A DNA stretch of 64,000 bases, from the NCBI GenBank assembly GCA_963820435.1, contig CAWGAC010000008.1, forward strand, positions 6,497 through 70,496. Direction: 5' to 3'. This document shows, piece after piece, positions 1 through 64,000 of the stretch. The notes under the pieces are model-generated. The model did not search any database, was not told the DNA's origin, and saw only the letters and a list, made by a program, of their open reading frames with translations. The stretch is from an uncultured Spirochaetota bacterium (GTDB taxonomy: Bacteria; Spirochaetota; Spirochaetia; SZUA-6; Fen-1364). Within the stretch, counting starts at the first letter, position 1, and each line of letters starts with the position of its first letter. The position numbers and the translations under genes are program-made.

Positions 1-1425
1 TCGGAGCGCTTGTCGGCCGAACAGATGTGCGCACCTGCATCCTGGTTGTCTCCCAGACACGCCAGCGCGTTAGTAGATGTCCGCTAGGCGACTCAACGCG
101 AGTGCCAGCAAGCTCCGTTGCCGCACCGTGTCGCGTCACAGCTGACGCATGCATCGCGATCAGCGTCACCAGCGCCACCTTCTGCCGCGCCGTGAAGAGG
201 TCGCCCCACTGGAGCATGCCGTACCGCTGCACGCTGAACGCGCGGCCAGCGCCGAGCCGCACCGGCGGGCAGTCGGCTCATCCGGCACCGGGCAGAGGCC
301 CTGCCTTCCGCCGCGCTCCCACTCGGCGAGGATCGCCGCGAGCCGCTCCTGCGCCTTGCGGACGGCCTCATAGTCGCGCTCCGTGGGCAGCCGGTAGTGC
401 CGCCCCTGCTCGCCGGGCTTGAGCGTCACCACCGCCAGCATCCGCGCCCCGCCCGTGCGGCGGCCCTTCGCGTCGAAGATGACGTCGGCCCCGCCGCGCT
501 GCGCCGCGAGCTGCGCGCGCACGCGCTCGGGCGGGAGCACCGCGCCGCAAGCGACGCACGTGGCCTTCGCGCGCGTCACCGTGCCGCCGGGCACTTCCTT
601 CTCCGCCTTCGGCTCGAAGACCTCGAACTCGACGCGCGGCGGCTCGCCCGCGGGCCGCACGACGCGATGCTTGAGCGCCCGCCTGCGCTTCGCCTTCTTG
701 CAGAGCCAGAACGAGCGCGCGAGCGGGATCTCCGCGCCGCAGTTCGGCGACTCGCAGCGCACGGTCCGCGCCCAGAGGTAGGCGATGGGCGTCGCGCCGT
801 CCGGGTCCTTCGGATAGAGGTCGGCCAGCTCCTTCTCCGCCTGCCGCTTGATCTCCGCCCCGACGCGGCGCAGCTCCTCCGCGAGCTTCGGCCCGTGGCG
901 CGGGATGTCCTCGAGCATCACCTTGAGGATCAGGCAGGCGACGGGGTTCAGATCGCTCGCGAACGCCTCGCACCCGAGCCGCAGCGCCTCGAGCGGGATC
1001 GAGCCGCCCCCCGCGAACGGGTCCACGACCAGCGGCGGCTCCTCGCCGTGCGCCGCCTTCACCAGCGCTCGGCTCACCTCGAGATAGGTGCGTTGCGCCG
1101 CGTTATCCCAGTTCGCGAAGTCCGCGATGAACTTGAGCAGCGCCTTGCGGAGGTCCTCGTCCGCGGGGCCGATCTTGCCCAAGAGCTGCGGCAACATCTC
1201 CCGCGCCTTCGCCTTGAACTCCCCCGGGCAGAGCGGATCGCACGGGTCCGGCCACAGCAGCGCGAGCAGCACCGCCCGGCTCGACGCCAGCGGCCGCCGC
1301 GCCCACCACAGGTGCAGCGTGCTCGGATGCCCGTGCCGGATCGACTTCTCCCGCGCCGCGTGCCGCGACACCTCGGCGATCGGGAAGTCCACCTCGGCAA
1401 GGCGCTTGCAGTCCTTGGGGATCAT
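1..1425 (-). CDS. DUF1156-domain adenine-specific DNA methyltransferase (partial, runs off left edge, frameshifted near 100-260)
   Basis: EKSIRHGHPSTLHLWWARRP (DUF1156 signature) and VVDPFAGGGSIPLEALRLG (SAM-binding motif I). The reading continues in shifted frames as FSVQRYGMLQWGDLFTARQ and FGRQALP. The ATG at 1425 overlaps the AIPR stop (ATGA). Confidence 0.85.
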
Positions 1426-3194
1426 GCATTCATCTCCTCGTCGAGTGCCTTTTGAAACTTCGCCCATGCGCGACTAAACGCTGTTTGCGACCTATTTCCG
1501 GAACCAGGCCAGTGCTTGCCGAACTCCTTGTGCAGGTTGCGGCGCTGGAAGAACGTCGAGACGTCGATGGCCTTCTGCCCGGAGCCGCGTTTGCTGCGGT
1601 AGAACCGCAGGGCCGCTACGAACACGGTGTTGATCGCCCGGAGCAGCGGAGTCACGACGCCCGCGGTGTCGCGCTCACAGGCTTTTCGAAACGTTTCAGC
1701 CTGAGCACGCTTCCGACAGACTGACTCGAGCAACGTCCAGAGGAAGTTCAGCACCAGCCACTTCGCGTAGGCTCGCTCCGGATAGCCGCGCGCGGCGTAA
1801 CTCGTTTCGCGCATGAGCCAGTAACGCGACAGGTAGTAGTTCGGATCGGCCGTGGGGAAGATTTGCGCGTACCAGCGCTCCTCGAAGAGGCGCTCTTTGC
1901 CCTCGCGAACGATCGAGGGATCCATGTCGCAGCCGGCAACGGACTGCGCGATCTCCTCCTTCTTCACAAGGCGCAGATGTCGGGTGCCTGCAGCCCGCCG
2001 CGCCTCCCTCTTTGTCATCCGTTTGCGGAGGTAGAGGTAGCTCAGCTTGCGGAACTGACGCTCGATTTCGATCTGGCGCCGATCGTTGGACATGAGGTCC
2101 GACGGGCGAATCGCGTTCTGCCAGTTCGTAGCAGAAACGATGCGGGATACGAGCGTCTCGAAGGTGTTGCCATTCTCATTCTGCGACCGGGGAACCCGAT
2201 CACCCGGACGAGCACGCTCGCGCGAGGTCCCTTGCGGACGTTGCGAGCAAGAGTGCGAGTGGTCTGTTGGCCATTGATCACCTGGGGATTGGTGACGCGC
2301 AGGATGTTCCTTCCTCGGCTCGACTCCTGCGTCGCGTCGTCACAAACGATGGTGACTCCGTTGTTGTAGTACCAGAAGTACTCGGACTCGCGTGTGAGCG
2401 TGGCTTCCATGCCTCGGTTGATCGCGGTGCTACCAAGGAAGCCGCGAACGTTTCTGGCGAAAAGCCGAGTGCCGGCCCGCTCGAACAGCCCGGCCACCGA
2501 GAGATCTGTCATCGAAAACACCCACGATTCGATGTCGGTTTTGCTGTCGTAGCGATTGAAGACGCCAGCTGTGCGCACGCCGCCGCCCGATTCGATCTCG
2601 AGGTCGAGCGATGGCACGGGCGGCGCCACACCATCGAGATAGTCAGTAAGCAGCAAAAGGATGCGTTTGCCGTCGAACAGCTGGAAGGTGACCGTACTGT
2701 CTGCCGCGCGGACGATACGACTCGCCTCGTCATGGAGCGCGCTGCTGCATTTGCCCAGTGTCACGTAGAACATGTGTAGCGCGTATCCGCGCTTGCGGAT
2801 TCGGCTGCGAGCCTCCTCGAGTCGGCTGAGCACCTCCGGGGAGAGATCCTTGGCGAGGCTCGCGAAGCTCGCTCCGTCGCCACAGAGATCCAAGGCGAGT
2901 TGCGCGAACCCGGTCACGTCTGCCCGGTGTTCGTTTTTCGCGGCGACTTTCTGGCGGTACTTACCTTGAACGACGAACACAATCCGCGCCGGATCGTCGA
3001 TCAGCACGGCGTCCACTCCCTTGTCACGCGATCCGCCGCACAAGCCCGCCGTTGCCGCAGGCTCGTCCTCCGCCACGAAGGCGCGTAGGAACCAAAGGAC
3101 GAATAACTCGTCGTCGGCGAGCTTCGGGTAGTGGTCCCGGAAATTCGGCGAGTTCGCGGCGCAGGTCGGTTTCATTAAGTTGGGCAGTGGCCAT
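1422..3194 (-). CDS. AIPR (abortive infection phage resistance) family protein, split by about 2 frameshifts
   Basis: LFARNVRGFLG, FWYYNNGVTIVCD and PQVINGQQTT are AIPR core motifs, with an N-terminal DKGVDAVLID nuclease-like motif. The ATG at 3194 follows a GGAGG RBS. Pieces are ORFs 3024-3233, 2042-3175 and 1422-2093. Confidence 0.8.
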
Positions 3195-3198
3195 AAAG

Positions 3199-6100
3199 TC
3201 AGCCTCCAGTTCCGTAAGGCGGCGTGTCTTCACGCACCTGCATCGGCTTCGTCATCGCGTTCACCGTCAGAGTAGTAGTGCGCCACCTTCGTCACCTCGT
3301 TCCAGTCGAGGCGCGCCGGGTCGCGGATCGGCTCCTGGAGTCGCGGAGCATTGTCGCAGTCGGTGACGACGTAGAGCCAGAAACAGTCGGGACGGTCTTC
3401 TGCCACGCGCCGCTCATTGGGCGTGAGCAGGATCGTGCCGGTCGCTGCGCCAAGGCCCTTCACCTCGATGAGGCGCAGCTCTCCGGAAGCAAGGTCCAGG
3501 CTCGTGACGTCGTAGCCCAGGTTCTTCTCGGAGACGTCGTAGACCTGCCGCCCCTGCGCCTGCTCGTGCTCCATGACCACGCGCATGGCGATGGCTTCGG
3601 TCTCGAAGTTCGGCTTGAGACGCCGAACCTCGGGCGCCTCGCGCTCGGGGTGTGGCAGCACGAGGACGCTCGCGAGCCGCTCGACTGCCTGGAGCGTGAG
3701 CGCCCGCTGGCGATCGAGGTCGATCCTGCGGCGGTCGCGGCGGGCAAGCAGCTCCGCATGGCGCGTCTCGGCCTGCGCGAGCCGCCCCTCGGCGCCGGGG
3801 AGCTTCTGCTCCACATCGGACGCCGCGCGCCCGATCTCCTCGTCCGCGCGCTGGAGCAGCTCGGTGAGCGAAAGCTCGACGTGGGCGCTGACCCGCTCGA
3901 CCTCGGAAAGGCGATCCTTGCGTGTCTCTTCGAGGAACGGTGCGAGCGCATGCTCGTGAAGCCAAGTCGTCGCCTCGGGGAGGGTCGCGACCGCGGGCAT
4001 CTGGGCCGGCGGGTCCGCAGGCGCGAAGTTGCCGAGCAGGCCGGGCTCCTGGAGCCGAGGTTCGCCGTCCTCGGGGATCTCCACCGCGAAGAGCCGCTCG
4101 TGGACCACCTGCCCGAGTCCATCCACCACGCGCGCCCGGTAGAAGTCGATGCGCGCCGGGCTTTCGTGCTGGAGCGAGTGGAAGGTCGCGCCCTTGCCGA
4201 GCACGTCGAGCGCCCGCGCGTGGGTGTGCCGCCGGATCGCCTCGAAGAGCGGATGGCCGGGCGTGACCCACTCCAGCTTCTCAGTTTCGGCGGTCTCGCG
4301 GTCGGTGGAGCAGCGCGGATAGCGGTCCGCGAGGGCCGGGAGCTTCCAGTCCGGGTCCTTCTCGTAGCGACGGAGGATCGAGGGCGTGCGCGCCGGCTCG
4401 AAGGCGTGCGGCACGCTCGGGACGGTCTTGAGGGTGAGCGGCACGAACTCGGCCGCCTCACGGAGGAAACGCGCGATGGTCTCCGGCACGACGCGCCGCT
4501 CCTGCGCCCGCGCGCGCCGCTCGATCAGCATCTCGAGGTTGAGCTTCTTGCTCGCGAGCCCCTCGAGGGCGTTCTGGCAGATGGCGCGGAACTGCTCCTC
4601 GTCGACATCGCGGAGCATGCGCTCCTCGAGGTCGGCGTCGCCGAGCTTTCCGGCGTAGTAGTCGCGCAGCACGCGCTCGACGTGGGCCGCAGGCAGGACC
4701 TCGCCGACGACGTTGAATACGGCGTCGTCGTCGAGCGCGTCGCGGATCTCCTGCAGCTTCTCCAGCAGCCGCTGCAGGACGCGCCCTTCGATGGTGTTGG
4801 TGGCCACGAAGTTGAAGATCAGGCAGTCCTTGCGCTGCCCGTAGCGGTGGATGCGGCCCATCCGCTGCTCAAGGCGGTTCGGGTTCCAGGGGATGTCGTA
4901 GTTGAAGAGGATGTTGCAGACTTGGAGGTTGATGCCCTCGCCCGCGGCCTCGGTGGCGACCAGAACCTGGATCTCGCCTTCGCGGAACTGCTGCTCGGCG
5001 TGGAGGCGCGTGCCCGGCTCGTCACGCGAGCCCGACTTCATGCCGCCGTGGATGCAGCCGACGCGGAAACCCCAGGACTTGAGGCAGCCCAATGAGGTAG
5101 TCCAGCGTGTCCTTGAACTCGGTGAAAAGGAGCAGGCGCTGGTCCGCGTGGTCAAAAAAGCCTTCCTTCTGGAGCAGCGCCTTGAGTTTCGAGAGCTTCG
5201 CCTCTGTGCCCGCATCCTCGACCGCCTGGGCCTGGACTGCCAGGAGTCGCAGCTCCTGGACCTCCTGGCGCACGAGGTCGGCGCTTCCCGCGAGCGTGAT
5301 CGCCTCGAGCAGCGCCTCCAGCCGGTCGCGCTCGCTCTCCTCCATCTCCTCCAGCTCTTCCGGATCGGGGAGATCTGGCGGCGCCTGGCGGGCGAGATCC
5401 TGCGCACGCTTGAGACCCTCTTCGAGGCGCCGTGCGCGGTTCTCGAGCGAATGCCGCATGGCGTAGGTGCTCGACGCGAGCCGCCGCTGGTAGAGCGACA
5501 TCAGGAACCCGATCGCGCGCGCGCGCGGGTCCTCACCCTCCGCTGCGGCGCGGGCGCTCTCGCGCTTCACGAAGCGCGTCACGTCGCGGTAGAGGTCGAA
5601 CTCCGCCCCGTCGATCTGGAAGTCCACCGTGTGCGGAATGCGCTTGGTGAAGATCGGCTCGGCGGCCCAGGTCCCGTCCGCCCGCCGCTCGGGGAAGTAG
5701 ACCATCGCCTCCTTGGTGCGGCGCAGGTAGAAGGGCGCCCGCCTGCGGTCCATCGCCTCGCGGATCGATTTCACGTCGGCGTAGCGTCGGCGTCGAGGAG
5801 CTGCAGGAACAGGCTGAAGTTCTCCGGATCGCCCTTGTGCGGCGTCGCCGTAAGCAGGAGCAGGTGGTCCGAGGTGTCGCGCAGCAGCTCGCCCAGCCTG
5901 TAGCGCATGCTCTTGTGCGACTCGTCGGAGGCCGACATGCGGTGCGCCTCGTCCACAATGACGAGGTCCCAGTGGACCTGGCGCAACCCGGGCAGGATGT
6001 CCTGCGCGCTTCGCCAAGTCGAGCGAGGTGATGACCCGGCTGCGCTCGAGCCACTGATTCACGCCGAACTGGTCGCGGATGTCCTGGCCTTTGAGGACAA

Positions 6101-6635
6101 GGAACTTGGTATCGAACTTCTCCTTCAGCTCGCGCTGCCACTGGAAGGCGAGGTTCGCGGGGCAGACGATCAGGATGCGCTCGGCGAGGCCGCGCAATTC
6201 CAGCTCGCGGATGAGCAGGCCCGACATGATCGTCTTGCCTGCGCCGGCGTCGTCGGCGAGCAAAAAGCGTACGCGCGCGAGCTTGAGCAGGTAGTCGTAG
6301 ACCGCCTCGAGCTGATGCGGCAGCGGATCGACGCGCGAGATTGAGAGTCCGAAATAGGGATCGAACTCGTAGGCGATGCCGAGCGCATAGGCTTGGAGTC
6401 CAAGCCGCAACAGGCGTCCGTCGCCGTCGAAGGAGTGCTCCGCGTCGAGAACTGTAAGGCGATCGAGATCGGTTCCGGTCAGCGTCACTTTTCGGAACCG
6501 CTCTGACTGCGTACCCACCAGACCGACTACCCAGCTCGCCGGTCCGTTGGCCTGCACGGTTTCGACCCGCATGGGCTCGTTGAAGACGGCGCCCGTCAGA
6601 ATCTGGCCCGGGCTGACGGGTGATAGGCGAGTCAT
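3199..6635 (-). CDS. SNF2-family helicase with C-terminal DUF3883 nuclease-like domain, split by about 4 frameshifts
   Basis: FLLADDAGAGKT (motif I), DEAH, LLLTATPHKG, TEAAGEGINLQ, YDIPWNPNRLEQRMGRIHRYGQ, and C-terminal NLGYDVTS...IEVKG (DUF3883). Pieces are 5022-6749, 5771-5986 and 3230-5407. The restored C-terminus ends at TGA 3199-3201. Confidence 0.85.
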
Positions 6636-6849
6636 CGTGCTGGATCTCCCAATGAGAATGTCGTGCAAGGAACCACCGAGATTGCGCTCCTCTTCTGTGC
6701 CGTGGCCCGTAGCCTCACATAAGGACGTTTCTTTCGAGTAGAATATCACAATTCCAATTGCATTGGATTGCCTCAGACAGTCGCCACCAAATACGCATCA
6801 TGAGAAGCCCAACAAAGGGAAATGGTGCGAGGAACAGCGCCTTTCGGTT

Positions 6850-7300
6850 TCAGCTCTCCCACTTCGATGTAGCGCTCTGATTGTCCAAGAGCATCTCCCT
6901 GATGTTGTATTGATAGGTCTTCTGCTTGGCCGCGGAAAGGACGGCCTCGGCGTCCAGCTTCACGACCTGGGCGTCCGTCTCCTTCAGAACGATTCCCTGG
7001 GCCTTTCCACAATCCTCGAAGGTGGAGCTCACCGTCTTGAAGCGCAGCGCGTCGCGGATGTGCTCAACGTCATGCCAGGGCTTCCTAGCCAGAATCTCGG
7101 GCCTAGCTGCCTTCTCGATGATCCGCTCCTCCAGCTTCAGGTTGGTCTTGGCGTGCTCGGGGCTCAATCCCATGGCCTGGCGTACTTTCTCGAGGGCGGC
7201 GTCCAAAGATGGCTTGTTCTCCTCGCTCAGGCGCTGGAGGGCTCGCGCCTTCTCGATCGTTGGGAAGGGTCCGATCGATCGGGTTGACGATATTCTCCTC
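6850..7300 (-). pseudogene. Possible truncated RelA/SpoT-like nucleotidyltransferase fragment
   Basis: KLEERIIEKAARPEILARKPWHDVEHIRDALRFKTV resembles the K..E...K / IRD.LR motifs of stand-alone RelA/SpoT-like domains. There is no clear start codon and similarity appears to stop after VVKLD. Confidence 0.3.
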
Positions 7301-7866
7301 CCTCACGGCCTCTGTGGGAAGGGCCTGCGCTGGCTGCGCACGGGCCCCTGGCTCGTCCGCGGGCGGTTCTTCAGGTCTCGGTACGGCTGTCCCCGTGGCG
7401 GCCTACTTCTGGTGCATTTTGCCTTTCGAACTCGTCCCTCATCATCTGCCGGGGCTGGCCGGGTTGCTCCGCCTTCCCCTGCTCCATGGCCATTCGGGCG
7501 AAGCTGCCAGCCAGCACACCTGCGCGGCACAGCTTCTCTGCTCTACCGCCGGAGGCCGATGAGCTTTATTTGCGAAAATCACTGCTCCCTGGGTTTGTTC
7601 GGTTGCTAGATTGAGAATGCATTGTTGTATCGTGGCGACGACTGGGCTGTTATGGGAAGGTTTGGATATGACTTAGATCATTCTGCGCCTAATGGTAAGC
7701 TCTTCATAGAGGACAATGTTATGGATGCAGCGAGTGATTCTCTTGCCGCGGCTGCTGATTCAGGGCCCGCAGATTGGCTCTTCTTAAGAGACCCTTGGCA
7801 CGATTGTTGCCGTCTTTCTTGGTGGAAGGAAAGGCAGCCATGCGCAGGCCGGGAGGTGAGACTGGC

Positions 7867-8619
7867 ATGACCGAATGGAAAGAGATCGAGACAAGCGCGG
7901 TGAGTGCCCTCATGCGTAGGCTAAGGGACTATGAGAAGAGCATCCCGTCGACGAAAATGGGGTCATCCTGGCCGAGCCCATTCGTGCCTTCCTTGGAGCT
8001 GGATTTCAACGTGAACCGCGTGCTTGAGGTATTCGGCCTTGTTCACATGCAACCTGGATACGTCCTGGACTATATCTACCTTGTCGACGCTCTCGGAGGG
8101 CAGCCGTTTCTCTATGCGCGCCCGGTCGATGGCGCACGGGTCGCCTCGAAGGAGGAGTATTCCGAGCGATTCCAGTTGGAGATGCCGAGGCTCCTTTTGG
8201 GTGATGAGCCCACGGATGAGGATAGCAGGCCCTACCTCGACCACATGGTGTTCGAGAAGACCGATCTCGGCTTCCTGCAGTTCGCCCTGTTCTGCATGAA
8301 GGCCAGGCGTTTCCAGCTCTACTGGCACTCGAACTACAACAACCGGATCTACATCCTTGACGACAAGGAACGGTCAGAGCGGCTGCACGCCCGGGAGTTC
8401 GACCTACCAAAGCTTTCGGACGAGGAACTGGGTGTCCTTCCCCTCCTCGATATCCGGCCCAAGGTCCAGACATATGGAGAGGGCGGCTGGGTTAGGCTCT
8501 TCAACTATGATATGAGCCGGGGGTTCTCGTACTGCACTATCGAGGTCGAGTGGCCGAATAGGCTCTGCGGCATCATGGACGAGATCATTATCGGGAGCAG
8601 GCATACGGTATTCTACTGA
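7867..8619 (+). CDS. Hypothetical protein (250 aa)
   Basis: Clean ORF with ATG after a GGAGGTGA-like RBS and protein-like composition (GGQPFLYARP, FQLYWHSNYNN). No family recognised. Confidence 0.65.
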   Translation: MTEWKEIETSAVSALMRRLRDYEKSIPSTKMGSSWPSPFVPSLELDFNVNRVLEVFGLVHMQPGYVLDYIYLVDALGGQPFLYARPVDGARVASKEEYSERFQLEMPRLLLGDEPTDEDSRPYLDHMVFEKTDLGFLQFALFCMKARRFQLYWHSNYNNRIYILDDKERSERLHAREFDLPKLSDEELGVLPLLDIRPKVQTYGEGGWVRLFNYDMSRGFSYCTIEVEWPNRLCGIMDEIIIGSRHTVFY

Positions 8620-8918
8620 CGCATACGGCTGGAATTCGTATCGGGCCTGCCGAAAGTAGCGTCTTTGAGTGCGTTCAAGCAGTCGACCCATCCTTAAGTC
8701 TAGGGCACTAGCCATTGATCAGCACTACTCTCGTAGAAGAATTTTCATTTCTGCATGTGAGAAGCAAATGGACGCCCGGATACAGTCGATTCCAGAGAGC
8801 TGCCACAGGCTTCTATTACATCTACATCACGATTCGATGTGCTGAGAGGTCTTACCCCGCGCAAGCCAAGGAGTGTGAGTAGCCCGTATGGACTGACCGT
8901 GGGGGTGTCTTCGTTCAT

Positions 8919-11900
8919 CTAGCTACTCCATACCTCGCCGGACAGCCGTCCCCAGACTTCCCGATAATCTCGGCCTGACATCGCGGCGCCCTTTGGGGCG
9001 AACCTGCCCCAGTCATTGTCGTTAAGGGTCCGAAGAAAGGTACGTGCAACGCCGACATTTTGATTGCCCGCGGGAACGCCGGTCTTTCGTTCGAATTCAG
9101 TCCCCAAAGATTCTGCAATGCTCCTCGGGACGCAATTCATGCGCATGAGAACTGCTGCCTCGGTCTTGACGCCATGGTAAATCATAGCTGGCAGGCTGTT
9201 GATTCGGCGCTTCTCTTCTGGGGACAGCCGATCGAAGTCTGTTCCGCTCACTTTGCATAATGCCGAAAGGCCCCAAGGGCCGCTATTGGTCAAAGCCTGG
9301 TAGATCGCCTTGCATGTGTTTGTAATCGCATCCGTGTCCACTTTGTTGCCAAAGAATTGTGTGGCAATTTCCTGAATCGAGCGGCCATCTACCCAGGCGC
9401 GTGTGATGTCGCAATGTGCTGCTGGCTAAGTCCCCGCGTGCTTATTTTTGACAGTGCCTCGTTGATTTGGGGGATGCGCATCATTATCCCGATCAGGCTG
9501 GGAAGAGGAGATGACGCTGCATCTTTGAAAAGGCTCGCGGGTTCCCAGTCTGCTGTAGTCAAGCTTACGCTGCAACTGGTTCAAACCTGCGAGCGCTGCG
9601 GCAACACTCTCCGGGGCAAACCCAGTTGCATCGGCCAGGGCTGCAGGCCCCGGATTGTTCGCAAGCCTCCGCGCATAGTCACCAGTAGCCCTAACAAGGG
9701 CTTCAGTCTTTTGCCTCGCGCTGAGATCCGTGCGTTGCTGTAACGCGCCATAGCCGTAGGTGTTCCGTAGCAGTTGTTCCGTTTCAGCGAGCACGGCGTC
9801 GAGGTTCTTTTTCTCGTTCCAAAGGTGAGCAATATAGCACCTGAAATCAGTCCACTGGTCTTCCTGAATGACCAATGACAACTGGCTGAGCCTGCCCTGC
9901 CGCTCCACTTCGTCGAGCAGTCCGATTAGCCTTGAAACCAATGCTCCGGTCGTCTGGCTTACGAACCGTCGATTACCATCAGGGTCGTCGCCAGCTGCCA
10001 GGCCAACGATGCCGACGCTCTCCTGATTTACGCGTCCTGCCCGGCCCGCGAGGTTCCAGAACGTCCTGGGATTCATTTCCCTTCCGTATGGATACTTCCG
10101 CGTAGCAAGAAAAATGGAGGCAACAGGGAAGTTGATTCCGTGGATAAGAGTCGTGGTTGTGCAGAGCACCCGCAGTGCTCCGATCTCCGCGAGCCACTCC
10201 ATGAGGGTACGCGTCTCGTCCGATAGCCCAGTGTGGTGAACCCCGACTCCTCGGCTGAGCATGTCTATGAGTTCAAACTGGGGGCTAATCTCTGTCATGA
10301 GGAATCGCTGAACTAGGGCGATTTCCGAAGGGACGTCCTCAAACGCCCTGAAGCTATCCTTCACGACCCGCGCCAGAGCCCATACATGGTCTATTTTCTG
10401 GGCAACCGCGATACTGGTCCCGCGTTCGGAGAATACCTTTGCCATAGCCCCGGCTTGAACCGACACACCCTTTGCCTTTGAGAAAGAAATATCCAACGGT
10501 TTAACCGTTCCAACTTGGTGCTGGCCTTGAAGGTGAATGGTTTTCGGCGTAGTGATCAGCGTTTCGAATTGAAGCGTCCAGCCGCCGCGGACCGAATTGT
10601 CCCTTATTTCTTTGAAGAGCCCAACGGCGCGTTCATTCGGTTGCCATGGTGATGTCCCGATACTTATGGTTTTGCCAGCCTCCGCGCCAAGCCATCTCGC
10701 GAGGTCCCCGGCGTTCGGGACGTAAGGCATCAGCAAGAGAAAGCTCGCACGGCCGCACTCGCGCTTGATAGTCGCCAGCAGGAGCTCCATTCGAAGGCCC
10801 CGTTCTTCGTCTTCGATGCCGTGTGCCTCATCCATAACCACCAGCGCCAAGGGGCGCGCAACTTCTTTATTCCGAATCACCAGTTGCAACTTCTCCGGGG
10901 TGGATACTAAAACGTGGAACGGGACCGCATCGGTCTCCGCGGTGAGCATCGCTTCCTCGAAGGCGTCTATCTCAATGGCCCCGCTCAGCTGCTCGACCCG
11001 GATATCCAACGGGCTGAAGTCCTCTCGAAGTCGGCGAGTTATCTGCGACACGAGGGCGCGGGTCGGCGCAACATAGGCCACCCATCCCTTGTCAGCGTCA
11101 AATTGGTTCAAAGCCTGAAGGATTCGGAACTGCGCCAACGCGGTTTTCCCGCCGGAGGTCGGCAAGTTCACGATCACCGCGCGGCTTGCTTGGTCCAGAA
11201 GCCCCTGTTCCTGTATCGCGGCCCTCTGTGGAGGCATGAGTTCGAACATCGAACGAGCTTTAGTAATGCTCTTAACAAAACTTGTAACGCGGGAGTTTAC
11301 AGCTTGGGCCACTTTCCAGAGAGAACCCGAGACCATTCTGCGAGAGGCAGCGTGCAGCCAGCGGAGGATGACCTCCAGCGCCGCGTCCTGTGCAGCAGCA
11401 GCGGCCTTTTGTGCGGCCTCGAAATGCTTATCCAACTCCGCCTCAATTGCAGGCGGATCTCCCTGCAACGTGTAGACTGCAAGAAGCTCCGTCGCCTTGG
11501 CCCAGTGGTACAACGCAATGAGGCGAAGAGCCGTGGCTTGCGCGGCGACATTGTCCGGGCTGGCAAGCGCGGCTGTCTCGTACTGCTGCTGGTCCTTGCG
11601 CAGGCCGGCAATTATTTCCCGAACGCCGTCCAGATCATCCCAGCCCTGTTTGCGTAGGAGGCGCACCCAACAGTCAAACAACCGATAGAGGACCCGGCCC
11701 TCCCAACTCGCATCCGCAACGGACGGCGGCCTGACTTCTCGCTCGTGATCCCTGAGCCAGCGTCGCAGGTCGGTCCATTGATCGCCACAATACGCGAGCG
11801 CCGCCAGATGCAGAACATGGAATATCCTGCCTTCCGCTGCCGTTGGTATAGACAAGATTCGCTGCAGCGAATATGCCCGGTACGCCCCGGCCTGCGCTTG

Positions 11901-12188
11901 CAGGCGCAGTAGAACACGGGCTTCCTCGTCCGAAGGATGCAGGAGTGCATCCAGCCCTTCGATGGCGCCGATTTCGTAAGCCATAGCTGCGCGCTCTACT
12001 ATTTCGTTGTCCGTCGGGGCATCGTCGAAGGTAATCGTCATCTGATGGCCAACAGCGGCTCGCATTACACGAATCTTGGCCACTTCCCAGGCTCGTGCGA
12101 GCGGCTCGTCGCCAAAGGCTTTTACCGCCCAGTGCTGGTCAATGCGGTTGAGGGCGTCTTCGCTTATGACCATGTCAGTTCTTGCCAT
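8919..12188 (-). CDS. Ski2-like DEAD/DEAH helicase, Hachiman HamB-like (frameshift near 9560)
   Basis: LPTSGGKT Walker A, VVMDEAH, GVGVHHTGL, TTTLIHGINFP and NLAGRAGR. Start MARTDMVIS at 12188 overlaps the upstream gene. The C-terminus continues in ORF 8919-9341. Confidence 0.8.
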
Positions 12189-12988
12189 GGCCGCCCTCCC
12201 GCGCCCTCGTTGCGCGTTGAGCAAGTGAGTTGATGGCTTTTCTCGGCAAGTACATCGCGCGAAGTTCGATACTCGTCTTTGCCCGGGCAGCCGGAGGCTA
12301 ACGCCTCCGCACGGTCCGCTAAGTCCTCCCGCTTCGGCTGCACGTCTCTGACGAGGACGCCGAAGAGGGAAATGTCGGTCGGATCGTATAAATAGCGACT
12401 CGCCGCGCTCTGATATCGCCGGAACCATTCCCTTCCGTTGGCATGGTGGCCGAGGTATCTCAAAAGGGAATCCTTGACGTCCGTCAAGTCGCGAAGATTC
12501 TCCAACTGCCTTTTCAAGCCATGACGCCCAGCCATCACGCCCGGCGGCCATCTTTCTTCCTCGGACGTTTTCACCTCACCGAATGCGAAGCGGTGGGAGT
12601 GAGATACTGCGTCAGTTCTCTGAAACCCAACTAGGTCTGTTCCCGCTGGACTGGCGGAAGGATTCTTCAAATCGCGCCCTGAAGGCCAAGGGAACTCGCA
12701 TTGCCGATGCTCGACAAGGAACGCCTCTGCAAGGCCCTCCCCAACACGCCAGCTCTCCGGGGCGTTCCGGTCCCGCAGGATGCGTTTAAAACTCTCGTCA
12801 GAGAAATCCGTAGTGACGAGACTCGCAATAATAGCCTGAAGGTCAGCCGTTCCGGCGTCATCCCATAAAATCTTCGAAACGGAGCCGCCTAACGCGGCAT
12901 CAAGCTCCGTATCCGTAAAGGTCGCCCCTCTCGCAGTCACTGGCAAGACATCCGCAGTGTAGCATTCGGTTCCGACCGCTATGCTCAA
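12175..12988 (-). CDS. HamA/DUF1837-like PD-(D/E)xK nuclease (frameshift near 12290)
   Basis: GEGLAEAFL...GTDLVGF...FAFGEVKTS nuclease-type motif directly upstream of, and overlapping, the helicase. The restored C-terminus KTSIELRAMYLP...GHGKN* ends at 12175. Confidence 0.6.
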
Positions 12989-13600
12989 ACGGGCTCCTCC
13001 CTGAACAGTTCTTCCTTCAGTTCACCATATCACAAATCAGCCCTTGCTGCTTCAACCATAGATCTCTTCTATGTCAACCCTTACATAGACAGCACGATCT
13101 CGCAGCCTGGCTTCTGGGCCAAGGCTACCGAACTGGGCTAGCCAACGTTCACGTTGTCCGCGTCAAAAGATCGTCATCAGTATCACCAGCCGACCCTTCG
13201 CGAGACGCCTCCTGCTCTTTGGTGATGGCCTCGTAAGTGTGCGCGTCAGAGTAGTTGCCGACGGCGTCCATCAGCGGATGGACGGCGGAATTTTAGTGCC
13301 AATCAGGATCGAGCAGGTGCGCCTCCCGCCTGGCGAACTATGCCTTAGAAGACACGTATCCAATACCTCCCTGTCTTGGACAGTGCTGCCATGGCTGAGG
13401 AGGAACTTCCTCTTATTTGGTTTGCCTCTATCCTAATTCTTGAGTCGAGCCTCATCAAGGCGAAGTTCGCCGCCCGCGTTGATAAACTGAACGAAGCAAG
13501 CCCATCGTCGGCGAGACGTGCTCATGTTCTTCGCTCTAAGGTTGCCCCGCCCCATGCGACCTTGACCTTCCCACATAGGGAAACCCAGAAGACCGGAATG

Positions 13601-13990
13601 TCGAGGCGGCGCGCAACGTGGTCCTCTACGATCCCGACTCTCACCTGGCGGGCTACCACAGGAACCTTGTGAAGGCGGGAATGCAGCCCCTGGAGGCGAC
13701 CAAGAGGGTGGCACGAGCCCTTGTCCGTGTGATCTTTCGTGAGCTTTCTGCCCTCAATGAATCGAAGGCAAACGATTTGGACCAAAAGAGACAGAAAGAG
13801 GGAGAAGGCGATATGGCTAGCGGTGTTACCCGCGGCGATCAAGGTCGCAAAAGCAACATATCGCCCTCGTCCCTAAGATCTAATAAATCGAAGAGTACCA
13901 AGAAGGTCAAGAACGGCAAGGCTCAGGATGGGAGAACAAATGGGGGGAGGAAAAAAACAAGCGGTCACGAATAAAACTGCTTGACATGTC
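13601..13990 (+). mobile_element. IS110-family transposase remnant (3' part and right end only)
   Basis: EAARNVVLYDPDSHLAGYHRNLVKAGMQPLEATKRVARALVRVIFREL resembles the IS110 C-terminus. CTTGACA (13980-13986) lies just after the stop. No N-terminal DEDD domain is present. Confidence 0.55.
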
Positions 13991-14022
13991 TAAAACAATC
14001 TGCAGCGATTTGTTATACGCGC

Positions 14023-14578
14023 TCAATTCTTTTTTGAAATCCACACGTAGCTCTCATATTCCTTAATTTTTCTTTCAAGTCTCCTTGCAAGGTATTTACT
14101 GCGGGACTTGAGAGCCTTCAATATGCTTTTTGCCTCTTCGCGGTACACCTGTATTTTCTCGTCCGTCCAGTGGGAAGGCGGATGTCCAAGGTTGACAATT
14201 CGATCTGCCATTTTGACCATTCCAATCTCAGGCGGTTCTTTAAGAACTCGATCCAGGCTGTCAGCCATAGCGGCAGCTTTTGATAGTCCTTTTTTCTTTG
14301 TTAGCGCTGAGACGCCCAAATAGACCTCTCGTCCGAACGCTTCCTGGACTTCCACGGGCTTTATGCTGGTATCCTCCAAGGTGTCATGTAGAAGTGCACA
14401 CGCTATTGCCAATTCCGCCTTGGCCTTGGAATGGTATTGAAGGGCTGCAATAACTTCGCCGCACACAGCCGCCAAATGCACTGCATACCCATACGGGTTG
14501 CCAGGAACCTTTTGGTTCTTGTGCGCAATGGCACCGAAATTCAAGTGCTTTCCTATAGACCTCTATTGACCAAGCCAT
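14023..14578 (-). CDS. HD-domain small alarmone hydrolase (Mesh1/SAH-like), frameshift near 14540
   Basis: AHKNQKVPG.PY..H, LLHDTLED and VKMADRIVNL motifs. The N-terminus MAWSIEVYRKALEF lies in the neighbouring frame. Confidence 0.8.
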
Positions 14579-14675
14579 GGCTGCGCCGGCCTCATGGATT
14601 CACAATGCACTCTTTGACGGACTGACGCAAGCGGGCTCACGTCGGCTTGTTTCCTGGCTTATTGGGCCGTTAAGT

Positions 14676-15140
14676 TCACGCGCTGTCCAGGGCTTCCTCG
14701 GACGGTCGGGCATAAAGGGCGGACGATCGACCCGGCTCGGAGGCGGGTTCTCGCTGGTCAAGGCAGTCGGCGTCTGGGATGATGGCGCTCCCTTCCGCCA
14801 CGGACCTCGTGGACAATTCTGTGTTGAAGTCCGAATTGAATTGTGGATCCCTTCTCGTTTTTTCTTGGGCACGTTTAAAGTGGGCTTCCGCGGCGGATGC
14901 AGCCTCCGTTGGAATAGCCTGCGCAGCCTGCGCACGGGCCATTGGTGCGCCCTCGGGCAGTTCGCCGGTCTTCAGTACGGGGATGGCCCCTTCGGTCGGT
15001 TCTGGTCGATTTTCGCTTTCAGACTTTTCCCTGAAATACCGCCTGGCTCGGTCGGCCCTGCGGAGGGTCGTTCCTGACGTCGTAGGCGACGTCTCATTTG
15101 GGCGCTCTTGGGCCATAGTTGAACTACTGCAAATCATCAA
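14676..15140 (-). CDS. Hypothetical low-complexity protein
   Basis: 154-aa ORF co-oriented with the island backbone; no family recognised. Confidence 0.35.
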   Translation of the reverse strand: MMICSSSTMAQERPNETSPTTSGTTLRRADRARRYFREKSESENRPEPTEGAIPVLKTGELPEGAPMARAQAAQAIPTEAASAAEAHFKRAQEKTRRDPQFNSDFNTELSTRSVAEGSAIIPDADCLDQREPASEPGRSSALYARPSEEALDSA

Positions 15141-15171
15141 GGGGACGTCTTGGCCCGGCTCGGAGGCGCGT

Positions 15172-15828
15172 TCAGAATCTACACTTCAAAATCCAACAGG
15201 CCTTTTGGACGTCACCAAACTCCTTGTAGCGCTTGCACCATTTTGCGACCGTGCCCTTGCTTACGCCGATGGCACGCGCAGTCTGACGCTGTGAGGGCCA
15301 CACTTTGAAAATAAAGTCTGGATGGTAAGTTGAGGGCCGACCACGCCTTCGCTCCCTCCTTATCGAACTACTATTACGCGCGTATTCTGGGTTCATAACT
15401 ACCCGCCGCCGTCTATAGCGACGAGGTGGAAAACGATCTGGGTAATGCCTCAGGAGGTCTTGGATGAAGCGAAACATCATGTAGAACTCCTTGTGTCGGC
15501 GGCGCCAGCGTAACGCTGTTGTTTTATCAATTTTGAAACTATCGAGTGCTTTTAGCCAAGCCCCTCCCGTATTTGCCCAGCGACAACAAATGTCGATCGC
15601 CAGCTCCCTGGAGTAGCGCGATGGCCTTCCGCCCGGGTGCTTAACTTTTGGGATGCCGAGGGCGTCTACGAAATATGACCTCCGGAGATAGACTTCTTCT
15701 ATGAAGAGTGGCGCGCACTTCTCCAAGTTCAGTCGTTCGGGGTCGGGCGGCACACGCTGAAGCCACTCGCGCAGCGTCAACCTCTCCCCTTCATACGCGG
15801 CCCACCATTCGTATCCCCAAGTGCTCAT
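15172..15828 (-). CDS. Terminase-small-subunit-like protein with two tandem HTH units
   Basis: GGRPSRYSRELAIDIC...TALRWRRRHKEF and GRPSTY...TARAIGVSKGTVAKWCKRYKEF both match the GRP(S/T)xY...T...W...HxEF pattern of phage TerS/DNA-packaging HTH domains. Confidence 0.55.
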   Translation of the reverse strand: MSTWGYEWWAAYEGERLTLREWLQRVPPDPERLNLEKCAPLFIEEVYLRRSYFVDALGIPKVKHPGGRPSRYSRELAIDICCRWANTGGAWLKALDSFKIDKTTALRWRRRHKEFYMMFRFIQDLLRHYPDRFPPRRYRRRRVVMNPEYARNSSSIRRERRRGRPSTYHPDFIFKVWPSQRQTARAIGVSKGTVAKWCKRYKEFGDVQKACWILKCRF

Positions 15829-15980
15829 AGAACCACCGAACAACCCGGTTCTCGTTTTTGCCGAGCGCGACCATTGCCGGTTGCCGTTACGAGTCCTGGA
15901 CCTCGGTCAGCCGCTTTTTCGGCTCTTCGCGGAGAAGACGAGAGGAGACTAGGACCGGTCAGTAAGTAAGGGTCACCCAT
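15825..15980 (-). CDS. Small hypothetical protein (51 aa)
   Basis: ATG preceded by a GGGAGGT RBS; its stop overlaps the terS-like start (ATGA). Confidence 0.3.
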   Translation of the reverse strand: MGDPYLLTGPSLLSSSPRRAEKAADRGPGLVTATGNGRARQKREPGCSVVL

Positions 15981-16021
15981 CGGCTACCTCCCTCTCTTCA
16001 CACCGTCGCTGTTGAACCTCC

Positions 16022-16520
16022 TCACATTGAATGAGGCGCGGGTCTGGAGAATCTATAGGACTCGCTCCATTGCTCCTCGAGCAGGCTGTATGGCTTCCCC
16101 GTCGACACTCGCCGCGCCTCAGCATGTTCCTCCGTCATTTGTTCATCAGAGAGTCGCTCCAGAACTGCTTTTGCTATGATTGCGAGCACCGAAGGATGAA
16201 ATGGCTCGTCATGGCCCGCTGCCTTCATTTGTGTGATTGCTTTCCCATTCACAACGCGAGCCCATTTGGAAAAATCCTTGCCATCCTCGTCGAAGAAGAA
16301 TCGCGCCTTGTCAGGTTTCTGCTCTAGGCAAGCTTCCCAAGCCTTCTCAACTATTTTCGGACCTTCAGCTGCTGCGAGGATTCTCTCGCCCTTTGCCCAG
16401 AAGTCAGGCGGCATTCGATTGATGTCGACGCGTGCCTTCTCTGCGGCTTTTTCCATCTTTGTCCGAAGAGATGAGGGGAATGAACTATTCTGGGAAGCCT
16501 GGTCTCGAGCCACCTCCGAA
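16022..16520 (-). CDS. Hypothetical protein, probably the C-terminal half of the IS-interrupted replication protein
   Basis: Begins immediately at the IS left junction and has no RBS of its own. Joining across the empty site with a 4-bp duplication is off by one base, so the join is inferred. Confidence 0.45.
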
Positions 16521-16530
16521 CTAGCTAGAG

Positions 16531-16932
16531 TTAGTCGGGTAATTTCTGGCTTTTCAGTGCGCGCTTTCCCTGAGCGCGCGCAGCTGACGCCTTGCGTGTT
16601 GGGGACGGCAGTTCCTTGAGAAGGCGATCGGTGGCGCGCAACGACAGCCGCTCCATCTGAGCGATGATTTTGTCCATTTCGCGGCCGGTGGCAATCCAGC
16701 CTGCGAGAAGGTCGGCCTGTTCATGGGTCAGGCGGACGGTAACAGTCTTGCCAGCGACCTTGCGGGTCCACTGATAATAGGGACCGTGGAGGCGAGGTGG
16801 AGAAGCCTGGCAGGCGCAGCCGGGCTTGCCGCAGGGCATGAAGCGTTTCAGCAGGGTGCCGCGGCGAAAGTAGCCCAGGTGGCTGAGGGCGCGCTGAAGG
16901 TCTTGGTAGTGCTGTGCAGGAGTGTTGTTCAT
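16531..16932 (-). CDS. DUF6788-like IS-associated protein
   Basis: RRGTL...CGKPGCAC...HGPYYQWTRKVAGKTVTVRL pattern; the stop lies inside the left inverted repeat. Confidence 0.7.
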   Translation of the reverse strand: MNNTPAQHYQDLQRALSHLGYFRRGTLLKRFMPCGKPGCACQASPPRLHGPYYQWTRKVAGKTVTVRLTHEQADLLAGWIATGREMDKIIAQMERLSLRATDRLLKELPSPTRKASAARAQGKRALKSQKLPD

Positions 16933-16943
16933 AGGCATAGAGC

Positions 16944-16971
16944 TTGACAGAAATCCATCTACAGTTAAAAT
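16944..16971 (+). promoter_or_regulatory. Sigma70-type promoter for the transposase
   Basis: TTGACA-16 bp-TAAAAT, 45 bp upstream of the transposase ATG. Confidence 0.55.
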
Positions 16972-17015
16972 ACTGATAGACATGTTCTCCGTCAAGCCTC
17001 AGGAGGTCAAGGTCC

Positions 17016-18407
17016 ATGAACATTACATCCGGCCCTTCCAGCCGGCAAGGCGATCTTCTGCCCCGATCCAAGCGCCCGACCATTCTCCTTGCGCAGGACC
17101 ACCGACTGGTCCATCTGACCGACACCCTGGAGTGGAGCGAATTGGAGCAACGAGCCCAGCAGGTTCGAGCTCAAAAACTCAAAAACGCCGCTGGGCGGCC
17201 GCCGCACTTGCGTGCCTCCTTGGGTGCCATGCTGCTGATGGCCACCCGCAAGCTAACCTACCGGGAGGCCGAGGACCTTATCCGCTACTACGCCCCCGCG
17301 CGGTACTTGTGCGGGCTGACCGAAACGCAGTGGACCCCGGACTTCACCACCATCCAGGACTTCACCCAGCTCATGGGCGAGGAAGGGATCAAACTCATCA
17401 ATCAATACGTGGTGCAAATGGCGGTGAAACAGAAGTTGGCGGACCCCAGGACTGCGGTCGCCGACACGACTGCGCAGGAAGCGGCGATCCCCTATCCCAA
17501 CGAGATGGGGCTCATGACTGGCTTCCTGACCTCGGTGGCAAGTGCAGCCCGGAAGCTCGGCCGAGGGCTGAAGGGATTTGTGGAGCAGACGGCCGGTCGA
17601 TTCAAAGCGGCCAGGCAGAAAGCGCGAGAATACCGCCTGTTTGCCAAGACCAAGGAGAGCAAGGATCGGGTGATGGGCCAGATGGCCAGCATCGTCGAGA
17701 AGTTGAACGAGAATCTGGAGGAGGCGTTGGGCGCCCCTGCCGCACAACAAGCAAAGCTACGCAAACAGGCGATCGTGGCCAAGAGCAAGCTGGTGCAGTT
17801 GCGCGAAACGATGAGCAAACTGCTGCCGCAGATCCGCTACTGGATTCGCACGGGCTACGTGGCGAGCGGCAAGATTATCAGCCTGCATATCCCGCAACTC
17901 TACAGCATCGTGCGCGGCAAAGTGGGCAAGACGGTGGAGTTTGGGCTGAGCTGGGGCATCACGCGACTGTCGGGTGGCTACCTATTGGCCACGCTGGCCC
18001 AGGATCGCCACGAGTTGCAGGATACGAAGTTCGCAGTGCGAGCGGTCAAGGACCACATCGCGTTATTTGGCGAGGCGCCGCTGGCCTACGCCTACGATCG
18101 CGGTGGATACAGCGCACAGAATGTCTCCCACTTGAAGAAGCTGGGGGTCAAGGAGGTGGGACTGGCCCCCCGCGGACGTACACAGTGGTCTGTGAGCGGG
18201 GCGGTTCGCGTCCGGCTGGTCAGGGAGAGGGCAATGGTGGAGGCGGGTATCGGAACCATCAAGGGCTCGAGGTATGGATTCAACCGTCCCTCTGCACGCT
18301 CTGCCCCTATGATGGGCGCCTGTGGGCAGCGCGCGGTGTTGGGATTCAACGCCACCAAGCTTGTGCGCGAATTGGCAGGGCGCAAAGCCATTACACTGAG
18401 CGGCTAA
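17016..18407 (+). CDS. IS5-family DDE transposase
   Basis: N-terminal DUF772-like region; ADTTAQEAAIPYP (first D), GKTVEFG, AYDRGGY (second D) and RAMVEAGIG (E). Intact 463-aa ORF. Confidence 0.85.
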   Translation: MNITSGPSSRQGDLLPRSKRPTILLAQDHRLVHLTDTLEWSELEQRAQQVRAQKLKNAAGRPPHLRASLGAMLLMATRKLTYREAEDLIRYYAPARYLCGLTETQWTPDFTTIQDFTQLMGEEGIKLINQYVVQMAVKQKLADPRTAVADTTAQEAAIPYPNEMGLMTGFLTSVASAARKLGRGLKGFVEQTAGRFKAARQKAREYRLFAKTKESKDRVMGQMASIVEKLNENLEEALGAPAAQQAKLRKQAIVAKSKLVQLRETMSKLLPQIRYWIRTGYVASGKIISLHIPQLYSIVRGKVGKTVEFGLSWGITRLSGGYLLATLAQDRHELQDTKFAVRAVKDHIALFGEAPLAYAYDRGGYSAQNVSHLKKLGVKEVGLAPRGRTQWSVSGAVRVRLVRERAMVEAGIGTIKGSRYGFNRPSARSAPMMGACGQRAVLGFNATKLVRELAGRKAITLSG

Positions 18408-18552
18408 CGACGGGGCGCCAAGCGACGAGGCTGACAGTGTACCCGTGGGGGGTACGCCTGGAAAACACCGAGCACACCAGAGGGCGCGACATGAGCCCGC
18501 TGACCGCCGCACACCGAGCGGACGGGCGTCTGAATTACCCGACAAGCTGTAG

Positions 18553-19066
18553 CTAGTTCGTGAAGAGCCCCTTCCTTGATTGGCTTTGGTTCAGAGGGTT
18601 CTAGTTTGGGTGACCGTAAGTCACTACCCGTAGTGAACGGAGGACACCATGGTAGTGGCTGTGTGTCACTACCTTGCTCGGTCTGTGGTAGGGGTGGTGA
18701 CGGTAGTGCACTACCCCTGAATTTCCGCCTGCGCACGATCTTGTAGCAATTCGATGTGGGATCACCTTTCTTGTCGTGCCTCGGCCTCTTAATTATGTGC
18801 CCGCGTGCTTCTAGTTTTTTTACTGCCCGAATGGCCGACCTGCGGGAACATCCTGATTCCACAGCTATTGTGGCGAAACTCGGAAACGAGTTATCGTCGT
18901 TCCTACCTGCATGATAGGCCAGGCACCAAATGACGGCACGGTCTATAGGCCTGAGCGAGGCGTCCAGAAACCAGTCATCTTCGAGTTGGGTGAAGGCGTG
19001 TTTGCATCGAACTCTTAGAGAATCCCCTTCGGGCGGTTGGGCCTGCGCGTCTCTATTGCTGGACAT
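18553..19066 (-). CDS. Phage-type replication initiator, N-terminal winged-HTH part (interrupted by the IS)
   Basis: FPSFATIAVESGCSRRSAIRAVKKLEARGHI (HTH_36-like), then SNCY and a GS-P-rich linker typical of lambda-O-like initiators. The predicted ORF runs into the IS after KEGALHE. Confidence 0.65.
18621..18715. repeat. Array of six CACTACC/GGTAGTG heptamers in three inverted pairs (candidate origin iterons)
   Basis: CACTACC at 18622, 18667 and 18709; GGTAGTG at 18651 and 18702; CGTAGTG at 18629. Includes the inverted repeat TCACTAC-CC-GTAGTGA and the perfect palindrome GGTAGTGCACTACC. Confidence 0.8.
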
Positions 19067-19083
19067 CGGCAGCCACTCGATCG

Positions 19084-19311
19084 CTAACCGAGGAATTCAA
19101 AGCCGTCATGCTTAAGACCCGGCCGTTCGACAGTGCAAGAGCGGGGTCGAACTGAGCTCTTTTCGTCCTTCCAACTCTCGGTCTGGGCGGCGGAAGCATC
19201 ACGGCTCCCGTTTTGGATTCCAACTTTCAGCGCATCAAGGATCGGAAAGCCAATGACCTCGCGTACCGCCAAGCACGAGCCTCTCGTTGGGGTTCGCTGT
19301 CTGTCACTCAT
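19084..19311 (-). CDS. Small hypothetical protein
   Basis: 75-aa ORF whose start overlaps the end of the upstream ORF in a tightly packed same-strand run. Confidence 0.35.
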   Translation of the reverse strand: MSDRQRTPTRGSCLAVREVIGFPILDALKVGIQNGSRDASAAQTESWKDEKSSVRPRSCTVERPGLKHDGFEFLG

Positions 19312-19486
19312 CCCGCCCTTTTTGCTCTGGCTGCATTTTTGATGTCAGGGTTCGTTCGACCCTGGACAGTTTTCCCCCATGGAGAACGAGCTTTACCGCA
19401 ACTTCGCCGAATTGGGTAAGGCGGGCCTGTTCCTCCAGCCACGAGACCGCTCGTTCGATTTCGGCTATCAGTTTTTCATCGCTCAC
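19304..19486 (-). CDS. DUF2292/YezD-like small protein
   Basis: QFGEVAVKLVLHGGKLSRVER pattern; overlaps the end of the xis-like gene. Confidence 0.55.
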   Translation of the reverse strand: MSDEKLIAEIERAVSWLEEQARLTQFGEVAVKLVLHGGKLSRVERTLTSKMQPEQKGRDE

Positions 19487-19673
19487 GGGCGCGTGGCTCC
19501 ACTCTGCGGCTTTCCACCCAGTGTCGTAGTCGCTCGGGCTCGAAACGCACGAGCTTTGAACCTAACTTTAGGTAGGGCAGTTTACCCAATGAAACGTAGC
19601 GGCGGAGCGTGTGCTCAGAAAGTCCCAAGAAGTCCGCAGCCGCCCCATAGTCAAGTAGTCCAACGCTTTCCAT
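19476..19673 (-). CDS. Excisionase / HTH_17 (AlpA-like) DNA-binding protein
   Basis: LLDYGAAADFLGLSEHTLRRYVSLGKLPYLKLGSKLVRF..ERLRHWV; GGGAGG RBS before the ATG. Confidence 0.8.
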   Translation of the reverse strand: MESVGLLDYGAAADFLGLSEHTLRRYVSLGKLPYLKLGSKLVRFEPERLRHWVESRRVEPRARER

Positions 19674-19783
19674 GTCGCTGGTCCTCCCACATCTAAATGG
19701 TAGGCCAGTGGAGCGCACTCCGGATAAGGATAAGAATTGTAGATCTACGCGGTGTATTTCTATCCTGTTCTAATCTGACTGCG

Positions 19784-20512
19784 TCAGTTTTCGGCTGGTC
19801 TGCGTGCTTTTGGCCGAGAAAGTACGCCTTTGATTGTCTGTGCCAGAGCGTCTCGACTCCGGATGGGAGTCTGATTCTCAAGGGTCATTGCCACCATATT
19901 CAAGAAAGGCCCTTCGAAGTGACCAATATAGTCGTTCCAGTACACAGTTCCTTTCCCGCCTGATGCTCGGTAAATACTATAGAGTTTCGCGATGTACCAT
20001 TTGACATCGTAGTCCGGCCTGCGGCCGGATTTCCGTTTCGGCAGTTTTTCGAGTCTATCCTCCGCGAAGCCTGTCCACAACCCAAGACGTCGAATCAGGT
20101 CGCTGCAATCCTCGAGTAATGGAAGTAACGGCAGCGGTTTCTTCGAGGCCCGGCCCTTACCGTCTAATTTTAGAAACTTACTGACTTCCTGAATGAAAGA
20201 GCGATCCGGTCGCAACACAGCCATCTCTGCGGCCCTACCACCGAACAGGAGCCCGACGTCGCGAAGTATAAGGCCATTGATACGGCGTAGCGTTTCACTG
20301 CAGCGACGACAGTCTTTTGCGAGTGTTATCCATAGTCTTCGCGTTTTCTTGTCAGTGTGCGACGGCGCCCACTTTGCCAAAAGGAAGAGGGTGTGATTCA
20401 CTAAGAATTTGGCTGCTTGCAAAGGGGGCAGATCAATGCCCGCTGCTTTCGCTATCCTGACAAATGGATCGTAGTTGGGCCAGGCAGGAGGCTTCCGCTT
20501 TCGGTCAGCCAT
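19784..20512 (-). CDS. Hypothetical protein between integrase and excisionase
   Basis: 242-aa ORF with a GGAG RBS, 10 bp after the integrase stop. The C-terminal GRRP...LYSIY...GPF motif is reminiscent of integrative-element genes. Confidence 0.65.
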   Translation of the reverse strand: MADRKRKPPAWPNYDPFVRIAKAAGIDLPPLQAAKFLVNHTLFLLAKWAPSHTDKKTRRLWITLAKDCRRCSETLRRINGLILRDVGLLFGGRAAEMAVLRPDRSFIQEVSKFLKLDGKGRASKKPLPLLPLLEDCSDLIRRLGLWTGFAEDRLEKLPKRKSGRRPDYDVKWYIAKLYSIYRASGGKGTVYWNDYIGHFEGPFLNMVAMTLENQTPIRSRDALAQTIKGVLSRPKARRPAEN

Positions 20513-20522
20513 GGCAGACTCC

Positions 20523-21764
20523 TTATCCGATTGAATTGGTCGGCATGAGGCAGAAACTGGAGCTATGTGATTCGGCGACCGAAGGGAAGTGGACGGGCTG
20601 GTCCAGCATTTTTCCCTGCAGCTCCACCACCTCCGTGAAGTCAGCTGCCCGGAAGTGGGTGTAGTGTTGGCTCATCTTTGATGATCTGTGCCCCGTGATC
20701 TCTCTCACTTTCGCCTCAGGAACTCCTTTCGATAGGAGCAAGGTGTTCAGGAAGTGCCGGTGGGAGTGGAATGTTATGCCGCGTTGTTTTCGCTCGACCT
20801 CCTGGATGCCGATCAGCCGCATCGCCGCATAGAGTTTCTTCTCAATCCAATTCTTACTGATAGGGGTATCTTTCCTGGAGCCGCAATAGAACAAGATCGT
20901 GTTGGGTTTCGTTTCTGCGATAACCCGGCTCAGGGCGGTCCCAACGCGGGCTGAGATGGGCACATCGCGGACGCTACCGAACTTGGGGGGCTTTAGCCCA
21001 TATCCCTGTTCCCACGAGTGGCGGATCTCGACGTAGCCGGCCTTCACGTTCTCCACGCACAGGCCCCGTATCTCTCCCATGCGCATGCCCGTCGTCACAG
21101 CAAGGAGGTTGATCGTATAGTGCCGGTAGTCGCCCCACACGGCTGGGTCGGAAAGTAGCCGGGAGACCTCCTCTGGGCTGAGGATCCCGCGCTCGACTCC
21201 CTGGGCCCTTACAGGTTTCACAAAGGCTGCAGGATTTTCGGTGAGCCAACCGTCTGCCACGGCCCGCCCCAAAATGGTCCGCAGTGTCTGTAGCAGCTTG
21301 TTCACCGTTGCCGGGGCGATCGCCCCTTCTCGACACAGCCTGACTACCCACGCGTCGATCCTTCCGGGCGTGAGATCCTTCAGTCTGTGCTCGCCCCAGG
21401 CCGGGAGGATGTGGTTCCGGGTGTTGCTTTCGGCGATGTCCAGATAGCCCCTGGAACAAGAGTAGAGGTGTGCCATGCGTGACTGAGCGTATGCACCGTC
21501 GACGCTCCAGAAGCCTTTTGCGTACTCGCCCAAGGTGATGTGCTCCGCCTGCTCCTTTGCTTCGGCTGCCGACCTATCGGCTTGAGCCAAGTAGCGCTCG
21601 CACCAACGCACAGCCTCGTCCCGGCGGGTGCAGCCAGTTGATATCGCGCTTCGCCTCTGTCCAGTATCCAGATCGCGGAACCGAGCGTAGTAGATCGGTT
21701 TCCGTTGGCTCGGCCTTTTGTGAACGCTGTAAGGAGGTGTAGGGCGGACTGTTCGGCGTTCCAT
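20523..21764 (-). CDS. Tyrosine recombinase / phage integrase
   Basis: All catalytic residues visible: TGMRMGE (R), PPKFG (K), FHSHRH (HxxR), TGH, HYTH (Y). SAM-like domain upstream. Confidence 0.93.
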   Translation of the reverse strand: MERRTVRPTPPYSVHKRPSQRKPIYYARFRDLDTGQRRSAISTGCTRRDEAVRWCERYLAQADRSAAEAKEQAEHITLGEYAKGFWSVDGAYAQSRMAHLYSCSRGYLDIAESNTRNHILPAWGEHRLKDLTPGRIDAWVVRLCREGAIAPATVNKLLQTLRTILGRAVADGWLTENPAAFVKPVRAQGVERGILSPEEVSRLLSDPAVWGDYRHYTINLLAVTTGMRMGEIRGLCVENVKAGYVEIRHSWEQGYGLKPPKFGSVRDVPISARVGTALSRVIAETKPNTILFYCGSRKDTPISKNWIEKKLYAAMRLIGIQEVERKQRGITFHSHRHFLNTLLLSKGVPEAKVREITGHRSSKMSQHYTHFRAADFTEVVELQGKMLDQPVHFPSVAESHSSSFCLMPTNSIG

Positions 21765-21856
21765 GTTGACTCCGTTTCCCGCGAGCGCCTAAGGTGGTCA
21801 TACTCGTGGTCACATCTGAGCTACATGGAAGCGCCGGTTTTCCGGTGGCTTCCTAT

Positions 21857-21873
21857 TCCCTACAACGTAGGGA
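21857..21873 (-). terminator. Short hairpin just downstream of tRNA-Val
   Basis: TCCCTAC-AAC-GTAGGGA perfect 7-bp stem; no U-tract. Confidence 0.35.
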
Positions 21874-21879
21874 CTTATA

Positions 21880-21953
21880 TGGGCGATACTGGATTTGAAC
21901 CAGTGACTTCTACCGTGTGAAGGTAGCACTCTGGGCCGCTGAGTTAATCGCCC
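21880..21953 (-). tRNA. tRNA-Val (anticodon CAC)
   Basis: Folds as a 74-nt cloverleaf: acceptor GGGCGAT/ATCGCCC, anticodon arm CTACC-TTCACAC-GGTAG, T-loop TTCAAAT; CCA not encoded. Confidence 0.95.
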
Positions 21954-21968
21954 TAAAAATCCTCTGGT

Positions 21969-21998
21969 AAAGTACATCGGCGCTGGGTTTGCTGTCAA
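21969..21998 (-). promoter_or_regulatory. Sigma70-type promoter of tRNA-Val
   Basis: Minus strand TTGACA-18 bp-TACTTT, 15 bp upstream of the tRNA. Confidence 0.5.
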
Positions 21999-22236
21999 TC
22001 AGCGGCGGCCCGGCCAGCCTGATCAGTCTGACAGGCTTGGCAGCCCGTGTCTCGCGAATACCCGCGCGAACTACAGGGAGGCGCTCATTCTGCTATATTA
22101 AAATCAGAGCTTAAGTTGCAAGAAAGTAGACAAACCCGGAGCGATCAGGGGTCAGGAGGAATTCGGCATTTCAATTAATTTGCTTGTAAGCAATTAGAAG
22201 CAGTGCGCCCGGCCCGTTGTTGGTACCAAAATTGCA

Positions 22237-22905
22237 TTGAGAATAGCAGCGAACACATACTTCATGCAGGAGAGACGGGAATTGCTTCGCCAAGCCGAAA
22301 GCCGACAGACACAAGTTACTCAAGTTGCCGCCAGGTTTCAAGGGGAGATGGTCAGGAAGTCACTCCACCTCCTCATAGCGCTCGTGCCTGTTCTGGCAGC
22401 CGTTAATCTTCCCGCTACCATCGCCCTTCTGGCCATGGGAACCATATTCTACTCTCTTGCTGAAGCTTCGCGCCGTCAGGGCAACCCCGTGCTTGTGGTG
22501 AGCGATCTGACGCTCATCGCGGCCCGTGAAAAGGACATGGACGGCTTCGTGCTGGGTCCTGTCACCCTCGGTCTGGGTGCATTGCTCTCCTTGCTGCTGT
22601 ATCCGCTTCCCGCTGCCTCCATTGCCATCTTTGCGCTCGCTTTCGGGGACGGCTTTGCGGGCCTGGTGGGCACGGTCGTGAGGGGGCCGCGGATTCCATT
22701 CCTGAACGGCAAAACCCTGGCGGGCAGCTTCGCATGCTTCGCCGCGGTCTTCATTGTTACGTTCGGCATCACCTCGAATCCCGCTGATTCGCTCATCGTG
22801 GCCGCTGCCGCGACCTTCCTGGAAGGGATCCCCGCGGGCAATTTCGACAACATCATCATCCCGTTCGGCGTGGGAATGGTGGCCGCCAAGCTTCTCGTGC
22901 CATAG
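22237..22905 (+). CDS. SEC59/DGK1/VTE5-family polyprenol/diacylglycerol kinase (CTP_transf_1)
   Basis: RKSLH, ALAFGDGFAGLVG, GKTLAGS and FDNIIIP motifs; hydrophobic. Confidence 0.85.
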   Translation: MRIAANTYFMQERRELLRQAESRQTQVTQVAARFQGEMVRKSLHLLIALVPVLAAVNLPATIALLAMGTIFYSLAEASRRQGNPVLVVSDLTLIAAREKDMDGFVLGPVTLGLGALLSLLLYPLPAASIAIFALAFGDGFAGLVGTVVRGPRIPFLNGKTLAGSFACFAAVFIVTFGITSNPADSLIVAAAATFLEGIPAGNFDNIIIPFGVGMVAAKLLVP

Positions 22906-22939
22906 GCGCGGGCCGGCGCAGACGCGCCGTTTTTCACCC

Positions 22940-23796
22940 TCAATCGGCGTTTTTTCCAGCCGCGGTCACGTAGAGCGCCGAGATCATCCGCAGACACAAC
23001 ACGATTCCCCCGGTCAACGCGGCCAGGCCTGCCGCCAGGATCACCGGATTTGCACCGAAGAAGAGCAGCTCACGCGAGACAAGCAGAAGCGCGAGGCCGG
23101 CCGCGAGCCAGAGGTACCTTCCCTCCCGTCTGGCAGGGGCAGCGGCCGCGGCGGTGCAGAGCGCAAGGGCGCCTATGATGAGACTCACGAACCAGACCCC
23201 CTGCTCGTCTCCCAGCTTCCAGGTGAGCTGCATGAGGAACACGGTCCGATCCACGGGGATGTACGCGGCCATGGCAAATGAGACGAGGAAAATGACCGCA
23301 GTGAGCACGCCATACCTTCTGTACTTGAAGTCGATGCAGTACAGGCCCGTCAGCAGCAGCCCCAGCAGGCCCACGAACCGGGCCCAGTAGATCATCCGGG
23401 TAAGAACGACAACAGTGGAAATAGAGCCGTCCATTGCATACAGGTACGCGGTGCCGGCGCGCAGACATTCCGGGCCGAGGGAAAAGAGAAACAGCATCAG
23501 GGACGGAAAAAGCATCGAACCGCCCCGACGAAAGAGAGCGAGGGCTCGAAACGCCGCGGCAGCCGCGATGCACGACGTGGCAATGGCTGCGCCGATGCGC
23601 CAGAGGGCGCCGGGAGAGCCCCCTGCGGCGGGTCGTGATAGCTGAACCACCAGGTATTGTCGGGAAGAGGGAGAAGGGGCTCGGCGGTGCGCGGCACTGT
23701 CAGGAAGAGAGCCAGGGCCAGGGCCGCGGAGGCAATGAGCAGGACCGTGATGACGGCCGCCACGTAGAAAGCGACGATTCCTGCGGGCGTTCGCAT
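22940..23796 (-). CDS. Hypothetical polytopic membrane protein (frameshift near 23600)
   Basis: N-terminus MRTPAGIVAF... (ORF 23497-23796) joins the hydrophobic ORF 22940-23824. Confidence 0.6.
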
Positions 23797-23802
23797 CCGG
23801 GC

Positions 23803-23845
23803 ATACTACGATGTTATTTGCCAAAAGGTCAAAACATTGTAGACT
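23803..23845. promoter_or_regulatory. Overlapping divergent sigma70 promoters, both apparently leaderless
   Basis: Plus strand: TTGCCA-16-TAGACT-5 nt-ATG(23851). Minus strand: TTGACC-18-TAGTAT-6 nt-ATG(23796). Confidence 0.55.
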
Positions 23846-23850
23846 TTCCC

Positions 23851-24867
23851 ATGATCATTATTTTCCGCAAGGACGCCACCGAAGAGCAGATCCAGAGCGC
23901 TCTGCGAAAGATAGGGACCCTCGGCTATACCCCGCACCTGAGCAGGGGTGCCGTCAAGACGATCTGCGGTGTCACGGGCGACGACCGGGCGATCTCGGAA
24001 TCCGAGTTCGACCAGATGCCGGGCGTCGAAAGCGTCCTGCGCGTGCTCAAGCCCTACAAGCTGGCCTCGCGGGAGTTCCACCCCGAACCCACGCGCGTGG
24101 AGGTGGGAGAGGTCAGCGTCGGTCTCGGGAACTTTGCGGTGATCGCGGGCCCCTGCTCGGTGGAAACCGAGGAGCAGGTCGAGTCCATCGCGAAGCTGGT
24201 GAGCGGTCTCGGGCTGAAACTCCTGCGGGGCGGCGCATTCAAGCCGCGGTCTTCACCGTATTCCTTCCAGGGTCTGGGCGAACAGGGGCTTCAGATCCTC
24301 AGCGCCGCGGCGCGCCGGCACGGGCTTACCGTTGTCACGGAAATCATGTCGGAGCACGACGTGGAGCTCGTGGGACGCTACTCGGGCGTTTTCCAGGTCG
24401 GGGCACGAAACATGCAGAACTTCGCGCTCCTGAAAGCCCTCGGTGAAACGCGCGCGCCCATTCTCCTCAAGAGGAGCATGATGGGCACCATCGAGGAGCT
24501 GCTTCTGTCCGCCGAATACATCATGAAGGGCGGGAACCCGCACGTCATCCTCTGTGAAAGGGGCATCCGGACCTTTGAAACCCAGACGCGCAACACGCTC
24601 GATATCGCGGCAGTTCCGGTCATCAAGCGTCTCAGTCACCTCCCCATTCTCGTGGATCCCAGCCACGCGATGGGTGACTGGCACTATGTGGCCCCTGCCT
24701 CTCTCGCTGCCATTGCCGCGGGTGCGGACGGGATCCTCATAGAGATCCATCCTGATCCCGCAATGGCCAAGTCAGACGGCAAGCAGAGCCTCAATTTCGC
24801 CCATTTCGAGGCATTGCTGGCCCGTCTGCGCGAGCTTGCGCCCCACCTGGGGGTCGCGGTCCAGTAG
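23851..24867 (+). CDS. aroF: 3-deoxy-7-phosphoheptulonate synthase, type I-beta
   Basis: IAGPCSVE, RGGAFKPRSSPYSFQG, QVGARNMQNF, LCERGIRTF and VDPSHA; N-terminal regulatory domain. Confidence 0.95.
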   Translation: MIIIFRKDATEEQIQSALRKIGTLGYTPHLSRGAVKTICGVTGDDRAISESEFDQMPGVESVLRVLKPYKLASREFHPEPTRVEVGEVSVGLGNFAVIAGPCSVETEEQVESIAKLVSGLGLKLLRGGAFKPRSSPYSFQGLGEQGLQILSAAARRHGLTVVTEIMSEHDVELVGRYSGVFQVGARNMQNFALLKALGETRAPILLKRSMMGTIEELLLSAEYIMKGGNPHVILCERGIRTFETQTRNTLDIAAVPVIKRLSHLPILVDPSHAMGDWHYVAPASLAAIAAGADGILIEIHPDPAMAKSDGKQSLNFAHFEALLARLRELAPHLGVAVQ

Positions 24868-24930
24868 CGGCTGCGCCAAATTCCTCTATAGAATACGGCA
24901 GGTAGTACGATACTATAACCAGGAGCACCT

Positions 24931-25623
24931 ATGGCAAAACGGTTTGCCCTGGTCGGGGCCCTGTTTCTCGCGGTGGCGAGCTTCGCTTCCACGGGCGACA
25001 TCGCTTTGTTCGTGAATCTCGGATTCTCATCAGATTCGAAGTACTTCATGTTCGGGCAGTACGGGATTCTCGAAAAGAACTCCACTCCCTGGGCGGATTC
25101 GTACATTATCGACGTGCGCGCCAATGCGTATGTTCCACGGGGCACGAACCGGTTCTCCTCCGCCCAGCCCGTCGAGCCGGGCGCAAGCGCCGTGGGAGCC
25201 CTCTTGAACACCCTCAACGACAGCACTGCGCAGAAGAAGCAGTACCGGATCGACCACCTTCTCACCGGGCGGCTGCTCTACGTCCTTATCGACGGTGAGC
25301 AGGCCGCCGATACCCTCGAGTTCAGGGACTTCCCATCGGGCAGATCCTACAAGGTGAGCCTCATTCAGGGCACCGGGACAACCGACTCCTACCCGAGCTC
25401 CTCTTTCAGCCTCGCCATCTCCATCATCGAGAAGGACGGGAAGACCCGAACCCTCACCGCAGGCAACTCCTCGTACAGGAGACCGGGCGTAAAGGCGTAT
25501 CATATCAAGCAGATCATCCTCGCCCCTGACGGCAACTCCCTGGTTTTCCTGATCCAGAAAGAGGAGCAGGACTCTCACGGGAGCAATGTCCGCTACATGG
25601 TGGAGACGGTCAAGGTGAAATGA
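24931..25623 (+). CDS. DUF2259-like secreted protein
   Basis: Signal peptide followed by GDIALFVNLGFSSDSKYFMFGQYG, typical of this family; AGGAG RBS. Confidence 0.7.
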   Translation: MAKRFALVGALFLAVASFASTGDIALFVNLGFSSDSKYFMFGQYGILEKNSTPWADSYIIDVRANAYVPRGTNRFSSAQPVEPGASAVGALLNTLNDSTAQKKQYRIDHLLTGRLLYVLIDGEQAADTLEFRDFPSGRSYKVSLIQGTGTTDSYPSSSFSLAISIIEKDGKTRTLTAGNSSYRRPGVKAYHIKQIILAPDGNSLVFLIQKEEQDSHGSNVRYMVETVKVK

Positions 25624-25688
25624 CGCCCCGGGAGGGGCCCCCAGAGCGCTCCGCCGGGCTGTTTGCGCGCGCCCCGAGTGAAATCTTA

Positions 25689-25717
25689 TTGACACCCGCC
25701 CATGGCGCCCTTAGAAT
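25689..25717 (+). promoter_or_regulatory. Sigma70 promoter of proS
   Basis: TTGACA-17 bp-TAGAAT. Confidence 0.75.
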
Positions 25718-25740
25718 GCCGCACACACAAAGAGGCTGGA

Positions 25741-27171
25741 ATGGCAGAGAAAATCACGCCCCGGGCAACGGACTATTCTCAGTGGTACATCGACGTCGTC
25801 ATCAATGCGAAGCTGGCAGACTACGCGCCGGTGAAGGGCTGCATGGTGATCCGCCCGCGCGGCTATGCGCTCTGGGAGAGGATCCAGCAGGGCCTGGACG
25901 GCCTCTTCAAGGAAACCGGCCACGTCAACGCGTACTTTCCCCTCCTCATTCCTGAGAGCTTCATCAAGAAGGAGGCCGAGCACGTGGAGGGCTTTTCTCC
26001 CGAGCTGGCCGTCGTGACCCAGGCGGGTGGGGAGATACTCGAAGAGCCGCTCGTGATCCGGCCCACCTCGGAGACGATCATCTGGGCCATGTACAAGAAA
26101 TGGATCCAGTCCTATCGCGATCTGCCTCTCCTCATCAACCAGTGGTGCAACATCATCCGCTGGGAGAAGCGCACACGGCTTTTCCTGCGCACCACGGAGT
26201 TCCTCTGGCAGGAGGGCCACACGGCCCACGCCACCGCGGCCGAGGCGGAGGAGGAGACGCTGCGCATGGTGGGCGTGTACAAGACGTTCGCAGAGCAGTA
26301 CATGGCGGTGCCCGTCCTGCACGGCGTGAAGACGGACTCGGAAAAGTTCGCGGGTGCCGTGCGCACGTATTGCATCGAGGCCATGATGCAGGACAGGAAG
26401 GCGCTGCAGGCGGGCACGTCCCACAACCTGGGCCAGAACTTTGCGCGGGCCTTCGACGTCACCTTTCAGACAAGGGAGAAGACCCTCGACCACGTATGGG
26501 CAACGTCCTGGGGCGCGTCCACCCGGCTCATCGGCGCGCTCATCATGGCCCACTCGGACGACAAGGGCCTCGTCCTCCCGCCGCGGCTTGCTCCCATCGA
26601 GGTCGTGATCGTTCCCATATTCAAGAACGACACGAAGGAGGCGGTGCTTGCTTTCGCGAGGAAGCTGCGTGACTCCCTGGCCGCGGCATTCAGGGTCACG
26701 CTGGACGAGGATGATCAGAATACGCCGGGGTGGAAGTTTTCCGAGTACGAGCTGCAGGGAATTCCGGTGCGCGTGGAAATCGGTCCGCGGGACATGGAAA
26801 AGGCGCAATTCGTGGCCGTGCGCCGCGACACGGGTGAGAAAGCCTTTGTTCCCGTGGCCGAGGCGGGTGAAAAACTGCGCGCCCTGTTGAACACGATCCA
26901 GGAATCGCTCTACCAACGCGCCCTGAAGTTCCGCCAGGACAATACGTTCCGAGTCGCGGACTACGGCGAGTTCAAGACAAAGCTCGACGATCCGGGGGGA
27001 TTCATCGAAGCGGGCTGGTGCGGGGACCCGGCGTGCGAGGCGAAAGTGAAGGAGGAGACCAAGGCGACCATCCGCCTTCTCCCGATGCAAAAGATCGAAA
27101 CAGCAGGCGCTCCGTGCATCGTGTGCGGAAAGACCGCTCAAGTCATCGCCGTCTTCGGACGCGCGTACTAG
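25741..27171 (+). CDS. proS: Proline--tRNA ligase (archaeal/eukaryote type)
   Basis: [35 protein letters not shown] and PGWKF; C-terminal Zn-binding TIR...C..C. Confidence 0.96.
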
Positions 27172-28222
27172 CCGCCCTTCTGGCGGCTGCCGGCGCGCTC
27201 GCCGCGCTTGCCTCCTGCTCGGGGGGAAAGCCGGGGCACCGGCGCGCGCTTCCTGGTTCCAGCTCCAGGCAGGGGCTTTTCAACCCGTTGCCGGGCCGGG
27301 ATCGTCGCCCTCGGTGTCCGAGCTGCCGTGGACAATCCAGTCCCGGGTGGCGGATATGGCGTTCCTCGGAAGCACGCTCTATTGCGCCGTGAATGGAACG
27401 GGCCTGGCCGCAATAGAGCTCGATGCGGCGGGCGCGCCTGTATTTGCCTATCATGCGGACCCCCTCATCTTCGCGCATCGCACCATCACCACGCTCGTCC
27501 CGCGGCAGGGAACTCTCGCCGTGCACCTCTACTTCAACGCGCTGCTGAACGACGCACGACAGCGGGATCTGCCCATCTCGGGCATCAGCATCGTCTGCTT
27601 TCTCCCCGCGCAGTCCGATTTTTCCTTTCTCATTCCTCCCTTCCAGAGGAGGAATCCCGATTGGGAAGCCGTGGGTTTTGCGCCGGAATCGGAGAACCAG
27701 TTCGACTTCGAATGGAAGTACACGGACGCCATGGAGACGCGCTTTGCGTACACGCGCTACCGCGCCGACACGCAGGTGGAGGAGGGCACGAGCAGGGACG
27801 CCTATCTCGCCGCACTCGGGGTGCCTTCCATCTCGGGCTCACAGGTGCCGTCGGATCTCGGCGAGTTCTTCGAGACCTGTCGAAAATCAATACCGAGGCT
27901 CGCGCCCTCCGCCTCGCTCCAGTTCGCGTTGCGGTCCAGGGAAAACCCCGTCCGCCGGAGCTACCGATCTCAGCCGGTGAGCGATTCCGCCGTGATGATT
28001 CCCGTCTTCGAGGAGGAAGGCGCGCGCCTTGCCCTCATTCCCGGCGGACGGGTGATTGCCTCTGCGGCATCGTCCCGGCCCATCGACCTTCCCGGTCTGC
28101 CGCGCGCGTTCCGCTATACGGATTTCGTGAAGGTGGGGGACCTCCTCATCGTTGCGTGGGAGGAAACCGCGTTCACGAACGTGGGGAGGGCAGGGCTCCT
28201 GCTTTTTCGGCCCCGGCCGTAG
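27123..28222 (+). CDS. Hypothetical lipoprotein (frameshift near 27250-27310)
   Basis: Lipobox-type signal [18 protein letters not shown] in the frame overlapping the proS end; body in ORF 27314-28222. The start is uncertain. Confidence 0.5.
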
Positions 28223-28937
28223 CGACACCACCGGGCTGGCTGGATGTGCTCATGAAAAAGGGGAGGTCGAAGACAAGCGGCTCCTCCACGAGAAAGCCCT
28301 CCGCATGGGCCACGCCGAGCAGGTTCCCGTACGCTTCCCTGAACCTGCGCAGGCCGTCCAGCACTTTGCCGTCCCGGAGGCTCATCTGCGACTGGTGGCA
28401 GCGCGCAATCGACTCCCATTCAGCCATGTAAGGAGACACGTCGTTCAGGAGGGTCGGCGTGCGCGATCGGGGCACCATGTAGTAGATAATGTGCTCCGCA
28501 TTCCACGGTTCCCCGCGCGCGTCTTTCAGCCCGGCGAACCGGGCATAGCGGGTCGCGGAACGCACGATTGTGCCCGTGGCGGTATGATCGGGGTGGGCGC
28601 CGCCGTCCTTGTGATTGCTGGGATTCGTGTGATAGGGGGCAAAGACGAGCCGGGGCCGGAACTTGCGGATGGCCTCGGCCAGCCGCAGCCGGGCCTCGTA
28701 GGTGTCGAAGATCTGGCAGTCGTGGAATGAAAGAATCTCCAGCTCTCCGCCCAGCATTTCAGCGGCCGCGCGCATCTCCCCTTCCCGCTGCTCCGGCGTG
28801 CCGAAGGTGCCCGCCTCGCCGCGCGTGAGGACGCAGAGCGCAACGGACGCTCCCGCCCGCGCGAACTTGACCATGCTTGCACCCATCCCGAACTCCGCAT
28901 CGTCGGGGTGCGCGCCGAATACCAGTATATCCGCCAT
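28173..28937 (-). CDS. PIG-L / LmbE-family N-acetyl deacetylase (BshB1-like)
   Basis: VFGAHPDDAE, LTRGEAG and HPDH motifs. Confidence 0.85.
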   Translation of the reverse strand: MADILVFGAHPDDAEFGMGASMVKFARAGASVALCVLTRGEAGTFGTPEQREGEMRAAAEMLGGELEILSFHDCQIFDTYEARLRLAEAIRKFRPRLVFAPYHTNPSNHKDGGAHPDHTATGTIVRSATRYARFAGLKDARGEPWNAEHIIYYMVPRSRTPTLLNDVSPYMAEWESIARCHQSQMSLRDGKVLDGLRRFREAYGNLLGVAHAEGFLVEEPLVFDLPFFMSTSSQPGGVATAGAEKAGALPSPRS

Positions 28938-28944
28938 CAGCAAG

Positions 28945-28973
28945 AAGATACGCGCCGTGCGCACGCCGGTCAA
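28945..28973 (-). promoter_or_regulatory. Sigma70 promoter, apparently leaderless
   Basis: TTGACC-17-TATCTT-7 nt-ATG with no Shine-Dalgarno. Confidence 0.65.
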
Positions 28974-29061
28974 GGAAAGGACGGGATGCGGTATCAGGCT
29001 GACGCGGTATCAGGCTGCACTTGACAACGCCGGATCACTGGGCAATTCTGGCGCAACAGTC

Positions 29062-30352
29062 ATGGACGCGGAGCTTCGCAGTTTTCTCACGCACAACAAG
29101 CTCCTGAAGGGAATGACGGAAGACCAGCTCCGCAAGGTGAGTGACCTGGTGACCCGTGAGACTTTCCCCCCGGGGGCCGTGATCGTGCGGCAGTCGGAGA
29201 CGCCCGATCGGGTATACCTCCTTGCGGCGGGAAGGGTCGAGGTGCGCCGGCGGCTGCCGGGCGCCGAGGAAATGGGGATTGCGGAGCTTGAGGCAGGGGA
29301 CTTCTTCGGCGAGATGGCGGTGATCATCGGCGCATCGGTGCATTCGGCCAGCGTCACAGCCCTCAGCCCGGTCACGACGCTCTCCCTGACGACGGATGGA
29401 TTCACGCGGCTGCTCGAGGACTATCCCGGGACGACCCGCAACGTTCTCTCCAACATCATCCTCCAGCTCCAGGGGTTGAACTACAAGTGGCTGGAGACTC
29501 TCCGCGTGGAGAAAGACGTGCTGGAGCGGAAGGTACGCGAGCGTACGCAGCAGCTCGAGGCGGTGGGAGAGAAGGTGCGGCGCGAGCTGCTCCTGGCGCA
29601 GAACATCCAGCGCAACCTCCTGCCGGAAAAGCGCAAGAGCTACCCCGGGGTCTCCATCGCCTCGGAGTACATTCCCTGCGACGAGCTCGGAGGGGACATC
29701 ACCGGCGTGTTCCAGATCGATGAGTACCGCCTGGCCGTGTATGGCGGAGACGTGTGCGGTCACGGCATCTACGCGGCCATGGTGATGAGCTACGTGAAGA
29801 AGCTCATCGAAACCTCGGTGAAGAGAATTCTGCTCAACCGGCAGTACGTCGTGAAACCTCCCGGCGCGGTTGTCACCGCGATCAATCACAGCTTCATCAC
29901 CGAGATCAACCAGGGGGACCCCGAGATCTATCTCACGCTCTTTCTCGGCGTGCTGGACCTTCGCGGGTTCGCGTTCCAGTACGCCTCCGCGGGCATCCAC
30001 GTCCCCCCTGTCGTGCTCTCCGCGGGCAAAGCCAGGGAATTGTTCGATCACTCGGATTACCCCATCGGACACGTGATGGATAACGAGTATGAGACCCTGC
30101 GGGCAAGCTTCGCACCGGGGGACGCCCTGCTGTTCGTGAGCGACGGGGTGATCGAGGCCGAGCCGGGGGCAGGAGACCTTCGGCATGGAGCGGCTGAAGG
30201 CCGAGGCGACCCGTATCATCCAGGAGACGGGAAGCCTGGACGTGGACCGGGTCATGGGATCGGTCCGCGCGTTTCTCGGCGACGACCCTCCCCAGGATGA
30301 CATCTGCCTCCTCGCCATGGCTTTCAGCCGGCCGGAGTACTCCGCCCCGTGA
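29062..30352 (+). CDS. cNMP-binding domain + SpoIIE/PP2C protein phosphatase (frameshift near 30170)
   Basis: GDFFGEMA..SASV (cNMP), coiled coil, ELGGD, GDVCGHG, FVSDG and QDDICLL in the shifted frame. Confidence 0.85.
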
Positions 30353-33300
30353 GCGCGGCGGCCCCTGCGGGGGAGATGTCGTCCGTACGACTGGAGGTCT
30401 TCACCCGCAGGCGCTACCCGGACGGCAGGGCGCGGCGGATCCTTCCGCTCCTGCGGCGCGCGGTCTCTCCGGCGATCAGCGACATCGCAATCGTGGACGT
30501 CTATCTGCTCTCCGGTATTCCCGGCCTGACCCATACGGTTGCCGCGGATGTTTTCCAGGACGCCGTTGCACAGGAGATTCTGGCGGACGAATACGCCGCG
30601 GAAAAGGCATTCGGAGGATCCTGGGAGCACCTTGTCGAAGTGACGGCAAAGCCGGGGGTCACCGACCCTGTCGCGCTCACCGCCCGCGAGGCCCTTGGGT
30701 CGTGTCTGCCCGGGGGCGTGCCCCCGGATGCCGTCATCCAGACCGCTGTCCAGTACCTTGTCACGCTTGACCCTTCAGGCTCCGTCGATTCCGATCTCCT
30801 CGCCCGTTTTTTTCATAATCCCCTCATCCAGTCCGCCGCCTGCATGCGGCAGCGGGAGTGGGCCCAGGGGATGCGCCCGGCCCGGCTCTATCCGCACACG
30901 GTGCCCGCGAGCCCGGCGGCCGTCCTGAGCATCGAGCTTGCGGGTCTGAGCGACCAGGAGCTGATGGAGCTTTCCCGGACTCGGCTCCTTGCCCTGTCCC
31001 TCGAGGAGATGAAGGCCGTGCAGCGGTTCTTCATGGACGAAGGGACGCGGCGCGCACGTCGGAAGCGCGGTCTTTCCACTGCGGCAACGGACGTGGAGCT
31101 GGAGATGATCGCCCAGACGTGGTCGGAGCACTGCAAGCACAAGATCTTCAATGCCGCCATCCGCTATCGCGAACAGGGGCGCGAGGAAACCATCCACTCC
31201 CTGTTCCGCACGTATATCAGGGCCACGACGGAGAGCATTGCGAAACGGCGGAGGTTCCTCCGGTCCGTTTTTCATGACAATTCCGGGGTGATCGCCTTTG
31301 ATCGCAGGACGCTTGTCTGCTTCAAGGTGGAAACGCACAACTCCCCGTCCGCCCTGGACCCCTACGGCGGGGCGATCACGGGAATCGTCGGGGTGAACCG
31401 CGATATCATGGGAACGGGCGTGGGGGCCCGTCCGCTCTTCAATACGAACGTGCTGTGTTTCGGTTTTCCGGATACACCGGCCGCCGAGGTCCCCGCGGGA
31501 TTGCTGCATCCGCGCCGGGTCCTCGACGGCGTGCACCGCGGCATTGTGGATGGCGGCAACCAGTCCGGCATCCCGACGGCTGCCGGCGCGTTTCTCTTCG
31601 ACGAAAGCTTTCTCGGCAAGCCGCTGGTGTTCTGCGGAACCGGGGGCGTTCTGCCGGCGCGTGTGCGCGGCAGGGATTCCTGCCTGAAACGCGTGCGGCC
31701 GGGAGACCTGGCGGTCATGACCGGCGGGAGGATCGGAAAGGACGGCATCCACGGCGCCACGTTCTCCTCTGAAGCGCTCAGTGAGACCTCACCCACCTCC
31801 GCGGTGCAGATCGGCGACCCGATCACCCAGAAGAAGATGCTCGACATGCTCCTGGAGGCGCGGGACCTCGGACTCTACCGCGGGATCACCGACAATGGGG
31901 CCGGCGGGCTCTCCTCATCCCTGGGGGAAATGGCAGGCCTGAGCGGAGGGGTGCGCGTCGATCTGGATGCGTGCCCGCTGAAATACGCGGGCCTGGCTGC
32001 CTGGGAAATCCTCGTCTCAGAGTCTCAGGAGCGGATGAGCCTGGCCGTGCCCCCCTCGACGGTAGAGGCGTTTCTCGATCTGGCGAGGCGCCGTGACGTC
32101 GAAGCCGCGGTTGTGGGGGAGTTTACGGATACGGGTGACGTAGAGGTGCTCGCGCATGGCACGCTGGTCGGATTGCTTCCCCTGAGCTTCCTCCACGAGG
32201 GTCTTCCCCTGATGGACCTGCGGGCCGAATGGACTCCCCCCTCCACCAAAGGTGGAGATGCCGCCGCGGCGGCCCTTTCTGCTTCCGTTGCCGACATCCC
32301 GCGCGTCATGCGCGCGCTGATCTCAGATCCGAATATCGCATCCCGGGAGGAGTGGGTGCGGGCGTACGACCACGAGGTGCAGGCGCGCTCCGTGGTCAAG
32401 CCGTTCGTCGGACGGCGCCGCGACGCGCCCTCGGATGGGGGCGTCATGCGTGTACGGCATGACTCCCGCCGCGGCATCACCATCACGCACGGCATCTGTC
32501 CGCGGTACGGCGACCACGACACATACGACATGGCCCAGTGCGCGGTGGATGAGGCGGTGCGTGCCCACGTGGCGCTCGGCGGCGACCCCGAGCGGATGTC
32601 CGCATTGGACAACTTCTGCTGGCCGGATCCCGTGGAAAGCCCCGAGACCCCGGACGGTCCCTTCAAGCTGGCCCAGCTCGTGCGCGCCTGCCGCGGGCTT
32701 GCCGCCGCGTGCCGGGCGTATCAGCTTCCCCTCATTTCGGGGAAGGACTCCATGAAGAACGATGCGCGCGTGGGCGGCAGGAAGATATCGATCCGTCCCA
32801 CCCTCCTCATCTCCCTGATGGGAGTCATCGAGGACGTGCGCAGGGCCCAGACCACGGATTTCAAAAGCCCGGGAGACCTTCTGTTTGTCGTAGGGGAGAC
32901 CCGCGGTGAGCTCGGGGGCACCTGCTTCGAGAGAATCAGTGGAGTCGCGCACGGGCCCTGCCCCTCCGTACGGCTCGGTCCTGCGCGCGAATCGTATCGC
33001 GCAATGCATGGCGCAATCCGGCAGGGGATGGTGCGCTCGTGCCACGACCTGGCTGACGGCGGGCTCTGGGTGGCGCTCGCGGAAAGCTGTCTGGGCGGGG
33101 ATCTTGGGGCGAGGGTCCTCCTGGACGCGCTGCCCGTGTCCCGGGAGAGCGGCCGGGAACCCGAGCGGCTGCTTTTCTGCGAGACGCCTTCACGATTTCT
33201 TGTCAGCGTGGCCCCGCGCAATCTCAAGCGATGGAGACGCATCATGAAGGGCGCGGCCTGCGGCTGGATCGGCGAGGTGACGCCTGAGCCCCGGGTCAGC

Positions 33301-33387
33301 GTGGAAACGGCAGGCCGGCAGGTCGCGTCCCTGACAATCGATGAGATCCGCGCGCTCTGGTCGCGGAGCGAAGGGACCTCGTCGTGA
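30349..33387 (+). CDS. purL: Phosphoribosylformylglycinamidine synthase PurL with N-terminal PurS-like domain
   Basis: QTWSEHCKHK, ETHNSPS, DGIHGATFSS, DNGAGG, SESQERM and ISGKDSM. About 200-aa N-terminal extension with KPGVTDP. Confidence 0.93.
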   Translation: MSAAAPAGEMSSVRLEVFTRRRYPDGRARRILPLLRRAVSPAISDIAIVDVYLLSGIPGLTHTVAADVFQDAVAQEILADEYAAEKAFGGSWEHLVEVTAKPGVTDPVALTAREALGSCLPGGVPPDAVIQTAVQYLVTLDPSGSVDSDLLARFFHNPLIQSAACMRQREWAQGMRPARLYPHTVPASPAAVLSIELAGLSDQELMELSRTRLLALSLEEMKAVQRFFMDEGTRRARRKRGLSTAATDVELEMIAQTWSEHCKHKIFNAAIRYREQGREETIHSLFRTYIRATTESIAKRRRFLRSVFHDNSGVIAFDRRTLVCFKVETHNSPSALDPYGGAITGIVGVNRDIMGTGVGARPLFNTNVLCFGFPDTPAAEVPAGLLHPRRVLDGVHRGIVDGGNQSGIPTAAGAFLFDESFLGKPLVFCGTGGVLPARVRGRDSCLKRVRPGDLAVMTGGRIGKDGIHGATFSSEALSETSPTSAVQIGDPITQKKMLDMLLEARDLGLYRGITDNGAGGLSSSLGEMAGLSGGVRVDLDACPLKYAGLAAWEILVSESQERMSLAVPPSTVEAFLDLARRRDVEAAVVGEFTDTGDVEVLAHGTLVGLLPLSFLHEGLPLMDLRAEWTPPSTKGGDAAAAALSASVADIPRVMRALISDPNIASREEWVRAYDHEVQARSVVKPFVGRRRDAPSDGGVMRVRHDSRRGITITHGICPRYGDHDTYDMAQCAVDEAVRAHVALGGDPERMSALDNFCWPDPVESPETPDGPFKLAQLVRACRGLAAACRAYQLPLISGKDSMKNDARVGGRKISIRPTLLISLMGVIEDVRRAQTTDFKSPGDLLFVVGETRGELGGTCFERISGVAHGPCPSVRLGPARESYRAMHGAIRQGMVRSCHDLADGGLWVALAESCLGGDLGARVLLDALPVSRESGREPERLLFCETPSRFLVSVAPRNLKRWRRIMKGAACGWIGEVTPEPRVSVETAGRQVASLTIDEIRALWSRSEGTSS

Positions 33388-34212
33388 AGGGGAGAAGGCC
33401 CCGGGTCTGCATCATCACCGGGCTTGGTATCAACGCGGATGAAGAGCTCGCATGCGCCTTCGACCGGGCAGGCGGGGAGGCCGTTCGGGTGCATGTGAGA
33501 GACCTCATCGGCGCTCCGCGTCTTCTGTCCACGTTCCGGATTCTCGCTTTTCCCGGCGGCTTCTCATTCGGCGACCATCTCGGCTCGGGGAAGGTCTTTG
33601 CCACTCTTTTCCGCCGTACGCTGGGCGGTGAATTGGGGGAGTTCATAACGGGTGGAGGTCTCGTTCTCGGGATCTGCAACGGCTTCCAGGTGCTCGTCAA
33701 GATGGGGGTTCTGCCCAATCTCGAAGGCAACGGAGCTCAGGAGGTTTCCCTGATCCACAACGATTCAGGAAAATACGAGGATCGCTGGGTCAGGGTCCGG
33801 TTCGAGGAGAACAGCCGCTGCGTGTGGACAAAGGGGCTTTCCGACATGGACCTGCCCGTCCGGCATGGCGAAGGCAAGTTCGTGGTGAAAACGAATGAGG
33901 CCATGAATGCGCTTGTGGCCCGCGGCCTGGTTGCCTTGCGCTACACCTCCAGGGTCGCAGGAGGGAATGACGTGAGATACCCCGACGATCCCAATGGTTC
34001 CGACGGGCACGTGGCCGGTATCTGCGACCCCACGGGAAGGGTCTTCGGCCTCATGCCCCACCCCGAGGCGTTCCTTCATGCGGAGAATCATCCGCAGTGG
34101 ACATTGCCGGATACGCCTCCACGGCATGGTCGTGACCGCGCGCGCGGTGAAGGCCTTCGCATTCTGGCGAACGGAGTGCGCGCGGCGGCGGACCGCGGCG
34201 GACCGTTCTTGA
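33384..34212 (+). CDS. purQ: FGAM synthase glutaminase subunit PurQ
   Basis: PGGFSFGD, LGICNGFQ, HGEG and GLMPHPE. Natural stop TGA at 34210-34212 is in frame if one copy of the 10-bp tandem duplication at 34185-34204 is removed. Confidence 0.92.
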
Positions 34213-34238
34213 CAGGCGGAGTAGTATTTCTCTATTAT
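34209..34238 (+). promoter_or_regulatory. Sigma70 promoter of tRNA-Ala
   Basis: TTGACA-18-TATTAT, 13 bp upstream of the tRNA. Confidence 0.7.
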
Positions 34239-34251
34239 GCTCGAGTGTTCC

Positions 34252-34325
34252 GGGGGCGTAGCTCAGTTGGCTAGAGCGCTTGAATGGCATTCAAGAGGTC
34301 GTGGGTTCAATTCCCGTCGCCTCCA
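34252..34325 (+). tRNA. tRNA-Ala (anticodon GGC)
   Basis: 74-nt cloverleaf: acceptor GGGGGCG/CGCCTCC, anticodon arm CTTGA-ATGGCAT-TCAAG, T-loop TTCAATT. Confidence 0.95.
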
Positions 34326-34336
34326 CTAAGGCTCAC

Positions 34337-36010
34337 ATGGATAACAAAAAAGGGGCGCCTGCACAAAACGGCCTCGATCCCGACATCGCTGAGCTCCTGA
34401 ATATAGAGCAGCCGCGGCCTGCTCCCGAGCCGGAGCCTGAGCCCGGCCCGGAAACCTCCGGCAAACCCGACTTTCACACCCTGTTTACCGACGAAAGGAA
34501 ACAGAAGATACACGGGGAAGAAGTCGACACTACCCGCACGCGTTTCCCCACCATCGTCAAGATTCAGGAAGATCCAAAGCCCTTCTTCCAGGACAAGGAC
34601 TACTACAAGCAGGTGCTCGGCGGAGAGGGGGAGGAGGGGCCCCGGCTTCACGAGCTGCTGGGCAAGTACATGAAGGCAGAGGACCCGGAAGAGAAGTCCC
34701 ATTTCCGGGCCCAGCTCATATCCGCCTTCTGGGAGCTGGGAGCCCGGGTTGCGTATCGCGCGGGCAGGGGACTGCTCACGCCCAAGAGGCTGCTGCTCCG
34801 TTTCGGAATTCTCTCCCCGGGTTTCCTGACACCGGAGCTGCGGGACATGGTCTCCCGCATCGTGTTCGACAACCAGGTGGGCGAGCCGGTCTGGTACGTC
34901 GACGAATGGCTGGAGCGGATCTCGAAAGGTCTGGTCAGGCCTTCGACCGTCGACGAGATCAAGCAGAAAGGAAAGGCCACCGGGCAGAAGATCCTTGATG
35001 CCGTTGAGAAGAAAAAGGGCCAGCGGGACAGCGAGATCACGATTCTGAAGGCCAAGATCTCCCAGCTCGAGGAACGGGAATCCCAGCTGCGGGGCCAGGT
35101 GGACCTGCTGATCCGGCATGACAGGAACGAGGAGTACGGGGGCCTGAAAGCGGCGTATTCCGCCACTCAGAAGGCCGCGCTGGCGCAGATCCAGGAGCTG
35201 CTCCGGCAGCTTTCGACCCTGGACGGCCAGATCGTTTCCTCTTATGGGGACCTTGCGCGGATCGACAAGGACCTGGAATCACTTGGACGCAAGTCCGAGG
35301 GAGTAGACGCGCAAAGCACGGTAGACCGGAGAACCGTGGTCGAGGAGTGGGCCAGCATCCGCCAGATGGCCAAGATGTGCGTGGGCAGGCAGGGGAATCA
35401 TTTTCCCATCTTTCTCTCGCAGTTCGTCCGCCCCCTCATCAAGGAGATCGGCACCCGTGAGAACGTGATCCGGGAGATGGCGCAGGTGGAGGCCATGGAT
35501 CCCGGCCTCTTTCTCAGGACCTACAAGAGCCAGACCACGAGGATCGTGCCCAACGTGATCCTCCTGGCGAGCTACGGGGATACGGGAGTCTGCTGGGAGC
35601 CGTTCGAGAAGTTCAATCGCGCCACCAGCCGCGGCCGCATTGCCGTCCCGATGTTTCCCAAGAGCCTTGCCGTTGCGGTGCTCACTGCCCTGGCGGACCT
35701 GCGGTGGCAGGTGGCCAAGGAGAAGGCGCAGTACTACTGGATGGAAGAAGGCATCACGGGCAAGTACTACCAGTGGTTCACCGAGCACAAGCTCCGCGGG
35801 GACGTGCGCGAGTATTTCATACGCGACTATGCGCTGTGGATAAACAAGGAAAGCCAGGGAATGCAGAAGCTGGACAAGGACGTGCGCGGGATCTTCTGGC
35901 GCATGATGCCGTTCCCGCAGCACATCAAGGACAATCTGAAGAACCGCGGATTCGTGTACAACGACCTGTACAAGAAAGATCTCAACATCGCCAAGTCCGA
36001 CGGGTACTGA
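34337..36010 (+). CDS. Conserved hypothetical protein (557 aa, central coiled coil), spirochaete-type
   Basis: Long clean ORF; the VPNVILLASYGDTGVCWEPF...SRGRIAVP motif is recalled from spirochaete hypothetical proteins (not database-checked). Confidence 0.75.
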   Translation: MDNKKGAPAQNGLDPDIAELLNIEQPRPAPEPEPEPGPETSGKPDFHTLFTDERKQKIHGEEVDTTRTRFPTIVKIQEDPKPFFQDKDYYKQVLGGEGEEGPRLHELLGKYMKAEDPEEKSHFRAQLISAFWELGARVAYRAGRGLLTPKRLLLRFGILSPGFLTPELRDMVSRIVFDNQVGEPVWYVDEWLERISKGLVRPSTVDEIKQKGKATGQKILDAVEKKKGQRDSEITILKAKISQLEERESQLRGQVDLLIRHDRNEEYGGLKAAYSATQKAALAQIQELLRQLSTLDGQIVSSYGDLARIDKDLESLGRKSEGVDAQSTVDRRTVVEEWASIRQMAKMCVGRQGNHFPIFLSQFVRPLIKEIGTRENVIREMAQVEAMDPGLFLRTYKSQTTRIVPNVILLASYGDTGVCWEPFEKFNRATSRGRIAVPMFPKSLAVAVLTALADLRWQVAKEKAQYYWMEEGITGKYYQWFTEHKLRGDVREYFIRDYALWINKESQGMQKLDKDVRGIFWRMMPFPQHIKDNLKNRGFVYNDLYKKDLNIAKSDGY

Positions 36011-36061
36011 GCCACGGTACCTTGCACGGTACTCCGTGCAGTTCCGTGGCATTCGCGGCCG

Positions 36062-36577
36062 CTACATGTAACGCACCACTTCCTGGAGGCTCTTTCTCTG
36101 CTTCCGGCCTTTCTTCGTGAAGCCGGGCTTCGGATACCCCAGCGGCGTGATTGCGTACACGCGGTCCTCCACGCCGAGACCCAGCGCCGTGCGCAGCGCC
36201 ACCGGGTCGAATGTCGCGATCCAGCAGGTGCCCACCCCTTCGTTCTCCGCCGCCAGGATCATATGGTCCGTGGCGATGATCAGGTCGGTTTCAATGGAGT
36301 TCCATCCGTCCTGCCGTGTCCAGGAATCCCCCGTTCTGCCCGTGACGACGAGCACGTGCGGCGCATCCTGAAACCAGGGTTTCGTGTAGCATCGGCGGAC
36401 CTGGGCGAGCATCTCCCGTGAGGAGACGACGAGGAACTTCCAGGGCTGCCGGTTGGCCGCAGAGGGCGCGATGCGCCCGGCGTCCAGGATCCTCCCCAGA
36501 ACCTCTTTCCCCACGGGCCGCGTCGGGTCGTAGTTCCGTATGCTTTCTCTTTCGCAGATAACGCGCGTGAAGTCCAT
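36062..36577 (-). CDS. Nitroreductase family protein
   Basis: RESIRNY, APSAANRQPWKF and GVGTCWI. Confidence 0.9.
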   Translation of the reverse strand: MDFTRVICERESIRNYDPTRPVGKEVLGRILDAGRIAPSAANRQPWKFLVVSSREMLAQVRRCYTKPWFQDAPHVLVVTGRTGDSWTRQDGWNSIETDLIIATDHMILAAENEGVGTCWIATFDPVALRTALGLGVEDRVYAITPLGYPKPGFTKKGRKQRKSLQEVVRYM

Positions 36578-36580
36578 GGT

Positions 36581-36856
36581 CTATTTCTTCCTGCCCTTGA
36601 AGAGCTGGGGTATGTGCTTCTGCAGATCGAACTTCACAGTGATCCACTTCATCACTCTGCCGTAAATCAGGAAGGTGAGAACCATGGCGGCGATGAGGCC
36701 GACGACGATCAACGGCATTGCAACGTTGGGATTGGCGTGGGCTCCGAGAATGACCAGGATGAGCCCCCCGAAGAGCGCGGCCAGGCCGATCATCAGCACG
36801 ACGTTGAACACCGTGGCGCCGACGAAGAAGAGGACCATCTTCCCGGTCGAGCTCAT
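36581..36856 (-). CDS. Small two-TM membrane protein
   Basis: ATG overlaps the lspA stop; two hydrophobic helices. Confidence 0.65.
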   Translation of the reverse strand: MSSTGKMVLFFVGATVFNVVLMIGLAALFGGLILVILGAHANPNVAMPLIVVGLIAAMVLTFLIYGRVMKWITVKFDLQKHIPQLFKGRKK

Positions 36857-37389
36857 TTTTTCTCCTCTGCTGGCCGGGCGGGGATGAGGAAAGTCACGAA
36901 CAGGAGTATGCCGGCGAGCACCACTGTCATATCGGCGAGGTTGAACGTGGGCCAACGGGCCAGCCCGAGAAATCCGTAGAACTTGAAATCCAGAAAATCC
37001 ACAACTCCTTCCGGGCGGATGATCCGGTCCACGTAGTTTCCCAGCCCGCCGCCAAGGAGCGCGCCGAATGTCCACTTCTGAAGCCGGGTGAGAGGGTCAC
37101 GCGTGAGAAGATAATAGAGGAAAAGGAGGGCGATCACCGCGAGGGGAAGGAGGCTGAAAAGCGTCCGGCGCGGGCCCGAGGCAATACCGTGGCCGATGCT
37201 GAATGCGATGGCGGGATTCTGCACGTGGATGATCCGGAAAAAGTCGCCGATGACGGAAACCCCTCCGGCCTTCGGCACCGTCCAGAGAACGACGAGCTTC
37301 GACACCTGGTCCAGGATGATGATGCCCGCGGAGAGCACGAGCGGGAGGAGCCTGGACTTGATGTCCCTCTTTGCGACGTTCAGAATCAT
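36853..37389 (-). CDS. lspA: Lipoprotein signal peptidase II
   Basis: LDQVSK, NPAIAFS, GGGLGNYVDR, VVDFLD and PTFNLAD. Confidence 0.95.
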   Translation of the reverse strand: MILNVAKRDIKSRLLPLVLSAGIIILDQVSKLVVLWTVPKAGGVSVIGDFFRIIHVQNPAIAFSIGHGIASGPRRTLFSLLPLAVIALLFLYYLLTRDPLTRLQKWTFGALLGGGLGNYVDRIIRPEGVVDFLDFKFYGFLGLARWPTFNLADMTVVLAGILLFVTFLIPARPAEEKK

Positions 37390-38151
37390 TTACAACCCCG
37401 TGGGAATGTCGAGATATGTCGTTTCCACGCCTGTTTCCCGCGCGAGCCTGTCTGCAAGCAGCTGGACGCCGAAGGATTCCGTGTGGTAGTGACCAGCAAA
37501 GATAACATGGATTCGGCTTTCGAGGCAATGATGATAGATCTCATGGGCGGATTCTCCGGTGATATACAGGTCAAGACCTTCAGCGACCGCCTGCGTGAAC
37601 TCTCTTGGCACGTCTCCCGATACGATGCCGACGGATTGTATCCTCGGGGGGCCGAAGGGCAGAGTCCGGATCTGCTCTCCCTGCCGGCCGCCAAGACGCA
37701 GCACGATCTCTTCGAGGCGCGCAGGGGCCGGCAGAATCCCTTTGCACCCGATTTTCAGGCCCCGATACGAGCAGAATGGCTGGATGTCGGTCAGCCCGAG
37801 AAGCCGGGCGATGCCGATGTTGTTGCCGACCTCGGCGTGCAGATCCAGGGGCAGGTGCACGGCGTACAGGGCCAGACCGTGCTCCACGAGGAACCGCACA
37901 CGCTCATAAAAGGCGCCCGTGATCCGGGCAGGCCTGCCCCAGAGAATTCCGTGATGAACGAAGAGCGTGTCCGCCCCCGCCTCGGCGGCCCGGCGAAAGC
38001 TTTCCATGGACGCATCCACGGCGAATGCGACTTTCCGCACTTCCGCCGCGGCGCTGCCGACCTGCAGTCCGTTCTGACTGTTGTCTATGTCGTCCAGCGC
38101 GCCAATGCCGAGGAACGTCGAAAGCCATTGATCGAGCTCTGCGAGTGTCAT
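37390..38151 (-). CDS. Nif3-like dinuclear metal centre protein (YbgI family)
   Basis: NGLQV, LFVHHG, LYAVHLPLD, ITGE and AGHYHTE. Confidence 0.92.
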   Translation of the reverse strand: MTLAELDQWLSTFLGIGALDDIDNSQNGLQVGSAAAEVRKVAFAVDASMESFRRAAEAGADTLFVHHGILWGRPARITGAFYERVRFLVEHGLALYAVHLPLDLHAEVGNNIGIARLLGLTDIQPFCSYRGLKIGCKGILPAPARLEEIVLRLGGRQGEQIRTLPFGPPRIQSVGIVSGDVPREFTQAVAEGLDLYITGESAHEIYHHCLESRIHVIFAGHYHTESFGVQLLADRLARETGVETTYLDIPTGL

Positions 38152-38236
38152 GCGATCCCCCCCGCGGAAGTGTAGGCTTTCCCCGCCGCCGCCTTCAAGG
38201 GAATGAATTGACAGATGGCGTACAATAAGGGACGTC

Positions 38237-39391
38237 ATGACGCAGACACAGCCCCCGGGCATCGAGGTCCTTCCTGTACGCACCCGCCGTGAACGGAGAC
38301 TCTTCCTGACGTTTCCCTGGAGAATCTACGCGGATGACCCCCTGTGGGTTCCGCCCCTTCTCTCCGAGCGGGCGAAGACCCTCGATCCCCGGCGCGGCGC
38401 GTTCTTCAAGAGGGGAGAGGCCGAGCAGTTCATCGCGTGGAAGAACGGCATCCCGGTGGGCACAATCTGTGCCGCGGAGGACAAGGCAGACAACGCGAGC
38501 ATGCACAAGCGCGAGTGCATGTTCGGATTTTTCGAGTACGCTGCAGGAAGAAGCAGTTGCGCATGCCATGATCGACCGGGTGTCGCAGTGGGCGGCCGCG
38601 CGCGGACTTGCCACTCTCGGAGGGCCCTTCAACCTCGACTATGAGGACAGCTACGGAGTTCTCGTGGAGGGAAGAGACCGTCCGCCGGTCATACTGTGCG
38701 GTCACACCCCGCCGTACTACCAGGACTTTTTCGAGCACAACGGCTTCAGGCCGCTGGCGGGCGACAATCTCGCGTACGAGCTCACGCTCGACACAAGCTC
38801 TCCGGCGCTCCAGCGCACCGCGGTCCTCGCGGAGCGGATCAGGCGCAAGGGATGGATTCGCATCCGCACCCCCGATCTCCGACAGTGGAAGAGCGAGGTG
38901 GAGGTGGTGCAGGAGCTGATGAACAGGTCCATGGCCCACCTTCCCGATTTCGCCGGTGGGAAAGAGAGGCCGTGGAAGGCCTGCTGGAGCCGTTCAAGAC
39001 GATTGCGGATCCGGATCTCGTGCTCTTTGCCGAAATCGAAGGGAAAACCATCGGGTGGTTCGCCGGCGTGGCGAACATGAACGAGGTGCTGATCCACCTC
39101 AACGGGCTGAGGTATCCATGGGACCTGCTGCGCGCGCTGCGCTGGATGCGCTCCAAGCCGCGATGCATCGCGATCAAGAGCATCCTGATCCTGCCGGAAT
39201 ACTGGGGAAGCGGCGCGGCGCTCCTTCTCATCGACGAGATGGCGCGCCGGGCGCGCGCCAAGGGGTACCAGTGGGCGGACCTTTCCCTTACCTCCGACGA
39301 CAACCCCTACACGCCCGAGCTCGCCACGCGCATGGGCGCGCGAATCTACAAGCGCTATAGCGTCTACGGCAAGCCGATCGGTGCGGCCTGA
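38237..39391 (+). CDS. GNAT-superfamily acetyltransferase-like protein (2 frameshifts)
   Basis: DPLWVPPL, FGFFE, GPFN, PPYY and PEYWGSG across ORFs 38237-38644, 38334-39080 and 38696-39391. Confidence 0.75.
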
Positions 39392-39526
39392 TTTCCCGTA
39401 GCGGGCTCTTGAGCGCCGAGCCTCGAGGCGCCTCTGACTCGACCGTCCCCATGTCAATGTATAGCATACCTTTTTAGTCACCAATCAATTGAAGCCTGAC
39501 AAGAGAACCAAAGAGGAGGGGTAGCC

Positions 39527-40693
39527 GTGAACTATTTCCTGACCGAAGACCAGAAAATGATCAAGGACCTGGCCGCGCAGATCGCGCGTGAGAAGATCGC
39601 GCCCATCGCGGCCGAGCTGGACGAGTCAGGGGAGTTCCCCTGGGAGGTCGTGAAGACCCTCGCCAAGTCCGACCTCTTCCGCGTCTTCATCCCCACGGAG
39701 TACGACGGGCTGGGCGGCGGCATGTTCGAGATGTGCCTCGTCGTGGAGGAGCTCTCCCGCGCCTGCAGCGGCATCGCGCTCGCCTACGCGGCCTCGGGCC
39801 TGGGCACCATCCCGATCATCCTGTTCGGCAACGAGGAGCAGAAGAAGAAATACCTGCCGCGGCTCGCCGCCGGGGAGATCCTCGCCGCCTTCGGGCTCAC
39901 CGAGTCCGGCGCGGGAAGCGACGCCGCCGCCATCAAGACCACCGCGAAGCCGGACGGCGACTCCTACGTCATCAACGGCACCAAGCAGTGGATCACCAAC
40001 GGCGGCGAGGCGTCCATCTACACCGTCGTCGCCCTGACCGATCCCGCACGGGGCGTGCGCGGCTCCTCCACCATCCTCGTGGAAAAGGACCACCCGGGTT
40101 TCACCTTCGGCAAGAAGGAAAACAAGATGGGCATCCGCGCCTCCGCCACCCGCGAGCTCGTGTTCCAGGACTGCCGCGTGCCGAAGACAAACCTCCTCGC
40201 CAAGGAAGGCATGGGCTTCCTCGTGGCCATGAAGACGCTCGACCAGTCGCGGCCCGGCGTGGCCTCCCAGGCGCTGGGCATCGCCGCAGGGCGCCCTGGA
40301 CAAGGCCGTCGAATACTCGCGGGAGCGGCGCCAGTTCGGCAAGCCCATCTCCGCCTTCCAGGGCATCCAGTTCATGCTCGCCGACATGGCCACGCAGGTG
40401 GAGGCGGCGCGCGCCCTGACCTATGCGGCGGCGCGCAGCATCGACGCGGGGAGAAGGACGTGTCGCGGCTGTCCGCCATGGCCAAGGTGTTCGCCTCCGA
40501 CACGGCCATGCGGGTCACCACGGACGCCGTGCAGATCCTCGGCGGCTACGGCTACATGAAGGAGTACCCGGTCGAGAAGATGATGCGGGACGCGAAGATC
40601 ACCCAGATCTACGAGGGCACCAACCAGATCCAGCGCGAGGTGATCGCCCTCGGGCTGATCAAGGAAAGCGTGCGCGGAGCGGCAAAGGTCTGA
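39527..40693 (+). CDS. Acyl-CoA (butyryl-CoA-type) dehydrogenase (2 frameshifts near 40280 and 40445)
   Basis: [34 protein letters not shown] and [10 protein letters not shown]; GAGGAGG RBS. Confidence 0.92.
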
Positions 40694-40703
40694 GGAGCCC
40701 GTC

Positions 40704-41504
40704 GTGAAGGTCATCGTCTGCATCAAGCAGGTGCCTGACACCACCAATGTGCGCATCAACCCCGAGACCAACACCCTCGTGCGGGAGGGCGTGCAGTCCA
40801 TCATCAACCCCTTCGACGTCTACGCCATCGAGGAGGCGCGTGCGCCTCCGGGAGAAGCACGGCGGCACCGTGACGGTGATCACCATGGGGCCGCCCCAGG
40901 CCGCGGAGGCGCTGCGGGAGTCGATCAGCCTCGGCGCGGACAATGCCTTCCTCGTGTCCGACAGGGCATTCGCCGGGCGCCGACACGCTGGCAACGGCGT
41001 ACGCGCTGGCCTGCGCGGTCCGGAAGCTCGGCGGCGCGGACATCATCCTCATGGGCAGGCAGGCCATCGACGGCGACACGGGCCAGGTGGGGCCGGGCGT
41101 CGCGGAAAACCTGGGCATCTCCCACGTCACCGACATCAGGAAGATCGAAGAGATCGTCGACGGCCGTATCGTCGTCGAGCGGCTGCTGGAGGAGGGGTAC
41201 GCACGGCTGGCGGCCCGGCTCCCGGTCGTGCTGACCGTCGTGAAGGAGATCAATATTCCGCGCCTGCCGTCGCTCAAGGGCAAGATGGCGGCGAAGAAGG
41301 CGGAGATCCCGGTGCTGAAGGCCGCCGACATCGGCGCGGACGCGGAGCGCCTCGGGCCTGAACGGCTCGCCCACCCAGGTGATGAAGATCTTCACGCCGC
41401 CCAAGCCTTCCGGAGGCAAGAAGTTCACCGGCGAACCGGCTGAAACCGTGGGCGCCCTGCTCGCGGAGCTCGCCGCGGCCGGCATCACCATCCGGAAGAA
41501 ATAA
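40704..41504 (+). CDS. etfB: Electron transfer flavoprotein beta subunit (frameshifted)
   Basis: VCIKQVPDT, INPFDVYAIE, DTLATA, GRQAIDGDTGQVG and PRLPSLKG. Confidence 0.9.
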
Positions 41505-41514
41505 GGACACGCAC

Positions 41515-42736
41515 ATGGACCCGATCCGCGTCATCGTTCAGAACTGCGTCGGCTGCAGCCTTTGCGTCAAGTCGTGCCCCTACGATGCCATCGCTTTGTC
41601 GGGCCCGGTCGGGGCGAAGCTGGACAGGCCGACCGCCGTCATCGACCTGGGCGAAGTGCACGCTTTGCGGCGCCTGCGTGGAGGCGTGCAAGCGCTACCA
41701 GGCCATCGTCATCACGCGCCGGACGTTCAAGGGACAGGACATAAAGAAGTATACCGGGCATCTGCCATCCTGGCCGAGCACCGGCGCGGAAAGCTCGGCA
41801 GCGTCGTGCCGGAGATCATCGGCGCCGCGCGCGAGCTGCAGAAGGAGCTCTCCGCGCCGGTGAGCGCCGTGCTGGTGGGAAGCGGGGTGAGGAAGTTCAC
41901 CGACGAGCTCCTCTCGCTACGGCGTGGACGAGGTGTGGATGATCGACAACCCCGGTATCGGGGATTTCGACGAGGACGTGCACGCCGAGCTTGTTGCGGA
42001 GATCCTCATGGAGAAAAAGCCCGAGATCTTCCTCGGCGGCGGCACGGTGGTGGGCCGTTCCCTTCTGCCCCGGGTGGCGGCAAAGATACTCACCGGGCTC
42101 ACGGCGGACTGCACGGAGCTCAGCATCGATCCGGCCACCATGCTCCTGCGCCAGACCCGGCCCGCGTTCGGCGGAAACATCATGGCCACGATCCTCACGC
42201 AGAACCACAGGCCCCAGATGGCCACGGTGCGTCACAAGGTGATGACGCCCGCGGAAAAGGTCGCCAGCCCCAGGGGCACGGTGATCGAGCTCAACCACAT
42301 TCCCGTGCCTCCGTCGAAGCTCGAGTTCCTGGAGTTCGTGGAGGAGAAGTCGGCAACGGTGAACCTCGTGGAGGCGGACGTGATCGTGTCGGGCGGCCGC
42401 GGCATCAAGGACCCGAAGAACTTCGAGCTCATCGAGAAGCTCGCCCTGGCCACGGGCGGCGCCGTGGGCGCCTCCCGCGCCGCGGTGGACGCGGGCTGGA
42501 TTCCCTACTCGCATCAGGTGGGCCAGACCGGGAAGACCGTGAAGCCCAAAGTGTATATCGCCTGCGGCATCAGCGGGGCAATCCAGCACCTGGCCGGCAT
42601 GAAGGGCGCCGACATGATCGTTGCCATCAACTCCGACCCCAGTGCGCCGATCTTCGACGTGGCCCATTTCGGGATCGTGGGAGACCTGTTCAAGGTCGTG
42701 CCGGAGCTGATGAAGAGGCTGGAGAACGGAACGTAG
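41515..42736 (+). CDS. etfA: Electron transfer flavoprotein alpha subunit with N-terminal 2x[4Fe-4S] domain (frameshifted)
   Basis: [12 protein letters not shown] and [12 protein letters not shown]; GLTADC, RPAFGG, VSGGRG, QVGQTG and GISGAIQH. Confidence 0.9.
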
Positions 42737-42914
42737 CAGGGGCGGGAGCTCCCAATCCCGTCAGCCGTCTACTCGACCCCGTTTCGTTGCCTTTGCGCTT
42801 CTCCCTTTCATTCACGACCTGCATAAAATTGCATTGTCAGTCTGCGAAGGTTGCTAGTATCTTTTATCGCAACGACAATCGCCTTTGATCCACATGTCCT
42901 AGAGGAGGTTCGCT

Positions 42915-43094
42915 ATGGAGGATTTGCCCGCTCAGCTCCTGCCCGTGACCCTGCATCTGGACTTTTCCATTTTCAAGATCGCCCTGCCAAATCTCATCGT
43001 CGGGATCGTGCTCATCGTCATCTTTTTCGCGGCCGCGTGGGGCCGCCTGCCGCGTTTCCTCGAGCATGGCCGCGACCCCGGGAAGGAAGATTGA
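42915..43094 (+). CDS. Small single-TM protein (59 aa), first gene of the cytochrome b module; absent from the ORF track
   Basis: AGAGGAGGT RBS, then MEDLPAQLLPVTLHLDFSIFKIALPNLIVGIVLIVIFFAAAWGRLPRFLEHGRDPGKED*; stop is 1 bp before the cytochrome b ATG. Confidence 0.75.
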   Translation: MEDLPAQLLPVTLHLDFSIFKIALPNLIVGIVLIVIFFAAAWGRLPRFLEHGRDPGKED

Positions 43095-43095
43095 G

Positions 43096-43692
43096 ATGAA
43101 CCTGACAAAAAAGCTGCAGCGCTCGATCCAGAAGAACTTGACAATGGAAGACGCACTGCCGACAAAGATGCCGGTGTACGTCAATTCGCTCGCCTATATG
43201 TTCGGCGTGACCACCCTGTCCGCGCTCGTGCTTCTTGTGGTGACGGGAATGATCCTGGCCATCTTCGGACCGGACTGGTATCACGTTTCCCGGGCCGGAC
43301 GCTTTTTCAACTCCCTTCATTTCTGGAGCGCCCAGGCATTTTTCGGCTCCATGCTCCTGCACATGGCCACCAAGTTCCTGCTCGGCGCGTGGCGTGACGG
43401 ACGCTGGAAGACGTGGATGATCGGCGTCCTCACCTTCGGCATCGCGATCTTCAGCGGCTTTACCGGATACCTGTCCGCGTCGAACTGGTCTTCCCAGTGG
43501 CACGCCGTGCAGGCCAAGGACGCCATGAACGCAATGGGCATCGGCGCGTTCTTCGTCACGACCAACTTCAGCCAGACCCTCACTCTCCACGTGGCCTTTC
43601 TCCCATTCCTGGTCATCATCCTGGTGGTCATCCACCTCGCCTTCATCAGGCACGAGAGCCCTGTGAAGCCCTATCCGTCGAAGGGGAAATGA
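43096..43692 (+). CDS. Cytochrome b6-type (4-TM, N-terminal) cytochrome b subunit
   Basis: Four heme-ligand His: LHFW..LLHM (14 apart) and LHVA..VIHL (15 apart, b6-type spacing). Also TG in helix A, W..G and FTGYL. Confidence 0.85.
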   Translation: MNLTKKLQRSIQKNLTMEDALPTKMPVYVNSLAYMFGVTTLSALVLLVVTGMILAIFGPDWYHVSRAGRFFNSLHFWSAQAFFGSMLLHMATKFLLGAWRDGRWKTWMIGVLTFGIAIFSGFTGYLSASNWSSQWHAVQAKDAMNAMGIGAFFVTTNFSQTLTLHVAFLPFLVIILVVIHLAFIRHESPVKPYPSKGK

Positions 43693-43694
43693 GA

Positions 43695-44657
43695 ATGAGC
43701 AAAACATCAGACGAGAATTTGCGCGGGGTTCCCACGAAGCCCTACGATCTGATCCGGGAAGGCTTGATCGTGGTAGGTTTCCTGGCGGTCGTCGTGGTCG
43801 TGCTGGCCATACTCTTCCGCCCGCCGGACTATCCCCCGGTCCGGGGTGAGGATGTCGCCACACGCCAGCCCATCGCCTACCTGGCGACCTGCGTCGACAT
43901 CCTGGCGGGAAACAGCGGCCTGCAGGACTACGGCCCCCCGTACAATGCGGACACGACCAACTCGATGAAGGTGCTGGGCATTGCTCCCATTTCCTGGTTC
44001 GGCGTGAGGCAGGAGCTGGATCCTTCCAAGGATTTCGTCCTGGCGCCGCTGGCGCGTGTCGCAGTGATGAACAAGGAGGTGGCGGGCGCGCTGAAGACCT
44101 GGAACGCCGCCTCGGATGACTCCAAGGCTGCCTGGACAAAGGCGTACGCCGATGCGCTTGACAAGGCGACCGTCAAGGACGGCGCGGTCCAGATGGCTGC
44201 CGGCCAGTATGGCCCGGTGCCCGTCATGATGAACGGAATGCTCGACCTGGGGAAGGCGGGTCTGCTCGAAGGCGCTCTGATGAGCAACGAGCGCCAGCCC
44301 TACACCCTCGATAACAGCCGGGCGCTCCTTTTCTTCCAGGAAGACGTGGACGCGAGCGTGGCGGATACCCAGGACATGAAGGGCGAACAGTGGGGCATCA
44401 CACACGAAGTAGGCAACCGCCCGGGCCCCTGGTGGCTCTGGCCCTATGCCATCTGGTACCAGATCCCCGTGTTCGCCAAGAATCCGAACGCCGATCTGAT
44501 CGTGGGCCTCATGATGCTTGCTCTCTTCCTCATCCTTTTCTTCATGCCCTTCATTCCCATACTCAACAGGCTCCCGCGCTGGATCGGCTTCTACAGGATC
44601 GTGTGGCGCGACTGGTACGCGCGGCAGGAAGGATCGGGCGGGAAAAGCAAGAAGTGA
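43695..44657 (+). CDS. Cytochrome b6f subunit IV-like membrane protein with a large periplasmic insertion
   Basis: N-terminal PYDL...TM...PPD, about 200-aa soluble region without CxxCH, then PGPWWLWPY in the PEWY-equivalent position and C-terminal TM helices. Confidence 0.55.
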   Translation: MSKTSDENLRGVPTKPYDLIREGLIVVGFLAVVVVVLAILFRPPDYPPVRGEDVATRQPIAYLATCVDILAGNSGLQDYGPPYNADTTNSMKVLGIAPISWFGVRQELDPSKDFVLAPLARVAVMNKEVAGALKTWNAASDDSKAAWTKAYADALDKATVKDGAVQMAAGQYGPVPVMMNGMLDLGKAGLLEGALMSNERQPYTLDNSRALLFFQEDVDASVADTQDMKGEQWGITHEVGNRPGPWWLWPYAIWYQIPVFAKNPNADLIVGLMMLALFLILFFMPFIPILNRLPRWIGFYRIVWRDWYARQEGSGGKSKK

Positions 44658-44686
44658 CGCGTCGCTGATACATCGAGCGCTCGTGG

Positions 44687-44729
44687 AGAGCCCGCATTCG
44701 CGCATACGCGCGGAAGCGGGCTCTTTTTT
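44687..44729 (+). terminator. Rho-independent terminator
   Basis: AGAGCCCGC...GCGGGCTCT stem followed by a T-run. Confidence 0.75.
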
Positions 44730-44796
44730 GGTGGTGCGCATTCTTGCGCGCGTGGTGTTGAATGGCCAGTATTGACAAGATGAATGCAATAAACGC

Positions 44797-44817
44797 TCAT
44801 TGACTTCGTTTCAATGA
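44797..44817. promoter_or_regulatory. Candidate operator upstream of the ABC operon
   Basis: Perfect inverted repeat TCATTGA-N7-TCAATGA, just downstream of a TTGACA at 44772. Confidence 0.5.
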
Positions 44818-44887
44818 AGGGAGCCCCGACGGCAGAGAAATGCAGGCGGCTCCGCGGTATCTCTCCAATCGAGAAGGAGTGCGCGTC

Positions 44888-45568
44888 ATGAACGTTATCG
44901 AGCTGAAGGCTGTGAAGAAGGACTACCCCCTGGGGGCCACAACCGTCCATGCCCTGCGCGGCGTTGACCTGGCCATCCGGGAGGGGGATTTTATTTCCAT
45001 TGTCGGCCCGTCAGGGAGCGGCAAGACGACGCTCCTCAACATCATCGGATGCATCGACTCCGCCACCGAAGGAGTAGTGAAGATCCATGAGAAGGACATC
45101 ACGACGCACTCGGATCGCGAGCTCACCGACCTGCGCCTGCACACGATCGGGTTCATCTTCCAGACGTTCAATCTCATCCCGGTGCTCACCACCCGTGAAA
45201 ACGTGGAGTTTCCCCTTCTCCTCATGAAAAAGGAAAGCATCAGGAAAAGAGAGATCCGCGAGCGCGCGGAAAAGCTCATCGAAGAGGTAGGGCTCAAGGA
45301 CCAGATCAACCACAAGCCGTACGAGCTCTCCGGCGGCCAGCGCCAGCGCGTGGCCATTGCCCGCGCGCTGGTCACCCGTCCGGCCATCGTGCTTGCGGAT
45401 GAGCCGACGGCCAACCTCGACTCGGAAACAGGAGACATGATCCTGAAGCTCATGAAGGAGCTGAACATCCTGGAAAAGACCACCTTCATCTTCTCGACGC
45501 ATGACCCCGACATATTGAAATACGCAAATGGCGTCGTGAAGATCAAAGACGGGCTCATGGCAAACTAG
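44888..45568 (+). CDS. ABC transporter ATP-binding protein (LolD/MacB family)
   Basis: GPSGSGKT, LSGGQRQRVAIARAL and LADEPTANLD. Confidence 0.93.
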   Translation: MNVIELKAVKKDYPLGATTVHALRGVDLAIREGDFISIVGPSGSGKTTLLNIIGCIDSATEGVVKIHEKDITTHSDRELTDLRLHTIGFIFQTFNLIPVLTTRENVEFPLLLMKKESIRKREIRERAEKLIEEVGLKDQINHKPYELSGGQRQRVAIARALVTRPAIVLADEPTANLDSETGDMILKLMKELNILEKTTFIFSTHDPDILKYANGVVKIKDGLMAN

Positions 45569-45577
45569 GGACGGATC

Positions 45578-47092
45578 ATGTTTATCCTGAAGATCGCCTG
45601 GAGGAGCCTCCTCCGGCACAAGGCCAAGAGCATCATCATCGGCACCATTCTTTTCCTCGGCGCGCTCATCATGACGCTCGGCAATGCCACCGCCATCGGC
45701 ATGCAGCGCGGCGTCGAAAAAAACATGGTCGAAAGCTTTACCGGGCACATCATCCTCGTCTCCGACGAGGAGACGAAGGACAATGTCCTTTTCACGCCGC
45801 TGGCAAAGCCGCTGAAGATCCTGAAGGACTACGAGAAGATCCGTTCCGTGCTGGACAAGCAGGACTTCATCAAGGGCTACCTCCCCATGACCAGGGGTGG
45901 TGTCGCGATCCTGGGCGGCCAGGAGATGGATTTCATGCTCACCTTCGGGTGCAATTTCGACGAGTTCCAAAGGGTGTTTGGGAGCCCCGTCACGGCCGTC
46001 GAGGGAAAGGTGCTGCACAATGGTGACCACGGGCTCCTGATAAACGTGAACGGCAGAAAGACCCGCTACAAGAACGCGGGCTACTGGCTCGTTCCCGAGG
46101 GGGGCGGGCTGAACAGGGACAACCTCACGGACGAAGCAAAGAAAGAGGAGGACCGGCTCGAAGTCAAAAGCTCCCTGGCGCTCGAAGGGTTCGGTGAGCC
46201 GAACTCGACGAACAAAGACATCCCGGTAAAAGGGGTCGTGCGATTCAGATCGCTCAACTCCCTCATGCAGGAAGCCACCTTCATGGACATCGAAACTTTC
46301 CGGGAGATCTTCGGATACTATACCGCGCGGGATATCGTCCAGAAGCTTCCTCCGAAAGAGGAAGCGCTGATGGGCGCCAGCGAGGACGCGCTCTTCGGGG
46401 GCGGTGACATCTACTCGGCCGGGACCAGCGGTACGTCGGTTGCCGAGCTGGAAAACAGGATCAAAACTGAGCCGAAAGTCACACGGGTGATCGACTTTGA
46501 CACGGCGGCGTACAACTATGTCACCATCCTCCTGAAGCCGGGCCAGGACTTGAACGCCTCTGTGGAAAAAATGAAGAGGATCGCCCGGGAGGACAACCTG
46601 CCGGTAAAGGTCCTGAGCTGGAAAAAGGCCACGGGCCAGGCCGCGCAGATCTCCGACATACTCCAGATGATCATCACGGTGTTCGTGATCCTCCTGTTCT
46701 TCGTCGCCATCATCATCATCATGAACACGCTGAGCATGAACGCGCTCGAACGGACCGAGGAGTTCGGCATGATGCGCGCCGTGGGTGCGCGCAAGAGCTT
46801 CATCACCAAGATGTTCCTCGCAGAGACATTCTCTCTCTCGTGCATCTTCGGCGGCATCGGCATCTTCGCGGGCGTCATCGTCACCTGGATCATCCGGCCT
46901 CTCCGCATCGGCTCGGGGGGAAACGAAATCTTCGAGCTGCTTTTTGGCGGCGAAGTCTTCCAGCCGACCCTGGGTTTTGCCGGGCTGGTGACCGGCATCA
47001 TCGGGCTCGCCATCGTCACGGTGCTGGCGGTCGTCTACCCCGTTGTCGTGGCGCGAAAGATCACGCCGCTGGACGCGATCAACCGCCACTAA
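45578..47092 (+). CDS. ABC permease (FtsX/MacB family)
   Basis: IAWRSLLRHK N-terminus, large periplasmic domain, ERTEEFGMMRAVG and C-terminal TMs. Confidence 0.88.
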   Translation: MFILKIAWRSLLRHKAKSIIIGTILFLGALIMTLGNATAIGMQRGVEKNMVESFTGHIILVSDEETKDNVLFTPLAKPLKILKDYEKIRSVLDKQDFIKGYLPMTRGGVAILGGQEMDFMLTFGCNFDEFQRVFGSPVTAVEGKVLHNGDHGLLINVNGRKTRYKNAGYWLVPEGGGLNRDNLTDEAKKEEDRLEVKSSLALEGFGEPNSTNKDIPVKGVVRFRSLNSLMQEATFMDIETFREIFGYYTARDIVQKLPPKEEALMGASEDALFGGGDIYSAGTSGTSVAELENRIKTEPKVTRVIDFDTAAYNYVTILLKPGQDLNASVEKMKRIAREDNLPVKVLSWKKATGQAAQISDILQMIITVFVILLFFVAIIIIMNTLSMNALERTEEFGMMRAVGARKSFITKMFLAETFSLSCIFGGIGIFAGVIVTWIIRPLRIGSGGNEIFELLFGGEVFQPTLGFAGLVTGIIGLAIVTVLAVVYPVVVARKITPLDAINRH

Positions 47093-47106
47093 TCGAGGAA
47101 ACTGAA

Positions 47107-48888
47107 ATGAAACGCATTGGACGATTTTTCATGACCCGGATACGCAGCGCGCGCGTTGTATCCAAGATCGCTTTCCGCAACCTCATCCGGCAGTTCCGGC
47201 GGAACGTGCTGCTTTCCGCGGGCATTGCCATCGGCATGTGCATCCTGGTCGTGACATCCTCGTTCACGAACGGCCTCACCGACATTCTCTTCAACAAGAT
47301 GCTCGTGTACATGAGCGGACACATCAAGGTGGTCATGGACGAGTACACCACGCGGCGCAGCGACGTGATCAGGGACACCGACCGGTTCATCAAGGCCATC
47401 AAGGCGAACGTGGACGGGATCAAGGAGATCGATCAGGCCGTAAGCGCCTTCGGCCGGGCGGTCGGCAATGGGAAAACCGGACTCGTCGCCCTGGTGGGCG
47501 TTGCCCGAGACTCGAATTTCTATCAGGACACGGACCTCGAGTCCGGCAATGTGCGCGACATATACAAACCGGACATCTTTCCCGGCATCCTTCTGTACAA
47601 GAACGCGGCCAGGGAGCTGAACGTCGGGTTGAACGACATCGTTACCGTGCGGTTCCAGACCGTCTACGGACAGTCGCAGGCGCCCAAGTACAAGGTGGTC
47701 GGGCTTATCCCCTCGTCGAATATGTACATGGACGTGGCTGCATTCGTGGACAGGGAAACGCTCCGCCAGCAGCTGAACATGAAGCCCAATGAATCACTCG
47801 GGCTTCAGGTCGTGACGGCGTATCCTCAGGACGCGCAGAAGGTGATTGAGCAGGCAAACAAGCTGCAGAAAGCGCTCGCCCCGGGCGCTGCCGGGGTCAA
47901 GGCGGTTCTCCGCGCGCAAGGCCGGCAGGCTAACGCCGACGTTTTTGCCCTGCGGCTGGAGACCGGCCCGGACGCCCTGGCACTTGTCCGGAACAATCTC
48001 CAGTTCGTCAAGGGAGACATCAGGGGCCTCTTGAAGGACAAGACCGGGATCATCCTGACCCAGCCCCTGGCCCAGTCTCTCGGAGCCGATGTCGGCACCC
48101 GGATCGATTACCGCTATGTCCCTCTCAATGCCCCCGATCCGGTCGAGACGCAGTTTGTCGTGACGGGGATAGTGAAAACCGTTTCACCGTTTGCCGAGGC
48201 CACCGCCTTCGCCCACGAGGACTCCTTCTACAAGACCTACTTCTGGAATATCCCCCGGGACCCCGCGCGGGTGGCTGAGGATGCGCCGCTCTTCAAGGCC
48301 CTGCTTCCCGAATGGGAGATGCTGGCGCGAAGCAAGAACACGGACGAGGCGACAAAGAAGATACGGCTCCTCAACAGGGAGGCGTGGAAGGGCGCGCGGG
48401 TGGATGTCCAGACCATGTTCGAGAATGCCAGCGCCGTGGTCGATCTGCAGAAAGGCCTGAACACAATCTCGATCGTCGCCGTCCTGATCCTCTTCTTCGT
48501 GATCCTCATCGGGGTCGTGAACACCATGCGCATGAGCATCCGCGAACGCACCCGGGAGATTGGAACCAACCGGGCAATCGGGATGCAGAGGTCCGACGTC
48601 CGTTCGGTCTTTGTCATGGAAATCGTTTTTCTCGCCGTGTTCGCGTGCATCGCGGGCATCGGGCTGTCATACGGGCTCATGGCCCTGCTCGGCGTGCCCA
48701 CGTTCGACCTCAAGGACAATCCGTTCAGCATGTTCTTCGTGAACAAGCATATCTACTTCGTTCCGACTGTCGGGGCGATCATCGGCAACTTCTTCATCAT
48801 CGTGATCGTGTCCTTCCTCATTGCGTTTTTCACCGCGCGCCGCGCCGCAAAGCTTCGGGTTGCGGATGCGCTGCGGCACTTTGAATAG
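47107..48888 (+). CDS. ABC permease (FtsX/MacB family) with extra-long periplasmic region
   Basis: IAFRNLIRQ and ERTREIGTNRAIG; about 400-aa periplasmic segment. Confidence 0.88.
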   Translation: MKRIGRFFMTRIRSARVVSKIAFRNLIRQFRRNVLLSAGIAIGMCILVVTSSFTNGLTDILFNKMLVYMSGHIKVVMDEYTTRRSDVIRDTDRFIKAIKANVDGIKEIDQAVSAFGRAVGNGKTGLVALVGVARDSNFYQDTDLESGNVRDIYKPDIFPGILLYKNAARELNVGLNDIVTVRFQTVYGQSQAPKYKVVGLIPSSNMYMDVAAFVDRETLRQQLNMKPNESLGLQVVTAYPQDAQKVIEQANKLQKALAPGAAGVKAVLRAQGRQANADVFALRLETGPDALALVRNNLQFVKGDIRGLLKDKTGIILTQPLAQSLGADVGTRIDYRYVPLNAPDPVETQFVVTGIVKTVSPFAEATAFAHEDSFYKTYFWNIPRDPARVAEDAPLFKALLPEWEMLARSKNTDEATKKIRLLNREAWKGARVDVQTMFENASAVVDLQKGLNTISIVAVLILFFVILIGVVNTMRMSIRERTREIGTNRAIGMQRSDVRSVFVMEIVFLAVFACIAGIGLSYGLMALLGVPTFDLKDNPFSMFFVNKHIYFVPTVGAIIGNFFIIVIVSFLIAFFTARRAAKLRVADALRHFE

Positions 48889-48898
48889 GAGACTGAAT

Positions 48899-49672
48899 AT
48901 GAGACAGAGATTCTTGGGGATCGCCGTGGGACTTCTTGTGCTGGCCCCGGCGCTCTGGGCGACCCCCTCGGTCCAGGAGATCATCGACTACATCGACATC
49001 AATTACGAAATCCGCAGCGACTTCACCGCGCAGGCCAAGATCACCACCCGGGACCCTGAGCAGGGGACCAAGGTCATCGAGAGCGTTCTGTACCGGCGGG
49101 ACCGCGACGATGCGTTTCTCATCGTCATGGCTGATCCCGAAACCGACCGCGGCAATGGGTACCTTCGCGTGGCGGACAACATGTGGATGTATCGCCGGAC
49201 CACCCGCACCTTCACGCACATAGGCCGTGACGAGAAGATCGGAGGCTCCAACGCGAGCGCGGGAGATTTCGAGACGCGGAAGTTCAAGGAGCTGTACAAG
49301 CCCTCGCTTGACGCAAACGGCAACGAGATCATCGCCATACAGGCCCTGGGGGGCGGAAAGATCCCCGTGTACAGGGTCGAGGTGACGGCCAAGGTCAATG
49401 ACGTCAAGTACCCCCGGCTGGTGATGTGGCTGACGCAGGACAAGTACCTCGAGCTCAAGCGCGAGTGCTATGCCCTCTCCGGCACGCTCATGGAAACGGA
49501 CCTCTACACCAACTACAAGGAGATCGACGGCCGCTACGTGCCGCTTCTGCAGAAATTCACGGATGAGGTGGAAAAGGGGAGGACCTCGCTGCTGGAAATC
49601 AACGGCGTTACCTTCAGCAAGGTGGACGATTACAAGTTCGACAAGTCGTATCTCGAGAGCTTGAGCAAGTAA
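48899..49672 (+). CDS. Outer-membrane lipoprotein-sorting (LolA-like) protein
   Basis: Signal peptide; DRGNGYLR..NMWMY, GSNASAGD and P..F..SYLE pattern. Confidence 0.8.
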   Translation: MRQRFLGIAVGLLVLAPALWATPSVQEIIDYIDINYEIRSDFTAQAKITTRDPEQGTKVIESVLYRRDRDDAFLIVMADPETDRGNGYLRVADNMWMYRRTTRTFTHIGRDEKIGGSNASAGDFETRKFKELYKPSLDANGNEIIAIQALGGGKIPVYRVEVTAKVNDVKYPRLVMWLTQDKYLELKRECYALSGTLMETDLYTNYKEIDGRYVPLLQKFTDEVEKGRTSLLEINGVTFSKVDDYKFDKSYLESLSK

Positions 49673-49682
49673 GGGGATTGGA

Positions 49683-51092
49683 ATGTTGAAACGTTGCGCG
49701 CTCGGCCTGCTGGCCGCGCTCCTTCTCTCTCCCGGTCTCTTTGCCCAGACCGGGACCGCCGCGCCCGCGGCGCCCACTGGCTCAGGCAATGGGGAGGACG
49801 AGTTCTTCGGCTCCGCCCCGGTCGAGGCGACCCAGGGGACCGCGGAGAAAAAGAACAGCGCGGAAGACATCGAGAAGGAACGGGTGGGGCTTTCGGGCAT
49901 TCTGCAGGGAACGGGCTCCTATACAATGACGCGCGATTTCGTGCAGGGGATTTCCGGCGCGAGTGACAACACCCTTTCCAACGTCATGATGGGTGACTTC
50001 CTGGTGGACGCGCGGCTGCAGAAGAGCTTTCGGGCATTCGTGGACCTCAATGTGAGTTACCTCACCGGCGGCGCGCCATTGGTCCACGATTTCATGACCG
50101 TGCCGACGCCGCCGGCGAAGCCAACGCCGTTCCTCCTTTCTGAAAACCAGACCACCTTTCTGGACGTGAAGGAGTTTTTCGTCGATTTCAATGCGGCCAA
50201 TACCGTCTATTTTCGAGCAGGCAAACAGGTGCTCCAGTGGGGAACGGGCTATTTCTGGAACCCGACCGATCTGATCAATATCGAGCACAAGAGCTTCACG
50301 AACCTGACCGCGCTCCTTGATGGGGTGTTCGGCCTGCGCAGCGACGTAGTTTTCGCGCGTGAGTTCCATCTCTACACTTTTCTCAACCTCAATGCGATCC
50401 AGGACATCACCGATGTCGCGTTCGCCGCGCGCAGCGAATTTCTTGTCGGCACATTCGAGTTCGGCTTTTCCGGCTGGTTCAAGTCAGGGAAGATCCCTGT
50501 CTTCGGAGTCGACCTTACCTCCCCGCTCTTCTGGAGTCTGAACCTCACCGGCGAGGCGAGCTTCTCCTGGGGGGACAACCAGAAAATGCTGGACGCGGAC
50601 GGCGTGACCACCTCCACCATTCGCGGCCAGCTCGTCCCGAAGGTCGACGTGGGGCTGTCCAGGTCCTTCGACGCATTCGACGTGCAGGACCGGATCATGG
50701 TCGAGGTCGAGTTTTTCTATAACGGAGCGGGCTACGACGTGAACATGTTCCAGAAGCTCAGCCTCAACCCGACAGGGCTCGCCACGTTTCTCGGCAGCTA
50801 CTATCAGCCGGGTTACTACGGGAAATACTACGCGGCGTTCTTCATCACGGTGAGCAAGTTCATCGTCAGCAACATGACACTCACGCTGAACGGTTTGACC
50901 AACCTGTCGGACTCCTCCGGCATCGGGTTGATCGGCCTCGCGTATGACCCCGTCAACAATTTCGAGCTGTCTCTCCAGCTCGGCTCGTATCTCGGTCCGA
51001 ACAACAGCGAATACACGAGTTCTCCGACGAGCACATATGGTCTGAGCAACAACATGTTCTTCGTGATCCTGGGCGCAAAAGTCTCGTTCTAG
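49683..51092 (+). CDS. Putative outer-membrane beta-barrel protein
   Basis: Signal peptide, RAGKQVLQWG.GYFWNPTD motif, alternating beta-strand pattern and terminal KVSF. Confidence 0.65.
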   Translation: MLKRCALGLLAALLLSPGLFAQTGTAAPAAPTGSGNGEDEFFGSAPVEATQGTAEKKNSAEDIEKERVGLSGILQGTGSYTMTRDFVQGISGASDNTLSNVMMGDFLVDARLQKSFRAFVDLNVSYLTGGAPLVHDFMTVPTPPAKPTPFLLSENQTTFLDVKEFFVDFNAANTVYFRAGKQVLQWGTGYFWNPTDLINIEHKSFTNLTALLDGVFGLRSDVVFAREFHLYTFLNLNAIQDITDVAFAARSEFLVGTFEFGFSGWFKSGKIPVFGVDLTSPLFWSLNLTGEASFSWGDNQKMLDADGVTTSTIRGQLVPKVDVGLSRSFDAFDVQDRIMVEVEFFYNGAGYDVNMFQKLSLNPTGLATFLGSYYQPGYYGKYYAAFFITVSKFIVSNMTLTLNGLTNLSDSSGIGLIGLAYDPVNNFELSLQLGSYLGPNNSEYTSSPTSTYGLSNNMFFVILGAKVSF

Positions 51093-52198
51093 AGAAGACT
51101 CTTCACCTTTTCCGCGATGGCCAGGCAGGCGGTCAGGCCGGGAGACTCCATGCCGACCAGATTGACGAGCCCGGGAAGACCGCGGTCGCTCTCCTCTCGG
51201 ATCACGAAATCCCTGAACGGCTCTCCCCGCCGGTAGAGCTTCGGCCGGATTCCCGACATGTCCGGGGACAGGTCGTCCCGCTCCAGGAAGGGAAGGAAAC
51301 GGTGGGCCTTCCGGTGGAAAACCGACTGGTGGGCAGGGTCGACCGCGTAGTCAAGGGTGTCAACGTAGAAAGAGCTCGGACCTATCTTCAAGCTGTCGTC
51401 CAGGCCGAGGACGGCATGCGCGCCGAGGTGAACAGATGAAGGAACCGGATACACAAGAGTATGGAGCCTGCCATTGTGCCGGGAGGAGACCCGAAAATAC
51501 TCTCCCTTGCAGGGATGGATTTCATATCCGGCCTTCGCAATATCTATCCCTGCCATCCCGGCAATCCGGTCCGCATGAAGACCGGCGGAATTGATCACGC
51601 ACGCTGCCCTCAAGGCGGTGAGCGTACCGTCGGGCTCGCGGATCTCGACCGAGTAGCCGGCACCGGTCCCTGCAATCGCGGTAACCTCGCAGCCGTACGC
51701 CAGCGTCACCCCCCGCGAGCCGGCCGCGTGCGCGAGGTACTCCATCAGCCGATGGCTGTCCGCGATCCCGCTCTCCCGGCTGACCAACCCGAGGATCCCG
51801 CGCACATCGGGCTCCCGGGCGGCGATCTCCCTGCCGTCGATCAGGCTGAGACCAGGAACGCCGTTCTTCTTTCCCTGCGTGAAGATCTCCTGGAGCTTGT
51901 CCGTCTCGGTTTCATCGGTTGCCACGACGATCTTGCCGGTCTTGCGGTGAGGGATTCCTTCGCGCGCGCAGAGCTCGTACAGGAGCGGATTGCCCCGCAC
52001 GCACAGCCGGGTCTTGAGGAGCTCCGCGGCATAGTACATGCCGCAGTGGATGACCTCGCTGTTCCGGGAGGACGTCTCCCGTCCGAACCCGTCGTGCATT
52101 TCCACGACAACGATCTCCCGGGAGGGATCGGCGAGCCTTTGGGCGATCGCCAGGCCGATCACGCCGGCGCCAATGATGAGGACATCCACCTCGTCCAT
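51089..52198 (-). CDS. FAD-dependent oxidoreductase, L-2-hydroxyglutarate oxidase (LhgO)-like
   Basis: IIGAGVIG, ETSSRNSEVIH.G, CKGEY, SGIRPK and ESPGLT. Confidence 0.88.
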   Translation of the reverse strand: MDEVDVLIIGAGVIGLAIAQRLADPSREIVVVEMHDGFGRETSSRNSEVIHCGMYYAAELLKTRLCVRGNPLLYELCAREGIPHRKTGKIVVATDETETDKLQEIFTQGKKNGVPGLSLIDGREIAAREPDVRGILGLVSRESGIADSHRLMEYLAHAAGSRGVTLAYGCEVTAIAGTGAGYSVEIREPDGTLTALRAACVINSAGLHADRIAGMAGIDIAKAGYEIHPCKGEYFRVSSRHNGRLHTLVYPVPSSVHLGAHAVLGLDDSLKIGPSSFYVDTLDYAVDPAHQSVFHRKAHRFLPFLERDDLSPDMSGIRPKLYRRGEPFRDFVIREESDRGLPGLVNLVGMESPGLTACLAIAEKVKSLL

Positions 52199-52256
52199 GG
52201 GTTGGACTATAGCAACAATTCAACCCCTTGAGGTACCATCCGTGGGAGCACAGGAT

Positions 52257-53528
52257 ATGCCAGAGCGCGCTCACCACGCCCCGCCAAGACCCCTGGTCGT
52301 CATCGGCACGGACGCCCTCCCCCGGCTGCAGCAATTCTGCCGGGAGACGGGCCGCCGTCGTCTGCTCCTTGTCGCGGACTCCCGCACGTATCACGCCGCA
52401 GGGGAGGCAGTGGAGAGCGCGCTCCGCGGGATCGGCTGCGAGATAAGGGCGATCGTCTTCACGGGGGGCGAGGTGGTTGCGGACGCCCCTCACGTGCTTC
52501 GCGTCCTGCTTGCCGCCGACGGCGTCGACCTGACATTCCTCGCCGTCGGCTCGGGTACGATCACGGACATCACGCGGTTCGTCAGTCACAGGACCGGTTG
52601 CCCGTTCATTTCTGTTCCGACGGCGCCCTCGGTGGACGGATATACATCGAGGGGAGCGCCTTTGATCGTCGACGGGGTGAAAACCACCGCGAATGCCCAG
52701 GCGCCCCTCGCCATTTTCGCCGACCTCGCCACCTTGTGTGCGGCGCCGCAGCGGATGATCGCGGCCGGATTCGGCGACATGCTGGGGAAGCACACGTCGG
52801 TGGCGGACTGGCGGCTGGCCCACCTGCTCTGGGACCTGCCCTTCGACGAGTCCATCGCGGAAAGGACCCTCCGCGCCGTGCGGGGATGCGAGGAGCGGGC
52901 AGGGGAGATAGCCGCGGCATCCGCGGACGGCGTGCGCAGCCTCATGGAGGCCCTGATCGAATCAGGGTTCTGCATGCTGGATTTCGGGAGCTCCCTGCCG
53001 GCCTCCGGATCGGAGCATCATTATTCCCACTACTGGGAGATGAAGCTGCTGAGGGAGGGCCGGCCCGCGATCCTGCACGGCGCGAAGGTCGGTGTGGCCG
53101 CGATCCTCGTGGCCGGACTCTACGAAAGGATCGGGCGGATATCACGGGAGCAGGCCGCGGCGTTATTGAAGGACTCCCGTCTGCCCGGGCGCGAAGAGGA
53201 GATGCAGCGCATTCGCTCGGCCTATGGACCTCTGGCGTCCGACGTCATTGCCTCCCAGGCGCCGTTCCTGGACATGGGCGAGCCGGACTACGCGCGGTTG
53301 AAACAGAAGATCCAGGACCGGTGGGGAGAAATCCAGGAAATCGCCCGGCAGGTTCCCGGCCCCGCGCGCATCACGGAGCTGCTCCAGGCCGCAGGAGGCC
53401 CGGTGAGCGTGGCGGCGCTGGGTCTGACCGAAGAGGAGCGGGTCCTTGCCGAGACCGTGAGTCACTACCTTCGCCCGCATTTCACGATACCCAAGCTCAT
53501 GCGGGTCCTCGCCGCTTCCTCTCAGTAG
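52257..53528 (+). CDS. sn-glycerol-1-phosphate dehydrogenase (AraM/EgsA family)
   Basis: GSGTITD, PTAPSVDGY, GFGD, SGSEHHYSH and LHGAKVG. Confidence 0.85.
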   Translation: MPERAHHAPPRPLVVIGTDALPRLQQFCRETGRRRLLLVADSRTYHAAGEAVESALRGIGCEIRAIVFTGGEVVADAPHVLRVLLAADGVDLTFLAVGSGTITDITRFVSHRTGCPFISVPTAPSVDGYTSRGAPLIVDGVKTTANAQAPLAIFADLATLCAAPQRMIAAGFGDMLGKHTSVADWRLAHLLWDLPFDESIAERTLRAVRGCEERAGEIAAASADGVRSLMEALIESGFCMLDFGSSLPASGSEHHYSHYWEMKLLREGRPAILHGAKVGVAAILVAGLYERIGRISREQAAALLKDSRLPGREEEMQRIRSAYGPLASDVIASQAPFLDMGEPDYARLKQKIQDRWGEIQEIARQVPGPARITELLQAAGGPVSVAALGLTEEERVLAETVSHYLRPHFTIPKLMRVLAASSQ

Positions 53529-54550
53529 CCTTCGGCCCCTTCGGCGACCTGGGTCCTCGTCACTTTTGCCCGGAAGAATCTGAACACGATGAACTGGTAG
53601 ACGATGACTATGGGAACGAAGATCGCGGCAACGATGCTCATGAGCTTCAAGGTGTAAGGACCTGATGAAGAGTTGTAGATCGTGAGGCTCGCCGCGGCAT
53701 CAAGGCTGGAGGGAATGAGATTCGGGAACAACCCGACGAGCCCCGTGGCGATCACGAGCAGGATCGTCGCGCAGGATGCGGCAAATGCCCCGAGGGGCCG
53801 GCCCCGGGAGTGCGCGATCCGCACCCCGAGCAGGGCCGCGACGGCGAGCACGGGCACGACGATCCAGAGCGGCCGGGCCAGGTAGTTGTCATACAGCCGT
53901 GTCGCGAATCCGGTCAGCACGAGGAATGCCGCCGCGACAACGAGAACCAGGAACCAGAGGATTCCCGCAAGCCTGCCGGTCCGCTCGCCCAGCTCCCCGT
54001 CCGTCTTGTATCTGAGCCAGAGGGCGCCGTGCTGGAGAAACAGGAGGACGAAGAGAAGCGCCGTGAGGAGGCCGTAGGGGTTGAAGAGCATGAAGAAGCT
54101 TCCCCGATAGCCGGTGAGGTCGATCGGCAGGCCTTTGAATATGTTGCCGAATCCCAGCCCGAGCACGAGCGGCGCCGTGAAGCTGGAGACGGCCAGCACC
54201 CAGTCCCACACGGACCTCCACCTCGGCGCGTCGTGCTTGCCGCGCAGCTCGATGGCCGCTCCGCGCGCGATGAGTGAGAAGAGGATCAGCAGCATGGGGA
54301 GGTAGAGGAAGCTGAACATCGACGCGTAGGTTGCGGGAAAGGCCGCGAACGTGGCGCCCCCGGCCGTGATGAGCCAGACTTCGTTGCCGTCCCACACCGG
54401 ACCGATGGCGGCGAGGGCGACCTTCCTGTCCAGCTCGTCCCGGGAAAGGAAGTTGCGCAGCATGCACGCGCCGAAGTCGAAGCCGTCCAGCATGAAGTAG
54501 ACGGCCCACAGCACACCCCACAGGACGAACCAGAGCGTTTGCAGCGCCAT
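53522..54550 (-). CDS. cydB: Cytochrome bd ubiquinol oxidase subunit II
   Basis: LDGFDFG, PVWDGNEVWL, FAAFP..Y and SLTIYNSSS..YTL. Confidence 0.95.
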   Translation of the reverse strand: MALQTLWFVLWGVLWAVYFMLDGFDFGACMLRNFLSRDELDRKVALAAIGPVWDGNEVWLITAGGATFAAFPATYASMFSFLYLPMLLILFSLIARGAAIELRGKHDAPRWRSVWDWVLAVSSFTAPLVLGLGFGNIFKGLPIDLTGYRGSFFMLFNPYGLLTALLFVLLFLQHGALWLRYKTDGELGERTGRLAGILWFLVLVVAAAFLVLTGFATRLYDNYLARPLWIVVPVLAVAALLGVRIAHSRGRPLGAFAASCATILLVIATGLVGLFPNLIPSSLDAAASLTIYNSSSGPYTLKLMSIVAAIFVPIVIVYQFIVFRFFRAKVTRTQVAEGAEGY

Positions 54551-54561
54551 TCCTTCCCTCC

Positions 54562-55869
54562 TCAGTCCTCTGTCCTGCGGGCGTACTTGGCGAGCAGAAA
54601 GACGTCCACCACGGCAAGGGCGCTGTAGATGACAAGGAAACAGATGAGCGAGCCCAGGACGTCACCCGGCGTGATGGCCCGCGAGGCCGCGTCCGCCGTC
54701 TTGAGCAGCCCGTACACGATCCACGGCTGCCGGCCGATCTCCGCGACGATCCACCCCAGCTCGCTGGCCAGGTAGGGCAGGACAAGGGCAACGGTCATGA
54801 TCCAGAGAAACCAGCGTTTCGAAGCGAGCCTGTCCCTCCAGGAAAGAACAGCGGCGACCACCGCCAGCAGCACGAAGAGGAAACCAAGGGCCACCATCAG
54901 GCGGAATCCGAGGAAGCTCACCATCACCGGTGGCCGGTCGCCGGGAGGGAACTCCTCCAGCCCCTTCACCGTGGCGTTGACGTCGTGGTAGGCAAGAAAG
55001 CTGAGTCCTTTGGCGATGGGCAGCGCCTCGATGATGTTGCGCTGCGCCCCTGGGTCGGGGAGCTGGAGCAGATAGAAGGGGGCGCCGGCCTCGGTCTTCC
55101 ACTGCGATTCGATTGCGGCAAGCTTCGTCGGCTGGAACTTCGCCACCTGCAGGCCCGACAGGTCTCCGGCAACGATGATCAGCACCGAGGAGGCGACGGC
55201 GAACGTGGCGGCGAGCCGGAAAGATCTCTTGAACAATTGGGGATTTCTCCCGCGGAGGAGATTGATCGCGGAGATCCCCATGATGAAAAACGCGCTCAAG
55301 GTGTACGCGGCCATGATCACGTGGAAGAACTTGATCCACGCGTACGGATTCCAGATGAGGGCCCCGAAATCGACCAGCTGCGCCTTGCCGCCCGCCAGGA
55401 CATAGCCGCGCGGCTTCTGCATCCATCCGTTGGCCAGCAGGATCCACAATGCGGAAAACGTGCTCGCCGAGGCCACCACCCACATGATCGCCGCATGGGC
55501 TCCGCGTGAGACCCTCTTCCAGCTGAACACCCACAAACCGATGAAGGTGGACTCCAGGAAAAAAGCCACCGTTGCCTCGATGGCGAGGGGCGCTCCGAAG
55601 ATGTCACCGACGAACTTCGAGTATTCCGCCCAGTTCATTCCGAACTGGAACTCCAGCGTGAGGCCCGTGACCACGCCCACGGCGAAGTTGATGAGCAGCA
55701 GCCTGCTCCAATACCTCGTCATGCGCAGCCAGGTCTCGTCCCCGGTCCTGGCGTAGCGGGTTTCCATGAAAGCCACCAGCATGCTGAGACCCAGGGTGAG
55801 GGGGACGAACAGGAAGTGGAAGATCGCAACCGCGGCAAACTGTATCCGGGAGAGTGCCTCGACGCCCAT
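54562..55869 (-). CDS. cydA: Cytochrome bd ubiquinol oxidase subunit I (short Q-loop)
   Basis: FHFLFVP, EFQFGMNW, FFLES, QPTKLAAIE and EIGRQPW. Confidence 0.95.
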   Translation of the reverse strand: MGVEALSRIQFAAVAIFHFLFVPLTLGLSMLVAFMETRYARTGDETWLRMTRYWSRLLLINFAVGVVTGLTLEFQFGMNWAEYSKFVGDIFGAPLAIEATVAFFLESTFIGLWVFSWKRVSRGAHAAIMWVVASASTFSALWILLANGWMQKPRGYVLAGGKAQLVDFGALIWNPYAWIKFFHVIMAAYTLSAFFIMGISAINLLRGRNPQLFKRSFRLAATFAVASSVLIIVAGDLSGLQVAKFQPTKLAAIESQWKTEAGAPFYLLQLPDPGAQRNIIEALPIAKGLSFLAYHDVNATVKGLEEFPPGDRPPVMVSFLGFRLMVALGFLFVLLAVVAAVLSWRDRLASKRWFLWIMTVALVLPYLASELGWIVAEIGRQPWIVYGLLKTADAASRAITPGDVLGSLICFLVIYSALAVVDVFLLAKYARRTED

Positions 55870-55898
55870 GGAGCGGCTCTAACATATCTCACTCCGGT

Positions 55899-55912
55899 TG
55901 TCAATCGTGACA
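55899..55912. promoter_or_regulatory. Palindrome in the cydA/cydD divergent gap
   Basis: TGTCA-ATCG-TGACA; overlaps a minus-strand TTGACA. Confidence 0.45.
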
Positions 55913-55937
55913 GCTTTTCCGTACACTCGTCACTGCG

Positions 55938-57629
55938 ATGATGAGCACCTCCACGTGGCTGCGCGACAGAAGCCGGCCTGCCCGGCGCAACCTTGCCCTG
56001 ACGGTCGCGCTGGGCGAGCTGTCGGGAATCCTCCTGATCCTCCAGACTTCTTTTCTCGTCCAGATCGGCAATGGCGTCATGTTCCGAGGGAGCAGCCTTC
56101 CCCGGCTCCTGCCCGTCTTTGCGGCGCTCCTGGGCGTGATCCTTCTGCGCGCCCTCGCCGCGTGGGGGTCCCGGCGCGCCGCTTTCGAATGCGCGTCCGG
56201 CGCGAAACTGACCCTGCGCAGGGAGCTCACGGAGCACCTCCAGGCCATCGGACCGATTGCCCTCGCGGGCATGCGCGCGGGGGAGATCGCCCACACCACG
56301 GTCGACGCGGTGGAAGCCCTGGATGCCTACTTCTCGAAATACCTTCCCCAGCGGGCCATCGCCACCCTGCTGCCGTTCACGATCCTTGCCGTGGTGTTTC
56401 CACTGGACTGGATCTCGGGGCTCGTCCTCGTCCTCACCGCGGTATTCCTTCCCCTGAACATGATCGTCATCGGCGAAGAATCGCACGCCCGCAACCAGCG
56501 CCTGTGGGGAAAGCTCGCCCGGATGAGCGGGCATTTTCTCGACGCGCTCCAGGGACTGGCGACGACGAAGATGTTCGGCGCCGCCCGCAGGGAGGCGGGA
56601 GAGATCGCCCGGACGTCCGAAGAGTACCGCGGCATGACGATGTCGGTTCTCAAGGTAGCATTCCTGTCTTCGTTCATGCTCGAGCTGATTGCGAGCGTCA
56701 GCATCGCCCTGGTCGCCATTCTCTCGGGGCTGCGTCTGCTCTCCGCTTCCATGGAGTTCGCCCCGGGGTATTTCATCCTGTTGATTGCCCCCGAGTATTT
56801 CCTCACCCTGCGCGCGCTGGGAACCTTCTATCATTCGCGCATGGAGGCGGTAAGCGCCGCCGACCAGGTGCGGGCCCTTTTGCAGACGGGCCCGCCGCGG
56901 CGTCTCCCGGATTCCCCGCCCGCCACGCGCGCGGCGGCCCGGCCCGCAGCGCGGATCGCTCCCCGCCCGCGGCATGCGCGCGGGGTGGCTTTTGAAGGCG
57001 TATCCTTCGCGTACGAAGCGCGGCCCATTCTGGAAGATGTGACATTCTCTGTAAGCTCCGGGGAACATGTCGCCGTCCTCGGAGCGAGCGGGGCAGGCAA
57101 GTCGACGCTCCTCTCCCTGCTCCTGGGCTTCGCCACGCCCGACAGCGGCCGGCTGCTCATCGACGGGAATGACCTGCGCGACCTCGACAGCCGCGCGTGG
57201 CTCGACACGGTCGCCTGGCTGCCGCAGCGGCCGACCCTGTTTCACGGAACCTTGCGGGACAACATCGTTCTCGGCCGGCCGTCAGCCGGCGACCGCGAGA
57301 TCCGGGAGGCCATTCGGCTTTCACACGCGTCGGAGTTCATCGAAAGAATGCCTGCCGGGCTCCACACCCGCGTAGGGGAAGGGGGACAAGGGCTTTCCAT
57401 GGGACAGCTCCAGCGCGTTGCGCTGGCCCGCCTGTTCCTCCGTGACCCGGGCCTGGTCCTCCTCGACGAGCCGACGGCCCACCTGGACCCGGAAAGTGAA
57501 CGCATGGTGAATGCCGGAATCCGCAATCTGACGGAGGGCCGCACCACGGTCCTGGTGACCCATCGCCCGGCCGACGGGGTGGATCGTGTGCTCGCCCTCG
57601 CCGCCGGCCGGATACGCGAGGCTTCATGA
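55938..57629 (+). CDS. cydD: Thiol/heme ABC exporter subunit CydD
   Basis: YFSKYLPQ, LRVAFLSS-like motif, LIAPEYF..LR..G..YH, GASGAGKS and DEPTAHLD. Confidence 0.92.
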   Translation: MMSTSTWLRDRSRPARRNLALTVALGELSGILLILQTSFLVQIGNGVMFRGSSLPRLLPVFAALLGVILLRALAAWGSRRAAFECASGAKLTLRRELTEHLQAIGPIALAGMRAGEIAHTTVDAVEALDAYFSKYLPQRAIATLLPFTILAVVFPLDWISGLVLVLTAVFLPLNMIVIGEESHARNQRLWGKLARMSGHFLDALQGLATTKMFGAARREAGEIARTSEEYRGMTMSVLKVAFLSSFMLELIASVSIALVAILSGLRLLSASMEFAPGYFILLIAPEYFLTLRALGTFYHSRMEAVSAADQVRALLQTGPPRRLPDSPPATRAAARPAARIAPRPRHARGVAFEGVSFAYEARPILEDVTFSVSSGEHVAVLGASGAGKSTLLSLLLGFATPDSGRLLIDGNDLRDLDSRAWLDTVAWLPQRPTLFHGTLRDNIVLGRPSAGDREIREAIRLSHASEFIERMPAGLHTRVGEGGQGLSMGQLQRVALARLFLRDPGLVLLDEPTAHLDPESERMVNAGIRNLTEGRTTVLVTHRPADGVDRVLALAAGRIREAS

Positions 57630-59353
57630 GAGACCTGTTTCGCCTGGTAAAGCTGGTGCGTCCCCACTGGCGGCTGGCGGTGCTCGGGCTTGCTCTCTCC
57701 CTTGCGACGCTCCTGGCCAATGTCGGGCTGCTTGCGCTCTCCAGCTGGTTCATCGCGTCGATGGCGATTGCGGGCCTGGCCGGCACATTGATGGACTACA
57801 CGACCGCGGGCGCGGGCGTACGCGCTCTTGCCCTCGGCCGGGCCGCGGGGCGGTATGCCGAGCGGCTCGTCAATCACGATGTCACGTTCAGGATCCTCTC
57901 CGCGCTGCGCGTCTGGTTCTACCAGCGCATCGAGCCTCTCGCCCCCGCGCGACTGTCCGCGTATCGAAGCGGCGATCTGTTGAGCCGCATCCGGGCCGAC
58001 ATCGACACCCTGGACGATTTCTACGTGCGCGGGGTCGTGCCTTCGATCGTGGCCGTGCTCGCCGTCGCCTGCATTGTCCCGTTCCTCGCGCATTATGACG
58101 CGCGTCTCGCGTTGATTGATGGAGCAGCCCTGGCATTCGCCGGCGTCCTTCTTCCGCTGCTCCTGCACCGGCTGTCCGCGCGCCCGGGGCGCGAGCGCGT
58201 CGCGTGGGCCGCGGAGCTTCGCGCGTCGATCGTCGAGGAAGTCCAGGGAATGGCGGAGCTCGTCGCGCTCGGCGCAGCGGGCGCGCATGCCGCGCATATC
58301 GAGGCGGCAGGCCGGGAGATGGACGGACGGCAGCGCACGCTCGCCTCGCTGCAGGGGCTCGGCGACGCGGGCATTGTCGCGGCGAGCGCCCTCGCCGTGT
58401 GGGCCGCCGCCTTTGTGCTCGCGCCCGTTGTGGCCGGCGGCGGGCTGCCGCGCGCCGACATGGCCATGCTGACCGTGCTCGTCCTTGCCGGCTTCGAGAG
58501 CATCATGCCCCTGCCCGGCGTGATGCAGAGGGCGGGGGAAATGACCGCCGCGGCGCGCCGGCTTTTTCAGATCATCGACGCGGTCCCCGCGGTCAAGGAG
58601 CCCGCGGAACCGGGGGACGCTGCCCGGGCCTTCTTTCCCCCGGGAAAGAAGACTCCCGGCCCGGTATCCCTGTCGATCCGGGATCTTCGCTTTCGATACT
58701 CTCCTGAGCAGCCCTGGGCAATCGATGGACTCTCCTTCGACATTCCCGCCGGCGCCCGGCTGGGCATCATCGGGCCCACAGGAGCGGGAAAGAGCTCGCT
58801 CGTCAATGTCCTTCTGCGCTTCTGGGATTTTGAAGCCGGAAGCATCCGGGTGTTCAACGCCGCCGACGGACAGGGCGGGACGGGTTCCGACGGGTATGAC
58901 CTGCGCGCGATGGCTCCTGAAGATGTCCGGAGGCTCTTCGCCGTGGTGCCCCAGGCGCCGTACCTCTTTCACGCAAGCATTCGCGAGAATCTGCTGATCG
59001 CGCTTCCGCCCTCTCTCGATCCGGCGGCGCGGGACGAGGCGCTCCTGTCGGCGCTGCGGGCCGCGCAATTGTCGGAGTTTGTTGCCTCTCTGCCGGACGG
59101 CCTGGATACGATCGTCGGTGAGACCGGCCGGGAGGTCTCGACCGGAGAGATGCAGCGTATCGCCGTTGCGCGGGCCCTGCTTCGGGACGCGCCCGTCTAT
59201 ATTCTCGATGAGCCCACGGAAGGGCTCGATGATCGGACGGCCGGCATGCTCCTCGACACGCTTGCCGGGAAGCTGCCGGGGAAGACGCTCGTTGTCATCA
59301 CCCACCGTGAACGCGAGCTGGCAATAGTCGACAGCGTTGTTCGTCTGGGCTGA
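57626..59353 (+). CDS. cydC: Thiol/heme ABC exporter subunit CydC
   Basis: RYAERLVNHD.TF, GDLLSRI..D.DTLD, GPTGAGKS and DEPTEGLD; ATGA overlap with cydD. Confidence 0.92.
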   Translation: MRDLFRLVKLVRPHWRLAVLGLALSLATLLANVGLLALSSWFIASMAIAGLAGTLMDYTTAGAGVRALALGRAAGRYAERLVNHDVTFRILSALRVWFYQRIEPLAPARLSAYRSGDLLSRIRADIDTLDDFYVRGVVPSIVAVLAVACIVPFLAHYDARLALIDGAALAFAGVLLPLLLHRLSARPGRERVAWAAELRASIVEEVQGMAELVALGAAGAHAAHIEAAGREMDGRQRTLASLQGLGDAGIVAASALAVWAAAFVLAPVVAGGGLPRADMAMLTVLVLAGFESIMPLPGVMQRAGEMTAAARRLFQIIDAVPAVKEPAEPGDAARAFFPPGKKTPGPVSLSIRDLRFRYSPEQPWAIDGLSFDIPAGARLGIIGPTGAGKSSLVNVLLRFWDFEAGSIRVFNAADGQGGTGSDGYDLRAMAPEDVRRLFAVVPQAPYLFHASIRENLLIALPPSLDPAARDEALLSALRAAQLSEFVASLPDGLDTIVGETGREVSTGEMQRIAVARALLRDAPVYILDEPTEGLDDRTAGMLLDTLAGKLPGKTLVVITHRERELAIVDSVVRLG

Positions 59354-59405
59354 ATCCAACGGGGCTTTGCCGGTGTAGTAACTTTACGTGAGAGGAATGC
59401 AGGCC

Positions 59406-60428
59406 ATGAAAACACATCCGCTCCCATCCGCTGAGGGAGGCCCGAGCGACGAAGAGCTCATGCAGGAGCTCGCCCGAAAAAGGCCGGGGGCCCTCCAGCC
59501 GCTCTTTGCGCGCTACGCGCCCCTTGTTTTCCACATTGCCTCCCAGAGTCTCGATCCCGGGTCCGCGGAGGATATCGTGCAGGACGTCTTCCTCGGACTC
59601 TGGCGCAAGGCGGACACATACGATCCCCGAAGGGGCGCGCTGCGGCCCTGGCTTCTCCAGATCGCCCATTTTCGGATCCTCAATGAGCTTCGCGCCCGCA
59701 GCCGCAGGCCGCAGCTGGACCCCGACGTTGACCCGGACGTGGTGGACGAGCTTCCCGATACGACCGCGGAGCCCGTGGAAGCGGCCTGGCAGGCGTACAG
59801 GCAGGAAGCGGTCCGCGCGGCGGTGGAACGGCTGCCGCCCGCGCAACGCCAGGCATTGAGCCTCGCGTTTTTCGATGAGCTCACCCACGACCAGGTGGCC
59901 GTTGCGCTGAATCTTCCCCTGGGCACCGTGAAGACACGGATCCGGGCAGGGGTGCAGAAGCTGCGCTACATCCTTGCGCCCCTTGGCGTGGCCGCTGTCG
60001 CCATCGCCCTGCTCATCGGCGTCGGAGTGCGGTTCAACCAGCAGCGCATCATCGCGCAGCGTCATGAGCGCGCGCTCTCCATGGCCACGGCAAGCGATAT
60101 CACCACTCTGCACATACCGGCTGTTCCCGGCATACCGGCCGCCACGCACGGCTCATACCGCGGCAGGCCCGGGACCCCGCTGGGCATCATTGCGCTGCAC
60201 AACTTCGCCCCGGCGCCGGCAGGAAGGACGTACCAGGCCTGGGTCCTTCACCGTGGTACGTGGACCTCCATGGGCACGTTCGCCCCGGATTCGGCGGGGG
60301 AGGGGCTGCTCGTGGCCGAAGGAAAGGCGTTCATGGAGCTTCCCGAGGAAGTGAAAGTAACGCAGGAGCCAAGGGGAGGGAGTCCCGTCCCCGCCGGCCC
60401 TGAGGTGATCGGTTGGCAGGCAAAATAG
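59406..60428 (+). CDS. ECF sigma factor (SigK-like) fused through one TM helix to an RskA-like extracytoplasmic domain
   Basis: Sigma2 (AEDIVQDVF..LW) and sigma4 (LPPAQRQAL...GTVKTRIR), then LGVAAVAIALLIGVGV (TM), then YQAWV...VTQEP.GGS..P (RskA C-terminal pattern), all in one frame. Confidence 0.8.
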   Translation: MKTHPLPSAEGGPSDEELMQELARKRPGALQPLFARYAPLVFHIASQSLDPGSAEDIVQDVFLGLWRKADTYDPRRGALRPWLLQIAHFRILNELRARSRRPQLDPDVDPDVVDELPDTTAEPVEAAWQAYRQEAVRAAVERLPPAQRQALSLAFFDELTHDQVAVALNLPLGTVKTRIRAGVQKLRYILAPLGVAAVAIALLIGVGVRFNQQRIIAQRHERALSMATASDITTLHIPAVPGIPAATHGSYRGRPGTPLGIIALHNFAPAPAGRTYQAWVLHRGTWTSMGTFAPDSAGEGLLVAEGKAFMELPEEVKVTQEPRGGSPVPAGPEVIGWQAK

Positions 60429-60500
60429 GGACTGACACCGCGGAGGTGCGGCGGTTCAGGCAGCGGGGCGCCGGACGGATGAAGAATCCGCGAGGCGCTC

Positions 60501-60830
60501 CTACAAATCTTCCTTGCCGCCGATCGAATGATACTCCTTTTCCTTCAGCTCGATCCGCGCGCGGAGACCCTCGATTTCCTTGAGCATGTCGCTGATCAAC
60601 GGAGTATCCCGGCTCACCGAGGTGCCGTTCTTTTCCACAAGGGCCCTGTAGACTTCGTTGCCGAGCCGGGCGATGACCTTTTCCGCGTGAGACTCGAGCT
60701 GCATGATTTCCAGCTTGACCATGCCCATGGCGCCGAGGTCTTTCGCCTTCTCGCCGGCTTTGCTGGCCAGGTCTTTCGTTGCCGCCACGCCCTTGTTGAT
60801 GATGCCCTGCATTTTTTCTGCGAATGTCAT
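60501..60830 (-). CDS. Hypothetical coiled-coil protein (109 aa)
   Basis: GGGAGCGG RBS; helical composition. Confidence 0.65.
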   Translation of the reverse strand: MTFAEKMQGIINKGVAATKDLASKAGEKAKDLGAMGMVKLEIMQLESHAEKVIARLGNEVYRALVEKNGTSVSRDTPLISDMLKEIEGLRARIELKEKEYHSIGGKEDL

Positions 60831-60846
60831 TTCCCGCTCCCTTCCT

Positions 60847-61125
60847 TCATTCCTTGCGGCCGGTAAGCTTGATGATATGGTAGCCGAACGATGTGGAGAC
60901 TGTGTCGCTGAGGGATCCCGATGAGAGCCTCTTGCAGGCCTCTTCGAATGCCGGCACCATCTTGCCGGGCCCGAACCACCCCAGGTCTCCGCCCCGGGAT
61001 TTCGACGGGCAGGTGGAATGCTCCCGGGCCATTGCTTCGAAACTCGCCCCCCGCTTGATTTTTCTCAACAGCTCGTCGGCCAGACGCTTGTCCCTCACCA
61101 GTATGTGACTTGCACGCCATTCCAT
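60847..61125 (-). CDS. ppiC: Parvulin-type peptidyl-prolyl isomerase
   Basis: ASHILV, FEAMAREHSTCPS..RGGDLGWF, MVPAFE and FGYHII. Confidence 0.92.
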   Translation of the reverse strand: MEWRASHILVRDKRLADELLRKIKRGASFEAMAREHSTCPSKSRGGDLGWFGPGKMVPAFEEACKRLSSGSLSDTVSTSFGYHIIKLTGRKE

Positions 61126-61166
61126 GAACTGAGCATATCAGAATCGGCCTTCGTGGGCCATCCCCG

Positions 61167-61745
61167 CTATTCCTCCTCCCGCCATACCGTCAGCTCCTGC
61201 CACGGCGTCCGAGGCCGCGCGGCGGGTGATTCATCCGCATACCCGATGCTGACCGCGGTCACGAGCTCCTCGCGCCGACCAAGCCAATTGCGGATGGCCG
61301 GGTATGCGTAGAGCAGATCACAGATCCACAGGCTGCCCAGGCCCAGGTCGTGCGCTGCCAGGAGCATTGTCTGGACCATCCCGCCGATGGATTGAATATC
61401 AGGAGCGTTGTAGGTCGGATGCGCGGAGATGATGTCGTCATGCATGTACGCTGAATTGAATATCACGATGGTGAGGGGCGCCTCGGCCACGATTCGAGCC
61501 GAGTTTCTGCAACTGCCTGTCTTTTCGCCCCGTGATTCCATAAGATCGGCGCCCTCCCTCATGAGCCGGGCGAGCTTTTCGTTCGCCGCTCCCTGCAGCA
61601 CGACGAACCGCCACGGCTGGCGATTTTTTGCCGAGGGCGCCAGTACGGCAGCGGCAAGGACCTTCTCGACGAGCTCCCGCGGCACCGGCGTACTTTTGAA
61701 CCTGCGGATGCTGCGCCTGCGGGATATTGCTTCCATCAGTTCCAT
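61167..61745 (-). CDS. Nitroreductase family protein
   Basis: RRSIRRF, APSAKNRQPWRF and GLGSLW. Confidence 0.9.
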   Translation of the reverse strand: MELMEAISRRRSIRRFKSTPVPRELVEKVLAAAVLAPSAKNRQPWRFVVLQGAANEKLARLMREGADLMESRGEKTGSCRNSARIVAEAPLTIVIFNSAYMHDDIISAHPTYNAPDIQSIGGMVQTMLLAAHDLGLGSLWICDLLYAYPAIRNWLGRREELVTAVSIGYADESPAARPRTPWQELTVWREEE

Positions 61746-61935
61746 GGGGCGAGTGTGGGTGGGAATTCGGGAAATGGCAAGACCATCTGGCAAGCCGGCT
61801 ACAAGGGAGGCACATGCGCGCCGCTCTGGCATCGAGAACATTGAAATTTCATTATTGACATTTGATATGCGGAAGAGCAAAGATGAATGAATTAAATGTA
61901 AAGCACGTCGGCGTGATTATCTTCAACAAGGACCT

Positions 61936-62955
61936 ATGAGCAGGTCAAAGAATAACAACAAAACGGTTTCCTCGTGGCTGATCCCCGCCATATCCCTTGT
62001 CATTCTTGCACTTTTCGCCGGAGGCGCCTGGCTCTATGTGGTTCAGAGGGATCGCGTGCTGGCCGCAGCCGAAGAAAACCTCGATGCCATCGCGCGATTG
62101 AAGGTGGACCAGATCGTCCAGTGGCGGAACGAACGGCTGGGCGATGCCGCGGTGCTGATGGAGAATCCCTACTCTTCCGAGGCGCTCGCACGATGGATTT
62201 CGGGCAGCCGGGGCGACGGAACCGAGCAGGTTCTCGCTTTGTTCCGATCCCTGCGCGCGCACTATCGCTACAGCGACATCATTCTTGTCGACCCCAGCGG
62301 CCGAATGCTGCTCAGCCTGAATGGCCAGACTGGCAACCTCGGCAAGGAAGTATCTCAGGCCGTTGGTGACTCCCTGCGCGAACGGCGCCCCCTGCTCAGC
62401 GATCTGTACGCCGGTACCGGCGAGGGGGTTCCTCATCTCGATGCAATTGCCCTGTTGAGGGCCGGAAACGGGAATGACTCCAGAGCCCTCGGCGCCAAAT
62501 CCGCCGAGTACGTCGGCGCCGTTATCCTGAGGTGCGACGCCAAGGACTTTCTCTATCCTCTGCTCCAGTCATGGCCCTTGCCCAGCAGGAGCGGTGAAAC
62601 CCTGCTCGTCAGACGCGACGGGGGCGACGTGCTCTATTTGAACGATCTTCGTCACCAGGCACATACGGCGCTCTCGCTGCGCATCCCTTTGAGCCGGAAA
62701 GACACGCCGGCGGTCGCCGCCGTGATGGGTAAACAAGGCGTCTTCTATGGGAAGGATTATCGCGGGGTCCGGGTAATGGCGGCTCTCGCCTACCTTATCG
62801 CTGAGATGAAGCCCGGGCTGAAGATTCTTTTCATGTCCGGCTACACGGCCGACGTCATCGCGCACCAGGGCATTCTCGAGGAGGGGGTGAGCTTCGTGTC
62901 GAAACCTTTTTCGATGAACGCCCTGGCCGAAAAGGTCCGCGAGGTGCTAGGGTGA
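61936..62955 (+). pseudogene. Internally deleted hybrid sensor kinase: TM + Cache domain fused to the last third of a receiver domain
   Basis: Cache domain ends DYRGVRVMAAL and is followed directly by IAEMKPGLKILFMSGYT...KPFS (receiver C-terminus). TM2, kinase domains and the phospho-acceptor Asp are absent. Confidence 0.7.
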
Positions 62956-64000
62956 CGGCAGCAGGAGGCGGAAGGTGGACCCGGTGCCCGCCTCGCTTTC
63001 AACCTCGATCCTGCCCCCGTATTGGGAAACGGTGCTCTGGCTGACCGCAAGACTCAGGCCGACCCCTTTTATCTGGGACTGGCTTGTGTGCATGGGGGCC
63101 CATTCACCCTTGGTTGTAAAGAACGGCGTGAAGAGACGGGACAGATTCTCCGATGGGATGCCGCAACCGGTATCCTCCACTTCCAGCAGGGCATACCCGG
63201 GGACGCTTCCCGACCGGAGGGTGAGGACGCGAAGAGGTCGGTCGAGAAGCGCATCGAGAGAATTCGTCAGCAGGCTTGCAAAGATGAAATCGAGCTGGGC
63301 CCGATTGATTCGGAGCGGAGGGGTCTCGAGGAGGTCGAGGATCACCGTAACGCCCTGCGCCTCGATGCGCTTTTCGAAGAGCGGGAGCAGGGAACGGACG
63401 ATGTCATCGAGGCGGAAGGCCCCTTCCCCGGATTGCGCCGTCCCCGAGAGTCCCTGCAAACGGTCAGTGATATCCACCGCACGCTGCACGCCCTTCAAGG
63501 CTTCCCGCGCGTACAATCGTGCCTTGTCCGGAAGATCTCCCGACTGAAGGAGGACGTCGAGGTACCCCTTCACCACGGTATTGATGTTGTTGAATTGGTG
63601 GGCGATCCCGCCCGCCAGCGTGCCGAGGCTTTCCAGGCGTTGGGCGCGCATGATCTGCGCCTGGATCGCTTTTTGACCGGTGATGTCACGAGCGATCGAA
63701 GCGGTCCCCACCACCTCGCCGTCCGTATTTCGGATCGGCGAAAGGGCGAGGGAGACATGTATCAGCGTGCCGTCTTTTCGTCTTCGCTGAGTTTCGAAGC
63801 CCTCGATATGCTCTCCCCGCATAATCTTCCCCCTGAGCTCACGGGCCTCATCGTCGAGCTCGGGCGGCATAAACAGGGAGGAGGGTTTCCCGATGGTTTC
63901 CTTCGCGGTGTAGCCGAAGACATTCTCCGCCCCCTTGTTCCAGCTGGTGACGATTCTGTTCATGTCCAACCCCACGATTGCGTCCAGAGAGGATTCGACG
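62947..64000 (-). CDS. PAS-domain sensor histidine kinase (starts outside the window)
   Basis: PAS (WNKGAE.VFGY), GGIAHQFNN (H-box), NSLDA, DTGCGI, FFTTK and GVGLSL. Confidence 0.92.
   Translation of the reverse strand, partial: VESSLDAIVGLDMNRIVTSWNKGAENVFGYTAKETIGKPSSLFMPPELDDEARELRGKIMRGEHIEGFETQRRRKDGTLIHVSLALSPIRNTDGEVVGTASIARDITGQKAIQAQIMRAQRLESLGTLAGGIAHQFNNINTVVKGYLDVLLQSGDLPDKARLYAREALKGVQRAVDITDRLQGLSGTAQSGEGAFRLDDIVRSLLPLFEKRIEAQGVTVILDLLETPPLRINRAQLDFIFASLLTNSLDALLDRPLRVLTLRSGSVPGYALLEVEDTGCGIPSENLSRLFTPFFTTKGEWAPMHTSQSQIKGVGLSLAVSQSTVSQYGGRIEVESEAGTGSTFRLLLPSP

Follow-up and report, generated by a model that had tools for sequence, protein, structure and literature searches.

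A tRNA-Val gene with an integrase gene beside it, followed by excisionase-, initiator- and small terminase-like genes and then by defence genes, raises the question of what kind of mobile element occupies the locus. An earlier note proposed a family of phage satellites. The DNA analysed here (the window) is a stretch of 64,000 nucleotides from an uncultured Spirochaetota bacterium, and its features are collected in Table 1.

Table 1. Features of the island, its target and its cargo, in window coordinates
Position	Strand	Feature	Basis
166..6749	-	Hma-like system, higher GC	family matches and GC profile
8919..12988	-	PDC-M23 candidate defence pair	PADLOC PDC-M23A E 2e-92, PDC-M23B E 0
14023..14544	-	HD-domain protein, SpoT/RelA-hydrolase-like, first cargo gene	phrog_990 E 9e-20, TIGR00691 E 2e-9, PF01966 (weak)
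14885..15171		conserved segment 3' of double-HTH gene, shared backbone end	84-91% identity to L054, L055, L001
15172..15843	-	double-homeodomain TerS-derived protein, 218-223 aa, family hallmark gene	phrog_309 and phrog_1482 TerS families
16022..16520	-	initiator C-terminal half, displaced by IS	aligns to C6 paralogue residues 152-245
16521..18556		IS5/ISNCY-like insertion sequence with target duplication	inverted repeats; DUF772, DUF6788, ISNCY/IS5 NCBIfam models
16531-16995	-	DUF6788 gene in IS	DUF6788 match
17016-18407	+	IS transposase, DUF772/ISNCY-IS5-like	DUF772 and ISNCY/IS5 NCBIfam models
18557..19066	-	initiator N-terminal half (HTH_36 winged helix and linker), lambda-O-like	PF13730 E 1e-11; phrog_270/8540/391 replication initiation families
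18609..18716		iteron-like array inside initiator gene, candidate origin	inverted GGTAGTG/CACTACC heptamers
19304..19486	-	conserved ORF, 60 aa	38% identity to same-position ORF in L017
19476..19718	-	HTH_17 / excisionase-AlpA-type DNA-binding protein, 80 aa	PF12728 E 1e-9, phrog_66 E 8e-9, TIGR01764 E 1.8e-6
19784..20512	-	unknown ORF, 242 aa, variable slot between int and xis	no match in Pfam, PHROGs, or NCBIfam
20523..21764	-	tyrosine integrase, 413 aa, transcribed away from tRNA	PF00589 E 2.8e-20, phrog_1 E 1.2e-51
21880..21953	-	tRNA-Val(cac), integration target	ARAGORN and Rfam

The island and its limits

The backbone of the island, 14885-21879, consists of co-directional genes on the minus strand: integrase, the 242-aa ORF, the HTH_17 gene, the 60-aa ORF, the initiator, and the double-HTH gene. 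ARAGORN, Rfam, Pfam, and PHROGs bear out the note's description of an integrase, an ORF of no assigned family, an xis/AlpA-type HTH, an initiator, and a TerS-like gene on one strand by tRNA-Val. Its "DUF2292-like peptide" corresponds to the conserved 60-aa ORF; since a Pfam search with this ORF gives no match, the DUF2292 label is unsupported. The GC content of the backbone is 0.54-0.57 versus 0.62 for the genome, and 12 congeners lack the double-HTH gene, suggesting horizontal acquisition.

The integrase is 85% identical over 398 aa to that of L056 and 44% identical to that of L017, both of which likewise abut tRNA-Val. Within the genus, the att core spans the last 42-46 nt at the 3' end of the tRNA gene (about 21880-21925 in the window), as delimited by intact repeat pairs in the congeners G006 and G009, where partial tRNA-Val copies covering the att stretch flank the islands. 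The note made its satellite reading depend on a second att, a duplicate of the tRNA-Val 3' end. None is present across the 28.4 kb to the contig end, which, as far as the contig reaches, counts against that reading. Congeners G006, G007, G008, and G009 have different islands at this tRNA-Val site, which makes it a hot spot. In one congener, the tRNA harbours an integrative mobilisable element that encodes a Mob_Pre relaxase and carries metabolic genes as cargo. Islands inserted here can therefore include a transfer module, although the positional equivalence is loose. Elsewhere in the genome, contig C28 holds an integrase remnant and a partial tRNA.

At the other end, homology to close relatives breaks off sharply at about 14885, where the cargo begins. 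The shared segment there contains repeat R (14902-15032), of which a direct copy, 73% identical, lies at 7308-7439. In the PDC-M23 pair, A occupies 12164-12988 and B 9426-12551, with the C-terminal tail of B in another frame (8919-9341), where a 140-aa ORF corresponds to B-model positions 928-1060. The Hma-like system comprises a DUF1156 methylase (166-1467, running on left of the window), AIPR/AbiU (2042-3175), and an HmaA-like SNF2+NOV_C helicase gene (3230-6749) broken over several frames; PDC-M23B and the SNF2 gene are each spread over at least two reading frames. A DUF499 gene is also among the defence genes. Left of about 6.7 kb, GC rises from 0.54-0.59 to 0.64-0.69, giving a mosaic composition, and the Hma-like system is probably of separate origin. 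A large-serine-recombinase fragment lies at the contig start. Defence genes do follow the backbone, but given the GC jump and the serine-recombinase fragment, the 14 kb of cargo that the note described need not all belong to this one element.

Could the backbone itself be a patchwork of unrelated remnants gathered at a tRNA hot spot? The differing islands in the four congeners, the mosaic composition, the recombinase fragment, the C28 remnant, and a rep paralogue in a different element on contig C6 would all fit. This explanation is nevertheless improbable. L055 and L056 repeat the same gene order, each on a single contig (int, variable ORF, xis, small ORF, a replication-sized gap or gene, and double-HTH), with 70-86% nucleotide identity to the island in the shared parts; int, xis, the small ORF, and the double-HTH gene also occur together in distant elements. 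The order in L055 and L056 largely refutes a patchwork for 14885-21879, but not left of about 6.7 kb.

A degraded prophage, stripped of its structural genes by deletion, is more improbable still. It would account for the phage-type functions of the integrase, excisionase-type gene, O-like initiator, and TerS-like gene, and for several broken genes. However, no structural, lysis, or TerL gene lies within 28 kb of the island, the same genes are missing in all related contexts, and in the relatives, which are compact, about 300 nt separate the double-HTH gene from the start of the cargo. In agreement with the note, no capsid, portal, large-terminase, tail, or relaxase match is present in the window ORFs tested left of the tRNA, and the 6.5 kb left of the window yield none either.

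An interrupted initiator gene

The HTH replication initiator of the note is indeed an HTH_36 protein of lambda-O type, but its gene is split into two parts by a 2.03-kb insertion sequence (IS) that the note missed. The IS proper (16525-18552, 2028 bp) has terminal inverted repeats of 28 nt and is flanked by a CTAG target duplication (16521-16524 and 18553-18556); its end was set by comparison with a second, partial copy flanked by TTAG (C8:196611-197498). The N-terminal half of the initiator is collinear with residues 3-152 of an intact 338-aa paralogue (C6:439020-440036), which is 47% identical, sits in another element, and has an N-terminal domain matching the lambdoid phage "DNA replication protein O". 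The two halves of the island gene are in different frames and stay out of frame even after precise removal of the IS in silico. Because the initiator is split, the island copy cannot be autonomous.

The internal iterons that the note described are confirmed. Five exact GGTAGTG/CACTACC heptamers fall within 18622-18715 (95 bp), compared with 0.059 per kb genome-wide. They form three 21-nt units of inverted heptamers, spaced 45 and 42 nt apart, and two of the units are kept at the same place in the C6 paralogue. An N-terminal winged helix similar to lambdoid O and inverted-repeat iterons in the linker-coding part of its own gene liken the protein to lambda O and other iteron initiators. It departs from lambda O in its C-terminal domain, which is unrelated to all families tested, in the lack of a P-like or DnaB-loader gene after its own gene, and in the IS that splits that gene.

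The hallmark protein and its relatives

The double-HTH protein contains two GRPxxY...W.W...F units and belongs to a family of 46 representatives. TerS families dominate the PHROG matches of this family: 24 of 34 members match phrog_309, and 12 of 34 match Pfam Sf6_terminase. The best, and the only significant, solved-structure match of the family profile is the Sf6 small terminase gp1 (3HEF; E 7.8e-11, gp1 residues 7-119), while the window protein by itself matches gp1 with E 1.4e-3 in the DNA-binding domain only. Profile comparison thus shows homology between the hallmark protein and Sf6-type small terminases, securely so for the DNA-binding domain alone, and it is to this extent that the note's link to packaging proteins holds.

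In both proteins (PDB 3HEF, 4DYC for gp1), the N-terminal GRPxxY...W...F homeodomain-type DNA-binding domain and the next helix align. The island protein differs in having an extra N-terminal segment of 60 residues and a second homeodomain in place of the C-terminal beta-barrel. An AF2 model contains two HTH bundles and no TerS beta-barrel; the would-be oligomerisation region is short, basic, and of low model confidence, with no confident core, so that the central helical hairpin of gp1 is not confidently present. A Foldseek search with this model returned nothing significant. Again unlike gp1, the gene never adjoins a large terminase gene in any context examined. Homeodomains of the TerS type are not confined to terminases; transposases and regulators have them as well.

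The nearest double-HTH homologue is 78% identical, and the relatives come from metagenomes. The gene order in the family is tRNA, tyrosine integrase, variable ORF, HTH_17 Xis/AlpA, small ORF, replication module, double-homeodomain TerS-derived protein, cargo. The close relative L056 has tRNA-Val, int, xis, the small ORF, a gene for a 799-aa CHC2-zinc-finger primase-like protein, and double-HTH; L054, also close, has Prim-Pol+PriCT+AAA_25 and double-HTH, then a NACHT-like ATPase. Among distant relatives, L016 carries int, a 485-aa ORF, HTH_17, Prim-Pol/DnaG-zinc-ribbon, and double-HTH; L017 carries tRNA-Val, int, HTH_17, AAA_25, and double-HTH, then a helicase/MZB(DUF1998)/PLD/Vsr cluster that we read as DISARM-like; and L037 carries tRNA-Pro, int, HTH_17, ParA, double-HTH, and SNF2. 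The longer related contigs also carry int and HTH_17, with tRNA-Val or tRNA-Pro adjoining int in three. The HTH_17 gene of the island is homologous to those of L016 and L017. Its 242-aa ORF has no match in Pfam, PHROGs, or NCBIfam, and the same slot holds an unrelated ORF (184-485 aa) in L016, L017, L037, and L056.

A replication-type gene precedes double-HTH wherever the upstream gene is visible (in L037, an ORF of no assigned family next to ParA), and it is swapped among Prim-Pol/AAA_25, CHC2-zinc-finger primase-like, and ParA-linked types. The note's remark that the primase usual in PICIs is lacking therefore applies to the island copy; its closest relatives have primases. Cargo varies likewise, from PDC-M23 in the island to those of L054, L017, and L037. 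As judged from these comparisons, the family exists, targets tRNA 3' ends, and swaps both replication modules and cargo; the same backbone with other cargo, which the note advised looking for, is thus found.

How members of the family move is a separate matter. We tentatively favour reading 14885-21879 as the backbone of a self-replicating island, integrated at tRNA-Val, of a modular family with satellite-type transfer. Int and Xis would excise the island at the att core, about 45 nt long, at the 3' end of the tRNA gene, and the lambda-O-like initiator would bind the heptamer iterons within its own gene for episomal replication. The TerS-derived protein would bind island DNA and hand it to the large terminase of a helper phage, as in PICIs. 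Transfer would proceed by transduction in borrowed capsids, with the distal defence genes as payment to the host.

It is also quite possible that the same family consists of integrative, plasmid-like cargo shuttles, comparable to small integrative mobilisable elements or to the tycheposons that carry cargo. In that case the double-HTH protein would regulate transcription, assist excision as an accessory factor, or bind a centromere, and transfer would use vesicles, transformation, generalised transduction, or conjugative mobilisation. ParA encoded just upstream of double-HTH in L037, the interchangeable plasmid- or phage-like replication modules, the Mob_Pre island of the congener, and the loss of the TerS oligomerisation and beta-barrel parts agree with such a shuttle, as do the absence of TerL, capsid, and interference genes from every context and of close relatives of three family members from IMG/VR. 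Against it stand the small terminase matches among solved structures and PHROGs, the absence of a relaxase or oriT-type gene from the island and the double-HTH contexts, and the order int, alpA-type, pri-rep, terS-like, accessory, which is the PICI plan (PMC10085698). The helper prophage sought at the note's suggestion has no marker in the genome (75% complete), where HK97 capsid, TerL_ATPase, and Terminase_6N genes are not found. Together, these results uphold a genuine recurring family with variable cargo and leave its status as a phage satellite no more than plausible, with the att duplicate, a helper marker, and close IMG/VR relatives of three members missing.

Comparison with PICIs and tycheposons

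Like PICIs (SaPIs and Gram-negative PICIs such as EcCICFT073), the family consists of small, site-specifically integrated islands with co-directional int, an AlpA/Xis-type regulator, a replication module with its own origin, a terS-type gene, and then accessory, often defence, genes; tail, lysis, and portal genes are absent. Four of the five component functions of the PICI plan (PMC10085698) are matched at the family level. The likeness to known PICIs is one of gene plan. Unlike PICIs, the island has no recognised capsid-morphogenesis or interference gene, its "TerS" has two homeodomains and no beta-barrel, the island copy has an iteron/O-type initiator instead of pri-rep, and the family has no known helper phage or induction. 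In addition, the host belongs to the Spirochaetales, whereas >99.9% of PICIs have been found in Proteobacteria and Firmicutes (PMC10085698).

Tycheposons of Prochlorococcus (bioRxiv 10.1101/2020.12.28.424599) belong to another phylum, and their genes are unrelated as far as tested. Their elements bearing terS/MCP are reported never to have carried extra cargo (bioRxiv 10.1101/2020.12.28.424599), whereas here a terS-like gene and defence cargo share one element. In other respects the two are alike: both are islands seeded at a tRNA gene, with the integrase immediately after it; both show partial-tRNA repeats, integrase fragments, and elements in tandem or in decay; both swap integrase and replication genes as modules; and both come in two flavours, one carrying cargo and the other PICI-like with terS. 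With an IS in its initiator, the initiator halves out of frame, the distal att missing from the contig, and the cargo partly frameshifted, this copy is defective, and our verdict is that the island belongs, as a defective member, to an integrative family of the PICI-/tycheposon-like kind.

The backbone and its relatives

The island beside tRNA-Val, found in a MAG of 33 contigs (5.33 Mb, GC 0.62, 75% completeness), very probably belongs to a coherent family of integrative elements. Across the loci compared, the integrase (int), xis, small ORF and double-HTH genes are mutually homologous and the replication genes are not. As an earlier note made from the sequence had proposed, int, an ORF and an HTH_17/xis-type gene run in one direction from the tRNA, and all three were recovered (PF00589, phrog_1, HTH_17, phrog_66). 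The "DUF2292-like peptide" of that note is a real 60-aa ORF; its label is unsupported because there is no Pfam match. A further small ORF (19084-19311) was rejected, since nothing supports its status as a gene, and in the Rfam search the tRNA was the sole match. The nearest named record is a 66%-identical integrase, also adjoining tRNA-Val, in the MAG "uncultured Spirochaetales bacterium"; relatives at class level from a genome search agree with Spirochaetia, and the spirochaete lineage read earlier is reasonable.

Features of the island and its left flank (window positions, except where contig C8 is named)
Feature	Position	Strand	Remarks
tRNA-Val(cac)	21880-21953	-	integration target; int abuts full tRNA
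Tyrosine integrase	20523-21764	-	PF00589, phrog_1
242-aa ORF	19784-20512	-	without family match
HTH_17/excisionase-type	19476-19718	-	HTH_17 (E 1e-9), weaker MerR-type matches, phrog_66 "excisionase and transcriptional regulator"
60-aa ORF	19304-19486	-	conserved at equivalent position in locus L017
HTH_36 initiator-like gene, two pieces	18557-19066 and 16022-16520	-	split by insertion sequence (IS)
IS	16525-18552		28-nt terminal inverted repeats, flanking CTAG duplication
Double-HTH protein	15172-15843	-	TerS PHROGs, Sf6 gp1 profile match
SpoT-hydrolase-like HD protein	14023-14544		directly after backbone
PDC-M23 candidate defence pair	8919-12551 (B)		C-terminus of B in separate frame
ORF without assigned family		+	after PDC-M23 pair
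Hma-like system, high-GC left block	3230-6749 (SNF2+NOV_C helicase)		helicase in several frames; AIPR/AbiU, DUF1156 methylase
DUF499			left of window, same block
GGACT (gamma-glutamyl cyclotransferase-like) gene	C8:4423-4887		left of window, same block

Comparison loci, independent of one another, were drawn from context look-ups and a metagenome scan; several short contigs (P0007, P0011, P0013) showed no gene context. Related backbones, some with other cargo, for which the earlier note had proposed a search, occur in L054-L056, L015-L020 and L036-L038. Among the called genes of all comparison loci there is no large terminase, portal, capsid, tail or relaxase gene. The gene cluster that follows the backbone in L017-L019 is read here as DISARM-like.

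Gene order in comparison loci
Locus	Up to and including double-HTH gene	After double-HTH gene
L056	tRNA-Val 3' part, int (85% aa over 398 residues), 255-aa ORF, xis and small ORF (70% nt), 799-aa CHC2-zinc-finger primase-like gene (weak match), double-HTH	
L055	int C-terminus, ORF, xis, small ORF, 2.8 kb other sequence, double-HTH	
L054	Prim-Pol+PriCT_1+AAA_25 (633 aa), double-HTH	conserved 300 nt, NACHT-like ATPase
L016	int, 485-aa ORF, HTH_17, Prim-Pol/DnaG-zinc-ribbon (890 aa), 99-aa ORF, double-HTH	
L017-L019	tRNA-Val, int (44%), ..., IS, HTH_17, small ORF, AAA_25, double-HTH	..., PrsW, Vsr, PLD, MZB (DUF1998), helicase
L037/L038	tRNA-Pro, int, 311-aa ORF, HTH_17, 321-aa ORF, ParA, 280-aa ORF, double-HTH	SNF2 helicase
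L015/L036/L020	DUF3631-type replication protein, (small ORF), double-HTH; int alongside in L015 and L036	

At the nucleotide level, the window is 93-100% identical to L054, L055 and L001 over most of the double-HTH gene and 84-91% identical over the next 290 nt, after which identity collapses at ~14885. This is the junction of backbone and cargo, and the common backbone is therefore 14885-21879, close to where the earlier note had placed it. The family spans GC 0.41-0.60, with the present backbone at 0.54-0.57. The double-HTH gene is absent from the genomes of 12 congeneric species, and among 401 genomes sampled from the phylum only this one has a near-full-length match. The low GC of the backbone, together with the absence of the double-HTH gene from congeners, indicates horizontal acquisition.

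The core of the double-HTH gene (15290-15600) is 98-100% identical in nucleotides to the same three loci; identity drops to 85% between the integrases of these elements and to no more than 55-76% between their N-terminal double-HTH segments. This contrast is a signature of recent recombination between elements.

The double-HTH protein and the interrupted initiator

The double-HTH protein is 218 to 223 residues long and contains two GRPxxY...W.W...F units. An exhaustive HMMER search (E up to 1e-3) yielded a small family of 46 representatives at 50% identity, most of them with the two-unit architecture. Families of the terminase small subunit (TerS) are matched widely: phrog_309 by 24 of 34 members, phrog_1482 by 19 and Pfam Sf6_terminase by 12; HTH_Tnp_1_2 is also matched by 23. 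By itself, the window protein matches PHROGs 309 and 1482 through the GRPxxY units only, and its Pfam matches are confined to generic HTH families. Against gp1, the small terminase of phage Sf6 (3HEF, 4DYC), the family profile gives an E of 7.8e-11 over gp1 residues 7-119, in an alignment that is weak toward residue 119 and pairs the second GRPxxY with NPRKYG of gp1; for the window protein by itself the E is 1.4e-3, and the match covers no more than the DNA-binding domain.

The AlphaFold model (pLDDT 79.6) consists of two confident three-helix bundles, linked by one helix and a basic low-confidence stretch, and has no beta-barrel. Foldseek searches of PDB and BFVD with this model returned nothing significant, the best weak matches being to HTH units of TerS or phBC6A51-type homeodomains. 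An Sf6-type small terminase shares the N-terminal HTH DNA-binding domain, but it also has central oligomerisation helices, a C-terminal beta-barrel and a neighbouring terL; in the double-HTH protein the helices are not confidently present and the barrel is absent, and TerL is encoded in none of the contexts examined. Together, the gp1 match, the TerS families and the model point to a protein related to Sf6 TerS but non-canonical, which derives from, or shares ancestry with, the Sf6 type. The description "terminase-small-subunit-like" is secure only for the DNA-binding domain, homologous to that of gp1; the architecture is atypical, and the rest of the protein has no fold match.

In the window copy, the replication gene is interrupted by an IS whose transposase (plus strand, DUF772) has its best NCBIfam scores against the ISNCY and IS5 models. 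A DUF6788 gene inside the IS (16531-16995, E 5e-29), on the strand opposite the transposase, is apparently a passenger or accessory gene. A second, partial IS copy (C8:196611-197498), flanked by TTAG, places the right IS end at ...GCTGTAG. The split is certain because an intact 338-aa paralogue on contig C6 of the same genome (C6:439020-440036) is collinear with both halves, at 52% and 35% identity. Computed removal of the IS was rejected as a way to restore the ORF: whether the inverted repeats are cut out along with it or one CTAG is retained, the halves stay out of frame, off by one base after notional precise excision, and either another mutation or an error in the assembly accounts for this.

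The linker-coding part of the initiator gene holds an array of three 21-nt units, spaced by 45 and 42 nt, with five exact GGTAGTG/CACTACC heptamers and one single-mismatch copy in 95 bp; genome-wide, the heptamer occurs at 0.059 per kb. Two units lie at the same place in the C6 paralogue, despite the poorly conserved protein linker around them. The N-terminal domain of this paralogue matches the lambdoid "DNA replication protein O" (36% identity, E 6e-6), and PHROG replication-initiator families also match the initiator; a plasmid search with it gave no match. A winged-helix N-terminal domain with repeats inside the gene is the arrangement of an iteron-type (lambda O-like) initiator, and the O-protein match, the array and the PHROG families bear out, as an observation, the "lambda-O-like initiator with internal iterons" read earlier.

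Attachment site and cargo

The att core in this genus is the 3' 42-46 nt of tRNA-Val, and intact repeat pairs bound islands of 16.8 kb and 11.6 kb in two congeners, G009 and G006. For the window island, the second att predicted to lie to the left did not materialise: no duplicate came up in the 28.4 kb from the tRNA to the contig start (C8:1-28300), whether by patterns with up to 3 mismatches, by fuzzy searching of the whole genome or by blastn-short (word size 7). The only other copy of the tRNA-Val 3' end in the genome, 43 nt in the correct orientation, is on contig C28 (C28:262416-262458). It lies between a 153-aa remnant of an integrase (49% identity with the N-terminus of the island integrase), which abuts an amidase gene, and an arm of 200 nt with homology to the far ends of the islands in G006 and G009. 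The whole structure, which lies outside the window at C28:261843-262654, is a tandem-junction or attP-like relic, and it could be the missing far end of the window island.

A join between C28 (right end) and C8 (left end) was considered and rejected: C28 ends in a fold-back and has no sequence in common with the C8 start, and therefore the link cannot be made. The fold-back itself (C28:267707-276097) is a terminal inverted duplicate of ~4 kb, 98% identical, and most likely an assembly chimera. An empty-site comparison also failed: at the tRNA the congeners all have different islands or a break in the contig, and synteny with C8 is lacking in their far flanks.

The G009 island (L045, G009:C3:236001-256000, at 1869-18669) is bounded by perfect 25-nt repeats at the same tRNA-Val. 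It encodes a related integrase, an HTH_17-containing ORF, AAA_25, a Mob_Pre relaxase and an AbiEii-type nucleotidyltransferase, and by eye also CbiM/Q/O-like transport and LarE/LarC/LarB-like (nickel-pincer cofactor) genes; the island is an integrative mobilisable element whose cargo relates to a nickel cofactor. The tRNA-Val site is a documented hot spot in this genus. The window copy itself is almost certainly non-autonomous, because of the IS in the replication gene, the residual frame mismatch and the missing attR; broken by the IS and with no detectable distal att, it is probably immobile.

Direct repeats of ~130 nt, 73% identical, lie at 7308-7439 and 14902-15032, the right copy within the conserved segment after the double-HTH gene, where it contains the palindromic AGCCTGCGC twice. 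With a copy at each end, the 7.4-kb cargo of HD protein and PDC-M23 pair is therefore bracketed, and the repeats might be a site of cargo exchange or what is left of a second backbone. The HD protein, a stand-alone protein of the small-alarmone-hydrolase type, adjoins the PDC-M23 pair; at the other end of the low-GC block is a 118-aa ORF (6850-7206) with a faint RelA_SpoT synthetase-like match. These two could be an alarmone-based toxin/antidote or counter-defence pair.

Left of ~6.7 kb, GC rises to 0.64-0.69. The contig opens (C8:2-~500) in the C-terminal region of an integrase of the large-serine-recombinase type (phrog_95, E 3e-8) that reads toward the DUF499/DUF1156/SNF2/AIPR block, which suggests a second mobile element carrying the Hma-like system; the left block was probably acquired separately. 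As gene content, the "at least 14 kb of defence cargo" counted earlier is correct; given the GC rise and the recombinase fragment, it is doubtful that all of it is the cargo of one element. PDC-M23B, the SNF2 helicase (at least three frames) and an integrase on C6 (C6:435771-436915) are frameshifted, through either real decay or assembly indel errors.

Comparison with satellites and other integrative elements

The plan of the island (int, an AlpA/Xis-type gene, a replication module with its own origin, a terS-derived gene, defence genes and no structural genes) is that of phage-inducible chromosomal islands (PICIs), and the double-HTH family may accordingly consist of phage satellites, a reading offered tentatively. 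Almost as likely is a non-satellite integrative shuttle in which the double-HTH protein acts as a regulator or partition factor; one family member encodes ParA, and a congener island uses a relaxase. All functional hallmarks of a satellite are missing, from helper, induction and packaging to a gene for capsid morphogenesis or interference. The helper prophage sought on the earlier note's suggestion left no marker, as Phage_capsid (HK97), TerL_ATPase and Terminase_6N, which matched control genomes, had no match in this 75%-complete genome, a search to which virulent helpers are invisible. IMG/VR holds no close relative of three family members.

A fuller version of the satellite reading is more doubtful: that the double-HTH protein defines an undescribed family of tRNA-integrating satellites, with plug-in replication modules (O-type/iteron, Prim-Pol-AAA_25, CHC2-zinc-finger primase-like and ParA-linked) and anti-phage cargo directly after a 300-nt segment, in hosts of GC 0.41-0.60. 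The conserved segment may hold the packaging site. Were this so, phage satellites could be on record in Spirochaetota for the first time; PICI-like phage parasitism would extend to this phylum and to uncultured lineages, and a new type of protein would redirect packaging, a small terminase remodelled by the addition of another DNA-binding domain. Close relatives swap whole replication modules and defence cargo while int, xis and the double-HTH gene stay constant, and would then be a clean natural example of such exchange. Even if they are not satellites, the elements are a compact carrier of defence systems that had no name before.

The core components of a PICI are an integrase, a regulation module (alpA/merR/stl), a primase-replicase, a capsid-morphogenesis/interference gene and a small terminase (PMC10085698), and four of these five functions are present at family level. 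The island has the integrase and, in its HTH_17 gene, the regulation module. Its replication gene is the split HTH_36 O-like initiator, so that the primase is indeed lacking, as the earlier note had it, in the window copy; relatives carry primase-type genes (Prim-Pol/PriCT/AAA_25 in L054, Prim-Pol/DnaG zinc ribbon in L016, the weak CHC2-zinc-finger match in L056). The island protein is homologous to small terminases in its DNA-binding domain. No ORF matches a capsid-morphogenesis or interference family in Pfam or PHROGs, some ORFs being without assignment. Tail, holin, portal and head-tail genes are likewise absent from the 28 kb searched with Pfam and PHROGs, as they are from PICIs and as had been noted beforehand for portal and tail genes; unlike in PICIs, flanking att direct repeats are not seen on the contig.

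Integrative mobilisable elements carry a relaxase or oriT; no relaxase family occurs among the window ORFs, and Mob_Pre is in the G009 island at the same tRNA. Tycheposons occupy tRNA hot spots with partial tRNAs, integrase fragments and module swapping (bioRxiv 10.1101/2020.12.28.424599). The window integrase abuts a full tRNA-Val and the distal repeat expected of integration at a tRNA 3' end is not on the contig; the hot spot is similar: partial-tRNA repeats flank the islands of both G006 and G009, and on C28 a partial tRNA accompanies the integrase remnant. No described family with a double-HTH hallmark protein was found; the kind of element is already known, and thousands of unclassified "Type C" PICI-like clusters have been noted (PMC10085698).

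Follow-up and report, generated by a model that had tools for sequence, protein, structure and literature searches.

In complex III and in the b6f complex, catalysis is centred on cytochrome b and subunit IV, whose textbook function needs a Rieske protein. What, then, is the role of a cytochrome b6/subunit IV pair encoded in a small operon that holds neither a Rieske gene nor a gene for a c-type cytochrome? We addressed this question for three adjacent genes, g1, g2 and g3 (hereafter the trio), found in a 64,000-nucleotide stretch of DNA, the window, that belongs to a spirochaete MAG (75% complete). Our favoured answer, which we hold with some reserve, is that the trio is a Rieske-less variant of the cytochrome b6/subunit IV core and probably works as a quinone-linked transmembrane electron conduit. 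The features of the locus are collected in Table 1.

Table 1. Features of the trio locus; positions are those of the window.
Feature	Position	Strand	Description	Evidence
Candidate sigma-70-like promoter, TTGTCA-18-TATCTT	42834..42863	+	about 50 nt upstream of g1	
g1	42915..43094	+	59 aa, one transmembrane helix	ORF and GAGGAGG ribosome-binding site
g2	43096..43692	+	198 aa, four-helix di-haem cytochrome b, b6-like; an upstream ATG at 43066 would give 208 aa	
g3	43689..44657	+	322 aa from the ATG at 43689; putative divergent subunit IV homologue	
Intrinsic terminator	44685..44732	+	nested GC-rich hairpin followed by TTTTTT	RNAfold -33.3 kcal/mol

The stop codon of g2 overlaps the start of g3 (43692/43689), and g3 has a ribosome-binding site of its own (GAAGGGG), as has g1. 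The terminator was absent from a pattern scan because its loop exceeds the length allowed in that scan. The promoter candidate is a consensus match only, with one site found where 0.8 was expected by chance. Thus, the idea of a self-contained three-gene unit with its own signals, put forward in an earlier note on this DNA, holds for the reading frames, the ribosome-binding sites of g1 and g3 and the terminator, but the promoter is a match at chance level. Across loci, the trio is conserved as one unit while the neighbouring genes change. The start of g2 is most likely that given in Table 1. It is preceded by the ribosome-binding-site-like sequence GGAAGGAAG, and the 198-aa form is recorded on 20 public contigs and agrees with a relative (L003). 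The upstream ATG, from which the gene had been read before, is the less likely start.

g1 is proposed to be a single-helix accessory subunit. Its transmembrane helix spans residues 22-40, with a conserved P-N motif on the N-terminal side and R-x-P on the C-terminal side. A comparable small ORF lies upstream at 72 of 81 loci, and the sequences fall into two clusters. As a candidate for the helix G that g3 lacks, g1 is unsupported, with no similarity to helix G of subunit IV in a comparison that has little power in either direction (hhalign 1.2%).

g2 is a homologue of cytochrome b. It matches the Pfam families PF13631 (Cytochrom_B_N_2; 49.7 bits, cut-off 27, E 5e-13) and PF00033 (36.6 bits, cut-off 27.2, E 5e-9). 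QcrB and b6 chains of the PDB match it at E values from 7e-10 to 1e-5. The haem-ligand histidines form the pairs H85/H99 and H174/H189 on helices B and D (numbering of the 208-aa ORF), and their spacings of 14 and 15 are of the b6 type. In 78 homologues, each of the four reaches a conservation of at least 95%. The b6-type H-x4-R motif is also conserved in these sequences, as an invariant arginine that comes after a conserved H-x3-V, five residues past the last haem ligand. The CxGG motif of helix A, to which haem ci is covalently attached in b6f-type proteins, reads Y-M-F-G-V in the window and Y-x-F-G in the family consensus, so that the first glycine alone is kept and the cysteine is missing. 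No cysteine is found in either possible register, and the position is variable throughout the family. HMMER alignments of g2 to QcrB require gaps of about 12 residues in the cd region, which fits a shortened loop. The earlier note had pointed out the four histidines with their b6-type spacing, the missing haem-ci cysteine and the short cd loop, and all three are borne out here. In a phylogenetic tree, the cytochromes b of the trio form a clade of their own on a long branch, separate from the canonical cytochromes b encoded in those genomes (SH-aLRT 100).

g3 is a more difficult case. The protein has no match in Pfam, NCBIfam or PDB sequences, and PF00032 gives no hit. Its two hydrophobic helices (25-43 and 271-289) would correspond to helix E (about 21-42) and helix F (about 268-290) of subunit IV; no helix G is present. 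When the g3 family without its central insert was compared by hhalign with canonical subunit IV, the two profiles aligned at 93.6% (E 2e-7) over 91 collinear columns covering helix E, the ef segment and helix F. Each half taken alone gave lower values (74.5% for the N half, 77% for the C half), and reversed, column-shuffled and unrelated-transmembrane controls stayed at or below 2.8%. Because PF00032 and a Foldseek search with the g3 model alone find no subunit IV, the homology rests on this profile comparison, on synteny and on gene fusions. Natural g2-g3 fusions of about 520-560 aa occur in two phyla (Thermoleophilia, Ktedonobacterales). The AlphaFold model of one of them, computed from an alignment of fusions and g3 rows and moderately confident in its cytochrome b half (pLDDT 40-80), matches the b6 and bc1 cytochrome b chains, with a hydrogenase cytochrome b as a weak further match (E 0.25). 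On this sequence evidence, g3 is probably a divergent homologue of subunit IV. The subunit IV plan first read from the letters is supported by profile comparison, except that a single C-terminal transmembrane helix is found instead of several.

Ahead of helix E, g3 carries a conserved PYDLxxE, which corresponds to FPN(D/E)LL in subunit IV. The slot of the PEWY motif, P-[EDVAP]-W-[YF], is taken by a tryptophan-rich PGxWWLWPY, in the hhalign register N243-R244-[PGPWWL]-W251-P252. The proposed equivalence with PEWY is upheld in position, whereas the motif itself is tryptophan-rich and no acidic residue is conserved there. Between these motifs, in the ef loop, lies a mostly alpha-helical periplasmic insert of about 185 aa (residues ~53-240). 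It was rightly seen at first reading as a large periplasmic domain placed before the PEWY-like motif in a protein that has no CxxCH. The AlphaFold model of g3 has a pLDDT of 83.6, and the insert is modelled with confidence. The best match in a Foldseek search of the PDB with this model has an E value of 2.1 and no subunit IV is retrieved, a result that says nothing on the two-helix part. As modelled, the insert is without a known fold in the PDB.

Could the insert stand in for the Rieske head as a redox arm, by means of a non-covalent cofactor or a Tyr/Trp radical relay? We judge this quite improbable. The insert does occupy the ef loop, which in bc complexes is the docking place of the Rieske head, and g3 contains many invariant aromatic residues (Y81, Y85, W149, Y174, W249, W251, Y253, Y257). 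However, no cysteine, histidine or methionine is conserved in the insert among 85 sequences, so that an FeS cluster, copper or a His- or Met-ligated haem would find no ligands there. The single cysteine of g3 is not conserved. Neither by fold nor by sequence does the insert have a relative among known redox domains. The earlier suggestion that this domain acts as a redox carrier in place of the Rieske arm is not supported, since the residues to hold a cofactor are not conserved.

The trio is found in at least 568 species genomes from many phyla, including Spirochaetota, Chloroflexota, Actinomycetota, Bacillota, Proteobacteria and Gemmatimonadota. Because of this recurrence, the association of the three genes is not due to chance. 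Cultured carriers are Alicyclobacillus tolerans, A. mengziensis, Oricola nitratireducens and a Kitasatospora strain. In RefSeq, g3 is named "hypothetical protein". The guess that homologues might exist under generic labels was close, as the family is publicly unnamed or, in a few records, called cytochrome b or b6. Our literature searches found no account of a comparable cytochrome b family that does without a Rieske protein.

The gene neighbourhoods were then considered at 81 loci. No Rieske motif is present within 6 kb on either side of the trio at any of them, and g1, g2 and g3 contain no CxxCH, in agreement with the original view of a module that has neither a Rieske protein nor a cytochrome c. 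A multihaem cytochrome c gene is close to the trio at one locus only. A bd oxidase lies 9 kb from the trio in the window and is never found within 6 kb at the other loci, so the suggested link to this oxidase is not sustained.

A second link suggested from the window was with Etf. The trio would then be a new type of Etf:quinone oxidoreductase, a membrane anchor that hands electrons from the adjacent acyl-CoA dehydrogenase and EtfAB on to the quinone pool. In the window, EtfA is encoded on the strand of g1 and ends some 180 nt before it, and this EtfA has an N-terminal ferredoxin domain; one other spirochaete MAG (L054) likewise has Etf genes no more than 6 kb from the trio. However, Etf is near the trio at only 2 of the 81 loci. 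The adjacency is broken in a relative with a 92% identical g3, where Etf and the trio lie about 4 kb apart and the DNA between them holds small genes and an IS110 transposase. In addition, the trio has no cytoplasmic domain on which Etf could dock, and a promoter-like site between the Etf genes and the trio speaks weakly in the same sense. An anchor for Etf is thus a highly improbable role.

The search for partners was extended to whole genomes. Besides g2, no second cytochrome b was found in the genome of the window. Two Rieske domains (PF00355) are present, one in a Suf-operon ferredoxin and the other in a Rieske-FAD reductase fusion; no bc-type Rieske protein was found in this 75% complete genome. 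In a set of 50 trio genomes, generic Rieske domains occur in 49, the exception being G034. Such domains are shared by many unrelated enzymes, so that these whole-genome counts are uninformative, and the co-occurrence test proposed in the earlier note does not discriminate. The C-terminal domain of canonical cytochrome b is present in 24 and missing in 26 of the 50 genomes, a count to be read with the knowledge that PF00032 misses actinobacterial QcrB.

The genome of the window has an aa3-type cox operon encoding COX2, COX3, COX1, SCO1 and a DUF2231-cytochrome c fusion. The presence of such a cytochrome c oxidase operon was unexpected. A monohaem cytochrome c is encoded in the cox operon, 195 kb from the trio. 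Haem O synthase and ResB/CcsA are also encoded. A quinone pool is expected because MenA-like prenyltransferases and the bd oxidase are present.

Since the genome has an aa3-type oxidase operon, a role of the trio in place of a bc complex is possible, if not strongly supported. The trio would then be a Rieske-less substitute for complex III in bacteria lacking bc, handing the electrons of menaquinol to a membrane-anchored cytochrome c, which would deliver them to the aa3-type oxidase. We consider this rather unlikely. The gene content of the window's genome is suitable, with the cox operon, haem O synthase and ResB/CcsA on the one hand and no canonical cytochrome b on the other; no reading frame with two or more CxxCH motifs is found there, which argues against an alternative complex III. 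COX1 is present in 18 of the 19 trio genomes of the order and, across phyla, in 42 of 50. A sister family (f2) shows the complementary pattern, with COX1 and canonical cytochrome b and no trio. Within the order, however, the association with COX1 concerns largely one genus and may reflect phylogeny only. Two genomes of the same family as the window's genome (G101 and G102, 96-99% complete) have the same type of COX1 with neither the trio nor cytochrome b, and, conversely, the 24 trio genomes mentioned above also carry the canonical C-terminal domain. At 80 of the 81 loci the trio stands without a linked cytochrome c gene. A further objection is that in a complex that has no high-potential centre at Qo the first electron of the quinol has no favourable acceptor. 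It is likewise unlikely that the trio forms, next to bc complexes and alternative complex III (ACIII), a third class of quinol:cytochrome c oxidoreductase, feeding an aa3-type oxidase in (micro)aerobic Spirochaetota, Dehalococcoidia and others without bc or ACIII, with the g3 domain as the place where a membrane-anchored cytochrome c would dock and react.

We return to a Rieske-less, quinone-linked conduit and propose how it may work. The complex would be a three-subunit haem protein of the inner membrane, descended from the b6/subunit IV core and working without Rieske protein, c-type cytochrome and haem ci. g2 would hold one b haem near the outer and one near the inner face of the membrane; helices E and F of g3 would pack on it. 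The helical domain of g3, devoid of cofactor ligands, would cap the outer (P) face exactly at the place of the ef loop and PEWY motif of the Qo site. Bifurcated quinol oxidation as in the Q cycle would be impossible in such a complex because there is no high-potential acceptor beside the Qo pocket. Menaquinone or menaquinol may instead react at a retained N-side site, suggested by a few conserved residues, namely the H-x4-R past helix D and the PYDLxxE ahead of helix E. Electrons would pass through both haems to or from a remodelled, aromatic-rich pocket on the P side, underneath the g3 domain, where some periplasmic or membrane substrate may react.

If so, a deep and widespread clade would have kept the di-haem core with helices E and F while its whole Qo/Rieske side was replaced by a domain that has no known fold. 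Characterisation of the trio would add a new type of respiratory membrane module and give a function to a gene still annotated as hypothetical. It would also bear on models in which the bc complex was assembled from a stand-alone cytochrome b, and the trio may explain how some aerobes without bc connect quinol to their oxidases.

The closest known systems are PetB/PetD of b6f and QcrB/QcrC of Bacillota. As in the trio, a split four-helix di-haem cytochrome b with 14/15 spacing is followed by a gene for helices E and F, of which g3 is the putative counterpart. Gene order, the H-x4-R past helix D, the acidic motif before helix E and the overlap seen between g2 and g3 are further common points. 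In contrast, the trio lacks a Rieske protein, a cytochrome f or c, the haem-ci cysteine, PEWY/PDWY and helix G. Its ab and cd loops are shorter, the large ef-loop insert and the 59-aa single-helix subunit are additions, and its cytochrome b stands on a separate long branch of the tree.

Rieske-less conduits linked to quinol are known elsewhere. ExtP (NF040969), from selenite and tellurite reduction operons, is a b6-like four-helix protein of this type. Its electrons go to multihaem cytochromes c of the periplasm, of which the trio has none, and it has no g3-like subunit; g2 scores 58.6 bits against the ExtP model, for an equivalog cut-off of 290, and so falls outside this family. The Cbc-type modules of Geobacter, which combine a cytochrome b with multihaem c, are also Rieske-less and quinol-linked and have no g3-like subunit. 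The E. coli cytochrome b561 family, including the superoxide:quinone oxidoreductase CybB, and the cytochrome b of hydrogenase-1 are di-haem quinone-linked conduits with another fold. These belong to a different protein family, and their likeness to the trio is functional only, in that two b haems link a quinone site to a reaction at the outer face.

Finally, a 2017 survey by Dibrova et al. describes cytochrome b subfamilies of obscure function, K being a small cyanobacterial cytochrome b and H large proteins that contain cytochrome b domains; subunit IV was identified there through COG1290 (PMC5600118). Both subfamilies are, like the trio, cytochrome b homologues outside the classical bc1 and b6f complexes (PMC5600118). 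The g2-g3 fusions, by their size of about 520-560 aa, would resemble the large proteins of subfamily H (PMC5600118). Subfamily K has lost a haem ligand, whereas g2 keeps all four histidines (PMC5600118).

The trio consists of three tightly packed open reading frames on the + strand (window 42915-44657): g1, a 59-aa one-helix protein, g2, a cytochrome b, and g3, a 322-aa subunit-IV-like protein. Comparison with the relative L003 shows no break in any of the three genes, whose products are 81-93% identical to those of L003. The reading frames lie where the earlier note placed them, except for the g2 start, which had been placed at 43066. The start at 43096 is favoured because an RBS-like sequence, GGAAGGAAG, read from the sequence, precedes its ATG. 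The resulting shorter form is also the one recorded by gene callers on 20 public contigs and agrees with L003.

Features of the trio locus (window coordinates) and oxidase genes of the same genome (contig coordinates)
Feature	Position	Strand	Remarks
sigma-70-like site	42834-42863	+	weak consensus match only
g1	42915-43094	+	RBS is GAGGAGG
g2	start 43096 (198 aa), preferred over 43066 (208-aa ORF)	+	ATG directly after g1 stop
g3	start ATG 43689	+	overlaps g2 stop (ATGA)
terminator	44685-44732	+	hairpin then T6; -33 kcal/mol
aa3-type cytochrome c oxidase operon	G000 C8:244200-249300 (L110 8242-13282)	-	COX2, COX3, COX1, SCO1/SenC, fusion gene
second, weaker COX1-family gene	C11:55338-56654 (L111)		more distant haem-copper oxidase subunit I homologue (PF00115, E 1e-59); in 781-aa open frame

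From its sequence, g2 is predicted to be a di-haem cytochrome b of the b6 type. Its PF13631 and PF00033 scores are above threshold, and its PDB matches are actinobacterial QcrB and cyanobacterial or plastid b6 chains. As the earlier note had it, the four haem histidines are kept with the b6-type spacing of 14 and 15: H85, H99, H174 and H189 (208-aa ORF numbering) are at least 95% conserved in the family alignment (n=78). In the same alignment, an invariant arginine follows the last histidine by five residues, after a conserved H-x3-V, and the WRxGRxxTW motif is likewise conserved. In contrast, the haem-ci CxGG of b6f-type cytochrome b is reduced to Y-x-F-G, confirming that the haem-ci cysteine is missing. 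The shortened cd loop also proposed fits the HMMER alignment, which has gaps of about 12 residues in the cd region with respect to QcrB.

g3 appears to be a subunit IV that has diverged strongly and bears a large new domain. Pfam, NCBIfam and PDB gave no match to it, whether searched with the single sequence or with a profile of 85 sequences. The family is large, with at least 986 matches in a 90% cluster database and 605 representative clusters at 50% identity. Its conserved pattern runs PYDLxxE, a transmembrane helix, SPD, YGPPY, DFVLxPL, YGPVP and QWG, then PGxWWLWPYxxxYQIP, NADL, a second transmembrane helix, PFIPxLNxxPR and WRDWY. By profile comparison, g3 was set against a canonical subunit IV/cytochrome b C-terminal alignment taken from genomes that also carry the trio. 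Over the ef/helix F segment, the full-length protein scored 54-57%. The first 60 residues, which aligned to FPNxLL plus helix E, scored 74.5% by themselves, and the C-terminal part by itself scored 77%. After removal of residues 53-237, the score was 93.6% (E 2e-7), collinear over 91 columns, with controls at or below 2.8% (reversed profiles, 30 column shuffles, an unrelated transmembrane family). This comparison supports the subunit IV plan suggested earlier but not its several C-terminal transmembrane helices, as only one is present. Since g3 has two transmembrane helices in all, helix G is missing. Unlike in canonical subunit IV, PEWY is not kept; in the profile register, N-R-[PGPWWL]-W-P stands there. 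Genes g2 and g3 are naturally fused in Thermoleophilia (L044, L046) and Ktedonobacterales (L058, L066, L082), and canonical cytochrome b is repeatedly fused with subunit IV in the same manner (PMC5600118).

The AlphaFold model of the window's g3 (85 sequences; pLDDT 83.6, pTM 0.74) shows an N-terminal transmembrane helix, a periplasmic domain, short amphipathic helices and the second transmembrane helix. The periplasmic domain (residues ~53-227) is made of about ten helices and a beta-hairpin. Foldseek found no meaningful match of the g3 model in the PDB (best E 2.1, probability 0.03). For the L044 fusion (pLDDT 71.9, the cytochrome b half being weaker with six sequences only), the top structural matches of the model are b6 (TM-score 0.57 on target) and the long cytochrome b of bc1/bcc complexes. 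The insert, which lies in the ef loop of g3, had been proposed to replace the Rieske arm. The polar or aromatic positions of the insert that are invariant across 85 sequences hold Tyr, Trp, Gln or Asp. Because no Cys, His or Met is conserved, binding of an FeS cluster, copper or a His- or Met-ligated haem by the insert is unlikely, and a Rieske-like redox arm finds little or no support.

The unit is conserved while its neighbours change, in line with its earlier description as self-contained. Among clustered ORFs within 6 kb on either side of the trio at 81 loci, only g1, g2 and g3 are conserved; the next commonest families (generic kinases, ABC ATPases, MFS transporters, P-type ATPases) each reach at most 20 loci. 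A Rectinemataceae MAG and a marine proteobacterial contig are two cases with unrelated flanks. Within 6 kb of the trio, none of the 81 loci has a Rieske-like motif or cydAB; a multihaem cytochrome c is found at one locus and Etf at two (the window and L054). In the relative with a 92% identical g3, the trio is 4 kb away from the Etf genes, which lie behind an IS110 transposase. The functional links to bd oxidase and Etf suggested earlier are thus weak or unsupported.

At least 568 species genomes carry the trio, a lower bound from a scan of one genome per species. Carriers belong to Spirochaetota, Dehalococcoidia, Anaerolineae, Ktedonobacteria, Actinomycetota (many Acidimicrobiia), Thermoleophilia, Bacillota, Gemmatimonadota, NC10, Binatia, Dormibacterota, Alpha- and Gammaproteobacteria; cultured ones include Alicyclobacillus tolerans, Oricola nitratireducens and a Kitasatospora strain. 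Homologues do sit under generic labels, as had been suspected. In RefSeq, g3 is a "hypothetical protein" and g2 a "cytochrome b N-terminal domain-containing protein", JGI labels g2 as ubiquinol- or quinol-cytochrome c reductase cytochrome b subunit, and one UniProt entry calls g3 "Cytochrome B6". In the tree, the trio cytochromes b form one clade. A very long branch (SH-aLRT 100) sets it apart from the canonical cytochromes b both of these genomes and of a sister spirochaete family. Phyla are mixed inside the clade, which points to lateral transfer. Two separate copies were seen in an Acidihalobacter MAG (L043, L047) and in a Bacillota MAG (L067, L069), which shows that duplication or a second acquisition of the module is possible.

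The host assembly (5.33 Mb, 33 contigs), whose relatives are Spirochaetota MAGs, is rated 75% complete. At this completeness, g2 is the sole cytochrome b found and no frame has two or more CxxCH; single CxxCH motifs are at chance level (149 versus 127-175 for permuted motifs). Of its two Rieske-domain genes, one lies in the suf operon and encodes a small ferredoxin, and the other encodes a Rieske-FAD reductase fusion. The fusion gene of the aa3-type operon, which lies about 195 kb from the trio, encodes a 253-aa protein in which a DUF2231 membrane domain is joined to a monohaem cytochrome c. ResB, CcsA, haem O synthase and two MenA-like prenyltransferases are present. The operon, haem O synthase and ResB/CcsA indicate that the organism respires O2 through cytochrome c oxidase. 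The 75% complete assembly yielded no recognisable quinol:cytochrome c reductase, neither a bc complex nor alternative complex III.

The trio could be this missing quinol:cytochrome c reductase, feeding the oxidase. This is the main rival reading, and we judge it improbable. Of the 92 genomes of the order, 19 carry the trio, and 18 of these have COX1; the host's genus, with 21 genomes, accounts for 17 of the 19. The sister family f2 (24 genomes) lacks the trio and has COX1, near which a canonical cytochrome b lies. Yet G101 and G102, near-complete genomes of the host's family, have the same COX1 type and neither the trio nor any cytochrome b. Across phyla, COX1 occurs in 42/50 carriers, but the canonical cytochrome b C-terminal domain also occurs in 24/50. 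Moreover, no cytochrome c gene travels with the trio, and at a Qo site without a high-potential centre the first electron has no good acceptor. We favour, as moderately probable, a Rieske-less complex derived from cytochrome b6/subunit IV and acting as a quinone-linked transmembrane electron conduit. It would retain the N-side quinone site, have its P-side pocket remodelled under the new g3 domain, and run no Q cycle.

Two published cytochrome b classifications find subunit IV through COG1290 or PF00032 (PMC5600118, PMC4122944), and the PF00032 profile gives no g3 match. These two classifications list subfamilies of obscure function and do not describe the trio architecture. Subfamily H, defined in 2013, may overlap the fused g2-g3 forms.

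In all 24 f2 genomes (G051-G074; e.g. G063 C1:2754283-2754834), the canonical cytochrome b N-domain match falls in two pieces ~54 nt apart, the second often with one or two in-frame TAG (some TAA) codons. This could be a framing artefact or a real gene peculiarity. Apart from the window, only L054, in a Spirochaetia MAG (G034), has EtfAB less than 6 kb from the trio. Neither COX1 nor a Rieske domain was found in G034, which, if reasonably complete, is the cleanest carrier lacking both a Rieske domain and a haem-copper oxidase.

Upstream of the trio, genes for acyl-CoA dehydrogenase, EtfB and EtfA (window 39527-42900) are frameshifted relative to intact L003 homologues, with segment identities of 69-100%. 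EtfB is split over four frame segments and EtfA over two, and an internal stretch of the dehydrogenase is out of frame. Similar frameshifts are seen in SufD and SufS, which lie elsewhere in the genome; in this 75% complete assembly, these are probably indel errors rather than pseudogenes. The bd oxidase genes cydB (342 aa) and cydA (435 aa) are intact (window 53522-55869, - strand); their position 9 kb downstream of the trio is shared by the L003/L004 relative and by no other locus. The genes that immediately follow the trio (window 44840-49672) encode a MacB/FtsX-type ABC exporter, made up of an ATPase and two FtsX permeases, together with a LolA-like/TP_0789-like lipoprotein; this arrangement is conserved in the close relative only.

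Follow-up and report, generated by a model that had tools for sequence, protein, structure and literature searches.

Organization of the fused gene

The window, the 64,000-nucleotide stretch of DNA that was analyzed, derives from the MAG of an uncultured Spirochaetota bacterium from soil or peat; the CydA of this genome is 95% identical to that of another record labeled 'uncultured Spirochaetota bacterium'. On its plus strand, a reading frame that is open for 346 aa from the GTG at 59388 (59388..60428) encodes a sigma factor that continues through a transmembrane (TM) helix into an RskA_C domain. The ATG at 59407 is the likely translation start and would yield a protein of 340 aa (59407..60428, +), the modal length among homologues. 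Orthologues point to this codon, as does a Shine-Dalgarno-like GAGAGGA, read from the sequence at 59390..59396 (+), 10 nt 5' of the ATG. The element GAGAGGAA is also found, with equal spacing, in the orthologues L091, L094 and L096. Residue numbers throughout refer to the 346-aa frame that begins at GTG 59388.

Sigma region 2 (59502..59708, +; residues 39-107; Pfam Sigma70_r2, E 3e-19) contains many residues that are invariant in an alignment of 121 sequences. It is predicted to bind core RNA polymerase and to recognize the -10 element. Sigma region 4 occupies 59805..59966 (+; residues 140-193), with a match to Pfam Sigma70_r4_2 at residues 140-192 (E 4e-14). Its helix-turn-helix (LPLGTVKTRIRAGVQKLR) is the putative reader of the -35 element, and residues G179, T180, K182, R184, I185 and R186 are invariant in all 121 aligned sequences. 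The single TM helix, ILAPLGVAAVAIALLIGVGVR (59970..60032, +; residues 195-215; Kyte-Doolittle mean 2.5), is the only hydrophobic segment detected by a hydropathy scan of the fused protein. It is followed by a periplasmic juxtamembrane helix (60033..60089, +; residues 216-234), assigned from an AlphaFold2 (AF2) model, and by a β-sandwich that we presume to be the sensor (60102..60419, +; residues 239-344), assigned from Pfam RskA_C and AF2. The Pfam RskA_C match itself extends over residues 201-338 (E 5e-15, 56.3 bits against a cut-off of 29.4). The domain matches and the single hydrophobic segment bear out the preliminary description, which had read the gene as sigma2/sigma4 running in frame into one TM helix and an RskA-type outer domain.

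A Pfam scan found no zf-HC2, RskA_N or other anti-sigma domain in the fused protein. This agrees with the earlier proposal that the anti-sigma domain is missing and that the gene is not the product of a lost stop codon. Judging from the alignment, there is no room for such a domain between sigma region 4 and the membrane, because the match with the canonical paralogous sigma stops at ..QKLRYIL196, where the TM helix begins.

The sigma part belongs to the ECF (group 4) sigma-70 factors. It comprises regions 2 and 4 only, both with Pfam matches above the cut-off, and the N-terminal 197 residues score 95.8 bits against the NCBIfam sigma70-ECF model TIGR02937 (cut-off 42.9). Its best PDB relatives are all ECF sigmas, and sequence comparison pairs it with sigma-E of R. 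sphaeroides (2q1z) and SigK of M. tuberculosis (4nqw). The best-scoring NCBIfam subfamily models are PRK12519 (144.4 bits, cut-off 222) and the SigK model PRK09646 (120.7 bits, cut-off 226); both scores lie well under the cut-offs, placing the protein outside the PRK12519 subfamily and outside SigK proper. All members of the family at present carry no annotation more specific than 'sigma-70 family RNA polymerase sigma factor'.

A cydC-like ABC exporter gene (57626..59353, +; Pfam ABC_membrane and ABC_tran) lies upstream and is regarded here as context outside the system. It is found in this position only in the window and in its closest relatives (L089, L090 and L095), of which the closest two are 88-91% identical. 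The adjacency to cydDC had been taken as a hint of a redox or envelope role. Because it is seen only in these closest relatives, a redox link is unsupported; the predicted regulon (below) points to an exported metallophosphoesterase instead. Across the long contigs examined there is no generally conserved neighborhood around the fused gene, and the neighbors differ entirely.

Two genes converge on the fused gene from downstream. The first (60501-60830, -) encodes a helical protein of 109 aa without a Pfam match, the second (60847-61125, -) a small parvulin-type peptidyl-prolyl isomerase (PPIC rotamase). In other lineages, neither gene stays beside the sigma gene. Further along the window, a 339-aa ORF (61936-62955, +) contains an N-terminal TM helix and has no Pfam match. 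Its last ~45 residues (..KILFMSGYTADVI...VSFVSKPFSMNALAEKVREVLG) resemble, by eye, the C-terminal end of a response-regulator receiver domain, and the ORF could be what is left of a sensor gene after truncation or rearrangement. Its end and that of a convergent PAS histidine-kinase gene (62947-63975, minus) overlap by 9 bases.

Structure models of the fused protein

The full protein was modeled with AF2 using the 121-sequence alignment, which resulted in a mean pLDDT of 77.6. Region 2 reaches ~90 and region 4 65-76, and the linker between them is disordered. The region 4.2 recognition helix, the TM helix and the periplasmic juxtamembrane helix are combined into one unbroken helix (residues 178-234), in which the confidence of the part leading from sigma region 4 to the TM is moderate (pLDDT 59-76). 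The outer domain forms an eight-stranded β-sandwich with a pLDDT above 90. When residues 221-346 were modeled separately, eight strands were again obtained, with a pLDDT of 94.3.

A Foldseek search of the outer domain against the PDB gave nothing at E <= 0.001. The best E-value was 0.014, and the top TM-score among the 50 matches listed was 0.42. With no significant match, the domain is therefore best described as a generic β-sandwich whose fold offers no clue to a ligand. The fold search with the full-length model returned sigma factors only.

The fusion is conserved across several phyla

A protein search of 5.8 billion sequences yielded more than 1000 homologues. The best 120 of these, which extend down to 53% identity, were examined; they are 283-370 aa long, and each contains all three domains, with the same Pfam matches as the window's protein. 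A second, profile-free search took only residues 190-346 as the query. Among 1.84 billion representatives clustered at 50% identity, it added about 32 clusters with the same architecture (305-380 aa), in which the match starts at residues 170-230. A Pfam rescan covered 38 sequences, consisting of the window's protein and 37 others (cluster representatives and a few odd entries): Sigma70_r2 was detected in 35 and RskA_C above threshold in 28. The full-length homologues of like architecture that the preliminary description had called for were thus recovered by both searches. Named members belong to Spirochaetota (Spirochaetia), Binatia, Myxococcota, Dehalococcoidia and Thermoanaerobaculia.

Within the genus of the window's genome, 15 of 20 other genomes carry the fused gene, three of them in frameshifted form (G010:C494:1559-2567, G015:C12:227246-228224 and G002:C44:16898-17930). 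These copies are either sequencing errors or recent pseudogenes, and their breaks lie inside the sigma domain and not at the former gene boundary. Three other loci, L007, L012 and L025, were first taken as full-length relatives and are in fact canonical two-gene pairs.

The source of the window is a MAG and frameshifted copies occur in three related MAGs (G002, G010, G015), so the fusion could conceivably be an assembly join, a deletion specific to this MAG, the result of a lost stop between sigma and anti-sigma genes, or a gene in decay. We consider this next to impossible. More than 150 sequences, which come from many samples and represent several phyla, have the identical junction, and both halves are strongly conserved; because the junction is kept in ~150 independent sequences, an assembly join is untenable. 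A lost stop would leave an anti-sigma domain of ~90 aa between sigma region 4 and the TM helix, and such a remnant is absent from every family member. The frameshifts of the other MAGs also fall within the sigma domain, as described above, and not where the two genes would once have met. Close relatives are themselves fused and two-gene pairs occur only among more distant paralogues, contrary to the case in which relatives retain separate genes and the window carries a unique deletion.

Origin from a SigK/RskA-type pair

A canonical paralogous pair is encoded on the same contig as the fused gene (G000:C8:319.6-321 kb; locus L001 1471-2845; minus strand). Its ECF sigma has 201 aa; the anti-sigma factor encoded after it has 233 aa and contains an HxxxCxxC zinc motif, a TM helix and an RskA_C domain. 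ABC-2 exporter genes adjoin the pair at L001. The fused protein is 42% identical to this pair in the sigma part and 32% identical in RskA_C. The nearest non-fused sigmas, from related genomes and from other phyla, are each followed by a separate gene bearing RskA_C.

In a maximum-likelihood tree of the sigma domain, 43 fused sequences form one clade with a support of 100/99 and a stem length of 0.6; the fused sequences were gathered by similarity, and their monophyly partly follows from that sampling. The clade is nested in a larger one (98/89) that otherwise consists of sigmas from canonical pairs. From the tree and the canonical pairs we infer a single origin of the fusion: a SigK/RskA-type pair was joined, losing its anti-sigma domain, and the fused gene then diversified.

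The window's fused protein contains no cysteine residues. Cysteine-free members account for 65 of the 120 close homologues (the best 120 of more than 1000) and for 21 of the 32 cluster representatives. Cysteine-less SigK homologues function without activation by RskA, and often occur with an abnormal RskA (PMC7509140), which fits a loss of the anti-sigma domain in the fused lineage.

Promoter and predicted regulon

A putative ECF-type promoter precedes the fused gene (59353..59380, +), with the -35 element AATCC at 59353-59357 and the -10 element CGGTGTAGTA at 59371-59380. The gap between ATCC and GTGTA is 15 nt, and the element overlaps the stop codon of cydC (59351-59353). Transcription is predicted to start near 59384-59386. 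A general scan for sigma-70 promoters and terminators gave nothing useful.

The sequence GAATCC-N16-TGTAG (59352-59378) had earlier been noted as a possible ECF-type autoregulatory promoter, and it is conserved across orthologues. The full bipartite element reads AATCCAA-N10-CCGGTGTA-N-TA. Phylogenetic footprinting substantiates the assignment: the pattern ATCC-N15-G[TC][GT]TA, with fixed spacing, precedes the fused gene at 19 of 20 loci even though their upstream genes are unrelated, against a chance expectation of ~0.003 per 260-nt region (estimated from base composition). The distance from the element downstream to the conserved SDEE codon is 67-124 nt in 18 of these 19 loci and 192 nt in L087. 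Within the genus, the exact pattern gave ~20 matches, compared with 1 for the reversed control.

The promoters of canonical paralogous sigmas do not match the ATCC-N15-GTGTA motif. This argues that the fused sigma has its own promoter specificity and autoregulates, as far as can be judged from motif conservation. The promoter of the L105 canonical paralogue reads AATCC-N17-GTATA, with the same type of -35 element and a different spacing and -10 element. It suggests how the specificity of the fused clade may have diverged from that of its two-gene relatives.

In the window's genome, a scan for the regulon found two sites above noise, namely the promoter of the fused gene and a site upstream of a metallophosphoesterase gene. 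The latter lies at G000:C29:1984-2008, before the ORF 2032-2946 (locus L148 1501-2466). A third exact match (C13:39311) was dismissed: a long open reading frame covers it on the opposite strand, and its conservation is that of coding sequence. The metallophosphoesterase is an exported, calcineurin-like protein of 305 aa, with a signal peptide and a Pfam Metallophos match, and is distant to the CpdA/SpdA phosphodiesterases. The motif, 9-23 nt upstream of this gene, is the recurring match in the genus besides those of the sigma genes. It is present in all 7 metallophosphoesterase orthologues of the genus, with diverged spacers, and all 7 of these genomes contain the fused sigma gene (the G015 copy is frameshifted). 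The metallophosphoesterase is thus the predicted main target of the fused sigma; this prediction is based on motif conservation alone, in a MAG that is 75% complete.

In other lineages, a gene for an exported YVTN β-propeller with an amicyanin-like type-1 copper cupredoxin is located directly downstream of the fused gene (L083 9036-10304; L086 7145-8419; L087 7205-8545). This arrangement occurs in 3 of 6 long contigs, and in L086 the motif of the sigma precedes the β-propeller-cupredoxin gene. No orthologue of it was found in the window's 75%-complete genome.

The junction and the proposed mechanism

The TM helix begins 2-3 residues past the end of the alignment with sigma region 4 of the canonical paralogue. 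This spacing hardly varies: the uncharged stretch in the membrane begins 4-9 residues beyond the invariant RIR of the region-4 recognition helix in 146 of the 148 family members compared. The helix is rich in Pro, Gly and Ala: the helix-destabilizing residues Pro or Gly are found within it in 147 of the 148 members, Pro near its cytoplasmic end in 119, and small residues make up 45% of its length. Pro/Gly and small-residue features of this kind are typical of site-2 protease (S2P) substrates. A gene for an RseP-like S2P (Peptidase_M50) is present in the window's genome; S2P genes are ubiquitous, and this presence does not discriminate between mechanisms.

The juxtamembrane helix terminates in a conserved motif, (D/E)RAL-x-(M/L)-V-T-(A/S)-S-D. 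Among the 121 aligned sequences, A229, L230, T234 and D237 are conserved in at least 90%, and S236 is invariant. The ERAL-type motif is retained in representatives that are just 34-51% identical overall, and is lacking in the canonical RskA of the same genome. Segment 216-234 is thus a candidate for a site-1 cleavage or signal-transmission segment.

The most likely mechanism, which we regard as probable, is regulated intramembrane proteolysis of a pro-sigma factor silenced by its tether, with positive autoregulation. It is favored because of the anatomy of the protein, the precedent of IutY (described below) and the S2P-like features of the TM helix. In the intact protein, region 4 would be pressed on the membrane, preventing a productive holoenzyme on DNA. 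A signal perceived at the RskA_C domain or at the juxtamembrane helix would lead to site-1 cleavage in the periplasm. A site-2 protease of the RseP type would then cut inside the Pro/Gly/Ala-rich TM helix and free the sigma, which would retain a hydrophobic tail. The freed sigma would transcribe its own gene, and so reinforce its own synthesis, together with a few genes for exported proteins: the metallophosphoesterase in this genus, with the β-propeller-cupredoxin included in other lineages.

Alternatively, the sigma could be active while anchored, similar to ToxR or CadC, with RskA_C acting allosterically or by oligomerization and the polymerase being recruited to the membrane without any cleavage. 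Two conserved residues where the TM helix meets the cytoplasm, Pro198 and Gly200, could serve as a hinge and leave region 4 functional at the membrane. AF2 models the junction with moderate confidence only, and the predicted targets are exported, so that transcription at the membrane would not be absurd. Only 2-3 residues, however, separate the -35-recognition helix from the bilayer in ~150 sequences, while region 4 must dock on the β-flap of a 400-kDa enzyme. ToxR-type proteins possess cytoplasmic linkers, whereas essentially no linker is present here. The only studied hybrid of such a layout, IutY, requires proteolysis (PMC5411451). We therefore hold activity in the anchored state to be unlikely.

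It is similarly improbable that tethering is not inhibitory and that an extra inhibitor, acting in trans or within the molecule, silences the sigma, leaving localization or a second layer of control to the TM helix and RskA_C. Multi-layered control of ECF sigmas is common (PMC7826278), RskA both activates and inhibits SigK (PMC7509140), and another ZAS-RskA anti-sigma factor is encoded in the genome. The latter, though, belongs to the paralogous pair, in which it is matched with a sigma of its own under a different promoter. No anti-sigma gene adjoins the fused gene in the window, nor is one conserved beside it in the long contigs examined, and the fused sigma, with no cysteines, is unlike the redox-locked SigK.

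The tethered pro-sigma model can be carried further, to a reading that we consider less likely than not. According to this extended reading, the family would be a distinct, unclassified ECF group in which geometry alone replaces the anti-sigma factor: the -35-recognition helix of region 4 would run on into the membrane helix, and the tether by itself would silence the sigma. An S2P cut in the Ala-rich part of the TM helix (..GVAAVA..) would free the sigma with a degron-like tail, resulting in a self-limiting pulse of the exported regulon (the metallophosphoesterase, and elsewhere the β-propeller-cupredoxin). Such a group would be widespread in uncultured soil and sediment Spirochaetota, Chloroflexota, Acidobacteriota, Binatota and Myxococcota.

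Comparison with known systems

A full-text search of the literature found no description of an ECF sigma fused to RskA_C. The papers covered were, among others, the reclassification of ECFs (PMC7826278), a review devoted to non-canonical ECFs (PMC8999054), an analysis of their evolution (PMC7671368) and a survey of SigK/RskA (PMC7509140). The main text of the ECF classification contains no group with an RskA_C extension (PMC7826278; Casas-Pastor et al. 2021). The principle is already known, from IutY and from predictions for ECF48, ECF52 and ECF53; the family, its promoter and its predicted regulon appear to be undescribed.

The closest two-gene system is SigK/RskA of Mycobacterium tuberculosis and its relatives (ECF18/ECF19; PDB 4NQW). 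The sigma factors are related, with a 4nqw_A profile match of E 3e-25 and an E-value of 6e-35 for the NCBIfam SigK model. Both systems share the RskA_C extracytoplasmic domain and an ATCC-type -35 element, to which the promoter of the L105 canonical paralogue is also similar. The M. tuberculosis RskA is a substrate of the S2P Rip1 (PMC7509140). While SigK and RskA are two proteins, with an anti-sigma domain at the N-terminus of RskA, the fused system is one protein in which this domain is absent. SigK also carries a redox-sensitive cysteine pair (C133/C183 in M. tuberculosis), which is present in 94% of ECF18 and 56% of ECF19 (PMC7509140), whereas the window's fused sigma has no cysteines.

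In Actinobacteria, the sigmas of the ECF48, ECF52 and ECF53 groups (e.g. SCO4117) carry C-terminal extensions in which a zinc-finger anti-sigma domain is joined to TM helices and to a domain outside the cell (PMC8999054). They resemble the fused family in having a membrane-spanning C-terminal extension on an ECF sigma, for which activation by proteolysis is predicted. These groups retain the ZAS domain between the sigma and the membrane, whereas the fused family lacks it, having neither a zf-HC2 match nor cysteines. They also have 1-6 TM helices and other outside domains, for example carbohydrate-binding ones, in place of RskA_C.

Sigma/anti-sigma hybrids have so far been represented by one studied protein, IutY, and by predictions for the actinobacterial groups. 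The fused family is a minimal system with one gene, one promoter motif and one clear predicted target, in which one could readily test if a tether to the membrane is by itself enough to take the place of an anti-sigma domain. The family could help to reveal what RskA_C domains sense, and the fused sigma could act as a compact orthogonal transmembrane switch.

IutY of Pseudomonas putida consists of a sigma factor, one TM helix and a periplasmic FecR-type anti-sigma domain, and is activated by Prc and RseP (PMC5411451). It is a FecI/FecR-type protein of group ECF243 that undergoes regulated intramembrane proteolysis (Bastiaansen et al. 2014; PMC5411451), and its truncated forms are constitutively active (PMC5411451, PMC8999054). 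The fused protein has the same layout: one chain holds a sigma, a single TM helix and an anti-sigma-type domain in the periplasm, and lacks a sigma-binding tail in the cytosol. In IutY, activation proceeds by removal of the C-terminal part, first by Prc and then by RseP; for the fused family we infer such activation by analogy.

The two differ in their descent and in their inputs. IutY combines a sigma of the FecI-like clade with a FecR domain, while the fused family combines one of the SigK-like clade with RskA_C, and Pfam detects no FecR domain in the fused protein. IutY needs the TonB-dependent transducer IutA, whereas none is linked to the fused gene, whose neighbors are the ABC exporter, the small protein and the parvulin. 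Finally, IutY has been described as a unique protein. The same solution appears to have arisen independently in the SigK/RskA lineage, where it has become a large and stable multi-phylum clade with its own promoter motif and specificity.
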